NCBI RefSeq assembly: GCF_019464535.1
Contig: NZ_CP080507.1
Location: 1,080,001-1,112,000 of the forward strand
Reading direction: 5' to 3'
Source of the DNA: Horticoccus luteus
GTDB taxonomy: Bacteria; Verrucomicrobiota; Verrucomicrobiia; Opitutales; Opitutaceae
DNA length: 32,000 nt
In this document: in pieces, positions 1-32,000 of the stretch
Layout of the letters: every line of letters starts with the position of its first letter
Position numbering within the stretch: position 1 is the stretch's first letter
Program-made: the position numbers and the translations under genes
The notes under the pieces: generated by a model
Databases searched by the model: none
Seen by the model: the letters and a program-made list of their open reading frames with translations, nothing else
Told to the model about the DNA's origin: nothing

Positions 1-2
1 CG

Positions 3-863
3 ACGACGGGCGGATTCGTGGGCTGGCTGGCGGGCGTGACGCCGAGCGGCATCGACGCGGTGAACTGGGTGTTCACAGGCGTGACGGCGCTGACTTTTGT
101 GGGGTTCTTCGTCGTGTTCACGCGGAAGGCGGAGGCGGAGAAGTTGCGGCCGGACCCCGCGGAGGAGCAACGTCTCGGGGCGACGAAGCCGCGGCTCGCG
201 CGGTTGAAGGAGTATTTCACGGAGGGACCGTTTCGGAATCCGAGATTCCTGTTTTTCATTTTCATGCTGCTGCCGGTGCGGACGTTGTTCGCGCACCAGT
301 GGCTGACGTTTCCGCAATATATTCTGCGGGCCTACGACAAGGACGTGGCGGATCACATGGAGTGGCTGGTGAACTGGATCAACCCGGGTGTGATCTTCAT
401 CGGCGTGCCGCTGACGGCGGCGCTGACGAAGCGGATCAACGTTTATACGATGATGATCGTCGGTTCGCTGGTGAGCGCGCTGCCGACGTTTCTGCTGGTG
501 GGCGGTCCGGATTTGACGCGGTTGATCACGTATTTCGTGGTGTTCTCCATCGGCGAAGCGCTGTGGTCGGCGCGATTTTTGGAATACGCGTCGGAACTCG
601 CGCCGCCGGGACGCGTGGCGCAATACATGGGCCTCGCGAACATCCCGTGGCTGCTGGCGAAGGGCACGACGGGCTTTTACTCCGGCTACATGCTCTCGCG
701 CTATTGTGCGGAAGGCGTGCCGCCGGCGCAGCAGCACACGGGCACGATGTTTTTGATCTACGGCTGCATCGCGATGTTGTCGCCGATCGGACTTTTCGCC
801 GCGCGGAAGTGGGTGATGGCGGGATTGCACACGGCGCGGGCACCCGCGCGCGCGGCAAATTGA
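3..863 (+). CDS. MFS-type transporter, POT/PTR2-like, C-terminal part (5' end lies outside the window)
   Basis: The reading frame is open from the window edge, with no stop before the GTG at 18. There are several hydrophobic TM-like segments. The motif GEALWSARFLEYASELAPPGRVAQYMG resembles the conserved POT/MFS helix. Third-codon positions are strongly G/C biased. Stop is TGA at 861-863. Confidence 0.6.
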   Translation, partial: TTGGFVGWLAGVTPSGIDAVNWVFTGVTALTFVGFFVVFTRKAEAEKLRPDPAEEQRLGATKPRLARLKEYFTEGPFRNPRFLFFIFMLLPVRTLFAHQWLTFPQYILRAYDKDVADHMEWLVNWINPGVIFIGVPLTAALTKRINVYTMMIVGSLVSALPTFLLVGGPDLTRLITYFVVFSIGEALWSARFLEYASELAPPGRVAQYMGLANIPWLLAKGTTGFYSGYMLSRYCAEGVPPAQQHTGTMFLIYGCIAMLSPIGLFAARKWVMAGLHTARAPARAAN

Positions 864-935
864 AGTCGGGTTGACGCGCGCTTGGGCCGGGAACCAAGCG
901 GTCCGGGGCGGTTCTAGCACGACGAAGCACCGTTG

Positions 936-952
936 GCGCAAGGACCTTGCGC
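936..952. promoter_or_regulatory. Perfect 17-bp palindrome GCGCAAGG-A-CCTTGCGC in the MFS/GT2 intergenic region
   Basis: Read directly from the sequence. It ends 19 nt before the GT2 ATG (971) and is followed by AAGCGGTTTTCG. It could be an operator or a weak terminator hairpin for the upstream transporter gene. Confidence 0.25.
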
Positions 953-970
953 AAGCGGTTTTCGTGCGCC

Positions 971-1882
971 ATGCAGCCAAACCTTTCGATCATCGTTCCT
1001 CACAAAAACGACCCGGTGCGACTCGAGTCGTGCCTGGCCGGCCTGTCAGCGCAGGTGGAAAGCGGCGATGAGATCATCGTCGTCGATAATGGCTCGGGCG
1101 ACCATGCGCGGGCCGCGGCGGAGGGCGCGTGTTGGCGGATGGGTGCGCGATTTTTTTCGTGCGATCGCGGTGGCTCTTATGCGGCGCGGAACGTCGGGAT
1201 AGAACAGGCGAAGAACGACGTGTTCGTGTTCACGGACGCGGATTGCCGGCCGGCGGCGGAGTTTCTGCCGAGTTATCGGGCGTGGTTCGCGACGAAGCGC
1301 GCGCCGGCGATCGCGGCGGGTCCCGTGGCACTTGTGCCGAGGCGCGGCGGGCGGTTCAACGCGTGGGAGTGCATCGATCGCGTTTACGGCTTTCCGCAGG
1401 CGGAGATGGTGCAGCGCTCCGGCACCGCGATGACGGCCAATCTGGCGGTCTCGCGTGCGGCGGTCGAGCAATGGGGCGCGTTTGACGCGCGGCTGTTCTC
1501 CGGGGGCGACGTGGAGTTTTCGCGGCGGGTATCCAGCCGTGTGCCCGGCGGGATGGGCTGGGTGCCGGGCGCGACGATTTTGCATCCGACGCGTGCCACG
1601 CGCGGGGAGCACCTGCGCCGGATGATGCGCACCCACGAGGGGTTGGAGCGACTGGCACGGCAGGCAGGTGCAGTCGGCGCCACGAAAGGCACGGTGTGGC
1701 GGGCGGCGATCGGGCGCCCGAGCGCCCGCTGGAAGCAGATTTTGCACCTCGCGGACGCTAGTTTGCCGGCGAAGGCGTGGGCGCTCGTGTGCCTCGCGGA
1801 TTTGCGTCTGGCGAGGATGCGCTACAAAGCGCGTTTACGGCGCGAACTTGATCTGGGTCGGCTGGCGCGGGAGGTGAACTGA
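971..1882 (+). CDS. Family 2 glycosyltransferase (GT-A fold)
   Basis: The N-terminus LSIIVPHKND...IIVVDNGSGD and the TDAD (DxD-like) motif are typical of GT2. I prefer the ATG at 971 (MQPNLSIIVP) over the track start at 947. Confidence 0.75.
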   Translation: MQPNLSIIVPHKNDPVRLESCLAGLSAQVESGDEIIVVDNGSGDHARAAAEGACWRMGARFFSCDRGGSYAARNVGIEQAKNDVFVFTDADCRPAAEFLPSYRAWFATKRAPAIAAGPVALVPRRGGRFNAWECIDRVYGFPQAEMVQRSGTAMTANLAVSRAAVEQWGAFDARLFSGGDVEFSRRVSSRVPGGMGWVPGATILHPTRATRGEHLRRMMRTHEGLERLARQAGAVGATKGTVWRAAIGRPSARWKQILHLADASLPAKAWALVCLADLRLARMRYKARLRRELDLGRLAREVN

Positions 1883-1889
1883 CGCTGCA

Positions 1890-1919
1890 GGTAGCAGCGA
1901 AAACGGCCGCGCCGCTACC
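1890..1919. terminator. GC-rich hairpin between the convergent GT2 and rhaB genes
   Basis: GGTAGCAGCG (1890-1899) pairs with CGCCGCTACC (1910-1919) with one mismatch and a 10-nt loop. There is no clear U-tract. Confidence 0.3.
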
Positions 1920-1992
1920 GCCGGTGGTGGCGGAAAACGCACGCCCACCGTGATCGATTGAGGCGCACGCCGTGGGCGCGGCCGCGGCGGCG

Positions 1993-3426
1993 CTAACCTC
2001 GCGGGGCGTAAGCTTTTTGCTCCAAGTGGTGGGCGAGAAGGCGACGGAACGTTTTCAGGTCTTTCACGGCGCCGAGCGCGATGAGCTGGCTGGCGAGGTT
2101 GCCGACGGCGCTGCCTTCCAGGCTGAACGAGGCGACGGGGATGCCGGCGGCGTTCGCGGTGGCCTGGCAAAGGAGGCGGTTGCGGGAGCCGCCTCCGACC
2201 ATCAGGATGCGTTGAAACCGGCGGCCAATCATGTGCTCGAATGCCTGGGCAGCGTGGGCGTGGCCGCGACCGATCGAGTCGCAGATCAGGCGGGTGTAGC
2301 CGGCGAGATCTTTGGGCGCGCGGAGTTTTCGTTTCTTCAACTGGGCGTCGATGGCGCGTTTCATCGAGTCGGGCGCGGCGAACGCGGGGTCGGCGAGATC
2401 GAGCAGGCCGGCGGGGGCGGGGAGTTTCTCGGCGGCGGCGATGAGGGCGGCCCATTCGCGGTCGTGGGACGGGCGGCGCGAGAAATCCTTCATCGTCTGC
2501 TCAAGGAGGAAGAGGCCGACGACGTTGGTGAGCGGGCGGTAGCCGCCGCGACCGGTGCGTTCGTTCGCGATGCGCGCGGCGAGGGCGTCGGCGCCGAGGA
2601 GCGGGGCGTCGTTTTCGAAACCGACGAGCGACCACGTGCCGGAGGAGAGAAACAAGTCGCCGCCGTTTTCCGCGGCGGGCATGGCATCGTAGGCGCTGGC
2701 GGTGTCGTGGCCGGGGACGGCGATGACCTGCGTGCCGGCAAGTTCGGGCAGGCTGCGCACGCGGCCGAGCTTGGTGCCGGACGTGATGGGTGCCTTGAAC
2801 CATTCGGCGGGGACGCGAAAGTGGTTGAGGGCGGCGCGCGACCAGTCGCGGCCGTGGACGTCGAGGAGTTGCGTGGTGCTCGCGTTGGAAAGTTCGTTTT
2901 CCATCCGACCGCTGAGGAGGAAATTGAAGTAGTCGGAGAGCAGGAGGCAGCGCGTGGCGAGGTCTTCGATCGCGGGGCAACTGGCGACGGTCTCGGCGAG
3001 TTGGAGGGAGGTGTTGTAGAAAACGTTGGGGATGCCGGTGGCGGCGTAAACGCGTTCGAGGGCGGCGCGGGTGCGCGCGAGGCGTTGGAGGCCGGGCTGG
3101 GTGCGGGCGTCGCGGTAGGCGTGCGGCGGAAAGACGAGGCGGCCGGCGTCGTTGAGGAGCACATGGTCGCAGCCCCACGTGTCGACGCCGACGGAGGCGA
3201 GCTTCGCGCCGCGGGGCAGCGCGGCGACGGCTTGGCGGAGGCCGGTCTGCACCTCGTGCCAGAGTGCGCCGAGTTCCCAATACGCGTGAGGCCCGAGCTC
3301 GCGGTAGGTGTTGGGGAAGCGGTGGACTTCGGCGAGGGTGAGGCGTTGGCGGGACCAGGTGCCGAGGATGACGCGGCCGCTGGTGGCGCCGAGATCGACG
3401 GCGGCGGAGTAGAGGGCGGAAGGCAT
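1993..3426 (-). CDS. rhaB: Rhamnulokinase (FGGY carbohydrate kinase family)
   Basis: MPSALYSAAVDLGATSGRV, HRFPN, VDTWGCDHVLL, AYRDARTQ, LSSGTWSLVGFE and IANERTG run along the length of E. coli RhaB as I recall it. The start ATG at 3426 gives 477 aa. The track ORF extends to 4056 only because no in-frame stop intervenes. Confidence 0.8.
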   Translation of the reverse strand: MPSALYSAAVDLGATSGRVILGTWSRQRLTLAEVHRFPNTYRELGPHAYWELGALWHEVQTGLRQAVAALPRGAKLASVGVDTWGCDHVLLNDAGRLVFPPHAYRDARTQPGLQRLARTRAALERVYAATGIPNVFYNTSLQLAETVASCPAIEDLATRCLLLSDYFNFLLSGRMENELSNASTTQLLDVHGRDWSRAALNHFRVPAEWFKAPITSGTKLGRVRSLPELAGTQVIAVPGHDTASAYDAMPAAENGGDLFLSSGTWSLVGFENDAPLLGADALAARIANERTGRGGYRPLTNVVGLFLLEQTMKDFSRRPSHDREWAALIAAAEKLPAPAGLLDLADPAFAAPDSMKRAIDAQLKKRKLRAPKDLAGYTRLICDSIGRGHAHAAQAFEHMIGRRFQRILMVGGGSRNRLLCQATANAAGIPVASFSLEGSAVGNLASQLIALGAVKDLKTFRRLLAHHLEQKAYAPRG

Positions 3427-3618
3427 GGCGGAAAAATTCGGAGCGAGCAGACAAGCGGTGGACAAGCGAGGCAATGCGGGATTGCGGGCGCGCGCAGCGA
3501 TCGCGATCGAAGGCGCGCGGCCAGCGGGGCGCGCTGGCGGTGGGAGAACAAGAGACGCAGCGCGCGCGATGATTACGCGTTGAGTTTGCCCCGCCGACCC
3601 GGATAGTCGCCGCCCAAC

Positions 3619-5976
3619 ATGGCTACTTCCGCTGACCCCAAGCACGTGGAGCCGTATATCGGCGCCGCGACCGTAATGAGGGAGTTCACCGCGCGCGCGG
3701 TGATTACCGGTGCGATCCTCGGGATGATCTTTGGAGCATCGTCCCTTTACCTGGTGTTGAAGGTCGGTTTGACCGTGAGCGCGTCGATCCCCGTCGCGGT
3801 GATTTCGCTGGCGCTGTTTCGCGGCCTGTCGAAGACGGGTCTGCGCGACGCGACGATTCTCGAACACAACATCACGCAGACGGCGGGCTCGGCGGGCGAG
3901 TCGCTCGCCTTCGGCATCGGCGTGACGATGCCGGCGATCCTGATCCTCGGCTTCGATCTGGAACTGACGCGCGTGATGCTGGTGGCGATGCTCGGTGGGT
4001 TGCTGGGCATCCTGATGATGATTCCGCTGCGGCGGGCGTTGATCGTGAAGGAGCACGGGACATTAAAATATCCCGAAGGCACGGCTTGCGCGGCGGTCTT
4101 GAAAGCGGGTGCCAACGCTGACGACAAGGCGCACGCCTCGCCGAGCGCGCAGGCGGAGATTCGCGCGGCGGCGGCGGCGGGGCTGGGCGCGGCGCCGGGG
4201 GCGAAGGCGATTTTCACGGGCTTCGGCGTGGGGTTGATTTACACGACGTTCAACATCGCGCTCAAGGGATGGAAGGATGTGTCGGAAAAAGTGTTTGGCG
4301 CGCCCTTCAAGGCGGGCTCGGTCAGCGTGGAAGTATCGCCGGCGCTGCTCGGCGTGGGCTACATCATCGGGCCGCGGATCGCGTCGATCATGTGTGCGGG
4401 CGGTGTGTTGAGCTACCTCGCGCTGATTCCGATGATCAAATTTTTCGGCGAGTCGATGACGACGCCCCTTGAGCCCGGCACGAAACTTATTTCCGACATG
4501 AGCCCGGGCGACATTCGCAGCGCGTATGTGCTCTACATCGGAGCGGGCGCGGTGGCGGCGGGCGGGATCATCAGTCTCGTGCAGGCGATGCCGACGATCT
4601 GGCACGGCTTGAAGGAAGGTCTGCGCAATCTCAACGGTTCGCGAGGGAGCACGCTGGCGCGCGACGAAACGCCGCGCACGGAGCGCGACCTTTCGCTGAA
4701 GTTTGTCGGCATCGGCGTGGTTTTACTGCTGTTGGCGATCACGTTCGCACCGTCGCTCGAAATGAATTTCCTCGGCGCGCTGCTGATCGTGTTGTTCGGA
4801 TTCTTGTTTGTGACGGTGTCGTCGCGGTTGACGGGCGAGATCGGCTCTTCGTCGAATCCGATTTCCGGCATGACCGTGGCGACGTTGTTGTTCACGTGCC
4901 TCATTTTTCTCCTCGTGGGCTGGACGGGGCGGACGGAATACGTGACGGCGCTTTCGGTGGGCGCGATCGTGTGCATCGCGGCATCGAATGGCGGGACGAC
5001 TTCGCAGGACTTGAAGACGGGCTTTCTCCTCGGGGCGACGCCGAAGCTGCAGCAGTGGGCGATCATGGCGGGCGCGGCGCTTTCGGCGGTGTGTCTCGGG
5101 CCGGTGCTGCTCGTGTTGAACGACGCTTCGACCGTTTACGTGCCGATCCACGAGATCGCGCCGGCGGGGCTGCATACGGACGTGGGAGCGTTGAAGAAGA
5201 CGGAAGGGCTCAAGGGACCGCAGGCGCGGGACGATGCGAACAGTTATCTCGTGTGGCAGAAAACGGACAATGTCGGCGCGCCCGAGGGACGTTATCTGGT
5301 GAATCAAAAGGGCGAGGCGGTGTGGCTCGTCGATCCTGGCATCAACGGGACGCACAATCGCCGGCCTGACGGCTCGCTGGTGCAAAAGTTCGATGCGCCG
5401 AAGGCGACGCTGATGTCGTATATCATCAAGGGGATTCTCGATCGGAAGCTGCCGTGGGCGCTCGTGTTGCTGGGCGTGATGATTGCCGTGACGATGGAGA
5501 TGTCGTTCGTGCCGGCGCTGGCGTTTGCGGTGGGCGTTTACCTGCCGTTGTCGTCGTCGTCGCCGATTTTCTTTGGCGGTTTCGTGCGGTGGCTGGTGGA
5601 TCGGCGGATGCGGAAGAAGGCCGCTTACGCGGCGATGACGCCGGCGCAGTTCACGGAGGAGACCGACAAGAGTCCCGGCGTGCTACTGGCGTCGGGTTAC
5701 ATTGCGGGCGGGGCGATCGCGGGCATCATCATTGCGATCATGCAAGGCGTGCCGTGGTTCGAAGGGATCAACGACGGGATCACCACCTGGTCGACGGCGC
5801 ACAATCCGTTTTTCGACGGGCCGAATTCGGATCTGTTGACGTTGGTGCCGTTCGCGGTGCTCTGCATTTTGCTATATTTGGTCGGCCGCGAAAAACTGCT
5901 GGCGGGGCGTCTGGCGGGTCCGATGTATGCGGGGCGGGCCGATGCCGAAGGCGAGCAGATCCCGCCCGGCGCGTGA
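3619..5976 (+). CDS. OPT-family oligopeptide transporter
   Basis: 785 aa and polytopic. The N-terminus (REFTARAVITGAILGMIFGASSLYLVLKVGLTVSASIPVAVIS) and later motifs (TGEIGSSSNPISGMTVATLL, SQDLKTGFLLGATP) are typical of bacterial OPT proteins, including a large extracytoplasmic loop. Confidence 0.8.
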   Translation: MATSADPKHVEPYIGAATVMREFTARAVITGAILGMIFGASSLYLVLKVGLTVSASIPVAVISLALFRGLSKTGLRDATILEHNITQTAGSAGESLAFGIGVTMPAILILGFDLELTRVMLVAMLGGLLGILMMIPLRRALIVKEHGTLKYPEGTACAAVLKAGANADDKAHASPSAQAEIRAAAAAGLGAAPGAKAIFTGFGVGLIYTTFNIALKGWKDVSEKVFGAPFKAGSVSVEVSPALLGVGYIIGPRIASIMCAGGVLSYLALIPMIKFFGESMTTPLEPGTKLISDMSPGDIRSAYVLYIGAGAVAAGGIISLVQAMPTIWHGLKEGLRNLNGSRGSTLARDETPRTERDLSLKFVGIGVVLLLLAITFAPSLEMNFLGALLIVLFGFLFVTVSSRLTGEIGSSSNPISGMTVATLLFTCLIFLLVGWTGRTEYVTALSVGAIVCIAASNGGTTSQDLKTGFLLGATPKLQQWAIMAGAALSAVCLGPVLLVLNDASTVYVPIHEIAPAGLHTDVGALKKTEGLKGPQARDDANSYLVWQKTDNVGAPEGRYLVNQKGEAVWLVDPGINGTHNRRPDGSLVQKFDAPKATLMSYIIKGILDRKLPWALVLLGVMIAVTMEMSFVPALAFAVGVYLPLSSSSPIFFGGFVRWLVDRRMRKKAAYAAMTPAQFTEETDKSPGVLLASGYIAGGAIAGIIIAIMQGVPWFEGINDGITTWSTAHNPFFDGPNSDLLTLVPFAVLCILLYLVGREKLLAGRLAGPMYAGRADAEGEQIPPGA

Positions 5977-6101
5977 TTGAGCCGGGCGGTGAGGGCGTTC
6001 GAGAACTCGCACGTCGGCGCGGCCTCGACGAGCGCACGGCGCAAGGATGGCGTGCGGTGCGCTCGCGCGAGGCGGCTGCGCTTGGTGGATAATTCCGCAC
6101 G

Positions 6102-6437
6102 TCAAGGCGCGGGCGGAATCGGCGGCGCGCTGTCGTCCATTTCCGGCCGCGGCGGGCGGTCGCCGTGGGGCGGGTGCGCGGGGCGAAATTCGTCCGGCGT
6201 AAGCTGGCCGTCGTGATTTTTGTCGAGCGTGAGCAAAGCGGTGGACGCGCGGGCGATTTCGTCGGCGGAAATTACGCCGTCGTGATTCGCGTCGAGTGCG
6301 ACGAGCAGCGGCGGCGGAGGCGGACGGTGGCCGTGGGCGGAGTCGGGCGGCGACGGCGGTGCGGCGTCGGCCGGTTGGGCGGGAAGCGCGAGCGCCAAAA
6401 GCGGCAGCGCGCAGAGAAGGCGAATAGGATTCTTCAT
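6102..6437 (-). CDS. Secreted small EF-hand pair protein with His/Pro-rich flanks
   Basis: Signal peptide MKNPIRLLCALPLLALALPAQPADA. There are two canonical 12-residue EF loops, DANHDGVISADE and DKNHDGQLTPDE. The flanks are HGHRPPPPP and HPPHGDRPPRPEMDD. An alternative GTG start at 6455 would add MRTSRR. Confidence 0.75.
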   Translation of the reverse strand: MKNPIRLLCALPLLALALPAQPADAAPPSPPDSAHGHRPPPPPLLVALDANHDGVISADEIARASTALLTLDKNHDGQLTPDEFRPAHPPHGDRPPRPEMDDSAPPIPPAP

Positions 6438-6461
6438 ACGCCGTGAGGTTCGCACGCGGAT

Positions 6462-6500
6462 GTTAAGCGTGGATGAACGGCGGTGCGGAAAATTGTTAAG
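6462..6500 (-). promoter_or_regulatory. Conserved element copy C (upstream of the EF-hand gene)
   Basis: The minus strand reads TCGCTTAACAATTTTCCGCACCGCCGTTCATCCACGCTTAACATC. The CTTAAC half-sites are 33 bp apart. The 17 nt GCTTAACAATTTTCCG... are identical to copy B. The element ends 24 nt before the ATG at 6437. Confidence 0.6.
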
Positions 6501-6542
6501 CGAGTGAAAAGCCAGCGCGGGAGGCGCCGCGCAGGCGGATGA

Positions 6543-8060
6543 TCAAGGCGCACGCGCGAGCTGGATCTCGGCGCCGAAGCCGTGAGGCGTGCGGTTGAAG
6601 AAGCGGACGTTGCCGCCGCACGCCGCGATGGAGGAACGCACGATCGCGAGGCCGAGGCCGGAGCCGCCCGTGTCTGCCGAGCGTGCTTCGTCGGGCCGGA
6701 AGAACGGTTCGCCGAGGCGGGCGAGCGCTTCGGGCGGCACGCCAGGTCCGTCGTCCTCAACGATGAGCTTGATGTGTCCATCGTCCGGCGCGGCGGAGAG
6801 AAAGACGTGACTGCCGGGGGCATAGCGCGCGGCATTGCGGAGGAGGTTGGCGACGGCGCGTTCGAGCAGCCGGGCATCCGCGAGCACGCGCAGGCTCGGC
6901 GCCACCTCGACGCGGCAGACGATAGCGGGTGCTTCGCGCATGTGAACGCGTTGCAGCAGCGGAGCGAGTTCCACCGGTGCGAGGCTGGCGGCGCGGGGCC
7001 GGAGCCCGGCCTGGGTGAACGCCATCAATTCGTTCACGAGCTGGCTCATGTGCTGCACCTCGTCGCGCACGTCGCCGAGGGGGGCGGTGGCGGCGGCGCC
7101 AGTGCGTTGCTCAAGAATTTCGACGGCGACCTGCAGGCGGCCGAGAGGTGAGCCGAGCTCGTGGGCGACGTCGCCGAGAAAACGTTTCTGGCCTTGTGCC
7201 TGAGTTTCGAGGCGGGCGGCCATGCGGTTAACGGACTCGCCGAGGTGACCAAGTTCGTCGCGGCGGCGGGTCGGAACGCGCGTGGTGAAATCGCCAGAGG
7301 CGATGCGTTCGGTGGCGGCGCCGAGCTGGCGCAGGGCGCGGCTGATGCCGCGGACGAGCGGGAGCCAAAACAAAATGGAAACCACCAGGACGCCGGCAGC
7401 GGTGAGGAACCACGGCGTGAGGTCGAGGAGGCCGAGGAGCGCGCGGAGCGAAGAGGAATGCACGACGAGACTCACGGGTTCGGGGCGGCCGTTGTGGTCG
7501 ACGGGCGGCATGCGCACGATGAGCCACCAGGCGGCGGGTTCGCCGACGTGAAACAAATGCCGGCCGCGCGCGAGATTCCGGGCGTTGGCGCCGGGACGAT
7601 CGGAGCGGAGGTCGGGCGGCGGAGCGGCGTCGTCGCGAGGAGGCGCATCGTCGTGGAACTCGTCGCGGTCGTGGCGGGGTGGCGGGCGCGAGCCAGGCGG
7701 TGGTGGCGGGAGACCGAGAGGCGGTGGAGGGCGGAGTAGTGCGATGACTTCGCGCGGGAGTTCGGGGGCGTGACCGGCCCGCGTTTCGCCGCTCTCGTTG
7801 GCGACAACCGCATAATCGAGTTGGTCGCTGAGCGGGAGGTGCGCGACGGCAGCGGTGGCGTCGTCGGTCGCGCGAAGTTCGGCGGCGAGGAGGTTGGCGG
7901 CGGCCTGGGCGCGTTCACCGGCGGGTCCGCGCACGAGAGCGTCGAGGCCCGAGGCGTCGGACGTGACGAACAGCACGCAAGCGGCGAGCGCGGCGACGAG
8001 GAGGAGGTTGAGCACGAGCCAGAGCGAAACCTTGAGCGAGAGGGGGAAGCGGACGTGCAT
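6543..8060 (-). CDS. Sensor histidine kinase, CpxA/EnvZ-like (TM - periplasmic domain - TM - HAMP - HisKA - HATPase)
   Basis: HAMP-like segment RALRQLGAATERIASGDFTTRVP...LGESVNRMAARLE. H-box FLGDVAHELGSPLGRL. N-box LLRNAARYA. G-boxes DDGPGVPPE and GGSGLGLAIV. I prefer the ATG at 8060 (MHVRFPLSLKVSLWLVL...) over the TTG at 8090. Confidence 0.85.
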   Translation of the reverse strand: MHVRFPLSLKVSLWLVLNLLLVAALAACVLFVTSDASGLDALVRGPAGERAQAAANLLAAELRATDDATAAVAHLPLSDQLDYAVVANESGETRAGHAPELPREVIALLRPPPPLGLPPPPPGSRPPPRHDRDEFHDDAPPRDDAAPPPDLRSDRPGANARNLARGRHLFHVGEPAAWWLIVRMPPVDHNGRPEPVSLVVHSSSLRALLGLLDLTPWFLTAAGVLVVSILFWLPLVRGISRALRQLGAATERIASGDFTTRVPTRRRDELGHLGESVNRMAARLETQAQGQKRFLGDVAHELGSPLGRLQVAVEILEQRTGAAATAPLGDVRDEVQHMSQLVNELMAFTQAGLRPRAASLAPVELAPLLQRVHMREAPAIVCRVEVAPSLRVLADARLLERAVANLLRNAARYAPGSHVFLSAAPDDGHIKLIVEDDGPGVPPEALARLGEPFFRPDEARSADTGGSGLGLAIVRSSIAACGGNVRFFNRTPHGFGAEIQLARAP

Positions 8061-8123
8061 GCGGAAGCGGGAGTGAGGCGAGCGTAGCAAGCGGCGGAGG
8101 AAAATCCCGCGGATTTACGCGGC

Positions 8124-8161
8124 CTTAACAATAAACCAGCCGACCCTCATGCAGGCTTAAC
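8124..8161 (+). promoter_or_regulatory. Conserved element copy A (upstream of the YHYH gene, in the divergent region with the kinase gene)
   Basis: The plus strand reads GGCCTTAACAATAAACCAGCCGACCCTCATGCAGGCTTAACTTGG. The CTTAAC half-sites lie at 8124-8129 and 8156-8161, 32 bp apart. The element ends 39 nt before the ATG at 8201. Confidence 0.6.
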
Positions 8162-8200
8162 TTGGGCGGAGTGAAATGGAGGCAACTTCTCCTCCCCATC

Positions 8201-10780
8201 ATGAAACTTCGTTTTTCGCTTGGTGTTTTTTGTGCCGGGTTCGCGGTCGTGCGGTCGGCGGATGCCGCCGTCAGCGATCCGCTGGTGACGAGTTGGTTGA
8301 CGGCGCCGACGGGCTGGTATGCGCGTCTGTATCAAAGTGACGCGGCGAAGGCGGCGGGCACGGCGGTGACGACGTGGAGCCGCGGTCAGACGAATCAAAC
8401 GGCGCCTGTTTACGCGGGTGTGATGCAGGTTTCGTATTCGACGGGCTGGGTCTATCTGCGCACGAGTGGGCTAGGTTACCACGTGATGGGGCCGTGGTAT
8501 CTCGACGCGGGGCACCTGCAGAATTTTCCGAACTTTCCTGGCAACACGGCGACGATTTATCGGTTTCCGCGGGTGCCGGCGGCGGCGGTCACCCACACGC
8601 TCACCAACGGCGGGGCGATCGGTTACTTCGTCGATGGCGTGGCGATGTTCGACAACCGCGACACGTTTTCCTACACGCATGCCTCGAGTCAGGACGCCAC
8701 GCCCGTGAATGGCCTGCACGGTGACGGCGTGTGGAATCGCGATGCGTTCGTGAACGAAGCGGTGACGTTCGATCCGGCGTATGCGCATCAGGCGGGATCG
8801 CAATATCACTACCACGCCAACACGCCGGCGCTGCGGCACGAGTTGGGCGATCATGTGGATTTCAATGCGAACACGCGGACGTATCAGGAAAGCAGTGCGG
8901 CCGTGACCGCGCACTCGCCGATCGTGGGTTGGGCGGCGGATGGCTATCCAGTCTATGGGCCGTATGGCTATGCGTCGGCGATGGACGCGGGCAGCGGCGT
9001 GCGGCGAATGATCTCAGGCTATGTGAAACGCGACGGCACGCGCGGCACGATCAACCTCGCGAGCACCGGGCGCACGACGTTGCCGGCGTGGGCGGCGCGC
9101 GCGCAAAGTCGCAGTGCATCGCTCGCGCCGACGGTGCAGGGACCGGCGGTGAACGGCACTTACACGCTCGGACATTACCTCGAAGACTACGAATATCTGG
9201 GCGATGTGGGTGGCACGCTGGGAACGAATTTCGATCTCGACGAATACAACGGCCGGGAGTGCGTGACGCCCGAATTTCCGCAGGGCACCTACGCGTATTT
9301 CTTGAGCATCGAGGACGACGGCACGCCGAAGTTTCCTTACATTCTGGGGCGCTGGTTCCGCGGCACACCGGCGGGAGGGCCGGTGACAGCGTTGAGCGAG
9401 ACGGTGACGGAATACGTGCGCGGCGCGCCGGCCGCGGCGATCGGAGTGATGGCCGGCGCGGCGGTGGGAGGCGGGGTGACGTTGAGTTGGAATTCGGCGG
9501 AAGGCGCGACGTATAAAGTCGAATCGTCGGCGGATCAGGCGGCGTGGACGACGCTGGCGGCGGCGGTCACGAGCGGGGGCGCGACGACGAGTTACGGGGC
9601 GCCGGTGGCGGGATATTATCGGGTGACGTTGGTGGCGATCGCCACGTATGACACGAACGGCCCGGTCGGCACGCCGGTGGGCACGGCGGGGATCGTGGCG
9701 TATGCGCCAACGGTAGCGCCGACGATCACCACGGCGCCGGTAAGCGCGACAGTGGCGGCAGGCGGAGAGGCGATGCTGGCCGTGGAAGCGAACGGGTCAG
9801 GGCCGCTCGCCTACCAATGGCGAAAGGACGGCGTGGATGTCGCGGCTGCGACAGAGGCGACGCTGACGATTCCGTTCGCGCAGACGAAAGACAGCGGAAG
9901 TTACGTGGTCGCGGTGAGCAACGCCGGTGGGGCGGCGACGAGTGCGGCGGCGGCGTTGACGGTGACGCCGACACCGACCGCAGCGACGGCGCGATTGATG
10001 AATCTCTCGACGCGCGCGCAGACGGGCGGCGCGACGGGCATGCCGATTGTGGGTTTCGTGCTGAGTGGGCCGGGAACGCGGACGATGCTCGTGCGCGCGG
10101 CGGGTCCGGCGCTGGCCAACTCGGGCGTGAGCGCACCGCTGGCGGATCCGAGTTTGTCGCTGGTCAGGGAGGGAACGCTGCTGGCGGCGAACGAGGATTG
10201 GAGCGCGAGCGACGCCGCGACGTTTACGGCGGCGGGCGCCTTCCTGTTTACGGCGGGCAGCAAGGATGCGGCGCTGGTGAGCGCGCTCGCGGGCGGGGTT
10301 TACTCGGCACCGGTGGGCACAGGCGGCGGCATGGGCGTGGCACTGGTGGAAGTTTACGATGCGGGCGGCAATGCGGTCGGACCGGCACTCACCAACCTCT
10401 CGAGTCGAACATTTGTCGGCGTGGGCGAACAGGTGGCGATCGCGGGTTTTGTGATCGGCGGCAGCGGGCCGATGCGACTGCTGTTGCGCGCGGCCGGTCC
10501 CGCGCTGGCGGCGTATGGCGTCGGCGATGCGCTCGTCGATCCGCGCGTGACGCTTTACGCGGGCAGCGCGGTGGTGGCGACGAATGACGACTGGAGCGAC
10601 AACGTGGATGCGGCGACGGTTGCGACGACGGCGACGGAGACGGGCGCGTTTGCGTTGGCGAGCGGAAGCAAGGATGCGGCGATGATCGTGAGTCTGCCGC
10701 CCGGCGTTTATTCGATGGTCGTGGCGGGCGCAGGCGCGAATACCGGCACGGCGCTGGCGGAAATTTACGTGGTGCCGTGA
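8201..10780 (+). CDS. Large secreted YHYH-domain protein with Fn3-like and Ig-like (I-set type) domains and two tandem C-terminal modules
   Basis: Signal peptide MKLRFSLGVFCAGFAVVRSADA. The YHYH motif (GSQYHYHAN, nt 8804-8815), HSPIVGWAADGYPVYGPYG and LDEYNGRE...FPYILGRWFRG fit the YHYH domain family. An Ig-like segment lies around 9719-9970 (LAYQWRKDG...DSGSYVVAVSNAGG). The ATG at 8201 is chosen for its signal peptide over the GTG at 8162. Confidence 0.75.
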   Translation: MKLRFSLGVFCAGFAVVRSADAAVSDPLVTSWLTAPTGWYARLYQSDAAKAAGTAVTTWSRGQTNQTAPVYAGVMQVSYSTGWVYLRTSGLGYHVMGPWYLDAGHLQNFPNFPGNTATIYRFPRVPAAAVTHTLTNGGAIGYFVDGVAMFDNRDTFSYTHASSQDATPVNGLHGDGVWNRDAFVNEAVTFDPAYAHQAGSQYHYHANTPALRHELGDHVDFNANTRTYQESSAAVTAHSPIVGWAADGYPVYGPYGYASAMDAGSGVRRMISGYVKRDGTRGTINLASTGRTTLPAWAARAQSRSASLAPTVQGPAVNGTYTLGHYLEDYEYLGDVGGTLGTNFDLDEYNGRECVTPEFPQGTYAYFLSIEDDGTPKFPYILGRWFRGTPAGGPVTALSETVTEYVRGAPAAAIGVMAGAAVGGGVTLSWNSAEGATYKVESSADQAAWTTLAAAVTSGGATTSYGAPVAGYYRVTLVAIATYDTNGPVGTPVGTAGIVAYAPTVAPTITTAPVSATVAAGGEAMLAVEANGSGPLAYQWRKDGVDVAAATEATLTIPFAQTKDSGSYVVAVSNAGGAATSAAAALTVTPTPTAATARLMNLSTRAQTGGATGMPIVGFVLSGPGTRTMLVRAAGPALANSGVSAPLADPSLSLVREGTLLAANEDWSASDAATFTAAGAFLFTAGSKDAALVSALAGGVYSAPVGTGGGMGVALVEVYDAGGNAVGPALTNLSSRTFVGVGEQVAIAGFVIGGSGPMRLLLRAAGPALAAYGVGDALVDPRVTLYAGSAVVATNDDWSDNVDAATVATTATETGAFALASGSKDAAMIVSLPPGVYSMVVAGAGANTGTALAEIYVVP
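9989..10384 (+). repeat. C-terminal module copy 1 of the YHYH protein (about 130 aa)
   Basis: Shares with copy 2: NLS(T/S)R, GFV(L/I)xGxG, L(V/L)RAAGPALA, L(A/V)DP, NxDWS, GSKDAA, GVYS and AL(V/A)E(V/I)Y. Confidence 0.7.
10385..10777 (+). repeat. C-terminal module copy 2 of the YHYH protein (about 130 aa)
   Basis: See copy 1. The two translated segments align by eye along their full length. Confidence 0.7.
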
Positions 10781-10802
10781 TGCGCGGCGGCGCGTCAACT
10801 GC

Positions 10803-11540
10803 TTACTCGGGGTCGTCGGGCGCGCGCATCATGTAGCCGGCAGAGCGGAGCGTGCGGATGAAGCGCGGGTTCTTGGCATCGTCGCCGAGCTTTTTGCGAA
10901 GCGAAGAAATGTGCACGTCGATGGAGCGGTCGAAAACGTCGTAGTTGCGGTCGCGGCATTCGTCGAGGAGGGCTTCGCGGGTTTTGACGCGGCCCCGGGC
11001 GCGCGCGAGGCTCGCGAGCAGGTCGAACTCCACGGGCGTGAGCACCAAGGGCGCGGCGTCGAGCACGGCGCGACGGGCGTCGAGGTTGACGCGCAGAGGG
11101 CCGACGGTGAATTCTGCGCGCGGTGCGTCGGCGGCGGCGATGGTGCGTTGGCTGCGACGGAGGACGGCGCGGAGGCGGGCGAGGAGTTCGCGCGTGGAAA
11201 ATGTTTTAGGCACGTAGTCGTCGGCGCCGACTTCGAGTCCGACGATGCGGTCCATCTCATCGCCGCGCGCGGTGAGCATCAGCACGGGAACGTCGACGCG
11301 CGCGCGGATGCGTTTCAGGACTTCAAAGCCGTCGAGGCCGGGGAGCATGACGTCGAGGATGACGGCGTGCCAGGACTCGGTGGTCGACGTGGCGCGGTCG
11401 ACGCCGTCGGGACCGGTGTGCGCGGCGGAGACATCGAAGCCGAGTGGCGCGAGATAGGCGGTGACGAGCCGGCAGAACTTGCGGTCGTCGTCGATCATGA
11501 GCACGCGGGTGCGGCCGGGATCGGGGGCGGCGTCGGTCAT
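10803..11540 (-). CDS. OmpR/PhoB-family response regulator, CpxR-like
   Basis: Receiver domain RVLMIDDD...ILDVMLPGLDGFEVLKRIR...MLTARGDEMDRIVGLEVGADDYVPKTFSTRELLARLRAVLRR. Winged-helix C-terminus LTPVEFDLL...DVHISSLRKKLG...IRTLRSAGYM. ATG at 11540. Confidence 0.9.
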   Translation of the reverse strand: MTDAAPDPGRTRVLMIDDDRKFCRLVTAYLAPLGFDVSAAHTGPDGVDRATSTTESWHAVILDVMLPGLDGFEVLKRIRARVDVPVLMLTARGDEMDRIVGLEVGADDYVPKTFSTRELLARLRAVLRRSQRTIAAADAPRAEFTVGPLRVNLDARRAVLDAAPLVLTPVEFDLLASLARARGRVKTREALLDECRDRNYDVFDRSIDVHISSLRKKLGDDAKNPRFIRTLRSAGYMMRAPDDPE

Positions 11541-11585
11541 GGGGGCGTTGTGCGGGAGGGCGCGGAGCGGCGCAACTTTTGTTCG

Positions 11586-11634
11586 CTTAACAGGGGCTTA
11601 ACAATTTTCCGAAGGCTCCTCATACGGGCTTAAC
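11586..11634 (+). promoter_or_regulatory. Conserved element copy B (upstream of the MbnP-MbnH gene, in the divergent region with the regulator gene), with an extra upstream half-site
   Basis: The plus strand reads CGCTTAACAGGGGCTTAACAATTTTCCGAAGGCTCCTCATACGGGCTTAACTGCG. CTTAAC lies at 11586, 11597 and 11629, giving spacings of 11 and 32 bp. The element ends 21 nt before the ATG at 11656. Confidence 0.6.
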
Positions 11635-11655
11635 TGCGAACGGCGAGAGTGAGGC

Positions 11656-13458
11656 ATGCGCTGGTTCGCGTTACTTGTGTTGCCGGTGGGGTCGTCGCAG
11701 GCGGCGGAGCTGACGATGCGGGTGGCGTTGCGGTGGGGCGGCGAATCGCTGGCCGTGCCGTCGACGGAGGTGCGCACGGACGCGGGGATGAAGTTGCGGG
11801 TGACGCGGCTGGCGGCGTTGCTGTCGGGCGCGGTGTTGACGAAGAGCGACGGGACGGTGGTGCGGCTCGACGGGCAATTTGGTTTTATCGACGCGGAGTC
11901 GGGGCGGCTGGCATGGACGTTGCGCGGCGTGCCGGCGGGCGACTATGCGGGACTCGGTTTTCAAGTCGGCGTGCCGACGGCGGTGAACCATGCCGATCCC
12001 GGACAGTGGCCGGCGGGGCACGCGCTGAATCCGCTGGTGGACCGGCTGCACTGGAGCTGGCAGGGCGGCTATGTGTTTTTCGCGCTGGAAGGACGCTGGC
12101 GTGACGGGGCGACGCCGGACACGGCGACGGAGCGCGGGTTTTCGTATCACGTGGCGACGGAGGCGCGTTTGATGAGGGTGAATTTCGTGGCGGCGTTTCG
12201 CGTGGAGGGTGCGACGACGGTCACATTGGCGCTGAATGTGGCGCGGGTTTTGGCGGTGCCGCAATGGGCGGCGGCAGGCAACGAGAGCACGCATTCGGCG
12301 GTCGGCGATGAGCTCGCGCCGAAGCTGGCGAACGCGTTCAGCCGCGGGTGGTTTTGGCTGGGCGCGGAGGAGGCGTCGCGTGCGGCGAACTCGGCGCGCG
12401 TCGATGAAGCAGCAGAAGCGCCGACGGCGGTGGCGGGCGATGCGAAGAGAGGAAAAGCCGCGGGCGCGAAGCCGCGGGCATTTGTGGTGCCGGCGGGGTT
12501 TCCGCAGCCGGATTTGCCGCAGGACAATCCGTTGACGGAAGAAGGGATCGCGTTGGGAAAAGTGTTGTTCAACGACCGGCGGCTGTCGGCGGGCGGGCAA
12601 CAGTCGTGCGCGAGCTGCCATGCGCCGGAGCGTGGGTTCAGCGACGACGTGGCGCGGAGCCGCGGCGCGAACGGCGGAGTGGGCGAGCGGAATGCGATGC
12701 CGTTGCTGAATCTGGCGTGGAGTCCGGCGTTTGCGTGGGACGGCGCGCAGCCGCGGATCCGCGATCAGGCGCGGGCGGCGATGTTGAATCCGCGGGAAAT
12801 GGCGGCGGACGAGCACGTGGTGCTGGCGACGCTCAATGGTGATGCGGTGTTGCGGGCGCGTTTCGCGGTGGCTTTCGGGCCGGGTGAAATCACGGCGGAC
12901 CGGCTCGGCCGGGCGTTGGAGCAATACTTGCTGACGCTGGTGGCGGCGGACTCAAAATTCGACCGGGCGATGCGGGGAGAGGAAACGTTGACCGCCGAGG
13001 AGCAGCGGGGATTTGAGTTGTTCGCGACGGAATACGATCCGGCGCGCGGGCGCAGGGGCGGCGATTGCTTTCACTGCCACGGCGGCGCGTTGTTCACCGA
13101 TTACGCGTATCGGAGCAACGGATTGGAGCGCGTCTCGGGCGATGCGGGGCGCGCGCGGGTGACGGGGCGCGAGGAAGATCGCGGGAAGTTCAAGACGCCG
13201 TCGCTGCGCAACGTGGCGTTGACGGCGCCGTATATGCACGACGGGCGGCTGAGGACGCTTGAGGACGTCGTCGCGCACTACGATCACGGCGTGCAGCGGG
13301 GGGCGTCGCTCGATCCCAATCTGGCGAAGCATCCGCTGGCGGGGATGCAACTGCCGTCAGCGGATCAGGCGGCGCTGGTGGCGTTTTTGCGGACGTTGAC
13401 CGAGAGCGCTTCGGTGGGCGCGGGCGGAGAACGGCGCGCGAGAGCGGCGGCGCGTTGA
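11656..13458 (+). CDS. Fusion protein: N-terminal MbnP-like domain + C-terminal MbnH/MauG-type di-heme cytochrome c peroxidase
   Basis: Short signal peptide. In the N-domain, VPAGDYAGLGFQVGVPTAVNHADP and NPLVDRLHWSWQGGYVFFALEG match the MbnP-family pattern as I recall it. An Ala/Lys-rich linker follows. In the C-domain the two heme motifs are CASCH (nt 12607-12621) and CFHCH (nt 13066-13080), with the CCP signatures GKVLFND, RNAMPLLN, WDG, FKTPSLRNV and APYMHDG. Confidence 0.7.
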   Translation: MRWFALLVLPVGSSQAAELTMRVALRWGGESLAVPSTEVRTDAGMKLRVTRLAALLSGAVLTKSDGTVVRLDGQFGFIDAESGRLAWTLRGVPAGDYAGLGFQVGVPTAVNHADPGQWPAGHALNPLVDRLHWSWQGGYVFFALEGRWRDGATPDTATERGFSYHVATEARLMRVNFVAAFRVEGATTVTLALNVARVLAVPQWAAAGNESTHSAVGDELAPKLANAFSRGWFWLGAEEASRAANSARVDEAAEAPTAVAGDAKRGKAAGAKPRAFVVPAGFPQPDLPQDNPLTEEGIALGKVLFNDRRLSAGGQQSCASCHAPERGFSDDVARSRGANGGVGERNAMPLLNLAWSPAFAWDGAQPRIRDQARAAMLNPREMAADEHVVLATLNGDAVLRARFAVAFGPGEITADRLGRALEQYLLTLVAADSKFDRAMRGEETLTAEEQRGFELFATEYDPARGRRGGDCFHCHGGALFTDYAYRSNGLERVSGDAGRARVTGREEDRGKFKTPSLRNVALTAPYMHDGRLRTLEDVVAHYDHGVQRGASLDPNLAKHPLAGMQLPSADQAALVAFLRTLTESASVGAGGERRARAAAR

Positions 13459-13472
13459 AACGGGAGAGGCAG

Positions 13473-13499
13473 CACGGCGCCGGGAAGAGCGGCGCCGTG
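13473..13499. terminator. Perfect 9-bp GC hairpin between the convergent MbnP-MbnH and FAH genes
   Basis: CACGGCGCC (13473-13481) pairs with GGCGCCGTG (13491-13499) across a 9-nt loop. There is no U-tract, so this is a tentative bidirectional terminator. Confidence 0.35.
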
Positions 13500-13516
13500 G
13501 GCGCGAACCGCGCGGA

Positions 13517-14317
13517 TCAGGCTTCGTTGACGACCGGATTGGTGAGCGTGCCGATCTTCCCGATCTCGATGCTGACGGAGTCGCCGGCTTTGAGCCAGAG
13601 CGGGGGCTTGGCCGCCATGCCGACGCCTTGGGGCGTGCCGGTGAGAATGACGGTGCCGGGGACGAGCGTGGTGCTGCCGCTCAGGTAGGCGATGAGCGCG
13701 GGGACGTCGAAAATCATGTCACTGGTGGTCCAATCCTGCACGCGCTGGCCGTTGAGAATCGTGGCGATCTTGAGCGTATTCGGATTGGTGATTTCGTCGG
13801 TCGTGACGAGGCACGGTCCAAGCGGGGCGAACGTGTCGAAGAACTTGCCGCGGCACCATTGGCCGCCGCCGAGCCGGATCTGGTGATCGCGGGCGGAGAC
13901 GTCGTTGGCGCAGGTGTAGCCGAGGACGTAGTCGAGGGCGTTTTCGCGGGAGACGTTTTTGCAAGGTTTGCCGATGACGACGGCGAGTTCGCATTCGTAG
14001 TCGACCTCGTGGCTGGCGAGGCGGGTGGGGATTTCGATCGGGTCGCCGGGGTTCTGCGTGGCGTTGATGCCTTTGACGAAGAGGATGGGGCGCTCGGGGA
14101 TTTTCGCGCCGGTTTCGGCGGCGTGCTGCCGGTAGTTGAGCCCGATGCAGAGGATCTGCGTGGGGGCGATCGGCGCGAGGAGCTTGCCGGGGCGCACAGG
14201 GCGATCGGTGACTTGGTAGGAGCCGAAGATGTCGCCGGAAATTTCGCGGGCGGAGCCATCGGGCTGGAGAGCGGCGTAGGCGGGGCCTTGGGGCGAGAGG
14301 TGACGAATGATTTTCAT
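13517..14317 (-). CDS. Fumarylacetoacetate hydrolase (FAH) family protein
   Basis: ILCIGLNYRQHAAE...PILFVKG...VDYECELAVVIGK...GYTCANDVSARD...GKFFDTF.P.GP and the C-terminal GDSVSIEIGKIGTLTN are typical FAH-fold motifs. It lies 30 nt downstream of the AraC gene on the same strand. Confidence 0.8.
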   Translation of the reverse strand: MKIIRHLSPQGPAYAALQPDGSAREISGDIFGSYQVTDRPVRPGKLLAPIAPTQILCIGLNYRQHAAETGAKIPERPILFVKGINATQNPGDPIEIPTRLASHEVDYECELAVVIGKPCKNVSRENALDYVLGYTCANDVSARDHQIRLGGGQWCRGKFFDTFAPLGPCLVTTDEITNPNTLKIATILNGQRVQDWTTSDMIFDVPALIAYLSGSTTLVPGTVILTGTPQGVGMAAKPPLWLKAGDSVSIEIGKIGTLTNPVVNEA

Positions 14318-14347
14318 GAGAGGGAAACTCAGCTAGCCGTGGGCGCG

Positions 14348-15193
14348 TCAGCGGGGCAAGGCCGCGTCGGGTCTTTTTTCGAGCCACGCGCGGGGCGGGT
14401 GGCCGAAGCGGGCGCGGAAGAGCCGATAGAAATGGGAGAGATCGCCGTAGCCGCTGGAAAAGGCGGCGCCGACGACGGAGTGACGTTGCGCGCGCAGCAG
14501 TTGCGCGGCGTGGGTGAGGCGGCGTTCGGTGAGTTCGGCGAGGAAGCTGCGGTCGGTAACCTCGCGAAACAGTTTGCTGAACTGGCGGCGGGAGAGGTCG
14601 GCTTGGGCACAGGCGCGTTCGAGGCTCCACGGTTCGTAGAAGGTGGCGGCGAGTTCGCGGGCGACGGTCTCGACGCGGCGGCGGGCGGCGTCGGAGGAAA
14701 GGCCGGCGGGCCGGCGGGCGAGGGCGACGAGCGCGTTTTCCGCGGCGGCGCGGATGACGATTTCACGGCCGAGGCGCACGCCGGCCTGCTCGACGACTGC
14801 GGCGCGCCAATATGTTTCGAATTGTTGGGCCCAGGTCCGGCCAGGGCGCAACGCGGCAGGACGTGCGGGAGTGAGTTTTTCCCAGAGCGAATCGAGGCCG
14901 GGGACACTGCGGACAAAATCGCGCGAGAAACACAAGAGCAGCAGCGTCGCGGGCTCGCTGTCGGTGATCTTGTGGCCCACGCCGGCTGCCACGCAGACGA
15001 CGGTGCCGGCGGGAGCGTGGACGGGCGTGGCGTCGCCTTTGATCGAACAGGCGATGCGGCCGTGGAGGACGTAGATGATCTTGTGAAACGGGTCGATGCG
15101 CTCCGCCATGTGGAAGCGCGGCCCGTGCACGCTTTCGACGAACGCGACGCCGTGAGGAGGGAGTTCGACGGGGATGGGGCGGGAGACGCTCAT
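14348..15193 (-). CDS. AraC-family transcriptional regulator (cupin sensor + double HTH)
   Basis: Cupin-like N-terminus HKIIYVLHGR...AGTVVCVAAGVGHK. C-terminal AraC HTH LSRRQFSKLFREVTDRSF...AAFSSGYGDLSHFYRLFRARFG. I prefer the ATG at 15193 over the TTG at 15208. Confidence 0.85.
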   Translation of the reverse strand: MSVSRPIPVELPPHGVAFVESVHGPRFHMAERIDPFHKIIYVLHGRIACSIKGDATPVHAPAGTVVCVAAGVGHKITDSEPATLLLLCFSRDFVRSVPGLDSLWEKLTPARPAALRPGRTWAQQFETYWRAAVVEQAGVRLGREIVIRAAAENALVALARRPAGLSSDAARRRVETVARELAATFYEPWSLERACAQADLSRRQFSKLFREVTDRSFLAELTERRLTHAAQLLRAQRHSVVGAAFSSGYGDLSHFYRLFRARFGHPPRAWLEKRPDAALPR

Positions 15194-15442
15194 GCAGGTG
15201 AAACTCAACTAAAATGCCCAATCTGCGAAGGTGGCCAAGCCCGATGTGCCAAGACGCACGAGGATTTGAATGGTAGGATGCTTCGCCTCATCGCCCAACC
15301 CCCCTTTTTCGCATGGCCGATTCTTTTCCTTCACCTGTCACTGGCACGGCGCCCGGTTTCGCGCGCGCCGTCGTGGCGTGGAGGTGGACCAGCCGCGCGA
15401 GGCGGATGAGCGCAGCGGTCGGAACATGGCGAGGTTGAACGA

Positions 15443-17023
15443 ATGAACCGACTGGCGGAACGACTCGGCGCTTCCAGCGACTTCCTGATCGGAGTCGAGT
15501 TGGTGTCCACGCGCGGAGGCCTTGATCAGCCGCACGCGGCGAAGACGTTGTCCCTGGCGCGCGACCTTGCTGGGGCGGCGAGCATCGACTGGGTGTCGAT
15601 CACAGACAACGCGGGCGGCAATCCGATGCTGGCTGCGTCCGCGTTGGGCGCACCATTGCGCGATGCCGGGCGGGAGGTGGTGATCCATTTGTCGTGCAAG
15701 GATTTTAATCGCAACGCGCTGGAGAGCGAGGCGTGGCGGCTGGCGAGCGAGGGGTTTCAGAACATTCTGGTGCTGACGGGAGATTATCCGGGGCACGGGG
15801 TGGGTGGGGGCGGCAAACCGGCGTTCGACATCGACGCGATCGGTTTGCTCACGCTGCTCGGCCAGATGAATGCCGGGCTGGACGTGACGCGCGAGGGGGC
15901 GAAGAAGGCGGTGCGACTCGAGCCGACGAAGTTTTTTCCGGGCGCGGTGGTGACGAATTTCAAGCTGCTCGAGAACGAAGTGATTCCGCAGTTGTTGAAG
16001 ATGGAGCGGAAGCTCGCGGCGGGCGCGCGTTTCCTGATCAACCAGATCGGTTACGATTCGCGCAAGGTGCACGAGTTGATTGCGTGGATGCGGCGGCGCG
16101 GTCACGGGCACGTGCCGTTGATTGGAAATGTTTATGTGCTCAACCCGGGCGTGGCGCGGGTCTTTCGCGCCAAGAAAATTCCGGGCGTGGTGATCTCGGA
16201 GGAGCTCGGCGATATCTGCGAGGCGCAGCGGGCGGCAGCGGACAAGGGCAAGGCGTTTTTCCTCGAACTGGCCGCGAAGCAAATCGCGATTTACCGCGGG
16301 CTCGGTTATCGCGGCGCGTATCTGGGCGGGGTGCATTCCGTGGCGGAGATCGAGCGCGTGCTGGAAATCGAGCGCGGGTTTGCGCCGGACGATTGGAAGC
16401 AGTTTGCGCGGGAGATCCAGTATTCGCGCCCGGGCGAATTTTTCGTGTTTGCGCGCGATGAGAACACGGGTCTCGCCAATCCGGAAAAGCTGGAAGCGAC
16501 GTATGCCGCTTCGCTGGGCGCGCATCCGCGGACCCAGAATGTCACGTTCACGTATCGATTTTCCAAGTTTGCGCACGAATTGATGTTCACGCCGGGCAAG
16601 GGCCTGTGGAAGGCGGGCGATGCGCTGTGCGCGAGCGCGAAGGATCCGCTGCAAGGGCCGGCATGGATGAGGGCGATCGAGCACACGAGCAAACGCCTGA
16701 TGTTTGACTGCCGCGATTGCGGTGACTGTTCCCTCTCGGAGATGGCGTTTCTGTGTCCAGAATCGTCGTGTGCGAAAAACCAACGCAACGGTCCGTGCGG
16801 GGGCACCCGGGATGGAAAGTGCGAGGTTTACGACTACGAGTGCATTTGGTCGCGCGCTTACGAGCGCCTGAAATTCGAGGGTCGCGAAGACCAGTTGCTC
16901 GCGCACACTCCCGCGGTGCAGGATCAGAGTCTGCGTTATACGTCGAGCTGGGCCAACACCTGGGCCCGCCGCGACCATCTCGCCAAACACCCTCCGGCCA
17001 GCCTCCCACCGATCAAATCCTGA
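15443..17023 (+). CDS. Methylenetetrahydrofolate reductase domain fused to an MTHFR_C (MetV-like, Cys-rich) domain
   Basis: The N-terminal roughly 300 aa carry MetF-like motifs: GVELVSTRG, VSITDNAGG, HLSCKD and ILVLTGDYP. The C-terminal segment is Cys-rich: FDCRDCGDCSLSEMAFLCPESSCAKNQRNGPCGGTRDGKCEV. That segment matches the MTHFR C-terminal/MetV-type domain as I recall it. Confidence 0.75.
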   Translation: MNRLAERLGASSDFLIGVELVSTRGGLDQPHAAKTLSLARDLAGAASIDWVSITDNAGGNPMLAASALGAPLRDAGREVVIHLSCKDFNRNALESEAWRLASEGFQNILVLTGDYPGHGVGGGGKPAFDIDAIGLLTLLGQMNAGLDVTREGAKKAVRLEPTKFFPGAVVTNFKLLENEVIPQLLKMERKLAAGARFLINQIGYDSRKVHELIAWMRRRGHGHVPLIGNVYVLNPGVARVFRAKKIPGVVISEELGDICEAQRAAADKGKAFFLELAAKQIAIYRGLGYRGAYLGGVHSVAEIERVLEIERGFAPDDWKQFAREIQYSRPGEFFVFARDENTGLANPEKLEATYAASLGAHPRTQNVTFTYRFSKFAHELMFTPGKGLWKAGDALCASAKDPLQGPAWMRAIEHTSKRLMFDCRDCGDCSLSEMAFLCPESSCAKNQRNGPCGGTRDGKCEVYDYECIWSRAYERLKFEGREDQLLAHTPAVQDQSLRYTSSWANTWARRDHLAKHPPASLPPIKS

Positions 17024-17060
17024 AGACGGCACTCGAATTCGTTCTCCGCATTTTTAATCT

Positions 17061-18410
17061 ATGAATATGTCAAAGCCCACCAACCTCGAAACGAAACTCC
17101 AGCAGTATGCCAGCCCCGTCGATATGTTGCGACATTCGACGGTCGGCGGCATCCAGTTCCCCATCAAGTCAGAGTATTCGAACTGGCGCGACGAGCAGGA
17201 GGCGTGGCAGCACAGCGTGATCCTTTTCGACCAGTCCTTTCACATGAAGGACGTCTACGTCGAGGGTCCCGACGTCAAACGGCTGATTTCCGATGTGGCG
17301 GTGAACTCGATGGCGAATTTCGGCGCCAACAAGGCCAAGCAGATTGTGGCCTGCAATTACGACGGGCGCGTGATCGGCGATGCCATTCTTTTCGGCCTGT
17401 CAGATGAAAAATACAGCGTGGTGGGCCGGCCGTCGGTGCCGAATTGGGTCGAGTTCAACGCGCGCACAGGCAACTACGACGTCAAAGTCACAGTGGATGA
17501 ATGGGCGATCTATAACAAGGGCCAGCGCCTGCTCTATCGTTATCAGATTCAGGGTCCGAATGCCTTGGAACTGATCAAGAGCGTGCACGAGGGTCCGTTT
17601 CCCGACATCAAGTTCTTCCATCTGGGCGAACTGAAGATCGCGGGGCACAAAGTGCGCGCGCTGGGGCACAACATGTCACGCATGGGTGGCCTGGAACTGC
17701 ACGGTCCGCTGGCGGAAGGGAAAGCGGTGCTCGACGCGATCCTGGCGGCGGGACCGAAGTTCGGCTTGGTGCAAGGCGGCAGCCGGTCTTACGCGACGGT
17801 CTCGCCGGAGAGCGGCTGGATTCCGTCGCCGATGCCCGCGATTTACGCCGGCGAGAAGATGAAGCCGTATCGCGAATGGCTGCCGGCGGAGGGTTTTGAG
17901 GCCACGGCGTCGCTCGGCGGCAGTTTTTCGTCCCCGAATATTGAAGACTACTATCAAACGCCGTGGGATCTCGGCTACGGGCGGCACGTCAAATTTGACC
18001 ACGACTTCATCGGCCGCGCGGCGCTGGAAAAAATCGCGGATCAGCCGCATCGCCGCAAAGTCTGGCTGCGCTGGAACAACGACGATGTGTTGAAGGTTTA
18101 CGCCAGCCAGCTCCGGCCGGGCGACCGTTACAAATACATGGAAATGCCGAACGCCTACTATTCCCTGCTGCCGTTCGACAAGGTGATGGTGAACGGCCGG
18201 ATGGTCGGTCTTTCGACTTACACGATCTACACGGCGAACGTGCGCGGGTGGTTCTCTCTGGCGATGGTGGACGACAATCTGGCTGATGGGGCCGAGGTGT
18301 CGGTCGTCTGGGGCGAAGAAAACGGCGGTTCGCCGCGGCCGATCGTCGAACGCCATGTGCAAACCGAAATCCGGGCGACCGTTTCCGACAACCGGCTCAA
18401 TCTGCCGTGA
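17061..18410 (+). CDS. GcvT-fold, tetrahydrofolate-dependent demethylase, LigM/DesA-like (aryl O-demethylase type)
   Basis: 449 aa, much longer than a true GcvT. Motifs resembling Sphingobium LigM from memory: PTNLE, DMLRHS, EYSNWRDEQEAWQHSVILFDQSFHM, NKAKQ, YQIQGPNA, ESGWIPSPMPAIYAGEKMKPYREWLPA, GGSFSSPNIEDYY, VKFDHDFIGRAALE and VWGEENGG. An alternative start is the ATG at 17067. Confidence 0.7.
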   Translation: MNMSKPTNLETKLQQYASPVDMLRHSTVGGIQFPIKSEYSNWRDEQEAWQHSVILFDQSFHMKDVYVEGPDVKRLISDVAVNSMANFGANKAKQIVACNYDGRVIGDAILFGLSDEKYSVVGRPSVPNWVEFNARTGNYDVKVTVDEWAIYNKGQRLLYRYQIQGPNALELIKSVHEGPFPDIKFFHLGELKIAGHKVRALGHNMSRMGGLELHGPLAEGKAVLDAILAAGPKFGLVQGGSRSYATVSPESGWIPSPMPAIYAGEKMKPYREWLPAEGFEATASLGGSFSSPNIEDYYQTPWDLGYGRHVKFDHDFIGRAALEKIADQPHRRKVWLRWNNDDVLKVYASQLRPGDRYKYMEMPNAYYSLLPFDKVMVNGRMVGLSTYTIYTANVRGWFSLAMVDDNLADGAEVSVVWGEENGGSPRPIVERHVQTEIRATVSDNRLNLP

Positions 18411-19282
18411 GCGCGTCCGCCCAAGCCCGGCTGCGGCTCATCGCGTCGTGTCCTGACCGGACTGGAATCGTCGCCCGCGTGGCGACGTTTCTGGCCGAGC
18501 GCGGGGCGTCGATCACGGAGGCAGCGCAATATAACGATCCGCGCAGCGAGATGTTTTTCATGCGCTCGGAATTTGTGATTGGCGGCGATGCGGAGGTGCT
18601 GGCGCGGCTCGAAAAGGAGTTTCAACCCATCGGAACGGAAATGAAGATGGCGTGGCGGATGGTGGATGCGCAGCGGCGGCAGCGCGTCGTGCTGCTCGTG
18701 AGCAAGTTTGACCACTGTCTCGCCTACCTGCTGCACCGGCGAAAAGTGGGGGATCTGGAGTTCGACGTGCCGTGCGTGATTTCGAATCACGAGGACCTGC
18801 GGTCGCTGGTCGAGTGGTATGGCATTCCTTATCATTACGTGCCCGTGCCGAAAGAATCGGCGGGCAAACAGGCGGCGTTGGAGAAGACGGCGCAGCTCAT
18901 TTCGGAGGCCGAGCCCGACACCATCGTGCTCGCGCGTTACATGCAGATCTTTCCGCCGTGGTTGTGCGAACGCTACCGCCATCGCGTGATCAACATTCAT
19001 CACAGTTTCCTGCCGTCCTTCGTCGGCGGGAAGCCGTATCACCAGGCCGAGGAACGCGGCGTGAAGCTCATCGGGGCGACGTGTCACTACGTCACCGAAG
19101 AACTCGACGCCGGTCCGATCATCGAGCAGGACGTGGTGCGCATCCGGCACAGCGACACGATCAAGGACATGATGCGCTTGGGGAAAGACGTGGAGAACGC
19201 GGTGTTGTCCCGCGGGCTACGTTATCACCTCGAGGACCGGGTGCTCGTGCACGGGAACAAGACGATTTTGTTTTCGGGCTGA
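18407..19282 (+). CDS. purU: Formyltetrahydrofolate deformylase
   Basis: ACT-like N-terminus (CPDRTGIVARVATFLAERGASI). Formyltransferase core with VINIHHSFLPSFVGGKPYHQAEERGVKLIGATCHYV. The GTG start overlaps the upstream stop (GTGA, 18407-18410). Confidence 0.85.
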   Translation: MSASAQARLRLIASCPDRTGIVARVATFLAERGASITEAAQYNDPRSEMFFMRSEFVIGGDAEVLARLEKEFQPIGTEMKMAWRMVDAQRRQRVVLLVSKFDHCLAYLLHRRKVGDLEFDVPCVISNHEDLRSLVEWYGIPYHYVPVPKESAGKQAALEKTAQLISEAEPDTIVLARYMQIFPPWLCERYRHRVINIHHSFLPSFVGGKPYHQAEERGVKLIGATCHYVTEELDAGPIIEQDVVRIRHSDTIKDMMRLGKDVENAVLSRGLRYHLEDRVLVHGNKTILFSG

Positions 19283-19303
19283 GTGATCCGACTGACTACG
19301 CGG

Positions 19304-19332
19304 GCGCGACGGTGGTTTTACGACCGTCGCGC
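19304..19332. terminator. 10-bp GC hairpin between the convergent purU and gcvP genes
   Basis: GCGCGACGGT (19304-19313) pairs with ACCGTCGCGC (19323-19332) across a 9-nt loop. A T5 run lies about 12 nt downstream. A second small hairpin, GGCGGA-GCGCG-TCCGCC, lies at 19364-19380. Confidence 0.35.
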
Positions 19333-19428
19333 CGCGCAGAGGATTTTTCGACGGAGTAATTCAGGCGGAGCGCGTCCGCCCAAGAGGCGTGTGTTGACGG
19401 AACCGCGGCGTGCGGCGGATGCTCAGCG

Positions 19429-22326
<2,898 letters not shown>

Positions 22327-22432
22327 GCCTCCACGCTAGAAGCCGGCGCTTCCCGCGCAATCGCGTTTCGATCCGGCGGTGTTTAAGGTGTTGTTTTTGG
22401 GAGTGAAGCCGCTGTGTTGACCGACCGTTCGC

Positions 22433-23101
22433 ATGAGTGCCGAGACGTTTTCCACCCGCGCCCAGCGAGCTGCCTACATTGATCGGCGGCTGGCCGAGCT
22501 TTATCCAGCGACGCCGGTGCCGTTGACGCATCGCGACGCGTTTACGTTGCTCATCGCCGTGCTGCTTTCAGCGCAGTGCACGGATAAACGCGTGAACGAA
22601 ATCACGCCACGGCTGTTCGCGCGGGCCGACACGCCGGCGGCGATGGCCAAGGTGCCGGTCGAGGAGATCCAGGCCATCATCCGCCCGTGCGGGCTTTCGC
22701 CGCAGAAGGCGAAGGCGATCAGCGGGCTTTCGCGCCAGTTGCTGGAGCGACATGGAGGGGAAGTGCCGCGGACGTTTGCGGACTTGGAGGCGTTGCCCGG
22801 CGTGGGGCACAAAACGGCATCGGTCGTGATGGCGCAGGCGTTTGGCGTGCCGGCGTTTCCGGTCGACACGCACATCCACCGGCTGGCGCAACGCTGGACG
22901 TTGACGAACGGGCGCAACGTCGAGCAGACGGAGGCGGATTTGAAAAAATTGTTTCCGCGTGAGCATTGGAACGCGTTGCACTTGCGGATTATTTTTTACG
23001 GGCGCGAGCATTGCACAGCGTATGCGTGCGATGGCACGCGTTGTGAGATTTGCGCGACGTTGTTTCCGCGACGGACGCGGGCGGTGAAGACCCGCAAGTG
23101 A
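22433..23101 (+). CDS. nth: Endonuclease III (DNA glycosylase/AP lyase)
   Basis: HhH-GPD motifs LLSAQCTD and LPGVGHKTASVVM, plus VDTHIHR. A C-terminal four-Cys cluster CTAYACDGTRCEIC would hold the 4Fe-4S centre. Confidence 0.9.
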   Translation: MSAETFSTRAQRAAYIDRRLAELYPATPVPLTHRDAFTLLIAVLLSAQCTDKRVNEITPRLFARADTPAAMAKVPVEEIQAIIRPCGLSPQKAKAISGLSRQLLERHGGEVPRTFADLEALPGVGHKTASVVMAQAFGVPAFPVDTHIHRLAQRWTLTNGRNVEQTEADLKKLFPREHWNALHLRIIFYGREHCTAYACDGTRCEICATLFPRRTRAVKTRK

Positions 23102-23241
23102 GGGGCGCGGGGGCTTGGGGCCGAGGCGGTCGGCGGAGTTCCGCGGCGCGGAATCCCAAGCCGAAAATCGCTGGCCGACGCGTTTGGCGAAAAGGTGATT
23201 GATTCGCGGCGAACGAGTGTGCACGTTTTCGCCCCTGTTTC

Positions 23242-23318
23242 GGACGCTTAGCTCAGTTGGTTAGAGCACCTGCTTCACACGCAGGGGGTCGTTGGTTCGA
23301 GTCCAATAGCGTCCACCA
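23242..23318 (+). tRNA. tRNA-Val (anticodon CAC), CCA encoded
   Basis: Hand-folded cloverleaf. The acceptor stem GGACGCT pairs with AGCGTCC and the D stem GCTC pairs with GAGC. The anticodon stem CCTGC pairs with GCAGG, with loop TTCACAC. The T stem GTTGG pairs with CCAAT, with loop TTCGAGT. The discriminator is A, followed by CCA. Confidence 0.9.
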
Positions 23319-23361
23319 TTTTTTGCACGGGCTTCGGCCGTGCGGCGCGCGACCAAGTTAG

Positions 23362-24561
<1,200 letters not shown>

Positions 24562-24594
24562 GTTCGCGCTTACGAATCCACACCTCTAGTTGAA

Positions 24595-24667
24595 CCACAG
24601 AGGCACGGCGGCGGAGAGAGGCAATGTGATCTCTGCGCCCCGCGGTGTCCTGTGGTTCTTTTTTTTC
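24595..24667 (+). terminator. Long imperfect hairpin followed by a T-run between gap and pgk (intrinsic terminator or attenuator candidate)
   Basis: The outer stem pairs CCACAG (24595-24600) with CTGTGG (24650-24655). The inner stem pairs GGCGGAGAGA with TCTCTGCGCC, with one mismatch. The hairpin is followed directly by TTCTTTTTTTT (24656-24666) and ends just before the pgk ATG at 24673. Confidence 0.5.
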
Positions 24668-24672
24668 CCACC

Positions 24673-25917
24673 ATGCCGAAGTTTCAAACCATCCGTGATC
24701 TCAACCTGAACGGAAAGCGCGTGCTCATTCGCGTCGATTTCAACGTGCCGCAGGACAAGGCGAGCGGCGCGATCACCAACAATCAGCGCATCGTCGCCGC
24801 GCTGCCCACGATCAACTACGCGTTGGAGCAAGGCGCGTCGGTGGTGTTGATGAGTCATCTCGGCCGGCCGGATGGGAAGGCGAATGCGAAGTATTCCCTG
24901 AAGCCGGTGGCGGCAGAGCTGGAAAAGCTGCTGGGGCGGCCCGTGGCGTTTGCGGCGGATTGCGTCGGCGCGGAGGCGGAGCAAGCGGCGGCGGCGCTCA
25001 AGCCGGGCGGGGTGCTGCTGCTGGAGAACCTGCGTTTCCACCTCGAGGAGGAGGGCAAAGTGAAGCAGGAGGATGGTTCCTCGGTGAAAGCGGATCCGGC
25101 GAAGGTGGCGGCGTTTCGCGCGAGTCTTTCGAAATTGGGCGACGTGTATGTGAACGACGCTTTCGGCACTGCGCATCGCGCGCACAGCTCGATGGTGGGC
25201 GTAAATTTGCCGCAGAAAGCAGCGGGATTTTTGATGGAGGCGGAGCTCAAAGCGTTTGCGTCGGTGCTGGATCATCCGCAGCGCCCGTTGCTCGCGATAC
25301 TCGGCGGCGCCAAGATCGCGGACAAGATTCCCCTCATCAACAATCTGCTCGAGAAAGCCGACGAGATCATCATCGGCGGCGGCATGGCGTTTACGTTCAA
25401 GAAGGAACTCGAGGGCATGGCCATCGGCGACAGCCTTTACGATCCGGAAGGGGCCAGAATCGCGAAAGACCTTTTTGCGAAGGCCGCCGCCAAGGGGGTG
25501 AAGATTCACCTGCCGGTGGACTTCGTGGTGGCGGACAAATTCGATCCGGAGGCGACGACACAAATTGTGGACGATCAGGCGGGCATTCCTGCGGGGTGGA
25601 TGGGCCTCGATGCGGGCCCGAAGTCGCGCGAGCGGTTCGCGGAAGTGATCGGGCGGTGCAAGACGATCATCTGGAACGGGCCTCCGGGCGTGTTTGAGTT
25701 TGCGAAGTTCGCCGAGGGCACGAAGGCAATGGCGGCGGCGATTGCGGGAGCCACGGCAGCGGGCGCGACGACGGTGGTCGGCGGGGGCGACACCGCCACG
25801 GCGGCCAAGAAAACCAAGGTCGCCGACAAGGTCACGCATTGCTCCACGGGTGGCGGCGCCAGTCTCGAATTCCTCGAGGGCAAAGCCTTGCCAGGGGTGG
25901 CGTTCCTCGAAAGCTGA
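24673..25917 (+). CDS. pgk: Phosphoglycerate kinase
   Basis: Motifs are [30 protein letters not shown] and VVGGGDTA. The ATG at 24673 ([10 protein letters not shown]) is preferred over the GTG at 24652. Confidence 0.95.
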
Positions 25918-26015
25918 TTTCTCCAACCGAGCGGGGTGACCGCGGGTGCGAACCTTAAACGCTTTCCGGTCTTTCTCCTCGCTACGCACGGTGCACTTCT
26001 CGCTACTTCTTCATC

Positions 26016-26786
26016 ATGTCTTCGCGCAAAAAACTCATCGCTGGTAACTGGAAAATGAACAAGACGTCGGCCGACGGCATGGCGCTGGCGCGTGAAATCG
26101 TCGTCGAAGTGGGCAAGTTAAACGACGTCGAAGTCGTGTTGTGTCCGCCGTTTACCGCGTTGGAGGCGGTGGCGAAGGAGATCGATGGTTCGCAGGTGAA
26201 ACTCGGCGCGCAGAACATGCATCCGGAGCCCAACGGGGCGTTCACGGGCGAAATTTCCGCGCCGATGTTGCGGGCGCTGTTCGCGACGCACGTCATCCTC
26301 GGCCACAGTGAGCGGCGTGCGTATTTCGCGGAGACGGATGCGTTCATCAACGAGAAGGTGATCGCGGGGTTGAAGCATCAGTTGCGGCCGATTTTGTGCG
26401 TGGGTGAGACCCTCGCGGAGCGCGAAGCCGGCGACACGCTGAAGGTCGTGCAGACGCAGCTCGAAGGCGGCCTCGCGGGAACGAACAAGGACCAAGCGGC
26501 GAGCCTCGTGATCGCCTACGAGCCGGTGTGGGCGATTGGCACGGGCAAGGTGGCGACCAGTGAGCAGGCGCAGGAAGTGCACGCGTTCATCCGCGGCTTG
26601 CTGGCGAAGCTTTACACCGAGCCGGTGGCGCAGCGGATGCGGATTCTTTACGGCGGCTCGATGAAGCCGGCGAACGCGGCTGAACTGCTCGCGCAACGCG
26701 ACATCGACGGCGGGTTGATTGGCGGCGCGAGTTTGGAAGCGCGCAGCTTTGTGGAGTTGATCAAGATCGCGGCGACGGCGCAGTGA
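26016..26786 (+). CDS. tpiA: Triosephosphate isomerase
   Basis: Motifs are IAGNWKMN, ILGHSERR, AYEPVWAIGTG and GGASL. Confidence 0.95.
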   Translation: MSSRKKLIAGNWKMNKTSADGMALAREIVVEVGKLNDVEVVLCPPFTALEAVAKEIDGSQVKLGAQNMHPEPNGAFTGEISAPMLRALFATHVILGHSERRAYFAETDAFINEKVIAGLKHQLRPILCVGETLAEREAGDTLKVVQTQLEGGLAGTNKDQAASLVIAYEPVWAIGTGKVATSEQAQEVHAFIRGLLAKLYTEPVAQRMRILYGGSMKPANAAELLAQRDIDGGLIGGASLEARSFVELIKIAATAQ

Positions 26787-26822
26787 ATCCACGCCGTCGG
26801 GGTGGATCACGGCGGCGACGGA

Positions 26823-27707
26823 CTATTTTTCCCGTGCGATCAACTCGCGGGTGAGCGTGGTCAGGAAACGCGTATCGGCGGCCACGCGAGCCAGCGCGGC
26901 GATCGCGCTTTCGGTGCGCTCGACGGCGATGCCGCGGGCGGTGGCGAGCCCGTGAAGTTTCACGTAAGTGGTCTTGCCCGCTTGGGCGTCTTTGCCGGCG
27001 GTTTTGCCTAAAACGCCCGAGCTGGCCGTGGCATCGAGGATGTCGTCCACGATTTGAAAAACGAGGCCGATGTCGCGGCCGGCAACTCGCAGGGCGGCGA
27101 TGGCGGGTTCATCGGCCTGCCCGACCAGAGCGCCGAGCGCGAAAGCGGCTTCGATCATCGCGGCGGTTTTGTTGCGATGGATGAACTCGAGGTCGTCGGC
27201 GGTGGCGTCGGCGTTCTTTTCGGCGAGGAGATCCTCCATCTGCCCACCGATCAGGCGGCGGCTGCCGGCGGCGTCGGCGAGTTCGGCGAGGAGCGCGCGC
27301 GCGAGGGTGGAATCATCGGCGTAGTTTCCCGCGAGCAAGGCGAAGGCGTGCGTGAGCAGGGCGTCGCCGGCGAGGAGCGCAGTCGCTTCATCGAAGGCTT
27401 TGTGCGCCGTGGGACGGCCGCGGCGGAGGTCGTCGTTGTCCATGCACGGGAGGTCGTCGTGGATGAGCGAGTAGGTGTGCACGCATTCGAGCGCGACGGC
27501 CGCGGGGAGGGCGCGATCGTCGGTGATGCCGAAGAGTTCGGCGGTGGCGAGCACGAGCACGGGGCGCAGGCGTTTGCCGCCGGCTTGCATACTATAACGC
27601 ATCGCGGTGTGCAGCCGCGCCGGGCGGGCGTCCGCCGCGGGTAAATGGAGATCGATCCCACGCTCCACGCGGGCGACCAGGCGTTTCATTTCGGCGGCGA
27701 AATCCAT
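26823..27707 (-). CDS. ispA: Polyprenyl diphosphate synthase, IspA-like (farnesyl diphosphate synthase type)
   Basis: The first Asp-rich motif, ECVHTYSLIHDDLPCMDNDDLRRGRPT, is nearly identical in pattern to E. coli IspA. The second is FQIVDDILD. The ATG at 27707 (MDFAAEMKRL) is preferred; the 42-codon upstream extension in the track is Arg/Ser-rich and unlike the family. Confidence 0.8.
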   Translation of the reverse strand: MDFAAEMKRLVARVERGIDLHLPAADARPARLHTAMRYSMQAGGKRLRPVLVLATAELFGITDDRALPAAVALECVHTYSLIHDDLPCMDNDDLRRGRPTAHKAFDEATALLAGDALLTHAFALLAGNYADDSTLARALLAELADAAGSRRLIGGQMEDLLAEKNADATADDLEFIHRNKTAAMIEAAFALGALVGQADEPAIAALRVAGRDIGLVFQIVDDILDATASSGVLGKTAGKDAQAGKTTYVKLHGLATARGIAVERTESAIAALARVAADTRFLTTLTRELIAREK

Positions 27708-27831
27708 GAGCAGGTCTGGGGTGCGGGAAAAGGATGGCGGGCGCAATCCTGCAGCACGACGGCCGGCGCTTCGGCGCGAGAAGAGTCTCGCCAAGAATCG
27801 GGTCGGCACCCATAACGCGGACGAATTTATC

Positions 27832-28170
27832 ATGCCGACTTACGAGTATGTCTGCCCCAAATGCGGGCACGAATTTGAGCAGTTTCAATCCATGCGCGAC
27901 GAGCCGCTGAAGAAGTGCCCGAAGTGCAAGAAAATGGGATTGAAACGACTGGTCGGGAGTGGGGCGGGGCTGATTTTCAAAGGCAGCGGCTTCTACATCA
28001 CCGACTACAAAAACACGGCCGCCAAAACGGATGCAGCCAACGCCGCCAAGGCGGCGAGCCCGAAGACCGAAGCTCCCAAAAGTGAAGCTCCGAAGTCCGA
28101 CGCGGGCACGAAAAGCAGCGGCGGAAGTGAAAAGTCGGCGGCGAAAAGCAGCAGTAAAACGGCAAAATAA
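27832..28170 (+). CDS. FmdB-family zinc-ribbon protein (CxxC...CxxC) with a Lys/Ala/Ser-rich tail
   Basis: The protein starts MPTYEYVCPKCGHEFEQFQSMRDEPLKKCPKCK...GSGFYITDY. The low-complexity C-terminus contains PKTEAPKSEAPKSDA. Confidence 0.8.
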   Translation: MPTYEYVCPKCGHEFEQFQSMRDEPLKKCPKCKKMGLKRLVGSGAGLIFKGSGFYITDYKNTAAKTDAANAAKAASPKTEAPKSEAPKSDAGTKSSGGSEKSAAKSSSKTAK

Positions 28171-28176
28171 GTCTTT

Positions 28177-28803
28177 ATGTGCGCACACTCCTCCAGTGAT
28201 GAAGGCGGCAGTCTCACCGGCGTAATCGTCGCAGGTGCCGTGAGTGTGGTGGTGGGCGTGGCTCTATGCGTGGCCGTCATGGTCCTGACGCCGGTGCCCA
28301 TCGTGAAAGCACGGCCGGCGGATGCGGCGGCGGGCGCAGTCGTTTACATTTCCGGCACCGCGGATCGCAGCCGGGGAGCAGACTGGCAGGGGAAGGAGCG
28401 GGACTTCATCGCGGGGACGTCCGTCAAAGTGGTGGAGGACGAATTGAACCTCGCGGCCGCGGCGCAGACGAAGCCCGACGCAGCGAGCGCGCCACTCAAC
28501 TTTCGCATTCGCGACGGCGTTTTCCAGGTTGGCACGCCGCTCACGATTCCGGGCTTGGGGCAGACGGTGATTTTCCAAGCGCGCGGTGGATTCGCGCGGC
28601 ACGGCGACCGTTTCGCGCTGGACGCGCACGAGGTTTATCTGGGCGCCTGTCCGCTGCATCGGTTGCCGGGGGCCGCGGGGTTGGTGATGAACCGCATCGG
28701 CGCGAGCGCGCGGACGAGTTTGCCGGCGGAATTTCAAGCGGCGTGGTCGCGCCTGACCTCCGTGTCGATCGAAGGCGACACGCTGCAACTCGCGAGCCAG
28801 TGA
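28177..28803 (+). CDS. Hypothetical single-pass membrane protein
   Basis: Third-position G/C bias is strong in this frame. There is an N-terminal TM helix (GVIVAGAVSVVVGVALCVAVMVL). It starts 7 nt after the FmdB stop. I recognise no family. Confidence 0.5.
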   Translation: MCAHSSSDEGGSLTGVIVAGAVSVVVGVALCVAVMVLTPVPIVKARPADAAAGAVVYISGTADRSRGADWQGKERDFIAGTSVKVVEDELNLAAAAQTKPDAASAPLNFRIRDGVFQVGTPLTIPGLGQTVIFQARGGFARHGDRFALDAHEVYLGACPLHRLPGAAGLVMNRIGASARTSLPAEFQAAWSRLTSVSIEGDTLQLASQ

Positions 28804-28876
28804 GCGCGGTGCGTCCGGCGGCGCCGGCGGGGGAAGAACTTGCAGGCGTCGAGACGTTGGCCGCATAACCGGGCGC

Positions 28877-30430
28877 GTGTCGAAAAGCCTCAAGAACATT
28901 GGCATTGTCTCTGCGCTGACGGCGATTTCGCGCGTGCTGGGGCTCGTGCGGGATCAGTTGAGCGCGGCGATTTTTGGCACGAGCGTGATGAACTCGGCGT
29001 TCATCACGGCCTTTAATCTGCCGAATCTTTTTCGGCGGCTCCTGGGCGAGGGGTCGTTGACGGCGGCGATCGTGCCGACGTTGCAGGAGGAGTTGCACGA
29101 GAGCGGCCGGCCGGGGGCTTACCTGTTGCTGAGCAAAGTCACGAGCTGGCTGCTCGTGGTGACGGGAACGCTGGTGTTGCTCGCGATGATCGCGTTCAGC
29201 CAGTCACGGCTGCTGCCGGGGCATGACGAGAAATGGTATCTCGCGGCCGATCTGACGGTGATTCTGTTTCCGTATCTGGCGTTTGTGTGCCTCGCGGCGG
29301 CGTTCAACGCGACGCTGAACGTGTTTCAACGTTTCACGGAGCCGGCGTTGTCGCCGATCTGGCTGAACGTGACCATGATCATTTCGCTCGGCGGCGCGGG
29401 GTTGCATTGGGCGGACACGGATTTGGGGCGGATGCATTGGTTGTGCGCGGGCGTGCTGGCGGGCGGATTTTTCCAGATGGCGGTGCCGGCGGCCGTGTTG
29501 ATGCATGCGGGTTGGCGGCCGCGTCTGGACTTGGTGGCCTCGCCGCGGTTGAGAGAGATCGGGCGTTTGATGGCGCCGGGGCTGTTTGGGACGGCGATTT
29601 ATCAGATCAACGTTTTCGTTTCGCGGCTGCTCGCGTTTTCGTTGAACGACTCGGCGGCGTCGGTGCTCTTTTATGCGAACCGGCTGGTGGAGCTGCCGAT
29701 CGGGGTGTTTGCGATCGCGGTGGCGACGGTGGTCTACCCGCTGATCGCGAAACATGCGGTGCAACGCGACTTCGCCTCGATGGCGGAAGACTACCAGAAA
29801 GGCATGCGGGTGATTCTCGTGATCAACGTGCCGGCGGCGGCGGGTTTGGTGCTGTTAAACGAGCCGATCGTGCGCCTGCTGTTTCAACGCGGGGCGTTTA
29901 CGGCGGAGGATACCGCGCACATGGCGCCGTTGCTGGCCCTGTTTGCGCTGGGCATGCCGTTTTTCTCGGTGGTGAGTCTGACGACGCGTTCGTTCTATGC
30001 GATGAAGGACATGCTGACGCCGGTGATCGTAGCGGGCATCAGTTTTCTGGTGAATCTGGGCCTGAGTCTGCTGCTGATGCGGAGTCTGGAAGCGGCGGGG
30101 TTGGTGCTGGCGAGCACGGCGGCGATTGTTGTGCAGACGATCATTTTGCAGGCGTGGCTGGAAAAGCGGCTGCCGCAGTTGTCGTTCGCGCCATTGTGGA
30201 AGAGCGCGTGGAAGATCGTGGCGGGGACGGCGGTGATGGGCGGCATCGTGGTGGGCGGCCGCCATGCACTGAAGCGAGTCCTGCCGCCCGGGCATGTGCT
30301 GGATCTCTCCGTGGTGCTCGGCCTGATCGTGGTGGGCGCGATCAGCTACGGAATCGTGCTCTGGGTTTTGCGGATCGAAGGACGCGAGGACTTCGAAAAG
30401 ATGCTGGGACGCTTGCGGGGAAAAAAATGA
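28877..30430 (+). CDS. murJ: Lipid II flippase MurJ (MviN family)
   Basis: The N-terminus is SALTAISRVLGLVRDQLSAAIFGTSVMNSAFITAFNLPNLFRRLLGEGSLTAAIVP. The protein is 517 aa and polytopic. The start is GTG. Confidence 0.9.
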   Translation: MSKSLKNIGIVSALTAISRVLGLVRDQLSAAIFGTSVMNSAFITAFNLPNLFRRLLGEGSLTAAIVPTLQEELHESGRPGAYLLLSKVTSWLLVVTGTLVLLAMIAFSQSRLLPGHDEKWYLAADLTVILFPYLAFVCLAAAFNATLNVFQRFTEPALSPIWLNVTMIISLGGAGLHWADTDLGRMHWLCAGVLAGGFFQMAVPAAVLMHAGWRPRLDLVASPRLREIGRLMAPGLFGTAIYQINVFVSRLLAFSLNDSAASVLFYANRLVELPIGVFAIAVATVVYPLIAKHAVQRDFASMAEDYQKGMRVILVINVPAAAGLVLLNEPIVRLLFQRGAFTAEDTAHMAPLLALFALGMPFFSVVSLTTRSFYAMKDMLTPVIVAGISFLVNLGLSLLLMRSLEAAGLVLASTAAIVVQTIILQAWLEKRLPQLSFAPLWKSAWKIVAGTAVMGGIVVGGRHALKRVLPPGHVLDLSVVLGLIVVGAISYGIVLWVLRIEGREDFEKMLGRLRGKK

Positions 30431-30570
30431 AGGGCGGATGTTCGCGGGCGGAGGAGAGCGCGTGGCGAGGCGGGAGGAGCGGAGCGTGAGACGCAGATTT
30501 TCCGCTTCGTCCGCTGGCGCCCGGCCGCAAAACGTATTTGGTCAGTCCTCAATCACGTTTCCTCTTTTGT

Positions 30571-31641
30571 ATGTCCCATCTTTTTGACGCGTTACGAATC
30601 AAAGACATCACGTTGCGCAATCGCATCGGCGTTTCGCCCATGTGCCAGTATTCGTCGGACGACGGCGTGGCGAACGACTGGCATCTCGTGCATCTGGGCT
30701 CGCGGGCGGTGGGTGGCGCGAGTCTGGTGATCGCGGAGGCGACGGCGGTAGTGGCGGAAGGCCGCATCTCGCCAGGAGACGCCGGGATCTGGGCCGACAA
30801 GCACGTGGAACCGCTCGCGCGGATTAATCGCTTCGTGAAGGCGCATGGGGCGGTGCCCGGCCTGCAAATCGCCCATGCCGGGCGGAAGGCGAGCGCATCA
30901 CGCCCGTGGGAAGGCGATGCGCATCTGGCGGACGACGCGGGAGGCTGGCCGACGGTGGCGCCGAGCGCGGTCGCGTTTGGCGGCGCGTTGGACAAGGTGC
31001 CGGCGGCCTTGAGTCGCGAGCAGATTCGGGGCGTGCAGCAGGCGTTTGTCGCTGCGGCGCAGCGGGCGCTGGCCGCGGGCTATGAGTGGCTGGAGTTGCA
31101 CGGCGCGCACGGTTATCTGGCGCATGAATTTCTGTCACCGCTAGTCAACGCGCGGACCGACGAATACGGCGGGAGTTTTGAAAACCGCATCCGCTTCGTC
31201 GTGGAAATGACGCGCGCCGTGCGGGCGGTGTGGCCGGAGCGGCTGCCTTACGCGGTGCGACTCTCCTGCACCGATTGGGTGGAGGGCGGTTGGGACATCG
31301 AACAATCGATCGAACTCGCGCGGCGATTGAAGGCGGAGGGCGTCGACTTGATCGATTGCAGTTCAGGCGGGGCGGTGCCGCGCGTGAAGATCCCGGTCGG
31401 TCCGGGCTATCAGGTTTCCTTGGCGGAACGGATTCGGCGGGAGGCCGCCATCGCGACGGCGGCGGTGGGGATGATCACGGAGCCGGCGCAAGCGGACGAG
31501 ATCGTGCGCGCCGGAAAAGCCGACATGGTATTGCTCGCGCGGGAGATGCTGCGCGATCCCTATTGGCCGTGGCATGCGGCCAAGGCGTTGGGCCACCGCG
31601 ACGCGATCAAGCCGCCGGTGCAATACGAACGCGCGTTTTGA
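30571..31641 (+). CDS. NADH:flavin oxidoreductase, Old Yellow Enzyme family (YqjM/NamA-like)
   Basis: LRNRIGVSPMCQY, WHLVHLGSRAVGG, QIAHAGRKAS, ELHGAHGYLAHEFLSP and NARTDEYGGS are OYE motifs. The ATG at 30571 is preferred over the GTG at 30538. Confidence 0.85.
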   Translation: MSHLFDALRIKDITLRNRIGVSPMCQYSSDDGVANDWHLVHLGSRAVGGASLVIAEATAVVAEGRISPGDAGIWADKHVEPLARINRFVKAHGAVPGLQIAHAGRKASASRPWEGDAHLADDAGGWPTVAPSAVAFGGALDKVPAALSREQIRGVQQAFVAAAQRALAAGYEWLELHGAHGYLAHEFLSPLVNARTDEYGGSFENRIRFVVEMTRAVRAVWPERLPYAVRLSCTDWVEGGWDIEQSIELARRLKAEGVDLIDCSSGGAVPRVKIPVGPGYQVSLAERIRREAAIATAAVGMITEPAQADEIVRAGKADMVLLAREMLRDPYWPWHAAKALGHRDAIKPPVQYERAF

Positions 31642-31661
31642 CGGACGCGGCTCCGGAATTC

Positions 31662-32000
31662 ATGAACGCGCTCTCAAGCGAACAACTGGTCGCGCAAATG
31701 CGCTGGCGCTACGCTACGCGAAAATTCGATCGCGCGAAGAAGGTGCCGGACAAGGACTGGGCGGCGCTGGAGGAGGTGCTCGTGTTGACACCGTCCTCCA
31801 TCGGTTTGCAGCCGTGGAAGTTCATCGTCGTGACGGACCAGGCGGTCAAAGACCGGCTGGCGGTGGCGGCATGGAACCAGGCGCAGCCGGCAGACTGTTC
31901 GCATTTCGTGGTGTTCGCCGTGCATCGCGATCTCGGGACGGAGCACGTGGATCGCCACGTGGCACGAATGGGCGAAGTGAGAGGCCAGCCAACGGAAGCG
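31662..32000 (+). CDS. Nitroreductase-family NAD(P)H oxidoreductase, N-terminal 113 codons (3' end outside the window)
   Basis: My own translation is MNALSSEQLVAQMRWRYATRKFDRAKKVPDKDWAALEEVLVLTPSSIGLQPWKFIVVTDQAVKDRL.... RYATRKF and SSxGLQPW are typical FMN-site motifs of nitroreductases. The frame is open to the window end, which is why it is absent from the ORF track. Confidence 0.7.
   Translation, partial: MNALSSEQLVAQMRWRYATRKFDRAKKVPDKDWAALEEVLVLTPSSIGLQPWKFIVVTDQAVKDRLAVAAWNQAQPADCSHFVVFAVHRDLGTEHVDRHVARMGEVRGQPTEA

Follow-up and report, generated by a model that had tools for sequence, protein, structure and literature searches.

The locus considered here raises two questions: whether a two-component system whose genes lie apart from each other, among genes for secreted proteins, governs those neighbours as a regulon of its own, and, if so, what such a regulon would handle. 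It lies in a window (the whole stretch of DNA analysed, 32,000 nucleotides) of the soil bacterium Horticoccus luteus (Verrucomicrobiota), reportedly a cultured isolate, whose complete genome measures 4.32 Mb. An earlier sequence-only reading had proposed five genes here, encoding a sensor histidine kinase, a response regulator, a secreted YHYH protein, a secreted fusion of MbnP-like and MbnH-like domains (MbnPH) and an EF-hand protein, and Pfam together with direct reading of the sequence places all five, with the domains claimed, at the positions given in Table 1. The gene map likewise agrees with that reading in having the kinase and regulator genes on one strand with the YHYH gene on the opposite strand between them, and in pairing the kinase gene divergently with the YHYH gene across a spacer of 140 bp and the regulator gene with the MbnPH gene across one of 115 bp. 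The EF-hand gene lies 3' of the kinase gene, as had been described, with a terminator-like hairpin between the two and a copy of the shared control element to itself. The open reading frame listing gives longer frames with TTG or GTG starts; ATG starts were adopted because signal peptides and ortholog alignments agree with them.

Table 1. Genes and sequence features of the locus, in positions of the window.
Feature	Position	Strand	Details
EF-hand protein gene	6102-6437	-	111 aa, likely ATG at 6437; Pfam EF-hand_5/EF-hand_1 above cut-off
Control element of the EF-hand gene	6462..6512	-	half-site TTTCAC (degenerate), CTTAACAATTTTCC, GCTTAAC 33 nt downstream
Terminator-like G+C hairpin with T-run, 3' of the kinase gene	6513..6532	-	consensus match only
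Sensor histidine kinase gene	6543-8060	-	HAMP, HisKA, HATPase_c by Pfam
Control element, kinase/YHYH divergent spacer	8112..8161	+	ATTTAC-N5-CTTAACAATAAACC ... CTCATGC ... GGCTTAAC
Secreted YHYH protein gene	8201-10780	+	PF14240 at 133 bits; I-set
OmpR/PhoB-family response regulator gene	10803-11540	-	receiver and winged-helix domains by Pfam
Control element, regulator/MbnPH divergent spacer	11585..11634	+	GCTTAAC, 11 bp, GCTTAACAATTTTCC ... CTCATAC ... GGCTTAAC
Secreted MbnP-like and MbnH/MauG-like di-haem fusion gene	11656-13458	+	PF20243 at 97 bits, PF03150 at 167 bits

The fusion protein consists of an MbnP-like domain (residues ~18-204), a linker and an MbnH/MauG-like di-haem domain (residues ~288-585). 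In the latter, PF03150 (CCP_MauG) scores 166.7 bits, the haem motifs CASCH and CFHCH are invariant, and 6E1C is both the best sequence match (1.8e-43) and, among the matches listed, the best Foldseek match (2.1e-15), with the predicted model of the fusion confirming an MbnH-like fold. On this evidence the domain is assigned to the MbnH/MauG branch of bacterial di-haem peroxidases, its score of 220.2 bits against TIGR04039 (MbnH) not reaching the cut-off of 362.85. The MbnP-like region matches PF20243 (MbnP) at 97.2 bits against a gathering threshold of 27 and contains, across 44 sequences, an invariant LHWSWQGGY with the WxW motif at W133/W135, together with invariant H132, H165, H213 and D218. 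As a single sequence the domain has no PDB match; as a profile it reaches 7L6G weakly (E=0.0077), with the WxW motifs aligned and an apparent Leu in place of the Met that adjoins WxW in 7L6G. A Horticoccus luteus database entry 100% identical to the fusion protein is annotated as hypothetical. MbnP binds copper via a kynurenine made by MbnH in the WxW motif (review PMC11951088), and the MbnP/MbnH pair is conserved far outside methanobactin producers (PMC3621798). The pair from Methylosinus trichosporium OB3b (7L6G, 6E1C) likewise combines a periplasmic, Trp-rich WxW partner with a MauG-like di-haem enzyme; the window protein differs from it in four respects. First, both domains are fused in one polypeptide. 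Second, neither its sequence nor its alignment contains the four-Cys motif, or any Cys whatsoever, in the MbnP-like domain, which falls below the four-Cys MbnP family TIGR04052 (39.1 bits against a cut-off of 140) and has its own invariant His/His/His/Asp set. Third, in contrast to methanobactin operons, the locus holds neither methanobactin genes nor a TonB-dependent transporter. Fourth, the constant partner of the fusion is the YHYH protein.

This partner comprises a signal peptide, the YHYH domain (residues ~25-390), an FN3/Ig-like region (I-set by Pfam) and, at the C-terminus, two repeats of ~125 aa with no assigned family. The domain matches PF14240 at 133.4 bits against a threshold of 25 and carries the motif QYHYHA, and H174, H181, H183 and H216 are among the invariant His, Asp and Glu residues of the alignment. 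No PDB match was found for it, either by single sequence or by Foldseek with an AlphaFold model of moderate quality (pLDDT 63, pTM 0.72), and against a viral structure library the model matches other YHYH proteins only. The domain is found in phage structural proteins, and one paper predicts that on phage tails it acts as a Zn-dependent hydrolase (PMC7824862), the only published idea for YHYH that the literature search returned. Sulfatases, PQQ_2 beta-propellers and EF-hand proteins are frequent neighbours of YHYH genes and point as much to Ca2+/glycan biology as to copper; in addition, fusions of YHYH with EF-hand recur, and one short YHYH gene follows ZnuA-ZnuB.

Besides its signal peptide, the EF-hand protein shows two canonical Ca2+-type loops, DANHDGVISADE and DKNHDGQLTPDE, with Pro-rich flanks. 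An identity as the lanthanide-binding lanmodulin was rejected, given a score of 16.7 bits against 135 and loops (DANHDG/DKNHDG) lacking Pro at position 2.

Whether these genes belong together was assessed in related loci, of which there are more than 536: 60 with enough flank served for synteny counts and 80 for clustering of open reading frames. The YHYH gene lies beside the MbnP-MbnH fusion in 47 of the 60 loci, in 42 of them no more than 3.5 kb upstream of MbnPH and on the same strand; a two-component system is present in 27 and an EF-hand gene, the least conserved member, in 13. Clustering of the 80 loci recovers MbnPH in 78, YHYH/EF-hand in 63 and the two-component system in 32, and reveals no further conserved neighbour family, the next best occurring in six loci. 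The YHYH-MbnPH pair thereby recurs across Verrucomicrobiota; an OmpR-family two-component system usually accompanies it, an EF-hand gene sometimes. A lack of synteny in relatives would have spoken against the sequence-only reading. Its five-gene unit holds in part: YHYH and MbnPH, with or without the two-component system, form the conserved core, and the EF-hand gene is only accessory. Related genomes support the view that YHYH, MbnPH and the two-component system constitute a functional unit, as judged by gene order and sequence. Outside the neighbourhood data of the key MbnH/MbnP papers, the literature search found no earlier account of this gene grouping.

A control element said to be common to all three secreted-protein genes proved to be real. 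GCTTAAC occurs six times in the 32 kb window, each time upstream of one of these genes (1.2 copies expected; none of 100 shuffles reaches six), CTTAACAATWWWMC matches three sites only in a scan of the window, each again upstream of one of them, and an independent repeat search also pairs the promoters (repeats I1 and I12, of which I1 joins those of the EF-hand and MbnPH genes). The element is a direct repeat, TTTAC-N6-TTAAC, with an 11-bp period and a third TTAAC ~32 bp downstream; an nhmmer profile matches it at the EF-hand site (6512-6486, E=0.034), the YHYH site (E=0.00098) and the MbnPH site (E=0.0001), and it is absent from the remaining ~24 kb of the window. In relatives it precedes the YHYH, EF-hand and MbnPH genes and also the gene after the kinase, which encodes either an ECF sigma factor (loci L001 and L003) or a Dioxygenase_C-like protein. 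Over 1.36 Mb of related loci all 28 nhmmer matches at E<0.1 fall in the cassette region, and for the ~20 with an assignable downstream gene this is each time a cassette gene or the gene after the kinase, the other matches having no called downstream ORF. The element tracks the orthologous regulator, being present in 15 of the 23 loci that have it and in three of the 57 others, counts that are uncorrected for shared ancestry, and it occurs in none of nine loci with a different two-component system. A real, conserved element that co-occurs with the regulator fits the proposal that the two-component system brackets its own putative targets.

As to what such a regulon would handle, the metal theme that had been ascribed to the secreted proteins gains context from elsewhere, namely from the ZnuA-ZnuB-YHYH operon and, in other Verrucomicrobia, from two kinds of neighbour of the cassette: CopRS/CzcRS-like systems, and CusA/CzcA pumps, which score 1090 bits where the cut-off is 701. 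In two such loci (L039 and L046) the kinases beside the cassette score best as cztS_silS_copS, at 282.5 and 246.8, just below the cut-off of 292.55. This context suggests a heavy-metal role for the cassette, with copper as the favoured candidate on the strength of the analogy to MbnP. CopRS, CusRS and CzcRS follow a similar logic, in which a sensor of periplasmic metal governs metal proteins of the same compartment; unlike them, the window module includes no efflux pump or multicopper oxidase. A further likeness is to MopE/CorA of methanotrophs, a copper-regulated, secreted copper-binding protein that uses kynurenine and two His ligands and whose gene adjoins that of a di-haem peroxidase partner (MauG-like/CorB), similar to the pairing in the window; MopE/CorA differs in fold and sequence family, is unfused and has no YHYH partner. 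It is suggested, with about an even chance of being right, that the genes form a self-contained regulon with its own two-component system that handles a metal, most likely copper, outside the cytoplasm. A bolder and more tentative proposal is that YHYH (PF14240), which occurs in bacteria, algae and phage tails, is a domain of a new class that binds or processes metal outside the cytoplasm and makes up, with the MbnP-MbnH fusion, a phylum-wide, methanobactin-independent copper system in Verrucomicrobiota, run by a lineage-specific two-component system via a three-site operator. The YHYH protein would then possibly serve the di-haem enzyme as a further substrate or as its partner in metal transfer.

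All domains of the kinase and regulator are above Pfam cut-offs and place the system in the OmpR/PhoB family. The kinase comprises TM1, a periplasmic domain of ~180 aa with a Pro/Arg/Asp-rich insert, TM2, HAMP, HisKA and HATPase_c, and direct reading of the sequences finds the H-box His of the kinase and the acidic pocket and D in ILDVMLPG. The best NCBIfam scores of the kinase are for BaeS (164 bits) and Legionella CpxA (160 bits), all below cut-off; those of the regulator are for OmpR (202 bits) and CpxR (188 bits), both likewise below cut-off, and the solved structures nearest to the regulator are RegX3, MtrA, PhoP and BaeR. Neither protein reaches the heavy-metal class, the kinase scoring 148.6 against 292.55 for TIGR01386 (cztS_silS_copS) and the regulator 159.5 against 279.2 for TIGR01387 (cztR_silR_copR). 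In 15 loci an ortholog of the regulator, 74-83% identical to it, is encoded divergently from MbnPH, and the window regulator is ~41% identical to the regulators beside the cassette in loci with CopRS/CzcRS-like systems. The window pair belongs to another OmpR-family lineage than the CopRS/CusRS/CzcRS-type neighbours of the cassette elsewhere. Its signal is not readable from sequence because the periplasmic domain of the kinase is without conserved metal ligands, the ortholog alignment showing no conserved His, Cys or Met there.

The description of this system as CpxRA-like holds at the level of family resemblance and no further, since the equivalog cut-offs are all missed (kinase 149 bits against 486 for CpxA, PRK09470; regulator 188 bits against 341 for CpxR, PRK10955) and OmpR and BaeS score equally well or higher. 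As in CpxRA-CpxP of Enterobacteria, one of the better matches of both regulator and kinase, a gene for a small periplasmic protein would stand under its own system, and the other strand of the operator, GTTAA-N6-GTAAA, recalls the CpxR box, GTAAA-N5-GTAAA. However, the repeat has a period of 11 bp where that of the CpxR box is 10, the proteins encoded by the targets are of metal type, and the small co-regulated gene encodes the EF-hand protein, which has no CpxP/LTXXQ match; there is no CpxP-like gene. These observations bear on the possibility that the locus serves envelope stress and cell-wall remodelling, a Cpx/Bae-like system inducing YHYH as a hydrolase of wall or capsule polymers, a periplasmic di-haem peroxidase and a Ca2+-binding stabiliser. 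This would accord with BaeS/CpxA and OmpR/CpxR/BaeR being among the best matches, with the predicted tail-associated hydrolase function of YHYH and its presence in phage structural proteins, with the sulfatases common beside it and with the element at an ECF sigma factor gene in two relatives. Nevertheless, it is rather unlikely. In addition to the unmet Cpx/Bae cut-offs and the want of a CpxP-like gene, it leaves unexplained the tight, phylum-wide pairing of YHYH with the MbnP-MbnH fusion, as well as the contexts of CopRS/CzcRS-like systems, CusA/CzcA pumps and ZnuA-ZnuB, and the conserved WxW argues for modification of the partner domain by the haem domain over peroxide detoxification.

Read from its sequence, TTTAC-N6-TTAAC with its third TTAAC is laid out in the manner of an OmpR-family operator. 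It is similar to the BqsR box, TTAAG-N6-TTAAG, a site defined by experiment that overlaps the -35 (PMC4358008). BqsRS/CarSR of Pseudomonas aeruginosa is likewise an OmpR-family system with a 5-N6-5 direct repeat and a TTAA core over the -35, and its regulator activates secreted or periplasmic proteins (PMC4358008). In contrast, the half-site in the window is TT(T/A)AC, not TTAAG, a third repeat lies 32 bp downstream, and the regulator and kinase genes do not share an operon; sequence and alignment of the periplasmic segment of the kinase contain neither an RExxE motif nor a recognisable Ca2+ site, and none of the five proteins has a PepSY domain. As regards membership of BqsRS/CarSR, operator geometry is the only common feature. 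It raises the possibility of a calcium-responsive regulon like that of CarSR, in which external Ca2+ is sensed and secreted Ca2+-binding or Ca2+-dependent proteins are controlled, and to which the EF-hand gene within the regulon, the recurrent YHYH+EF-hand fusions and the clustering of YHYH elsewhere with EF-hand proteins and with Ca2+-dependent families (sulfatases, PQQ-type propellers) would lend themselves. This is improbable, given that no other member is conserved as poorly as the EF-hand gene, that no role in calcium is known for MbnP/MbnH chemistry, heavy-metal two-component systems or HME-RND pumps, and that the kinase lacks the sites just mentioned. The similarity to the BqsR box could also be taken to indicate a BqsRS-like, Fe(II)-responsive system with haem-peroxidase-based oxidation or capture of periplasmic iron, and di-haem peroxidases and His-rich periplasmic proteins are known in some iron-uptake clusters. 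However, such iron handling is very unlikely for three reasons: the kinase has no RExxE motif; PepSY genes, an iron transporter or a Fur-type context are found in none of the 80 loci; and the di-haem domain is nearest to MbnH/MauG, which are protein-modifying enzymes. That there is no dedicated regulon, the shared sequence being a general promoter or leader feature and the adjacency functionally meaningless, is scarcely credible: in its favour, a sigma-70 consensus scan picked out none of the spacers as holding a standard promoter, in a phylum whose promoter rules are poorly known, but the element is confined to the cassette both in the window and over the related loci, tracks the regulator ortholog and matches no Rfam family, and synteny and gene fusions are conserved.

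Under the preferred reading, that of a metal-handling regulon, a periplasmic cue, presumably an excess or a shortage of what is most likely copper, would be passed by the membrane kinase to the OmpR-family regulator through phosphorylation. A dimer of the regulator is predicted to bind TTTAC-N6-TTAAC, overlapping a -35-like TTAACA, before the YHYH, MbnP-MbnH and EF-hand genes. The third TTAAC may adjust the output from its place three helical turns further downstream, close to the probable transcription start. The two-component system is probably also self-regulating, given that two of the sites sit in divergent spacers that also precede its own two genes. Following export of the three products, the di-haem MbnH-like domain would oxidise a WxW Trp of the attached MbnP-like domain to kynurenine, which, together with the invariant His and Asp residues, would complete a metal site in the fusion protein. 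At the cell surface, the large Ig/repeat scaffold of the YHYH protein would carry a second metal site, rich in His, and the EF-hand protein would act as a Ca2+ binder or as an accessory factor to YHYH.

The recurrent grouping gives the uncharacterised YHYH domain a first functional context and bears on the question of what MbnP/MbnH does outside methanobactin operons. Given a co-regulated set with an operator, YHYH+EF-hand fusions and heavy-metal systems as alternative neighbours, the hypothesis is concrete enough to be testable. The split arrangement of kinase and regulator genes recurs exactly in 15 Opitutales loci, and the loci document a regulator gene leaving its kinase along with a copy of the operator, an example of two-component rewiring.

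The five genes of the module lie where the sequence-only reading had placed them, and in the orientations it gave, as ORF listing and domain scans confirm (table). The kinase and regulator genes share a strand, with the YHYH gene between them on the opposite strand; each of the two is transcribed divergently from a gene for a secreted protein, and a terminator-like hairpin lies between the kinase gene and the EF-hand gene 3' of it. The MbnP-MbnH fusion protein (MbnPH), whose di-haem domain carries the haem motifs CASCH and CFHCH, is 100% identical to Horticoccus luteus K0B96_04335 (Opitutaceae, Verrucomicrobiota), annotated as hypothetical. Two-component regulons, the MbnP/MbnH pair and EF-hand proteins are already known kinds of component; their conserved combination with YHYH appears undescribed in the literature searched, as had been supposed of the five genes, and so do the fusion, the operator and the split layout. 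By eye from their translations, the flanking ORFs seem unrelated to the module. ORF clustering of related loci found none of the window's flanking genes conserved beside the cassette (the YHYH and fusion genes as grouped in relatives). GC skew is positive in all 1-kb bins of positions 1-32000 (0.05 to 0.27) and rises monotonically when cumulated across the whole window, the + strand having far more G than C whichever way genes point.

Features of the window and of numbered related loci from other genomes
Feature	Locus	Position	Strand	Remarks
Large multi-pass membrane transporter-like ORF	window	3619-5976	+	upstream flank
Secreted EF-hand protein	window	6102-6437	-	two canonical loops; ORF listing, domain scan
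Histidine kinase	window	6543-8060	-	HAMP, HisKA, HATPase_c domains
Kinase insert, residues ~120-175	window	7400-7700		Pro/Arg/Asp-rich, low complexity (PPPPLGLPPPPPGSRPPPRHDRDEFHDD...)
Secreted YHYH protein	window	8201-10780	+	PF14240 (133 bits), then Ig-like domains, unassigned tandem C-terminal repeat
YHYH residues ~600-859	window	9995-10777		two tandem ~125-aa repeats, NLSxR...GFV(L/I)xG...RAAGPAL...DP...NDDW...
OmpR-family regulator	window	10803-11540	-	ORF listing, domain scan
Secreted MbnP-like + MbnH/MauG-like di-haem fusion	window	11656-13458	+	PF20243 (97 bits); PF03150 (167 bits)
Fumarylacetoacetase-like, AraC-like regulator, methylenetetrahydrofolate-reductase-like genes	window	13517-17023		downstream flank
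ECF sigma factor after kinase, with element	L001; L003	~1-431; 3801-4581	-	Opitutaceae
~125-aa repeats alone in large ORFs	L003; L011	1221-3080; 1-6933		examples
CusA/CzcA-family heavy-metal RND pump	L072; L078; L039	6749-9868; 6867-9935; 2485-5667
Short canonical YHYH gene directly 3' of ZnuA (PF01297) and ABC-3 permease	L085; L086	6136-8927; 1393-4184		same strand
Other YHYH neighbourhoods	L081; L088; L089; L087; L045; L036	6370-9119; 3761-7936; 1-9541; 1-14768; ~12165-13703; 11868-14257

Synteny was found in related genomes. A fusion-protein scan, one genome per species, gathered more than 536 relatives. The best 80 come almost entirely from Verrucomicrobiota, and each has the MbnP-like and MbnH-like parts fused. 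By tblastn of the five proteins and unsupervised ORF clustering at these best 80 loci, conservation in this neighbourhood is limited to exactly three families: MbnPH itself in 78 loci, YHYH/EF-hand in 63 and the two-component system in 32. The next-best family in the clustering reaches 6 loci only. Of 60 loci whose upstream flank measures 4 kb or more, 47 have a YHYH gene, which in 42 sits on the strand of the fusion gene and no more than 3.5 kb upstream of it; 27 have an OmpR-family regulator and 18 an ortholog of the regulator in the window, and EF-hand genes occur in 13. The split order kinase/YHYH/regulator/fusion occurs in 15 loci, from Opitutales only; outside it, orthologs of the regulator and kinase share a single operon that diverges from YHYH and fusion genes with an optional EF-hand gene (e.g. 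L036, L045, L065, L080). The window layout is thus a family-level rearrangement that relocated the regulator and an operator copy beside the fusion gene.

A conserved element at all three secreted-protein genes, as had been proposed, is borne out by an alignment of their upstream regions over ~50 nt, by all six copies of GCTTAAC in the 32 kb window falling within these regions (1.2 expected) and by an independent repeat search that also paired the promoters. Matches to CTTAACAATWWWMC in the window are likewise confined to them. The consensus from window and relatives is TTTAC-N6-CTTAACAAT(T)3CC, ~12 nt, CACACA/TCATnC, then GGCTTAAC, in which the first two half-sites have an 11-bp spacing and a third follows after another 32-33 bp, or three helical turns. 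In the MbnPH copy, GCTTAAC is repeated perfectly, at 11585, 11596 and 11628. An Rfam search matched no family, and a consensus scan of the element regions found no standard sigma-70 promoter. The geometry is that of an OmpR-family operator, its closest likeness being the experimentally defined BqsR box, a direct repeat with the same N6 spacing (TTAAG-N6-TTAAG) that overlaps the -35 (PMC4358008).

Against 1.36 Mb of related loci, the element profile gave 28 matches at E<0.1. Every downstream gene that could be assigned (~20 of the 28) encodes YHYH, EF-hand or fusion protein or follows the kinase gene, and the remaining matches also lie in cassette regions, with no called ORF downstream. The element is present in 15/23 loci with the orthologous regulator, in 3/57 without it and in 0/9 whose two-component system is another one (Fisher p = 4e-8, shared ancestry ignored), a co-occurrence which supports, short of proof, binding of the window-type regulator to the element. 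The element-bearing gene after the kinase encodes a secreted Dioxygenase_C-like protein in L004; in L001 and L003 it encodes an ECF sigma factor, which suggests a regulatory cascade there, absent from the window. The same element stands at a sulfatase gene in L045.

From this anatomy, conservation and co-occurrence we infer a mechanism in which a periplasmic cue would activate the kinase, the kinase would phosphorylate the regulator, and the regulator would occupy the direct repeats that lie at the -35 in each of the three promoters, with three exported proteins as output. Because two of the three promoters are divergent, the kinase and regulator genes are probably also under the system's own control. 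The fusion protein may mature its own metal site through haem-dependent Trp oxidation, YHYH may add another site, rich in His, on a scaffold at the surface, and the EF-hand protein may be the helper of YHYH.

The earlier observation is confirmed and its interpretation, a split CpxRA-like system bracketing its own metal-related targets, is supported with caveats. The kinase best matches BaeS (164 bits) and Legionella CpxA (160), the regulator OmpR (202) and CpxR (188 bits), with RegX3, MtrA, PhoP and BaeR as its nearest solved structures; neither reaches any curated NCBIfam equivalog cut-off, and therefore 'CpxRA-like' holds as resemblance, not as membership, the pair being generic OmpR-family members. 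In the ortholog alignment no His, Cys or Met is conserved in the periplasmic domain of the kinase, which lacks an RExxE motif and bears a variable Pro/Gly/Arg-rich insert. Insert length ranges from ~10 to >150 residues among orthologs.

The di-haem domain finds its best match, in sequence (1.8e-43) as in fold, in MbnH (6E1C), but scores under the TIGR04039 cut-off. Cys is absent from the MbnP-like domain, whose TIGR04052 score is 39 (cut-off 140), and which is a distinct subfamily; its aligned invariants are LHWSWQGGY (the WxW motif), H132, H165, H213 and D218, and its profile reaches MbnP 7L6G with WxW aligned (E=0.0077). This motif is common to characterised MbnP, in which kynurenine, made by MbnH from the WxW Trp, completes the copper site; the MopE and CorA sites comprise kynurenine and two His residues (PMC11951088). 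Copper is favoured only by this analogy with MbnP. A heavy-metal role is supported by gene context in other lineages, where the cassette adjoins kinases and regulators best matching cztS_silS_copS/cztR_silR_copR (282.5 against a cut-off of 292.55). In L072 and L078 the gene immediately upstream of the fusion gene encodes a CusA/CzcA pump (1090 bits, cut-off 701); in L039 such a pump adjoins a CopRS/CzcRS-like alternative two-component system. The heavy-metal role has further support from a ZnuA-ZnuB operon ending in a short YHYH gene, found on at least 12 contigs, which suggests that YHYH is tied to zinc or manganese uptake. The metal may instead be zinc or calcium.

Among the invariant residues of the YHYH domain are His, Asp and Glu, and neither sequence nor fold search found a solved relative. 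The domain has been termed 'enigmatic' in the literature, where a Zn site is predicted for it (PMC7824862); no paper tying YHYH to MbnP or to copper was found in the literature searched. YHYH+EF-hand fusion proteins are present among related loci, and the 120 best homologs of a short YHYH protein include 11 with this architecture, which links the EF-hand and YHYH genes of the window functionally. The ~125-aa C-terminal repeats have no match in Pfam or PDB, and similar repeats stand alone in relatives. YHYH genes are repeatedly found beside sulfatases, PQQ_2 beta-propellers, Dioxygenase_C-like secreted proteins and EF-hand proteins, possibly by chance for the sulfatases, which are very numerous in the phylum. 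The tails of the window's EF-hand protein are Pro-rich and His-containing (HGHRPPPPP, HPPHGDRPPRP) and resemble the kinase insert.

Follow-up and report, generated by a model that had tools for sequence, protein, structure and literature searches.

Three similar DNA elements precede genes for exported proteins in Horticoccus luteus, and their placement raises the question of what reads them and to what effect. Within the window, by which we mean the whole 32-kb stretch of DNA that was analyzed, the elements had been proposed as roughly 45-nt repeats at 8121-8165 on the plus strand (copy A), 11594-11638 on the plus strand (copy B), and 6503-6459 on the minus strand (copy C). String comparison bears out the sequence, coordinates, and strand of all three. 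The same comparison shortens the stretch shared by copies B and C, originally given as a 17-mer, to the 16-mer GCTTAACAATTTTCCG.

Each copy is in sense orientation upstream of its gene, as had been proposed. Copy C precedes the gene for a small, exported EF-hand protein (6102..6437, minus strand; Pfam EF-hand_5/1/6). Copy A precedes the gene for an exported protein that has YHYH and Ig domains and a signal-peptide-like N-terminus (8201..10780, plus strand; Pfam PF14240, E 1.3e-38), whose start codon is corrected here to 8201. Copy B precedes a fusion gene (11656..13458, plus strand; Pfam PF20243 and PF03150; NCBIfam TIGR04039) that joins an MbnP copper-binding-family domain to a MauG-like di-haem peroxidase (MbnH). 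Pfam and NCBIfam searches agree with the original description of the flanking genes as a sensor histidine kinase (6543..8060, minus strand), with two membrane segments, a periplasmic domain of ~200 aa, and HAMP, HisKA, and HATPase_c domains, and an OmpR/PhoB-family response regulator (10803..11540, minus strand), which is the proposed binder of the boxes described below and is 100 % identical to a Horticoccus luteus protein.

The elements stand out sharply from the surrounding DNA. The heptamer GCTTAAC occurs six times in the 32-kb window against 1.16 expected, and none of 100 shuffles contained at least six. Likewise, the hexamer CTTAAC is present seven times in total, always within the three elements in the three intergenic regions, so that its reported absence from the rest of the 32 kb holds. 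The composite pattern CTTAACAA-N15/16-YCAY-N4-SCTTAAC is found three times in the window against 0.00 expected. We consider it rather likely, from sequence comparison, that each copy combines operator and promoter and serves the adjacent response regulator, the binder being assigned by gene neighborhood. The interpretation given in the original prediction is partly supported.

Four parts of a composite element

The repeated element is real, but its true extent is greater than 45 nt. Sequence comparison resolves four parts: two boxes, the 11-bp gap between them, and a -10-like hexamer. The upstream box reads TTWAC-N6-CTTAAC(AA) and the proximal box cwcAY-N6-(C)TTAAC; the hexamer lies exactly 10 nt past the last GCTTAAC in every copy, beyond the 45 nt first outlined. 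Half-sites within a box run head to tail and repeat every 11 bp, and one empty 11-bp slot separates the two boxes. Direct repeats of this kind agree with OmpR/PhoB-family operators (half-sites of 5-8 bp with a period of 10-11 bp), as does a last repeat ~10 bp upstream of the -10 with no -35 hexamer, whereas the empty slot departs from the textbook contiguous arrangement.

In copy A, the upstream box (8112..8129, plus strand) is an 11-bp-period direct repeat of site 1, GATTTAC (8112-8118), and site 2, CCTTAAC (8123-8129), with 4 nt between them. The proximal box (8146..8161, plus strand) links the weak half-site CTCAT (8146-8150), which contains the TCAT noted originally, through 6 nt to the TTAAC of site 3, GCTTAAC (8155-8161, plus strand). 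The hexamer TGAAAT (8172..8177, plus strand) follows 10 nt past site 3. Transcription is predicted from the sequence to start near 8184, which would leave a leader of ~17 nt before the ATG at 8201.

In copy B, the upstream box GCTTAAC-N4-GCTTAAC (11585..11602, plus strand; TTAAG-N6-TTAAG on the complement) is 44 nt from the ATG of the divergent regulator gene (11540). Its proximal box (11619..11634, plus strand) consists of CTCAT (11619-11623), 6 nt, and the TTAAC of GCTTAAC (11628-11634), and its hexamer is GAGAGT (11645..11650, plus strand). Because the ATG at 11656 comes only 5 nt later and an in-frame TGA occupies 11650-11652, a leaderless mRNA is predicted.

In copy C, all parts are on the minus strand. 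The upstream box (6495..6512) carries GCTTTTC (6512-6506), 4 nt, and GCTTAAC (6501-6495), the proximal box (6462..6477) carries TTCAT (6477-6473), 6 nt, and the TTAAC of GCTTAAC (6468-6462), and the hexamer is GAACCT (6446..6451). The ATG at 6437 is 8 nt further on, so the mRNA is predicted to be leaderless or to have a leader of 1-2 nt. Thus, two of the three promoters probably give leaderless mRNAs. Past the kinase stop codon, a terminator-like hairpin on the minus strand (6515..6532), with six G-C pairs followed by TGGCTTTTCA, is placed such that it would part the kinase transcript from the EF-hand promoter. Site 1 of copy C is also the T-tract of this hairpin.

These alignments alter several details of the earlier description. 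The additional half-site that had been credited to copy B does exist, but it is not restricted to that copy, since a half-site-like heptamer is found 11 bp upstream of the first CTTAAC in all three (GATTTAC in A, GCTTAAC in B, and GCTTTTC in C). The 32-33-bp spacing, once regarded as a feature of its own, is merely the offset between the strong half-sites of the two boxes. Of the 65 elements compared, all but one place sites 2 and 3 either 32 or 33 nt apart. Each half-site is confirmed in an unbiased subset of 23 of these elements, while the spacers vary. In this subset, the four specified bases of site 1 (T, T, A, and C of TTWAC) are present in 23, 23, 23, and 22 elements, respectively. The weak half-site cwcAY agrees with the TTWAC consensus at A-Y only, and these two positions, conserved in 23/23, precede the AC of site 3 by exactly one 11-bp period.

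No consensus sigma-70 promoter, and no -35 hexamer, is present in the three spacers. The hexamer T(A/T)T(A)nT at +11..+16 past site 3, exactly 10 nt after the proximal box, has T at +16 in 62/65 elements, at +11 in 44/65, and at +13 in 42/65. The position corresponding to -11 is A in only 26/65, and by E. coli standards many of these hexamers look poor as -10 elements.

A promoter could be drawn differently, with the regulator on the upstream tandem only, TTAACA at site 2 as the -35, and CAT or TCAT 17 nt later as the -10, which is close to the promoter originally envisaged. TTAACA equals TTGACA at five of six positions, the A of CAT has the position expected of a -11 A for a 17-nt spacer, and the resulting leaders of 21-40 nt are plausible. 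The start would then fall at the third GCTTAAC. We regard this arrangement as unlikely. The CAT hexamer lacks the conserved -7 T, whereas the downstream hexamer has it in all but three elements at a fixed offset. In addition, CAT belongs to a half-site in exact 11-bp register. Start codons of the MbnPH class only 4-7 nt past the T of the downstream hexamer, and the TAnnnT present at that same downstream offset in 11/11 true Pho boxes (see below), also speak against CAT as the -10. The TCAT originally assigned as a -10 is therefore better described as the weak half-site, and the -10-like hexamer as the one 10 nt past the last GCTTAAC.

Conservation across Verrucomicrobiota

The phylum-wide view is based on orthologous loci and on two scans that used the DNA pattern only. 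Eight loci totaling 166 kb were chosen by protein, through regulator orthologs with 78-85 % identity. Among 16 regex matches in these 166 kb, 15 are sense-oriented and precede an MbnPH, YHYH, ECF-sigma, or EF-hand gene or, in one locus (L001) that has lost YHYH, lie in the regulator-kinase spacer. Four more HMM matches, untrained, occupy the same kind of position in these protein-chosen loci. The genome collection that was scanned by pattern left out the H. luteus genome, and its three copies are not among the matches. Of the 74 matches obtained, 46 are from Verrucomicrobiota and represent five orders; 38 of these 46 adjoin homologs of this regulator or kinase or of their targets. Site 1 was absent from the search pattern and is nevertheless found at its exact offset in 45/46 Verrucomicrobiota matches versus 0/28 matches from other phyla. 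Regulator orthologs (65-79 % identity) are beside pattern-selected elements in 15 loci.

The earlier idea that the neighboring two-component system uses these copies as operators gains from both approaches, because the elements are conserved in loci picked by regulator protein alone and because DNA-pattern matches lead back to the same genes. In H. luteus itself, the regulator and kinase genes flank all three copies. We conclude that the architecture, as read from sequence, is conserved across Verrucomicrobiota and points into genes for exported proteins beside regulator and kinase orthologs.

The targets in these loci encode EF-hand, YHYH, MbnPH, DHOR, multicopper oxidase, CotH, and TPR proteins. 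The EF-hand class is the commonest in the phylum, with homologs in 21/46 of the pattern-found Verrucomicrobiota stretches. The distance from hexamer to start codon differs by gene class: 4-9 nt for the MbnPH and ECF types, 15-30 nt for YHYH, and 54-77 nt for EF-hand. The downstream ORFs in this survey always have signal-peptide-like N-termini. In MbnPH orthologs of seven other species, the ATG comes 4-7 nt after the final T of the hexamer. Some genomes carry the upstream box alone before the regulator-kinase operon.

In some relatives, a gene for an ECF sigma factor is located between the kinase and EF-hand genes, a finding that could favor another interpretation of the elements, as ECF-sigma-type promoters with an AAC-containing -35 and a TCAT -10. 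The -35 elements of ECF promoters typically carry AAC motifs. This option, which had been raised at the outset, is now largely refuted and very unlikely. No ECF gene is found among the 19 window ORFs that were scanned, and H. luteus and two other loci (L005 and L009) keep the elements with no ECF sigma gene between kinase and EF-hand genes. In relatives that do have the ECF gene, an element lies in front of that gene too, which makes it a target rather than a constant partner. Moreover, ECF promoters are not characterized by 11-bp tandem repeats, and the 10-nt gap between AAC and the hexamer is too short for an ECF spacer of ~16-17 nt.

Three similar copies inside 5 kb might also suggest a REP-like or mobile repeat, or a structured RNA leader, unlinked to the two-component system. 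Such an origin seems extremely unlikely. An nhmmer search of the 32-kb window returned exactly three matches, and the hallmarks of REP sequences (many copies, either orientation, and no fixed relation to start codons) are not seen there or in the related loci that were covered (496 kb). A REP-like repeat is also difficult to reconcile with the 63/65 related elements that are in sense orientation and followed within 160 nt by the start of an ORF of 70 aa or more. Conservation that is confined to half-site positions, with varying spacers, argues against both a repeat and an RNA structure. Finally, RNA folding of the three copies was no better than that of shuffles (z = 0.74, 0.37, and -1.06), and an Rfam search gave no match; on these grounds a structured RNA leader or riboswitch was rejected.

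Pho, BqsR, and CpxR boxes as models

The same scan recovered 11 elements from Acidobacteriota upstream of TonB-receptor-pstS-pstC operons, with pst genes found in 6/11 loci. These elements comprise four contiguous 11-bp repeats (TTAAC/TTAAG/TTCAC/TTAAC), and TAnnnT is present at +11..+16 in 11/11 of them versus 2/14 chance matches. They are genuine Pho boxes with the same grammar and serve as a positive control.

The Pho box of SphR from Synechocystis PCC 6803 has at least three tandem 8-bp CTTAACCT repeats with 3-bp linkers (PMC1906773). It resembles the H. luteus elements in its identical CTTAAC core, its 11-bp period, and its several head-to-tail repeats on the sense strand of each promoter. 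Here, in contrast, the four positions are split as two, a gap, and two, with TTTAC as the first half-site. In E. coli, the pho box of PhoB comprises tandem direct repeats 10 bp upstream of the -10, in place of a -35 (summarized in PMC1906773). Our elements share the 11-bp direct repeats, the lack of a -35 hexamer, and a -10 ~10 nt past the last repeat, but their half-site is CTTAAC rather than of the CTGTCAT type, and the regulator has only about 35-40 % identity to PhoB. The core binding region of Bacillus subtilis PhoP includes four TT(A/T/C)ACA repeats with 11-bp periodicity, from about -60 to -20. Its repeat variants correspond to sites 2 and 3 (TTAACA), to site 1 (TTTACA), and to the weak half-site (TTCACA), and both arrangements place four positions at similar distances from the transcription start. 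The kinase described here lacks the PAS domain of Gram-positive PhoR.

Given these likenesses, the copies might be ordinary Pho boxes that control phosphate-starvation genes, read by a PhoB/SphR-type regulator encoded elsewhere or by this pair acting as a phosphate system. Half-site, period, and distance to the -10 all match, and equal those of the SphR consensus and of the boxes before the Acidobacteriota pstS operons. Also in favor is RegX3, the mycobacterial phosphate-responsive regulator, as the regulator's best full-length match in the PDB, though MtrA scores almost equally. Even so, we hold a phosphate role to be improbable. NCBIfam scores are far below equivalog cut-offs, both for the regulator as PhoB (TIGR02154, 174 vs 296; NF053854, 168 vs 270) and for the kinase as PhoR (121 vs 334). 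Domain searches of the kinase revealed no PAS domain, and its large periplasmic domain and HAMP likewise weigh against PhoR identity. The targets are not phosphate-acquisition genes of the pst, pho, or phosphatase kinds, and no pstS or pstC was found in 54 Verrucomicrobiota loci (496 kb) or 59 metagenome loci (397 kb), all element-bearing. The split boxes of Verrucomicrobiota are instead tightly linked to this regulator-kinase pair.

The Pseudomonas aeruginosa BqsR/CarR box, TTAAG-N6-TTAAG, belongs to a system that responds to Fe2+ (PMC4358008; PMC13522522). It overlaps the -35 and activates, as established by EMSA and cRACE, and the bqs operon is autoregulated (PMC4358008). The upstream box of copy B matches it exactly on the complementary strand, both being tandem 5-bp repeats that recur every 11 bp. 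Across the phylum, however, the consensus of the first half-site is TTTAC and not CTTAA, and the kinase here has no conserved RExxE-type sensor motif. BqsRS/CarSR is also Ca2+-responsive, and its ions can be set beside the EF-hand protein that is the commonest target here.

A resemblance to the E. coli CpxR box, GTAAA-N5-GTAAA, had been noted at the outset. This holds at the level of the half-site, in that the phylum-wide site 1, TTTAC, is the complement of GTAAA, but fails for the period, which is 11 bp and not 10. Both systems also have an envelope-type kinase and a small periplasmic target encoded divergently, and NCBIfam and PDB searches with the regulator place CpxR among the best matches. 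A CpxR box was rejected on the basis of the N6 spacer in all elements, the second half-site TTAAC, and a CpxR model score of 188 versus a cut-off of 341. One regulator ortholog (P0067) carries the JGI label CpxR.

A candidate circuit for exported proteins

We propose that the kinase would phosphorylate the regulator, by analogy with PhoB, SphR, and BqsR, and that regulator dimers would then fill both boxes. On the last GCTTAAC, at about -29 to -23, the bound protomer would replace the -35 contact and recruit RNA polymerase, with transcription starting ~7 nt past each hexamer. The EF-hand, YHYH, and MbnP-MbnH genes would thus be activated together, with the MbnP-MbnH mRNA leaderless and the EF-hand mRNA nearly so.

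The same regulator on the same sites could also repress, if occupancy of the proximal box blocked RNA polymerase until a signal arrived. The proximal box does overlap the region that polymerase needs, and OmpR-family proteins can repress from such positions. Nevertheless, we give repression little credence, since the lack of a -35 hexamer together with weak -10s is a hallmark of activator-dependent promoters, and the same geometry is activating for PhoB (summarized in PMC1906773) and BqsR (PMC4358008).

We favor activation. Feedback on the system is also probable, because the upstream boxes of copies A and B overlap the divergent kinase and regulator promoters. Autoregulation through the upstream box, suggested when the copies were first described, is plausible by geometry, as the divergent regulator or kinase start codon is 40-60 nt from the box in 39/44 cases. 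The exported nature of the targets, and their metal- or calcium-type character, suggests an envelope cation cue as the signal. The half-site vocabulary is common to true Pho boxes, and there may therefore be cross-talk with a PhoB-type regulator. Although the promoter design itself would be ordinary and Pho-box-like, the element outlines a previously undescribed set of apparently co-regulated exported EF-hand, YHYH, and MbnP-MbnH proteins.

Elements and genes in the Horticoccus luteus locus

The original prediction described three elements of about 45 nt, here termed copies A, B, and C, as candidate two-component or ECF-sigma sites located upstream of YHYH, MbnP-MbnH, and EF-hand genes, respectively. 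All three 45-mers are present at the positions and on the strands assigned to them, and every element lies in the sense orientation directly upstream of its gene. Gene identities in the window were confirmed with Pfam and NCBIfam. The locus, from a member of the Opitutaceae (Verrucomicrobiota), encodes an exported EF-hand protein (6102-6437, minus strand), a sensor kinase with HAMP, HisKA, and HATPase domains (6543-8060, minus), a YHYH and Ig protein (8201-10780, plus), an OmpR-family regulator (10803-11540, minus), and an MbnP-MbnH fusion (11656-13458, plus). A one-carbon/glycine block on its 3' side (15443-22326) has no relation to the elements, and includes genes for MTHFR-like (15443-17023), GCV_T-like (17061-18410), and formyltransferase plus ACT (18407-19282) proteins, as well as the glycine dehydrogenase GcvP (19429-22326, minus).

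The heptamer GCTTAAC occurs six times in the 32-kb window compared to an expected 1.16, and none of 100 shuffled sequences reaches six. CTTAAC is indeed confined to the elements, given that all seven hexamers in the 32 kb fall inside them. The composite CTTAACAA-N15/16-YCAY-N4-SCTTAAC is found three times in the window and never in the shuffles. The identical stretch shared by copies B and C, originally counted as a 17-mer, is actually 16 nt long.

Alignment of the upstream regions reveals that each of the three copies carries an extra half-site-like heptamer 11 bp upstream of its first CTTAAC (GATTTAC in A, GCTTAAC in B, and GCTTTTC in C), and the putative operator is larger than its original 45-nt description. 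We refer to this heptamer as site 1, which together with site 2 forms an upstream box. A weak half-site and the last GCTTAAC (site 3) form a proximal box. The aberrant site 1 of copy C is the T-tract of a G+C-rich, terminator-like hairpin directly 3' of the kinase stop codon (6515-6532, minus). One sequence may therefore serve as terminator tail and half-site together.

Conservation among Verrucomicrobiota

The 120 best listed matches to the regulator are 78-100% identical to it, with many orthologs at ~80%. Eight loci were fetched solely by way of regulator ortholog proteins. Their usual neighborhood, which has variants, places the MbnP-MbnH gene (MbnPH) beside the regulator gene and a YHYH gene divergent from the kinase gene, followed by the EF-hand gene; an ECF sigma gene intervenes in some loci. 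One locus (L001) lacks MbnPH and YHYH, and another (L008) lacks all of these neighbors. A loose tandem regex returned 16 matches from both strands of 166 kb, and 15 of these lie in the sense orientation upstream of these target genes or in the regulator-kinase spacer of one YHYH-less locus. The profile derived from these matches finds exactly three in the window, plus four further elements, on which it had not been trained, at equivalent positions. No element is present within 8 kb of the regulator ortholog of L008 (8001-8738), which is 80% identical, has no adjacent kinase, and resides beside TonB-receptor and glycogen genes. The local regulon is not kept by every regulator ortholog.

Where an ECF sigma gene is located between the kinase and EF-hand genes, it carries its own full element (L001:10743-10803, L003:12909-12967, L007:15317-15381), and the EF-hand gene behind it bears a second. 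This arrangement suggests a regulator-to-sigma cascade in some Opitutaceae that is absent from H. luteus. The possibility that the elements are themselves ECF-sigma promoters was abandoned: no ECF gene exists among the window ORFs scanned, the ECF gene in relatives is a target, and the spacing is wrong. GTCTAAT motifs were also rejected as ECF -10 sequences because the gap to any AAC is too short.

Conservation was also assessed by DNA pattern alone, using a pattern satisfied by all three H. luteus copies and a genome collection lacking the H. luteus genome. There are 46 Verrucomicrobiota sequences among the 74 matching stretches, and these come from Opitutae, Chthoniobacterales, Verrucomicrobiales, Limisphaerales, and Methylacidiphilales. 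Most of the 46 (38) adjoin homologs of the regulator (65-79% identity), the kinase, or EF-hand/MbnPH/YHYH genes, and the motif points into the target gene wherever downstream ORFs were read. Site 1 was not part of the search pattern, and 45 of the 46 Verrucomicrobiota matches have it precisely 11 bp away, versus none of the 28 others. Strict orientation and position in all DNA examined make a REP-like repeat very unlikely. An RNA structure was likewise dismissed, because folding is no better than for shuffles and there is no Rfam match. In one Bacteriovoracaceae MAG, four identical copies of more than 70 nt match the pattern (L042:273-311, L048:39-77, L064:1170-1208, L074:6749-6787) and are probably a dispersed repeat with no relation to this system.

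Other genes downstream from the motif encode DHOR di-heme proteins, a multicopper oxidase, CotH, a TPR protein, and a YHYH-EF-hand fusion. The fusion in locus L078 comprises 381 aa. A 1005-aa protein of locus L022 has an N-terminus that appears sulfatase-like by eye and YHYH homology by tblastn, and a sulfatase gene in L010 (11217-13304) is flanked by two YHYH genes. These fusions and neighborhoods hint at a tie between YHYH and EF-hand/sulfatase-type domains, and at targets that act jointly.

Element anatomy and Pho-box grammar

A total of 66 unique elements was gathered from 496 kb of Verrucomicrobiota loci, and the last C of site 3 provided an anchor for 65. In 64 of these 65, sites 2 and 3 are either 32 nt (n = 32) or 33 nt (n = 32) apart. 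Beyond site 3, 62 of the 65 have a T at +16, 44 have one at +11, and 42 have one at +13; position +12 is A or T. Positions +11 to +16 form a -10-like hexamer reading T(A/T)T(A)nT, which always lies 10 nt after the site 3 heptamer. Among 23 elements selected without the search pattern, site 1 reads T23 T23 W A23 C22 and site 2 reads CTTAACAA. The weak half-site, originally described as TCAT, shrinks in this unbiased subset to an A-Y that never varies and keeps an exact 11-bp register with the AC of site 3. The element therefore consists of an upstream box, one empty 11-bp slot, a proximal box, and a -10, with no -35. A generic sigma-70 scan of the three H. luteus spacers found no consensus promoter.

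The earlier proposal that TCAT serves as a -10 is not supported, because this sequence lacks a conserved -7 T and is opposed by the downstream hexamer and by start-codon distances. The +16 T and the start-codon distances also make unlikely a first promoter model in which site 2 was the -35, the CAT box was the -10, and transcription started at site 3. The -10-like hexamers are TGAAAT in copy A (8172-8177, with the ATG 23 nt downstream), GAGAGT in copy B (11645-11650, with the ATG 5 nt downstream and an in-frame TGA at 11650), and GAACCT in copy C (6451-6446, with the ATG 8 nt downstream). The gap between hexamer and start codon is 4-9 nt for most ECF-sigma genes and for those of the MbnPH type, 15-30 nt for YHYH genes, and 54-77 nt for EF-hand genes, and these start codons all begin signal-peptide-like N-termini. 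Due to the short distances in copies B and C, their mRNAs are predicted to be leaderless or nearly so.

EF-hand genes of other lineages have conserved 55-75-nt leaders (L055:3364+, L034:3550-, L028:5465-, L068:6199-, L084:5297+, L063:409+, L036:3053-, L046:493+, and relatives). Hairpin-forming stretches can be seen by eye in these leaders (e.g., ...GGATACGTAAGGCGGC...GCCGC... or ...GGGCAGACCCACTGCCC...), which may provide extra control at the RNA level. A leader of this kind is absent from the EF-hand gene of H. luteus.

Eleven genome-scan matches derive from Pyrinomonadaceae/Blastocatellia of the Acidobacteriota (L011, L025, L035, L040, L044, L049, L050, L057, L060, L077, L083; e.g., L025:983-1021 and L049:2915-2953). 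These comprise four contiguous 11-bp repeats, TTAAC-N6-TTAAG-N6-TTCAC-N6-TTAAC, and all 11 have a perfect TAnnnT 10 nt on, at the same +11 to +16 offset as the Verrucomicrobiota hexamer, versus two of 14 scattered chance matches. They either precede pstS directly or lie upstream of TonB-receptor-like genes that have pstS and pstC behind them; PstS scores 397-409 bits against a cutoff of 205. A hairpin reading of TTAAGGCGC...GCGCCTTAA was discarded because four 11-bp direct repeats and a TAnnnT ahead of pst operons give a better fit. By context, these elements are genuine Pho boxes and serve as an internal positive control, and they look like the cyanobacterial (CTTAAC) type in another phylum. 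The cyanobacterial SphR box consists of tandem CTTAACCT repeats, and E. coli PhoB repeats lie 10 bp upstream of the -10 (PMC1906773). Given this precedent and the Acidobacteriota boxes, the H. luteus elements use Pho-box grammar. Enterococcus locus L026 (1226-1264, minus) carries TTTAC/CTTAAC/TTTAC repeats and then TAAAGT at the same +11 to +16 offset, upstream of a lipoprotein gene and near a kinase fragment, and may be a PhoP-type box of a Firmicute instead of a chance match.

Their grammar could place the H. luteus elements in the phosphate regulon, but we consider this assignment unlikely. Scores of the regulator and the kinase fall well short of the PhoB and PhoR cutoffs, and the kinase has a periplasmic domain of ~200 aa plus HAMP and carries no PAS domain. 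Genes for pstS and pstC are absent from the 496 kb of Verrucomicrobiota loci and from 397 kb of box-bearing metagenome loci. Approximate E. coli PstS and PhoU probes gave no matches, nor did real Acidobacteriota PstS and PstC queries in the Verrucomicrobiota loci. Furthermore, the Verrucomicrobiota boxes are split, begin with TTTAC, and cluster around this particular regulator/kinase pair.

A two-component system and its probable targets

Comparative sequence analysis shows the anatomy of the element, that it is conserved and linked to two-component genes, and that it is equivalent to Pho-type promoters. We think it likely that the adjoining OmpR/PhoB-family regulator acts on these boxes. Once phosphorylated by its kinase, it would bind both boxes as head-to-tail dimers, and the protomer seated on the site 3 GCTTAAC (about -29 to -23) would replace the absent -35 contact and recruit RNA polymerase. 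Such replacement and recruitment are documented for PhoB and BqsR; the BqsR box, TTAAG-N6-TTAAG, overlaps the -35 and activates (PMC4358008). Read on the complementary strand, the upstream box of copy B is an exact BqsR box. The closest PDB entries to the DNA-binding domain of the regulator are RstA, CpxR, and OmpR, and thus a specific orthology cannot be asserted.

Scanning metagenomes for only the upstream box yielded 59 testable matches. Site 3 is present at +32/33 in 26 of them, and 23 of these 26 also show the +16 T. Another class, which is GC-rich, carries only the upstream box, inverted, 40-41 nt upstream of regulator-kinase operons (L118:4498-4515, L126:401-418, L127:6310-6327, L143:695-712), and the box also stands alone in the regulator-kinase spacer of L001 (8944-8992), where YHYH is lost. 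These box-only copies have neither a proximal box nor a -10 on the sense side, and the lone box is probably a dedicated autoregulatory site. Across all loci, site 1 is separated from the divergent regulator or kinase start codon by 40-60 nt in 39 of 44 cases, and by 46 nt (regulator) and 53 nt (kinase) in H. luteus. At such distances the divergent promoter must overlap the upstream box, which makes the autoregulation originally proposed for this two-component system plausible, with either sign of effect. For the divergent promoters, no hexamer recurs consistently at one set distance from the upstream box as a -10.

The kinase sensor domain has no recognizable motif of the RExxE or His type or of any other. 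Its periplasmic insert (residues ~110-170) is a low-complexity region rich in Pro, Gly, Arg, and Asp, whose length is highly variable among kinase orthologs and whose flanks are conserved. The exported EF-hand, copper-family, and heme targets hint that the signal is an envelope cation cue.

Judged by its sequence, the element is real, well formed, and of a familiar kind, most likely an OmpR/PhoB-type activator operator with Pho-box grammar, belonging to an uncharacterized two-component system conserved across Verrucomicrobiota. Its value lies in the regulon it outlines and in concrete predictions rather than in a new mechanism. The operator-promoter model is precise and testable in its predicted half-sites, -10 hexamers, and start sites, and it yields a list of candidate targets, spanning the phylum, of a regulator that is strongly conserved (~80% identity) in many genomes. 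The CTTAAC-type Pho-box grammar of cyanobacteria serves pst operons in Acidobacteriota and a probably non-phosphate system here, which warns that half-site similarity alone is insufficient for calling regulons.

To our knowledge, regulation in Verrucomicrobiota is almost unstudied. Our literature searches found no paper in which a two-component system is connected with MbnP/MbnH or with YHYH genes, and nothing relevant on PF14240, on Verrucomicrobia and EF-hand, or on B. subtilis PhoP and TTAACA. We tentatively entertain an undescribed, phylum-wide envelope circuit, whose several parts are together somewhat doubtful. The kinase and regulator would respond to an extracytoplasmic cation such as calcium, copper, or the like by inducing, as one fixed module, exported proteins of the EF-hand, YHYH, and MbnP-MbnH families. 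DHOR and multicopper-oxidase genes would be induced with them, as would ECF-sigma genes in some species. The split Pho-type operator would also serve the divergent kinase/regulator promoter through its upstream half, and several transcripts would be leaderless. The data suggest that three poorly understood exported families, EF-hand, YHYH, and MbnP-MbnH, share one physiological response. If the circuit is real, it would open a first route to the function of the YHYH family and would tie MbnP/MbnH to a dedicated signaling system.

Follow-up and report, generated by a model that had tools for sequence, protein, structure and literature searches.

A secreted MbnP-like protein fused to a MauG-type di-heme domain, and its conserved YHYH-domain neighbor, in Horticoccus luteus and related loci of several phyla

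MbnP and MbnH of Methylosinus trichosporium OB3b (structures 7L6G and 6E1C; families TIGR04052 and TIGR04039) are a beta-rich periplasmic protein with a WxW motif and its MauG-type di-heme partner enzyme. The first Trp of the WxW motif is Kyn174 in MbnP; its conversion depends on MbnH and is needed for copper binding (PMC11951088). The two proteins are known from a context of methanobactin genes, TonB-dependent transporters, CopCD, Sco, and PCuAC. MauG, which acts on pre-methylamine dehydrogenase in TTQ biosynthesis, is likewise an enzyme with two hemes, the second ligated by His and Tyr, and a Trp between them, and it carries out long-range oxidation of Trp residues in its partner protein; to our knowledge, MauG is never fused to its substrate. 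MopE and CorA, surface copper proteins confined to methanotrophs, have a His/His/Kyn copper site, and each is encoded as a separate gene beside that of a MauG-like di-heme enzyme. YHYH proteins (PF14240), which include phage tail and baseplate proteins, share a conserved His cluster and an Asp, and a zinc site has been predicted for the His triad plus Asp (PMC7824862). We found no solved structure or tested function for any YHYH protein.

The gene described here comes from Horticoccus luteus (Opitutaceae) and, unlike MbnP and MbnH, encodes both parts in one polypeptide rather than two. It lies in the 32-kb stretch of DNA that was analyzed (the window) and reads as a single ORF of 600 residues (Table 1). 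There is no in-frame start further upstream, and the protein is identical to the one deposited for H. luteus, which has a complete 4.3-Mb genome. The original prediction, made from the DNA letters, had placed this ORF and its two heme motifs at exactly these coordinates. It had also described a secreted protein with an MbnP-like N-terminal domain and a di-heme domain, and Pfam recognizes both (PF20243 at 97.2 bits, PF03150 at 166.7 bits). Among fusion homologues the N-terminal consensus is MRxxxxLLxxxxxxxAAELTL; attachment of c-type heme requires export. The linker that had been claimed between the domains is an Ala-rich segment in which residues 250-268 have a pLDDT below 50 in the AlphaFold2 model and are predicted to be disordered; it is in frame and is not conserved in the consensus of the homologue alignment. 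The model of the whole protein has a pLDDT of 83 and a pTM of 0.84, which suggests a defined interface between the domains despite the disordered linker.

Table 1 Features of the fusion gene and its neighbors, in window coordinates.
Feature	Position	Strand	Remarks
Small secreted Pro/His-rich protein	6102..6437	-	Two EF-hand loops, DANHDGVISADE and DKNHDGQLTPDE; from ORF and sequence
Operator 5' of EF-hand gene	6462..6500	-	Same TTAAC-repeat operator
Sensor histidine kinase	6543..8090	-	HAMP, HisKA, HATPase (Pfam); Pro/His/Asp-rich periplasmic segment
Operator 5' of YHYH gene	8113..8161	+	ATTTAC, CTTAAC, CTTAAC; spacings 11 and 32 bp
Secreted YHYH-domain protein	8201..10780	+	YHYH, Ig I-set domain, two C-terminal repeats
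OmpR/CpxR-type response regulator	10803..11540	-	Divergent from fusion; Response_reg, Trans_reg_C (Pfam)
Operator 5' of fusion	11586..11634	+	Three CTTAAC hexamers; spacings 11 and 32 bp
Fusion gene	11656..13458	+	600 aa: signal peptide, MbnP-like domain, linker, MauG/MbnH-type di-heme domain
Predicted Sec signal peptide	11656..11703	+	MRWFALLVLPVGSSQA, followed by AE; read from sequence
MbnP-like cysteine-free domain	11707..12375	+	Residues 18 to ~240; PF20243
WxW motif, W133-S-W135	12052..12060	+	Aligned to 'WNW' of 7L6G
H165, candidate metal ligand	12148..12150	+	Invariant; aligns with His of 'WMVHVG' in 7L6G; ligand role putative
H213 (T-H-S motif), second candidate metal ligand	12292..12294	+	Subfamily-specific; ligand role putative
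Ala-rich flexible linker	12376..12495	+	Residues ~241-280; low pLDDT; absent from alignment consensus
Di-heme MauG/MbnH-type domain	12517..13410	+	Residues 288-585; TIGR04039, 6E1C
Heme motif 1, CASCH (C318-H322)	12607..12621	+	Invariant
W361, inter-heme Trp (A-W-D-G)	12736..12738	+	Aligns with FWDG of N. europaea CcP; invariant
Heme motif 2, CFHCH (C471-H475)	13066..13080	+	Invariant
Y542, predicted Tyr axial ligand of second (E) heme	13279..13281	+	MauG-type signature

The Pfam MbnP model covers the N-terminal domain almost end to end (residues 18-204 against model positions 3-181 of 189; cut-off 27 bits), and both motifs quoted in the original prediction, GDYAGLGFQVGVPTAVNHADP and LHWSWQGGYVFFALEG, are found within it. 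The NCBIfam model TIGR04052, named 'MbnP_like_WxW' or four-Cys motif protein, matches only residues 92-153 and scores 39.1 bits against a cut-off of 140. Unlike canonical MbnP, the fusion has no Cys in residues 1-317, the first being C318, and the original prediction was right to set it apart from the four-Cys type. The MbnP part is Cys-free in 70 of the 120 fused homologues, and most fused homologues and standalone relatives have 0-2 Cys in this part, often inside the signal peptide.

A single-sequence search of the PDB with the MbnP-like domain returned no match; family profiles gave weak matches to 7L6G around the WxW motif (E 0.0067 and 0.069). In the family-profile alignment, W133 is the counterpart of the kynurenine-forming Trp of MbnP. 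All 71 fusions and all 65 diverse MbnP-like proteins compared have the WxW motif, and R51, W133, W135, E145, H165, T212, and H213 are all invariant in the 71 fusions, which come from several phyla; outside the fusions, H213 is kept in about 90% of diverse MbnP-like proteins. The invariance of W133 is compatible with the self-maturation (Trp to kynurenine) put forward in the original prediction and with copper binding, both of which would follow by homology with MbnP, but it is no proof of either. The surroundings of the candidate site differ from those in OB3b MbnP: Ser163 lies opposite the Met of the 'MVH' stretch of 7L6G, possibly that protein's Met ligand for copper, and there are extra invariant His residues, H213 and H132. 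Because of this Ser, a metal site in the fusion, if there is one, would probably not be the canonical His/Met/Kyn site. M173 is conserved in only 75% of fusions. The conserved set is His-rich and Met-poor (H165, H213, H132) and appears to resemble the ligand chemistry of MopE/CorA, although those proteins have another fold and no detectable sequence similarity. W133 itself sits in the peptide LHWSWQGGYVFFALEGR.

The C-terminal domain is a member of the bCcP/MauG superfamily, with two CxxCH motifs, an inter-heme Trp, and the superfamily fold. Pfam places CCP_MauG over residues 296-443 (cut-off 25.6 bits) and a Cytochrom_C match over residues 451-581. MbnH is the top NCBIfam model (TIGR04039, 220.2 bits over residues 288-585, below the equivalog cut-off of 362.85), and MbnH is also the top match in the PDB, both by sequence (6E1C, E 1.8e-43) and with Foldseek (E 9e-20, TM-score 0.74 normalized by target length). 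MauG follows with 172 bits for TIGR03791, under the equivalog cut-off of 444, and a Foldseek E of about 1e-17; unlike MauG, the enzyme is not accompanied by mau genes, and the MADH beta subunit is no relative of its putative substrate domain. Heme motif 2 always lies 153 residues after motif 1 among homologues. His-Tyr versus His-Met ligation separates MauG-type enzymes from canonical bCcPs (PMC11892367). Y542 aligns with the Met of 'NTM' in Shewanella BccP (3O5C) and with the Tyr of 'DIYSEGG' in MbnH (6E1C), and it is invariant in alignments of 111 and of 71 sequences. Because Y542 occupies the Met-ligand position of the canonical peroxidases, we assign the fusion enzyme to the MauG type.

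The fused form is common, as comparison with other assemblies confirmed. Both Pfam domains are present in one chain in 120 of the 120 best homologues, which are 57-68% identical to the H. luteus protein and come from isolates, MAGs, and metagenomes. In a GTDB survey, 74 of 80 loci from other species encode a single fused ORF, and three of the remaining six are cut by contig ends; since the peptide patterns used in this survey were taken from the fused subfamily, the figure holds for that subfamily and not for all MbnP-like proteins. In an unbiased HMMER survey, the 150 best cluster representatives include at least 33 fused proteins, the others being standalone proteins of ~250 aa or fragments. 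Separate, adjacent MbnP and MbnH ORFs occur in loci L028, L057, L064, and L007 (the last at 3x coverage), and obligate partners typically show gene fusion and fission of this kind. The 71 aligned fusions span Verrucomicrobiota, Armatimonadota, Planctomycetota, and Acidobacteriota.

The original prediction therefore overstated the novelty of the protein, given that over 100 species genomes carry the fused form and that databases already list it, at NCBI under the names 'MbnP family protein' or 'cytochrome c peroxidase'. As for the proposed function beyond methanobactin biology, MbnP/MbnH pairs are already known far outside methanobactin operons (PMC3621798). A full-text literature search found no description of the fused MbnP-MbnH form and no experiment on any fused member. 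What we describe is a real, widespread secreted fusion of a MauG-type oxidase and a probable Trp-bearing, metal-binding partner, and not a new kind of system.

The fusion gene belongs to a module that is kept across phyla and comprises a histidine kinase, an OmpR-type regulator, a small secreted EF-hand protein, a YHYH protein, and the fusion. The dedicated two-component control proposed in the original prediction stands: its genes are syntenic in most related loci (the response regulator in 35 of 48, the kinase in 27 of 48), and a conserved operator precedes the regulated genes. The top NCBIfam matches of the kinase are BaeS/CpxA/RstB-like, all below cut-off, and it also matches the heavy-metal sensor-kinase subfamily TIGR01386 at 149 bits, again below cut-off. 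The prediction had missed two members of the module, the YHYH gene and the EF-hand gene with its shared operator. Homologues of the EF-hand protein occur in 18 related loci, and in locus L092 the EF-hand gene, the YHYH gene, and the fusion form one operon. This context is unlike that of MbnP/MbnH: as had been predicted, none of the long ORFs in the 32-kb window, all scanned with Pfam, is a match to mbnB/C, copC/D, Sco, or PCuAC. There is no CusRS-type equivalog in the window, and the Pfam families of a methanobactin operon (mbnA, mbnB, and mbnC with a transporter) are absent from its long ORFs and from the called genes of loci L001-L007 and L088-L092. A tiny mbnA-like peptide could escape such models, but its obligate partners are absent.

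The YHYH gene, which begins with an ATG at 8201 followed by a signal-peptide-like sequence and encodes a clear family member (PF14240 at 133 bits), is the most conserved neighbor. It adjoins the fusion in 43 of the 48 loci with enough flanking sequence, in several phyla, and in reverse look-ups starting from YHYH the fusion is adjacent in four of five. The large YHYH gene is absent within the flanks in the other 5 of 48 loci, and the surroundings of one YHYH homologue hold no fusion. The stop and start codons of the two genes overlap in loci L004 and L092, and gaps of at most 70 bp are found in many non-Opitutaceae loci; in nine loci, a second, small YHYH-like gene directly follows the fusion. 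Identity among homologues is 58-76% for the YHYH domain versus 57-68% for the fusion. Its invariant residues are H119, H126, Y127, H128, H161, W22, and W220 (fragment numbering), and the protein holds an invariant four-His/Asp cluster and keeps the His cluster and Asp described for the family (PMC7824862). The AlphaFold2 model of the domain (pLDDT 87) matches only cyanophage and giant-virus YHYH proteins, and the domain has no match in the PDB by sequence, profile, or fold. An NCBIfam scan gave no match for the YHYH protein or the small neighbors, and our literature search found no described link between YHYH and MbnP/MbnH-type fusions.

The fusion, YHYH, and EF-hand genes share a TTAAC-repeat operator. 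All seven CTTAAC sites in the window fall in these three promoters, and at the fusion the operator is conserved at about -71/-60/-27 in orthologous loci. In 2.06 Mb of sequence, with both strands counted, 55 of 65 matches to the composite motif sit immediately 5' of a fusion or YHYH gene. An Rfam scan of positions 5900-13700 found no RNA element, and a scan for the sigma-70 consensus found nothing at the three promoters.

By analogy with MbnP/MbnH, we propose that the heme domain oxidizes the tethered W133 to kynurenine and so creates a metal site, probably for copper, that works together with the YHYH protein in an envelope module; we put the probability of this reading at about one half. The fusion would then be the MbnP/MbnH pair in a periplasmic 'Rosetta-stone' form, in which a flexible linker tethers the MbnP-like beta-rich domain to a MauG-type oxidase with a His-ligated, peroxide-reacting heme, a His/Tyr-ligated second heme, and a Trp relay between them. 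With H2O2 (or O2 plus electrons), the heme domain would convert W133 of the WxW motif to kynurenine, as MbnH does on MbnP, either in cis or between protomers. The kynurenine would complete a mononuclear site whose metal is most probably copper, with Kyn133, H165, and probably H213 and/or H132 as ligands, a set nearer to the His/His/Kyn site of MopE/CorA than to His/Met/Kyn of OB3b MbnP. The fusion is probably co-transcribed or co-regulated with the secreted YHYH protein and the small EF-hand protein, and the adjacent kinase and OmpR-type regulator most likely act through the shared operator. The module most likely handles metal in the cell envelope, where the matured MbnP-like domain may acquire metal or pass it to the YHYH protein. 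Several findings argue against this mechanism: both halves score below the NCBIfam equivalog cut-offs (220 vs 363 for MbnH, 39 vs 140 for MbnP), the four Cys of canonical MbnP are missing and its Cu(I) His/Met/Kyn site appears not to be conserved, and the window holds no copper-specific gene (CopC/D, Sco, PCuAC, or a CusRS-type equivalog).

Given that its linkage to the fusion is so strict, the YHYH protein, rather than the MbnP-like domain, could be the real substrate. In that case the di-heme domain would install a protein-derived cofactor or cross-link in YHYH, either as the true or as an additional substrate, targeting for example an invariant Trp, Tyr, or His, and the MbnP-like domain would serve as a docking module, a hole-hopping relay (via W133/W135), or a metal donor. 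MauG-family enzymes do mature other proteins, such as TTQ in MADH (PMC11951088), and the frequent translational coupling, the higher conservation of the YHYH domain with its invariant His, Tyr, and Trp, and the second YHYH-like gene in nine loci all point in this direction. Still, in the MbnP-like domain neither the Trp of the WxW motif nor the putative ligand His ever varies; for this reason the simplest view, as in the characterized MbnP, is that this domain is the modified, metal-binding part. Together with the loci that have one gene without the other, and with modification of YHYH being putative, this makes YHYH a somewhat unlikely substrate. A larger version of the idea, in which YHYH, the fusion, and the EF-hand protein together make up a so far unrecognized three-part maturation and metal-loading system, with the di-heme domain building a cofactor or metal center in the structurally novel YHYH domain and the tethered MbnP-like domain acting as relay or metal donor, seems to us improbable.

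It is also possible, if unlikely, that copper is not the metal of this module: the MbnP-like domain would bind a different ion, and the kinase and regulator would respond to Ca2+ or general envelope stress. The EF-hand partner under the same operator speaks for Ca2+ and not for copper; BaeS/CpxA/RstB and OmpR/CpxR, and not the CusS/CopS equivalogs, are the nearest matches of the kinase and regulator; the aligned Met position is not conserved, copper genes are lacking in the 32-kb window, and zinc is the metal that the His triad plus Asp of YHYH has been predicted to bind (PMC7824862). On the other hand, the sole characterized MbnP binds Cu(I), the known kynurenine sites (MbnP, MopE*, CorA) are all copper sites (PMC11951088), and the heavy-metal subfamily is among the kinase matches. 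MauG-type enzymes themselves need Ca2+, which could account for the EF-hand protein and leave the handled metal unchanged. We regard it as very unlikely that the protein is an ordinary peroxide-detoxifying bacterial cytochrome c peroxidase with an extra N-terminal domain, for example for electron-donor binding or localization. Many members are annotated 'cytochrome c peroxidase' by JGI and NCBI, the canonical enzymes 1IQC, 3O5C, and YhjA (9QDT) score nearly as high as MbnH, and YhjA is itself a CcP with extra N-terminal domains; but an invariant Tyr542 replaces the Met ligand that defines the canonical enzymes, the top models are MbnH and then MauG-type, and the N-terminal domain is a bona fide MbnP family member with a conserved modified-Trp motif. 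An assembly or frameshift artefact joining two genes, which the few loci with separate MbnP and MbnH ORFs might bring to mind, is ruled out by the same single ORF in a complete genome, in 120 of 120 independent homologues, and in 74 of 80 species loci, with the linker in frame and the spacing of the heme motifs fixed.

Joined to its YHYH partner under one dedicated sensor system, the fusion is a good unstudied lead. A single chain holding enzyme and partner, with a predicted fixed interface (pTM 0.84), is attractive for structural work and for single-turnover kynurenine chemistry, and its structure would bear on the way MbnH engages MbnP and gains access to the Trp that it converts. With the Cys-free, Met-less, His-rich subfamily, metal sites of the kynurenine type would no longer be confined to methanotroph copper biology, and the ligand set or the metal may differ. 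The linkage to YHYH offers the first testable context for this 'enigmatic' domain, which is present in bacteria, algae, and phage tails, and the TTAAC operator with its dedicated kinase and regulator provides a reporter for finding the inducing signal. If the three-part system were true, it would represent a new class of secreted enzymes, either metalloenzymes or quinoprotein-like. The class would be widespread in Verrucomicrobiota, Planctomycetota, and Armatimonadota, and structural proteins of cyanophages and giant viruses would have borrowed from it.

The rest of the window encodes housekeeping or unrelated functions: an MFS transporter fragment, a glycosyltransferase, an FGGY kinase, an OPT transporter, an FAA hydrolase, and an AraC-type regulator, together with MTHFR, a GcvT-like protein, a formyltransferase, GcvP, HhH-GPD, GAPDH, PGK, TIM, a polyprenyl synthase, MurJ, and OYE.

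The fusion protein is encoded, as the original prediction held, by a single intact ORF of 600 codons; there is no in-frame start further upstream, and both Pfam domains lie in one chain. The two heme motifs are found exactly where they had been placed and the MbnP part is indeed free of cysteine, with zero Cys before C318. The inter-domain stretch is rich in Ala, as described, and the N-terminal part scores above the cut-off of the Pfam MbnP model. Export, suggested by the signal-like N-terminus, is required anyway for the attachment of c-type heme.

Features of the fusion protein and its module in the window (nucleotide positions unless residues are indicated)
Feature	Position	Strand	Evidence or remark
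Fusion ORF	11656-13458	+	600 codons
Fusion N-terminus			MRWFALLVLPVGSSQA, then AE; Sec signal peptide-like, read from sequence
MbnP domain	residues 18-204		PF20243, 97 bits vs cut-off 27 (Pfam)
Peptide carrying W133			LHWSWQGGYVFFALEGR
Inter-domain linker			Ala-rich; predicted disordered, pLDDT <50 at residues 250-268
CCP_MauG di-heme peroxidase domain	residues 296-443		PF03150, 167 bits (Pfam)
Cytochrome c match	residues 451-581		Pfam
Heme motifs	C318ASCH, C471FHCH		sequence
Secreted YHYH protein, 860 aa	8201-10780	+	PF14240, 133 bits (YHYH domain at residues ~91-423); also an Ig I-set domain and a C-terminal repeat pair
OmpR-type regulator	10803-11540	-	
HAMP histidine kinase	6543-8090	-	
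Small secreted Pro/His-rich protein, two EF-hand loops	6102-6437	-	unannotated-looking ORF
Terminator-like hairpin between EF-hand and kinase genes	6513-6532	-	
CTTAAC upstream of fusion	11586, 11597, 11629 (operator 11586-11634)		
CTTAAC upstream of YHYH	8124, 8156 (operator 8113-8161)		
CTTAAC sites, third place, upstream of EF-hand ORF	6500-6462	-	

The top NCBIfam model for the C-terminal half is the MbnH family TIGR04039 (220 bits), followed by MauG (172 bits); neither model's equivalog cut-off is reached. The closest solved structure is the MbnH of Methylosinus trichosporium (6E1C), both by sequence (E 1.8e-43) and by Foldseek (E 9e-20). In pairwise alignments, Y542 pairs with the Tyr of 'DIYSEGG' in MbnH and, in the Shewanella peroxidase 3O5C, with the 'NTM' Met; canonical enzymes ligate this heme by His-Met and MauG-type enzymes by His-Tyr (PMC11892367). 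No variation is seen at Y542, at W361 (the Trp between the hemes), or in either heme motif, whether among 111 close homologues or among 71 cross-phylum fusions. Judged by sequence, the C-terminal half is a predicted MauG-type enzyme whose nearest relative is MbnH.

The N-terminal half is a divergent, cysteine-free MbnP. It does not reach the NCBIfam equivalog model TIGR04052 (39 bits vs 140), and a single-sequence PDB search with this domain gave zero matches. Family profiles of the domain do match 7L6G, the MbnP of strain OB3b ('four-Cys motif protein'). The fusion differs from canonical MbnP in having no four-Cys motif. The profiles pair N111-H112 with 'NH', W133-S-W135 with 'WNW', E145 with a Glu, and H165 with the His of 'WMVHVG'. 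In MbnP, copper is coordinated by Kyn174 together with one His, one Met, and a solvent ligand; Kyn174 arises MbnH-dependently from the leading Trp of the conserved WxW motif (PMC11951088). By alignment, W133 is the counterpart of this Trp. W133, W135, E145, H165, T212, and H213 are 100% conserved, and H132 is conserved at 96%. Because the Met of the 'MVH' stretch in 7L6G pairs with Ser163, and M173 is conserved in only 75%, any metal site that forms would more probably be of the His/His/Kyn kind known from MopE* and CorA than of the His/Met/Kyn kind.

How common is the fused form? The protein is identical to a deposited protein of Horticoccus luteus (Opitutaceae, Verrucomicrobiota) on a 4.32-Mb contig, and all 120 of its best database homologues (57-68% identity) have both Pfam domains in one chain, two CxxCH motifs, and the WxW motif; the spacing between the CxxCH motifs is 153 residues in 119 of them. 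These homologues are 548-655 aa long, with a few of ~850 aa, and are named 'cytochrome c peroxidase' or 'MbnP family protein'. An N-domain profile scan of one genome per GTDB species confirmed 139 loci, of which 80 were kept; 74 of the 80 have both domains in one ORF, a proportion biased towards the fused form by peptide patterns that came from the fused subfamily. Contig ends cut three other loci, and only three (L028, L057, and L064) have two separate, adjacent MbnP and MbnH ORFs. The loci come from Opitutaceae, Pedosphaeraceae/Limisphaerales, Chthoniobacterales, Armatimonadota (Chthonomonadaceae, Fimbriimonadia), Planctomycetota/Phycisphaerae, and one Acidobacteriota MAG. An unbiased HMMER search with the N-domain against 1.84 billion cluster representatives yielded, at E<=1e-3, 2022 relatives. 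The best 150 of these include at least 33 fused forms (20 two-heme, 13 truncated); the others are fragments or standalone proteins of ~245-290 aa, the latter with 0-2 Cys, and the WxW motif is retained in nearly all. Since both fused and standalone forms are found, fusion and fission have both happened, a mixture that is expected for obligate partners.

The original prediction had named the two-component system beside the fusion gene; it had missed the YHYH and EF-hand genes. The same module arrangement is seen in other Opitutaceae genomes; in lineages further away, the YHYH and fusion genes lie directly next to each other or overlap. Among the 48 species loci flanked by 3 kb or more on each side, a large same-strand YHYH ORF is present in 43, in 39 of these within 1.5 kb; the regulator is present in 35 and the kinase in 27. 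The reverse look-up gave a fusion gene adjoining the YHYH gene for four of the five close YHYH homologues checked. At the related locus L007, a standalone MbnP-like gene has YHYH nearby, and MbnH-like ORF pieces directly follow the MbnP-like gene. In 9 of the 48 loci, a second small YHYH-like ORF follows the fusion gene; this divergent ORF of ~300 aa lies directly downstream in L003/L015 (9797-10693), L025, L026, L031, L032, L041, L060, L074, and L083, and the window has none. At the divergent locus L004, the YHYH and fusion genes come after genes for a DHOR-family (PF06537) di-heme oxidoreductase (1807-3006) and an EF-hand protein, which gives the operon an additional heme enzyme.

The YHYH domain is strongly conserved, at 58-76% identity among homologues, and its invariant residues include H119, H126, Y127, H128, H161, D77, D114, and D170 (numbering of fragment 8432-9430). 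The domain has been called 'enigmatic', and a His triad together with an Asp is predicted to form a metal site in it (PMC7824862). Our model of it, a confident one (pLDDT 87, pTM 0.88), matches only viral YHYH proteins; comparison with the PDB by sequence, profile, and fold gave zero matches. Elsewhere in the protein, the Ig I-set domain (residues 520-596) resembles phage tail/decoration Ig domains, and the C-terminus (residues ~610-872) consists of two ~125-aa internal repeats with no Pfam match and the pattern NLSxR...GPAL...DP.L.L...N(D/E)DW.

The fusion, YHYH, and EF-hand genes are preceded by a common element. The window contains seven CTTAAC sites against 3.1 expected, and all seven fall within three places, where the operators align as TT(A/T)AC-N5-CTTAACAAT-N~17-CTCAT/CACAC-N5-(C/G)TTAAC. 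The same element lies 5' of these three genes in Opitutaceae and Pedosphaera/Limisphaerales loci. A composite pattern has 65 matches in related loci totalling 2.06 Mb (counting both strands); 55 of them lie immediately 5' of fusion or YHYH genes, and most of the other 10 precede EF-hand genes or giant YHYH genes. OmpR-family sites are typically hexamers one helical turn apart, and we infer that the adjacent regulator binds the operator. On motif evidence, the common operator defines a small predicted regulon. EF-hand homologues occur in 18 related loci; in one, L092, the kinase and regulator genes (-) are followed by the EF-hand, YHYH, and fusion genes (+). The periplasmic segment of the kinase (residues ~120-170) is proline-rich with His/Asp clusters, PPPRHDRDEFHDDAPPRDD, and is similar to the EF-hand protein's Pro/His-rich tails; the two may have a ligand or interaction motif in common.

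The reading best supported, to which we give a probability of about 0.5, is a self-contained system that would work by analogy with MbnP and MbnH. The MauG-type domain would oxidise W133 of the tethered domain to kynurenine, and Kyn133 with H165 and H213 and/or H132 would form a metal site, probably for copper. The matured MbnP-like domain would then act together with the YHYH protein to handle metal in the envelope, controlled by the dedicated two-component system. The main rival, which we consider rather unlikely, is that the heme domain acts on YHYH as its substrate or client, with the MbnP-like domain in the role of adaptor, relay, or metal donor. Less probable still is the same chemistry serving another metal or signal, a reading for which the EF-hand protein in the module, the kinase's likeness to CpxA/BaeS, the lack of the Met, and a neighbourhood free of copper genes leave room. 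A plain detoxifying peroxidase is very improbable, being disfavoured by the invariant Tyr ligand, and an assembly artefact we regard as excluded.

By strict NCBIfam definitions, the fusion stands outside both the MbnP and MbnH equivalog families, whereas by Pfam it belongs to both domain families. A function beyond methanobactin biology, which had been proposed for it, is not new in itself, because MbnP/MbnH pairs are known well outside methanobactin operons (PMC3621798) and also in copper-related operons. The fused architecture is already catalogued in databases. We found no description of it, or of its linkage to YHYH and EF-hand proteins and the TTAAC operator, in the literature searched, a set that excludes three primary MbnP/MbnH papers. 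Its chief value is twofold: it offers a natural enzyme-partner fusion suited to structural work, and it gives the YHYH domain a first functional handle.

Flanking the module are FAA-hydrolase, AraC/cupin regulator, GcvP, and HhH-GPD genes (13517-15208 (-) and 19429-23101). Related genes flank it in other Opitutaceae loci: L002 has FAA hydrolase, GcvP, and HhH-GPD, L003 has FAA hydrolase, and L001, L002, and L003 each have a cupin-domain protein. This appears to be ordinary local synteny, not a part of the system. The window (1-32000) also has a very strong strand asymmetry, with G exceeding C on the + strand throughout and a GC skew of +0.17 overall and up to ~0.27 per kb, of the same sign in genes of either strand. 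Two related loci have a skew of similar magnitude (L003, +0.20; L056, -0.18); values in the 13 others sampled lie between -0.02 and +0.11.

Follow-up and report, generated by a model that had tools for sequence, protein, structure and literature searches.

A 32,000-nucleotide stretch of the Horticoccus luteus genome (the window) carries a gene set that we propose to be a substrate-inducible operon, which would take methyl groups from methyl ethers onto THF and then oxidise them, a reading to which we give a probability of roughly two in three. The LigM/DesA-family enzyme would move an O-methyl group onto THF from a methoxylated compound that carries a carboxylate and is most likely aromatic, yielding 5-methyl-THF and the corresponding phenol; our best guess for the substrate is a vanillate-, syringate- or 3-O-methylgallate-like compound. 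A fused MTHFR/MetV-like Fe-S flavoprotein, working in the oxidative direction, would convert 5-methyl-THF to 5,10-methylene-THF and pass the electrons via two predicted [4Fe-4S] clusters to an acceptor other than NAD(P)+. FolD, encoded elsewhere, would lead on to 10-formyl-THF, which PurU would then hydrolyse, giving formate and setting the cofactor THF free for another round. The divergent AraC-type protein would be the dedicated regulator.

Gene layout and regulation

An ORF check and profile models upheld the five reading frames of the initial annotation in position and family, together with the 30-nt spacing between the FAH gene and araC (Table 1). The verrucomicrobial origin proposed there is also borne out, the window being Opitutaceae-like by synteny and by orthologues with 72-91% identity in Opitutaceae/Opitutales MAGs.

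Table 1. Features of the locus, with positions in the window and supporting evidence
Feature	Position	Strand	Support
FAH-family gene (266 aa)	13517-14317	-	FAA_hydrolase, 245 bits (244.8), plus Rv2993c-like_N
AraC/XylS-type regulator (286 aa)	14348-15208	-	HTH_18/AraC, 72 bits
araC/operon divergent intergenic region (234 nt)	15209-15442	.	Presumed promoter/operator, by position only
Fused MTHFR + MetV-like Cys-rich domain (DUF5981; 526 aa)	15443-17023	+	Pfam MTHFR 44.3 bits, DUF5981 90.7 bits
Putative LigM/DesA-family THF-dependent O-demethylase, PVC-specific clade (449 aa)	17061-18410	+	GCV_T 107 bits, DesA/LigM models 564/523
purU, formyl-THF deformylase (ACT + formyl transferase domains)	18407-19282	+	PurU models 398.1 bits
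Candidate terminator hairpin, GC-rich, between convergent purU and gcvP	19300-19337	+	RNA fold, sequence
gcvP, glycine dehydrogenase	19429-22326	-	146 nt from purU

In the sequence itself there are 37 nt between the MTHFR stop codon and the ATG of the demethylase gene; the end of that gene (TGA) and the start of purU (GTG) share 4 nt, and a U-run lies a few bases 3' of the hairpin that follows purU. The RNA fold of 19283-19428 reaches -69.6 kcal/mol (z = -2.7), and none of 200 shuffles was equally stable. Matches to promoter or terminator consensus sequences did not exceed chance, and the intergenic region held no sigma-70-like consensus. From this arrangement we infer that the plus-strand genes (15443-19282) form one co-transcribed operon.

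The initial annotation had given the AraC protein a cupin ligand domain. Its AraC type (HTH_18) and divergent orientation stand, but the cupin part appeared only below threshold, with Cupin_2, AraC_binding and Cupin_6 matches at the N-terminus (all sub-threshold, E 5e-4 to 2e-3). Across Opitutales the operon faces a homologous AraC gene in divergent orientation, as it does in a Methylacidiphilales MAG, where a full-length homologue (30% identity, E 2e-29) occupies the same position. Beside the demethylase gene, tblastn matches to AraC occur at 24 verrucomicrobial loci besides the window, and also at one proteobacterial locus (L030) and two corrinoid-cluster loci (L087 and L088). The protein is probably a dedicated substrate sensor and regulator of the operon.

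The FAH gene probably shares a transcript with araC. It had been counted as part of the catabolic unit, a view that finds no support beyond adjacency, and its membership in the demethylation pathway is uncertain. The protein falls under every NCBIfam equivalog cut-off, in the PDB it comes closest to mycobacterial FAH proteins that are uncharacterised and to HpaG, and the FAH-araC adjacency is kept only in the Opitutaceae core group, the closest family-level relatives. The relatives that keep it also keep the housekeeping neighbours gcvP and nth.

A putative O-demethylase outside the LigM and DesA clades

The LigM structures 5tl4/5x1i match residues 2-442 of the demethylase, that is, its full length, at 437 bits. 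NCBIfam models score it at 563.9 bits for DesA (cut-off 800) and 523.4 bits for LigM (cut-off 580), compared with 65.7 bits for GcvT and 45.8 bits for DmdA. The initial annotation had named clustering with GcvT or DmdA as the result that would speak against a LigM-like enzyme; the protein groups with LigM/DesA. In a neighbour-joining tree the verrucomicrobial demethylases form one clade (bootstrap 100), joined by those of Lentisphaeria (91), and the two together stand apart from the DesA and LigM clades. As judged from scores and tree, the protein is a member of the LigM/DesA family of THF-dependent O-demethylases. It is not an equivalog of LigM or of DesA and belongs to a third, PVC-specific clade. 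The earlier description as LigM-like thus holds for family membership and the full-length match but not for LigM equivalog status, and because the protein lies below both equivalog cut-offs and in a separate clade, substrate specificity is not transferable.

Twelve LigM positions are kept (Q57, H60, M61, Q93, F110, V120, R122, F188, F189, E215, Y247 and W256; residue numbering verified against the demethylase/LigM structure alignment). All twelve are invariant in 28 of 28 verrucomicrobial sequences, and ten are invariant in 86 of 86 aligned sequences. We take the twelve to be catalytic or THF/substrate-binding, with H60, R122 and Y247 as substrate/catalytic residues and Tyr247 as a catalytic one; these roles reportedly go back to work by Kohler and by Harada in 2017. 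Two further tyrosines are changed, LigM Tyr31 to Phe across the whole PVC clade and Tyr29 to Ile in the window protein alone.

These data bear on an alternative that we consider unlikely, namely that the same chemistry serves a non-lignin substrate, for instance a sugar or uronic acid with an O-methyl group (4-O-methylglucuronate) or another methyl ether bearing a carboxylate, as met by polysaccharide-degrading Opitutaceae, the C1 unit being oxidised by the same route. The separate clade with its scores under both equivalog cut-offs and the two altered pocket tyrosines are in keeping with it, as are the lack of aromatic ring-cleavage genes in the window and related loci and the best NCBIfam match of the FAH neighbour, which at 213 bits (cut-off 500) is the 2,4-didehydro-3-deoxy-L-rhamnonate hydrolase of a sugar-acid pathway. 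However, the remaining presumed substrate/catalytic positions H60, R122 and Y247 are invariant, the demethylase shares 47-51% identity with enzymes whose substrates are all methoxybenzoates, and no carbohydrate-active enzyme or sugar transporter was consistently linked in the loci examined. We know of no member of the LigM/DesA family that acts on non-aromatic ethers.

The fused reductase and PurU

The reductase combines an MTHFR domain (residues ~38-271) with a Cys-rich MetV-like DUF5981 domain (residues 411-491; Pfam). Its AlphaFold2 model (pLDDT 82, pTM 0.84) finds its best Foldseek matches among MTHFR barrels (1v93, E 2e-12, target TM 0.81). The original MTHFR-like call is therefore right about the barrel (44 bits, fold) but incomplete as a single-domain view, since a MetV-like Cys-rich domain is fused to it. 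Nor is it the SYK-6-type enzyme: the protein has no detectable sequence similarity to the type-4 S6MTHFR of SYK-6 and is a MetF-MetV-like Fe-S fusion. Eight cysteines (C423, 426, 429, 438, 443, 452, 460 and 467) are invariant in 32 reductase orthologues, as are E19, D114 and Q183.

The same combination of MTHFR barrel and MetV-type DUF5981 domain is found in acetogen MetF/MetV (type 3), a class that has no link to NAD(P)H and, given a dye, can oxidise methyl-THF; for Thermoanaerobacter kivui MetFV, two [4Fe-4S] clusters were measured, NAD(P)H is not used and methyl-THF is oxidised with a viologen dye (PMC8578170). Because the eight invariant cysteines match these two clusters, we predict that the window reductase is an acetogen-style Fe-S flavoprotein with two [4Fe-4S] clusters. 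Unlike the acetogen enzyme, it joins both parts in one polypeptide, and in Opitutaceae, a lineage that is not acetogenic, its gene is found with a THF- or corrinoid-dependent demethylase and not in a Wood-Ljungdahl setting. Orthologues with 66-67% identity sit within corrinoid-dependent methyltransferase clusters of other Opitutaceae, next to genes for an MtaA/CmuA-like URO-D protein, a B12-binding protein, a pterin-binding methyltransferase and a RACo activator, a second kind of locus expected to yield methyl-THF. We propose that the fused reductase acts as a 5-methyl-THF dehydrogenase; alternatively, it may serve the cell as its general MTHFR and work reductively.

PurU is well supported by the NCBIfam models PRK06027 (398.1 bits, cut-off 223) and TIGR00655 (343.8 bits, cut-off 286). 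Its gene lies 3' of the demethylase in the window and 16 verrucomicrobial loci, and likewise at L085 and L086. Ten closely related loci are without purU and have an MtaA/CmuA-family methyltransferase gene in its place, so PurU is not obligatory to the module; its translational coupling to the demethylase in the window argues that C1 oxidation and THF recycling are integral to it.

The module might also be mainly assimilatory, with the demethylase feeding 5-methyl-THF to methionine/SAM synthesis and the reductase and PurU clearing the excess. Such use has been proposed for SYK-6, where methionine is argued to draw its methyl-THF from demethylation alone (PMC11868366), and the replacement of purU in the ten related loci and the MetE-like and homocysteine S-methyltransferase genes of the related cluster L088 point the same way. 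Against this stand the coupling of purU to the demethylase and the failure to find a methionine synthase gene in the window. We regard an assimilatory emphasis as quite unlikely, and it is compatible with the oxidative operon proposed here.

Linkage across Verrucomicrobiota and comparison with known systems

In all 26 assessable verrucomicrobial loci the demethylase adjoins some MTHFR, in three non-equivalent forms: MTHFR-DUF5981 (17 loci and the window), a permuted DUF5981-MTHFR (6 loci) and a stand-alone type-4-like MTHFR (3 loci). MTHFR precedes MetV in Opitutaceae, and the order is reversed in other Opitutales. Most of the verrucomicrobial demethylase loci also hold purU and a homologous divergent AraC gene. 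The absence of folD and a ring-cleavage gene from the window, already recorded in the initial annotation, extends to every verrucomicrobial locus examined, and neither formate dehydrogenase nor an aromatic transporter was found in any of them or in the window.

A housekeeping C1 cluster without demethylation, in which the GcvT-fold protein would be the aminomethyltransferase partner of GcvP, MTHFR would supply methionine synthesis with methyl-THF and PurU would keep the formyl-THF pools in balance, is highly improbable: gcvP does adjoin purU in many Opitutaceae loci, many bacteria have MTHFR and PurU in housekeeping roles too, and some public annotations label orthologues 'glycine cleavage system aminomethyltransferase T', but GcvT models reach 65.7 and 35.5 bits (cut-offs 300 and 236) against 523-564 for LigM/DesA, Tyr247 is kept, gcvP is convergent on the opposite strand, distant Opitutales keep the AraC-MTHFR-demethylase-PurU unit with no gcvP nearby, and the dedicated AraC regulator is conserved.

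The ligM-metF-ligH/desA system of SYK-6 (Sphingobium lignivorans) resembles the proposed demethylation operon in that its demethylase is of the same family (47% identity, catalytic positions kept) and adjoins an MTHFR gene, with C1 disposal at the formyl-THF level. It differs in having LigM and DesA proper, a type-4 MTHFR instead of an Fe-S fusion and ligH as third gene instead of purU, whereas the window has an AraC-type regulator and no ring-cleavage genes near the operon. For the SYK-6 MTHFR that is paired with LigM, methyl-THF oxidation has been shown by experiment (PMC11868366).

The same demethylase, MTHFR and PurU triad as in the window is clustered on plasmids of Novosphingobium pentaromativorans (pLA3), Sphingobium sp. 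RAC03 (pBSY17_1) and Agrobacterium (pAt). There, the demethylases exceed the equivalog cut-offs (DesA 835-850 bits, LigM 854 bits), the MTHFR is of type 4 and matches S6MTHFR 7xg9 at 290 bits, and the neighbours include folD, though not in every such cluster, and genes for protocatechuate 4,5-dioxygenase or of the hpa set, all missing from the window. This occurrence of the triad around DesA/LigM equivalogs in Proteobacteria and the MTHFR neighbour in 26 of 26 verrucomicrobial loci corroborate the demethylase-MTHFR-PurU logic first read from the window. The chloromethane (cmu) module has the gene content cmuAB-metF2-folD-purU. Both it and the dicamba (dmt) module make methyl-THF and then use MTHFR in reverse followed by PurU (PMC11868366), but with other methyltransferases or substrates and a type-4 MTHFR.

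The suggestion that such demethylation is undocumented in this lineage holds for experimental work, as we came across no publication on verrucomicrobial demethylation of the LigM type, but not for annotation, since public MAG entries already name LigM-type genes there. The pathway is known from lignin-degrading Proteobacteria, and the Opitutaceae version would combine a distinct demethylase lineage with an unusual Fe-S-type methylene-folate reductase.

A candidate operon for THF-dependent demethylation

All five genes were found where the initial annotation had placed them, and Pfam and NCBIfam upheld their families (Table). Taken as a whole, with its function and activities inferred from sequence, the module would carry out THF-dependent demethylation of a methyl ether followed by oxidation of the C1 unit, a reading to which we give a probability of roughly two in three. 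AraC would sense the substrate, the demethylase (the 449-aa GcvT-fold protein) would transfer the O-methyl group to THF, and the reductase, an Fe-S flavoprotein, would oxidise 5-methyl-THF to methylene-THF and pass the electrons to some acceptor; FolD, acting in trans, would lead on to 10-formyl-THF, from which PurU would release formate and THF.

Table. Features of the window and of related loci (L numbers) carrying homologues of the operon genes
Location	Coordinates	Strand	Feature	Basis or context
Window	6543-8090		HAMP histidine kinase	Neighbour of MbnP-peroxidase ORF
Window	8162-10780		YHYH-domain secreted protein	Neighbour of MbnP-peroxidase ORF
Window	10803-11540		OmpR-type response regulator	Neighbour of MbnP-peroxidase ORF
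Window	11656-13458	+	MbnP-peroxidase ORF, 600 aa
Window	13517-14317	-	FAH-family gene	Six-frame ORF list, Pfam/NCBIfam
Window	14348-15208	-	AraC gene	Six-frame ORF list, Pfam/NCBIfam; 30 nt upstream of FAH, same strand
Window	15443-17023	+	MTHFR-like gene (reductase), 526 aa	Six-frame ORF list, Pfam/NCBIfam
Window	17061-18410	+	GcvT-fold demethylase gene, 449 aa	Six-frame ORF list, Pfam/NCBIfam
Window	18407-19282	+	purU	Six-frame ORF list, Pfam/NCBIfam
Window	23515-26786	+	gap-pgk-tpiA run
Window and 17 loci			MTHFR-DUF5981 fusion
L005, L011, L016, L017, L022, L025			Permuted DUF5981-MTHFR fusion	Single ORF, other Opitutales
L008	10193-11020		Stand-alone type-4-like MTHFR	Beside demethylase and purU
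L009	3323-3895		Stand-alone type-4-like MTHFR	Beside demethylase and purU
L036	6161-6913		Stand-alone type-4-like MTHFR	Beside demethylase and purU
L001-L004, L006, L007, L010, L012, L013, L015, L020			URO-D variant	Opitutaceae MAGs
L085	3143-4150	-	Bicupin, 335 aa	araC-FAH-bicupin
L087	3342-11579		Corrinoid-dependent methyltransferase cluster	Other Opitutaceae
L088	3961-12942		Corrinoid-dependent methyltransferase cluster	Other Opitutaceae

Read from the sequence, the reductase stop lies 37 nt from the demethylase ATG, and there is a 4-nt overlap where the demethylase ends (TGA) and purU begins (GTG). PurU combines ACT and formyl-transferase domains and scores above both equivalog cut-offs (TIGR00655, 343.8 bits, cut-off 286; PRK06027, 398.1 bits, cut-off 223), in agreement with the earlier assignment. 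Just 3' of purU, in the 146 nt that separate it from the convergent gcvP, we spotted by eye a GC-rich hairpin, followed a few bases later by a U-run; the gap folds with -69.6 kcal/mol (z = -2.7). Consensus scans for promoters and terminators returned nothing above chance.

The remaining window genes have housekeeping, envelope or sensor functions unrelated to the module, and neither folD nor a ring-cleavage gene was found among them, as the sequence reading had stated. The gap-pgk-tpiA genes form an ordinary glycolytic run (GAPDH; PGK, 524 bits; TIM, 325 bits). Upstream of the module, one ORF joins MbnP (97 bits), a di-haem cytochrome c peroxidase/MauG-like domain (167 bits) and a cytochrome c domain; MbnP and its partner MbnH normally occur as two proteins, and the region may be a metal (copper?) handling locus. 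G+C is 0.58-0.62 at window positions 16001-19000, which cover reductase, demethylase and purU, against 0.67-0.69 in the 10-15 kb upstream, and GC skew also dips there. Because downstream housekeeping genes (23-26 kb) are likewise at about 0.61, the low G+C of the operon is no clear sign of recent transfer.

Demethylase orthologues at 72-91% identity come nearly all from Opitutaceae, Opitutales and other Verrucomicrobiota MAGs, followed by Lentisphaeria (63-65%) and by Proteobacteria, Actinobacteria and Acidobacteria (at most 61%). The gene order FAH-AraC / reductase-demethylase-(PurU) / GcvP / Nth is common to about 15 Opitutaceae loci, in which GcvP is 77-85% identical. Since the orthologues are mostly verrucomicrobial and the gene order is common to Opitutaceae loci, the genome was rightly read as verrucomicrobial, and the assignment can be taken to family level. 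Lake MAGs (e.g. from Lake Mendota) make up many of the related genomes, and we would expect lignin-derived methoxylated carbon to be plentiful in such waters.

The demethylase and its reductase partner

The demethylase matches the LigM structures 5tl4 and 5x1i over its full length (437 bits, residues 2-442), compared with 45.7 bits for the best GcvT structure (T. maritima). Against the NCBIfam models it scores 563.9 bits for DesA (cut-off 800), 523.4 bits for LigM (cut-off 580), 65.7 and 35.5 bits for two GcvT models (cut-offs 300 and 236) and 45.8 bits for DmdA (cut-off 410), in each case below the cut-off. As the LigM and DesA scores far exceed those for GcvT and DmdA, membership of the LigM/DesA family holds and a grouping with GcvT or DmdA does not. 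Judged by its sequence, the 449-aa protein is within the LigM/DesA superfamily, yet it is neither a LigM nor a DesA equivalog.

Reference labels were taken from a 10-protein scan with the same models, in which three Novosphingobium/Sphingobium plasmid genes and one Steroidobacterales gene (L081/L082/L083/L047) passed the DesA model with 814-850 bits and an Agrobacterium pAt gene (L084) passed the LigM model with 854 bits. In a distance-based neighbour-joining tree of 86 sequences (100 bootstraps, midpoint-rooted, without a GcvT, DmdA or Dmt outgroup), the 28 verrucomicrobial demethylases form one clade (bootstrap 100) joined to Lentisphaeria at 91. The DesA clade (bootstrap 94) and the LigM pair (bootstrap 100) both lie outside this PVC clade of Verrucomicrobia and Lentisphaeria; the proposed placement with LigM and DesA is thus supported by the family scores, but the protein falls inside neither clade.

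Twelve LigM positions (Q57, H60, M61, Q93, F110, V120, R122, F188, F189, E215, Y247 and W256; numbering checked against the alignment with the LigM structure sequences) are kept not only in the window protein but throughout the 28 verrucomicrobial sequences. Of the twelve, ten do not vary among the 86 sequences, the exceptions being Q57 (L in Lentisphaeria) and R122 (T in two others). We take these positions to be catalytic, substrate-binding or THF-binding, with Tyr247, His60 and Arg122 as catalytic residues, roles that were reportedly described by Kohler and by Harada in 2017. Of the two presumed pocket tyrosines of LigM, Y31 is replaced by Phe throughout the PVC clade. The Y29 position is Ile31 in the window protein alone (codon 17151-17153), whereas the other 27 verrucomicrobial sequences have Tyr there and the DesA clade has Asn; the Ile may be a strain-specific change of the substrate pocket or a neutral oddity.

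For the THF-dependent O-demethylation predicted for the window module, we consider the chances evenly balanced that a methoxybenzoate-type aromatic would be the substrate. The same chemistry acting on a non-aromatic methyl ether is an unlikely alternative for the module. A more specific and distinctly improbable version holds that the PVC-clade demethylases act on non-lignin methyl ethers such as polysaccharide-derived O-methylated sugar acids (4-O-methylglucuronate), while the single-chain Fe-S MTHFR feeds ferredoxin or the respiratory chain. With plant or algal polysaccharides as the envisaged source, polysaccharide-degrading Verrucomicrobia would then have a folate-dependent means, not recognised before, of living in part on methyl groups.

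The reductase has a weak but significant MTHFR domain (Pfam, 44.3 bits, cut-off 24, residues 38-271) and, at residues 411-491, a strong DUF5981 or 'MTHFR C-terminal' domain (90.7 bits), the Cys-rich module of MetV type. Eight Cys residues are invariant across 32 reductase orthologues, as are the counterparts of E. coli MetF Glu28, Asp120 and Gln183, a correspondence drawn partly from the alignment and partly by inference. An AlphaFold2 model (pLDDT 82, pTM 0.84) has an N-terminal barrel, and its best PDB structure matches are all MTHFRs (1v93, E 2e-12, target-normalised TM about 0.8; 0.74-0.82 over the matched MTHFR structures). Both domains of the type 3 MetF/MetV enzymes are therefore present, but fused in a single 526-aa ORF rather than forming the separate subunits of a heteromer, and the protein looks like a single-chain MetF-MetV. 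The MetFV of T. kivui contains two [4Fe-4S] clusters and does not use NAD(P)H; with benzyl viologen as acceptor it oxidises methyl-THF (PMC8578170). By analogy, the Cys-rich domain is predicted to be able to hold two [4Fe-4S] clusters.

THF-dependent O-demethylation has recently been tied to dedicated 'type 4' MTHFRs, which are defined as the methyl-THF-oxidising partners of the demethylases, whereas Fe-S 'type 3' MTHFRs are assumed to be reductive (PMC11868366). The reference for the LigM-linked reaction is S6MTHFR of Sphingobium SYK-6 (PDB 7XG9). 7XG9 is absent among the PDB sequence matches of the window reductase even at E<=1, and BLASTP against the Agrobacterium type-4 MTHFR adjoining LigM, which itself matches 7XG9 with 290 bits, gives E = 1.0; judged by sequence, it is not a type-4 enzyme. 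Of the SYK-6-like partner that had been proposed, the MTHFR fold is borne out by Pfam and the model, but similarity to type-4 S6MTHFR is not detectable in the sequence. No alignment could be made for the three S6MTHFR motifs (Leu48-Pro49, helix alpha8 and Pro268-Phe269).

Linkage of the operon genes across related loci

An MTHFR adjoins the demethylase in 26 of 26 assessable verrucomicrobial loci, in one of three forms (Table). Between the permuted fusion and the window reductase, identity is 44% over the Cys domain and 25% over the barrel. The stand-alone enzymes are 34-36% identical to the Agrobacterium type-4 MTHFR and occur in loci without the Fe-S fused reductase; as these loci belong to Opitutales, both MTHFR solutions coexist in one order. 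That non-equivalent MTHFR forms replace one another at a fixed position argues strongly for a functional requirement.

Downstream of the demethylase, purU is found in 16 surveyed loci besides the window and also in L085/L086. Ten close relatives without purU carry an MtaA/CmuA-family URO-D gene between araC and the reductase gene; URO-D and purU are mutually exclusive across loci, so the fate of the methyl group may differ between the variants. Several URO-D-variant loci also contain a 236-260-aa protein without Pfam match and a CHAD protein between demethylase and gcvP. None of the verrucomicrobial loci looked at has a linked folD or a linked gene for a formate dehydrogenase, a transporter or ring fission. 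FolD must come from a gene outside these loci, and degradation may stop at the aromatic product.

The two corrinoid-dependent methyltransferase clusters also contain orthologues of the fused reductase, at 66-67% identity, together with a divergent AraC, an MtaA/CmuA-like URO-D, a B12-binding protein, a pterin-binding methyl-THF:corrinoid methyltransferase, an amidohydrolase and a RACo activator. L088 additionally contains a Rieske/VanA_C oxygenase, a MetE-like gene and a homocysteine S-methyltransferase. The clusters resemble the O-demethylase systems of acetogens, here within a verrucomicrobial lineage, and make the fused reductase a recurrent partner of systems with methyl-THF as expected product. 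A mainly assimilatory role of the window module, supplying methyl-THF for methionine, is compatible with the demethylation reading, but we regard it as rather unlikely. That the genes form a housekeeping glycine-cleavage/C1 cluster is highly improbable: the adjacency of gcvP is lost in more distant Opitutales that retain the operon, and we therefore reject it as functional.

AraC has a C-terminal HTH_18 domain (72 bits) and an N-terminal domain with sub-threshold matches only (Cupin_2, 20.2 bits; AraC_binding, 18.4; Cupin_6, 18.3). A full-length homologue that includes the N-terminal domain is encoded divergently in a Methylacidiphilales MAG (30% identity, E 2e-29), and counterparts lie beside the demethylase in 24 further verrucomicrobial loci and one proteobacterial locus, as well as in the two corrinoid-cluster loci.

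The FAH protein clearly belongs to its superfamily as a generic Rv2993c-like member (244.8 bits). For a specific function (HpaG, fumaryl- or maleylpyruvate hydrolase etc.), every NCBIfam equivalog is far below its cut-off, and the best PDB matches are uncharacterised Rv2993c-like proteins. The gene is kept beside araC only in the Opitutaceae core and, since gcvP and nth are also kept there, this linkage may reflect phylogenetic inertia. In 11 related loci a bicupin gene follows 3' of FAH; it is absent from the window, where the next gene after FAH is the convergent MbnP-peroxidase gene. We considered whether the bicupin is a ring-cleavage dioxygenase of gentisate type, as this and FAH together would give a compact ring-fission route, and rejected the idea (gentisate 1,2-dioxygenase model, 20.6 bits, cut-off 442; generic cupin PDB matches only).

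Relation to known systems and significance

Sphingomonad LigM and DesA and the dicamba demethylase Dmt, all from Proteobacteria, are the experimentally characterised cases of THF-dependent O-demethylation. The window operon matches the pathway logic of ligM-metF-ligH in SYK-6, and the proteobacterial desA/ligM-metF-purU clusters are a closer match in logic than the SYK-6 operon; plasmid DesA and LigM genes of Proteobacteria adjoin type-4 MTHFR, purU and sometimes folD. In our literature searches, no publication connected Verrucomicrobia or Opitutaceae with LigM-type demethylation. The initial annotation's view that the chemistry is not documented in this lineage agrees with these searches, but automated MAG annotations already carry LigM/DesA names.

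The significance of the module rests on sequence and gene context. If it works as proposed, the chemistry would extend to Verrucomicrobiota and Lentisphaeria, the MTHFR partner would be interchangeable, and a fused acetogen-style Fe-S MetF/MetV would serve as the methyl-THF-oxidising enzyme outside acetogens. As a single polypeptide, the reductase would provide a tractable model for two questions that concern both MetFV and S6MTHFR, the direction of reaction and the electron acceptor. Given that ring-cleavage genes are not linked, these bacteria could possibly take only the methyl group. The operon is of interest mainly for its exchanged MTHFR partner and because it hints that Opitutaceae may harvest methyl groups.
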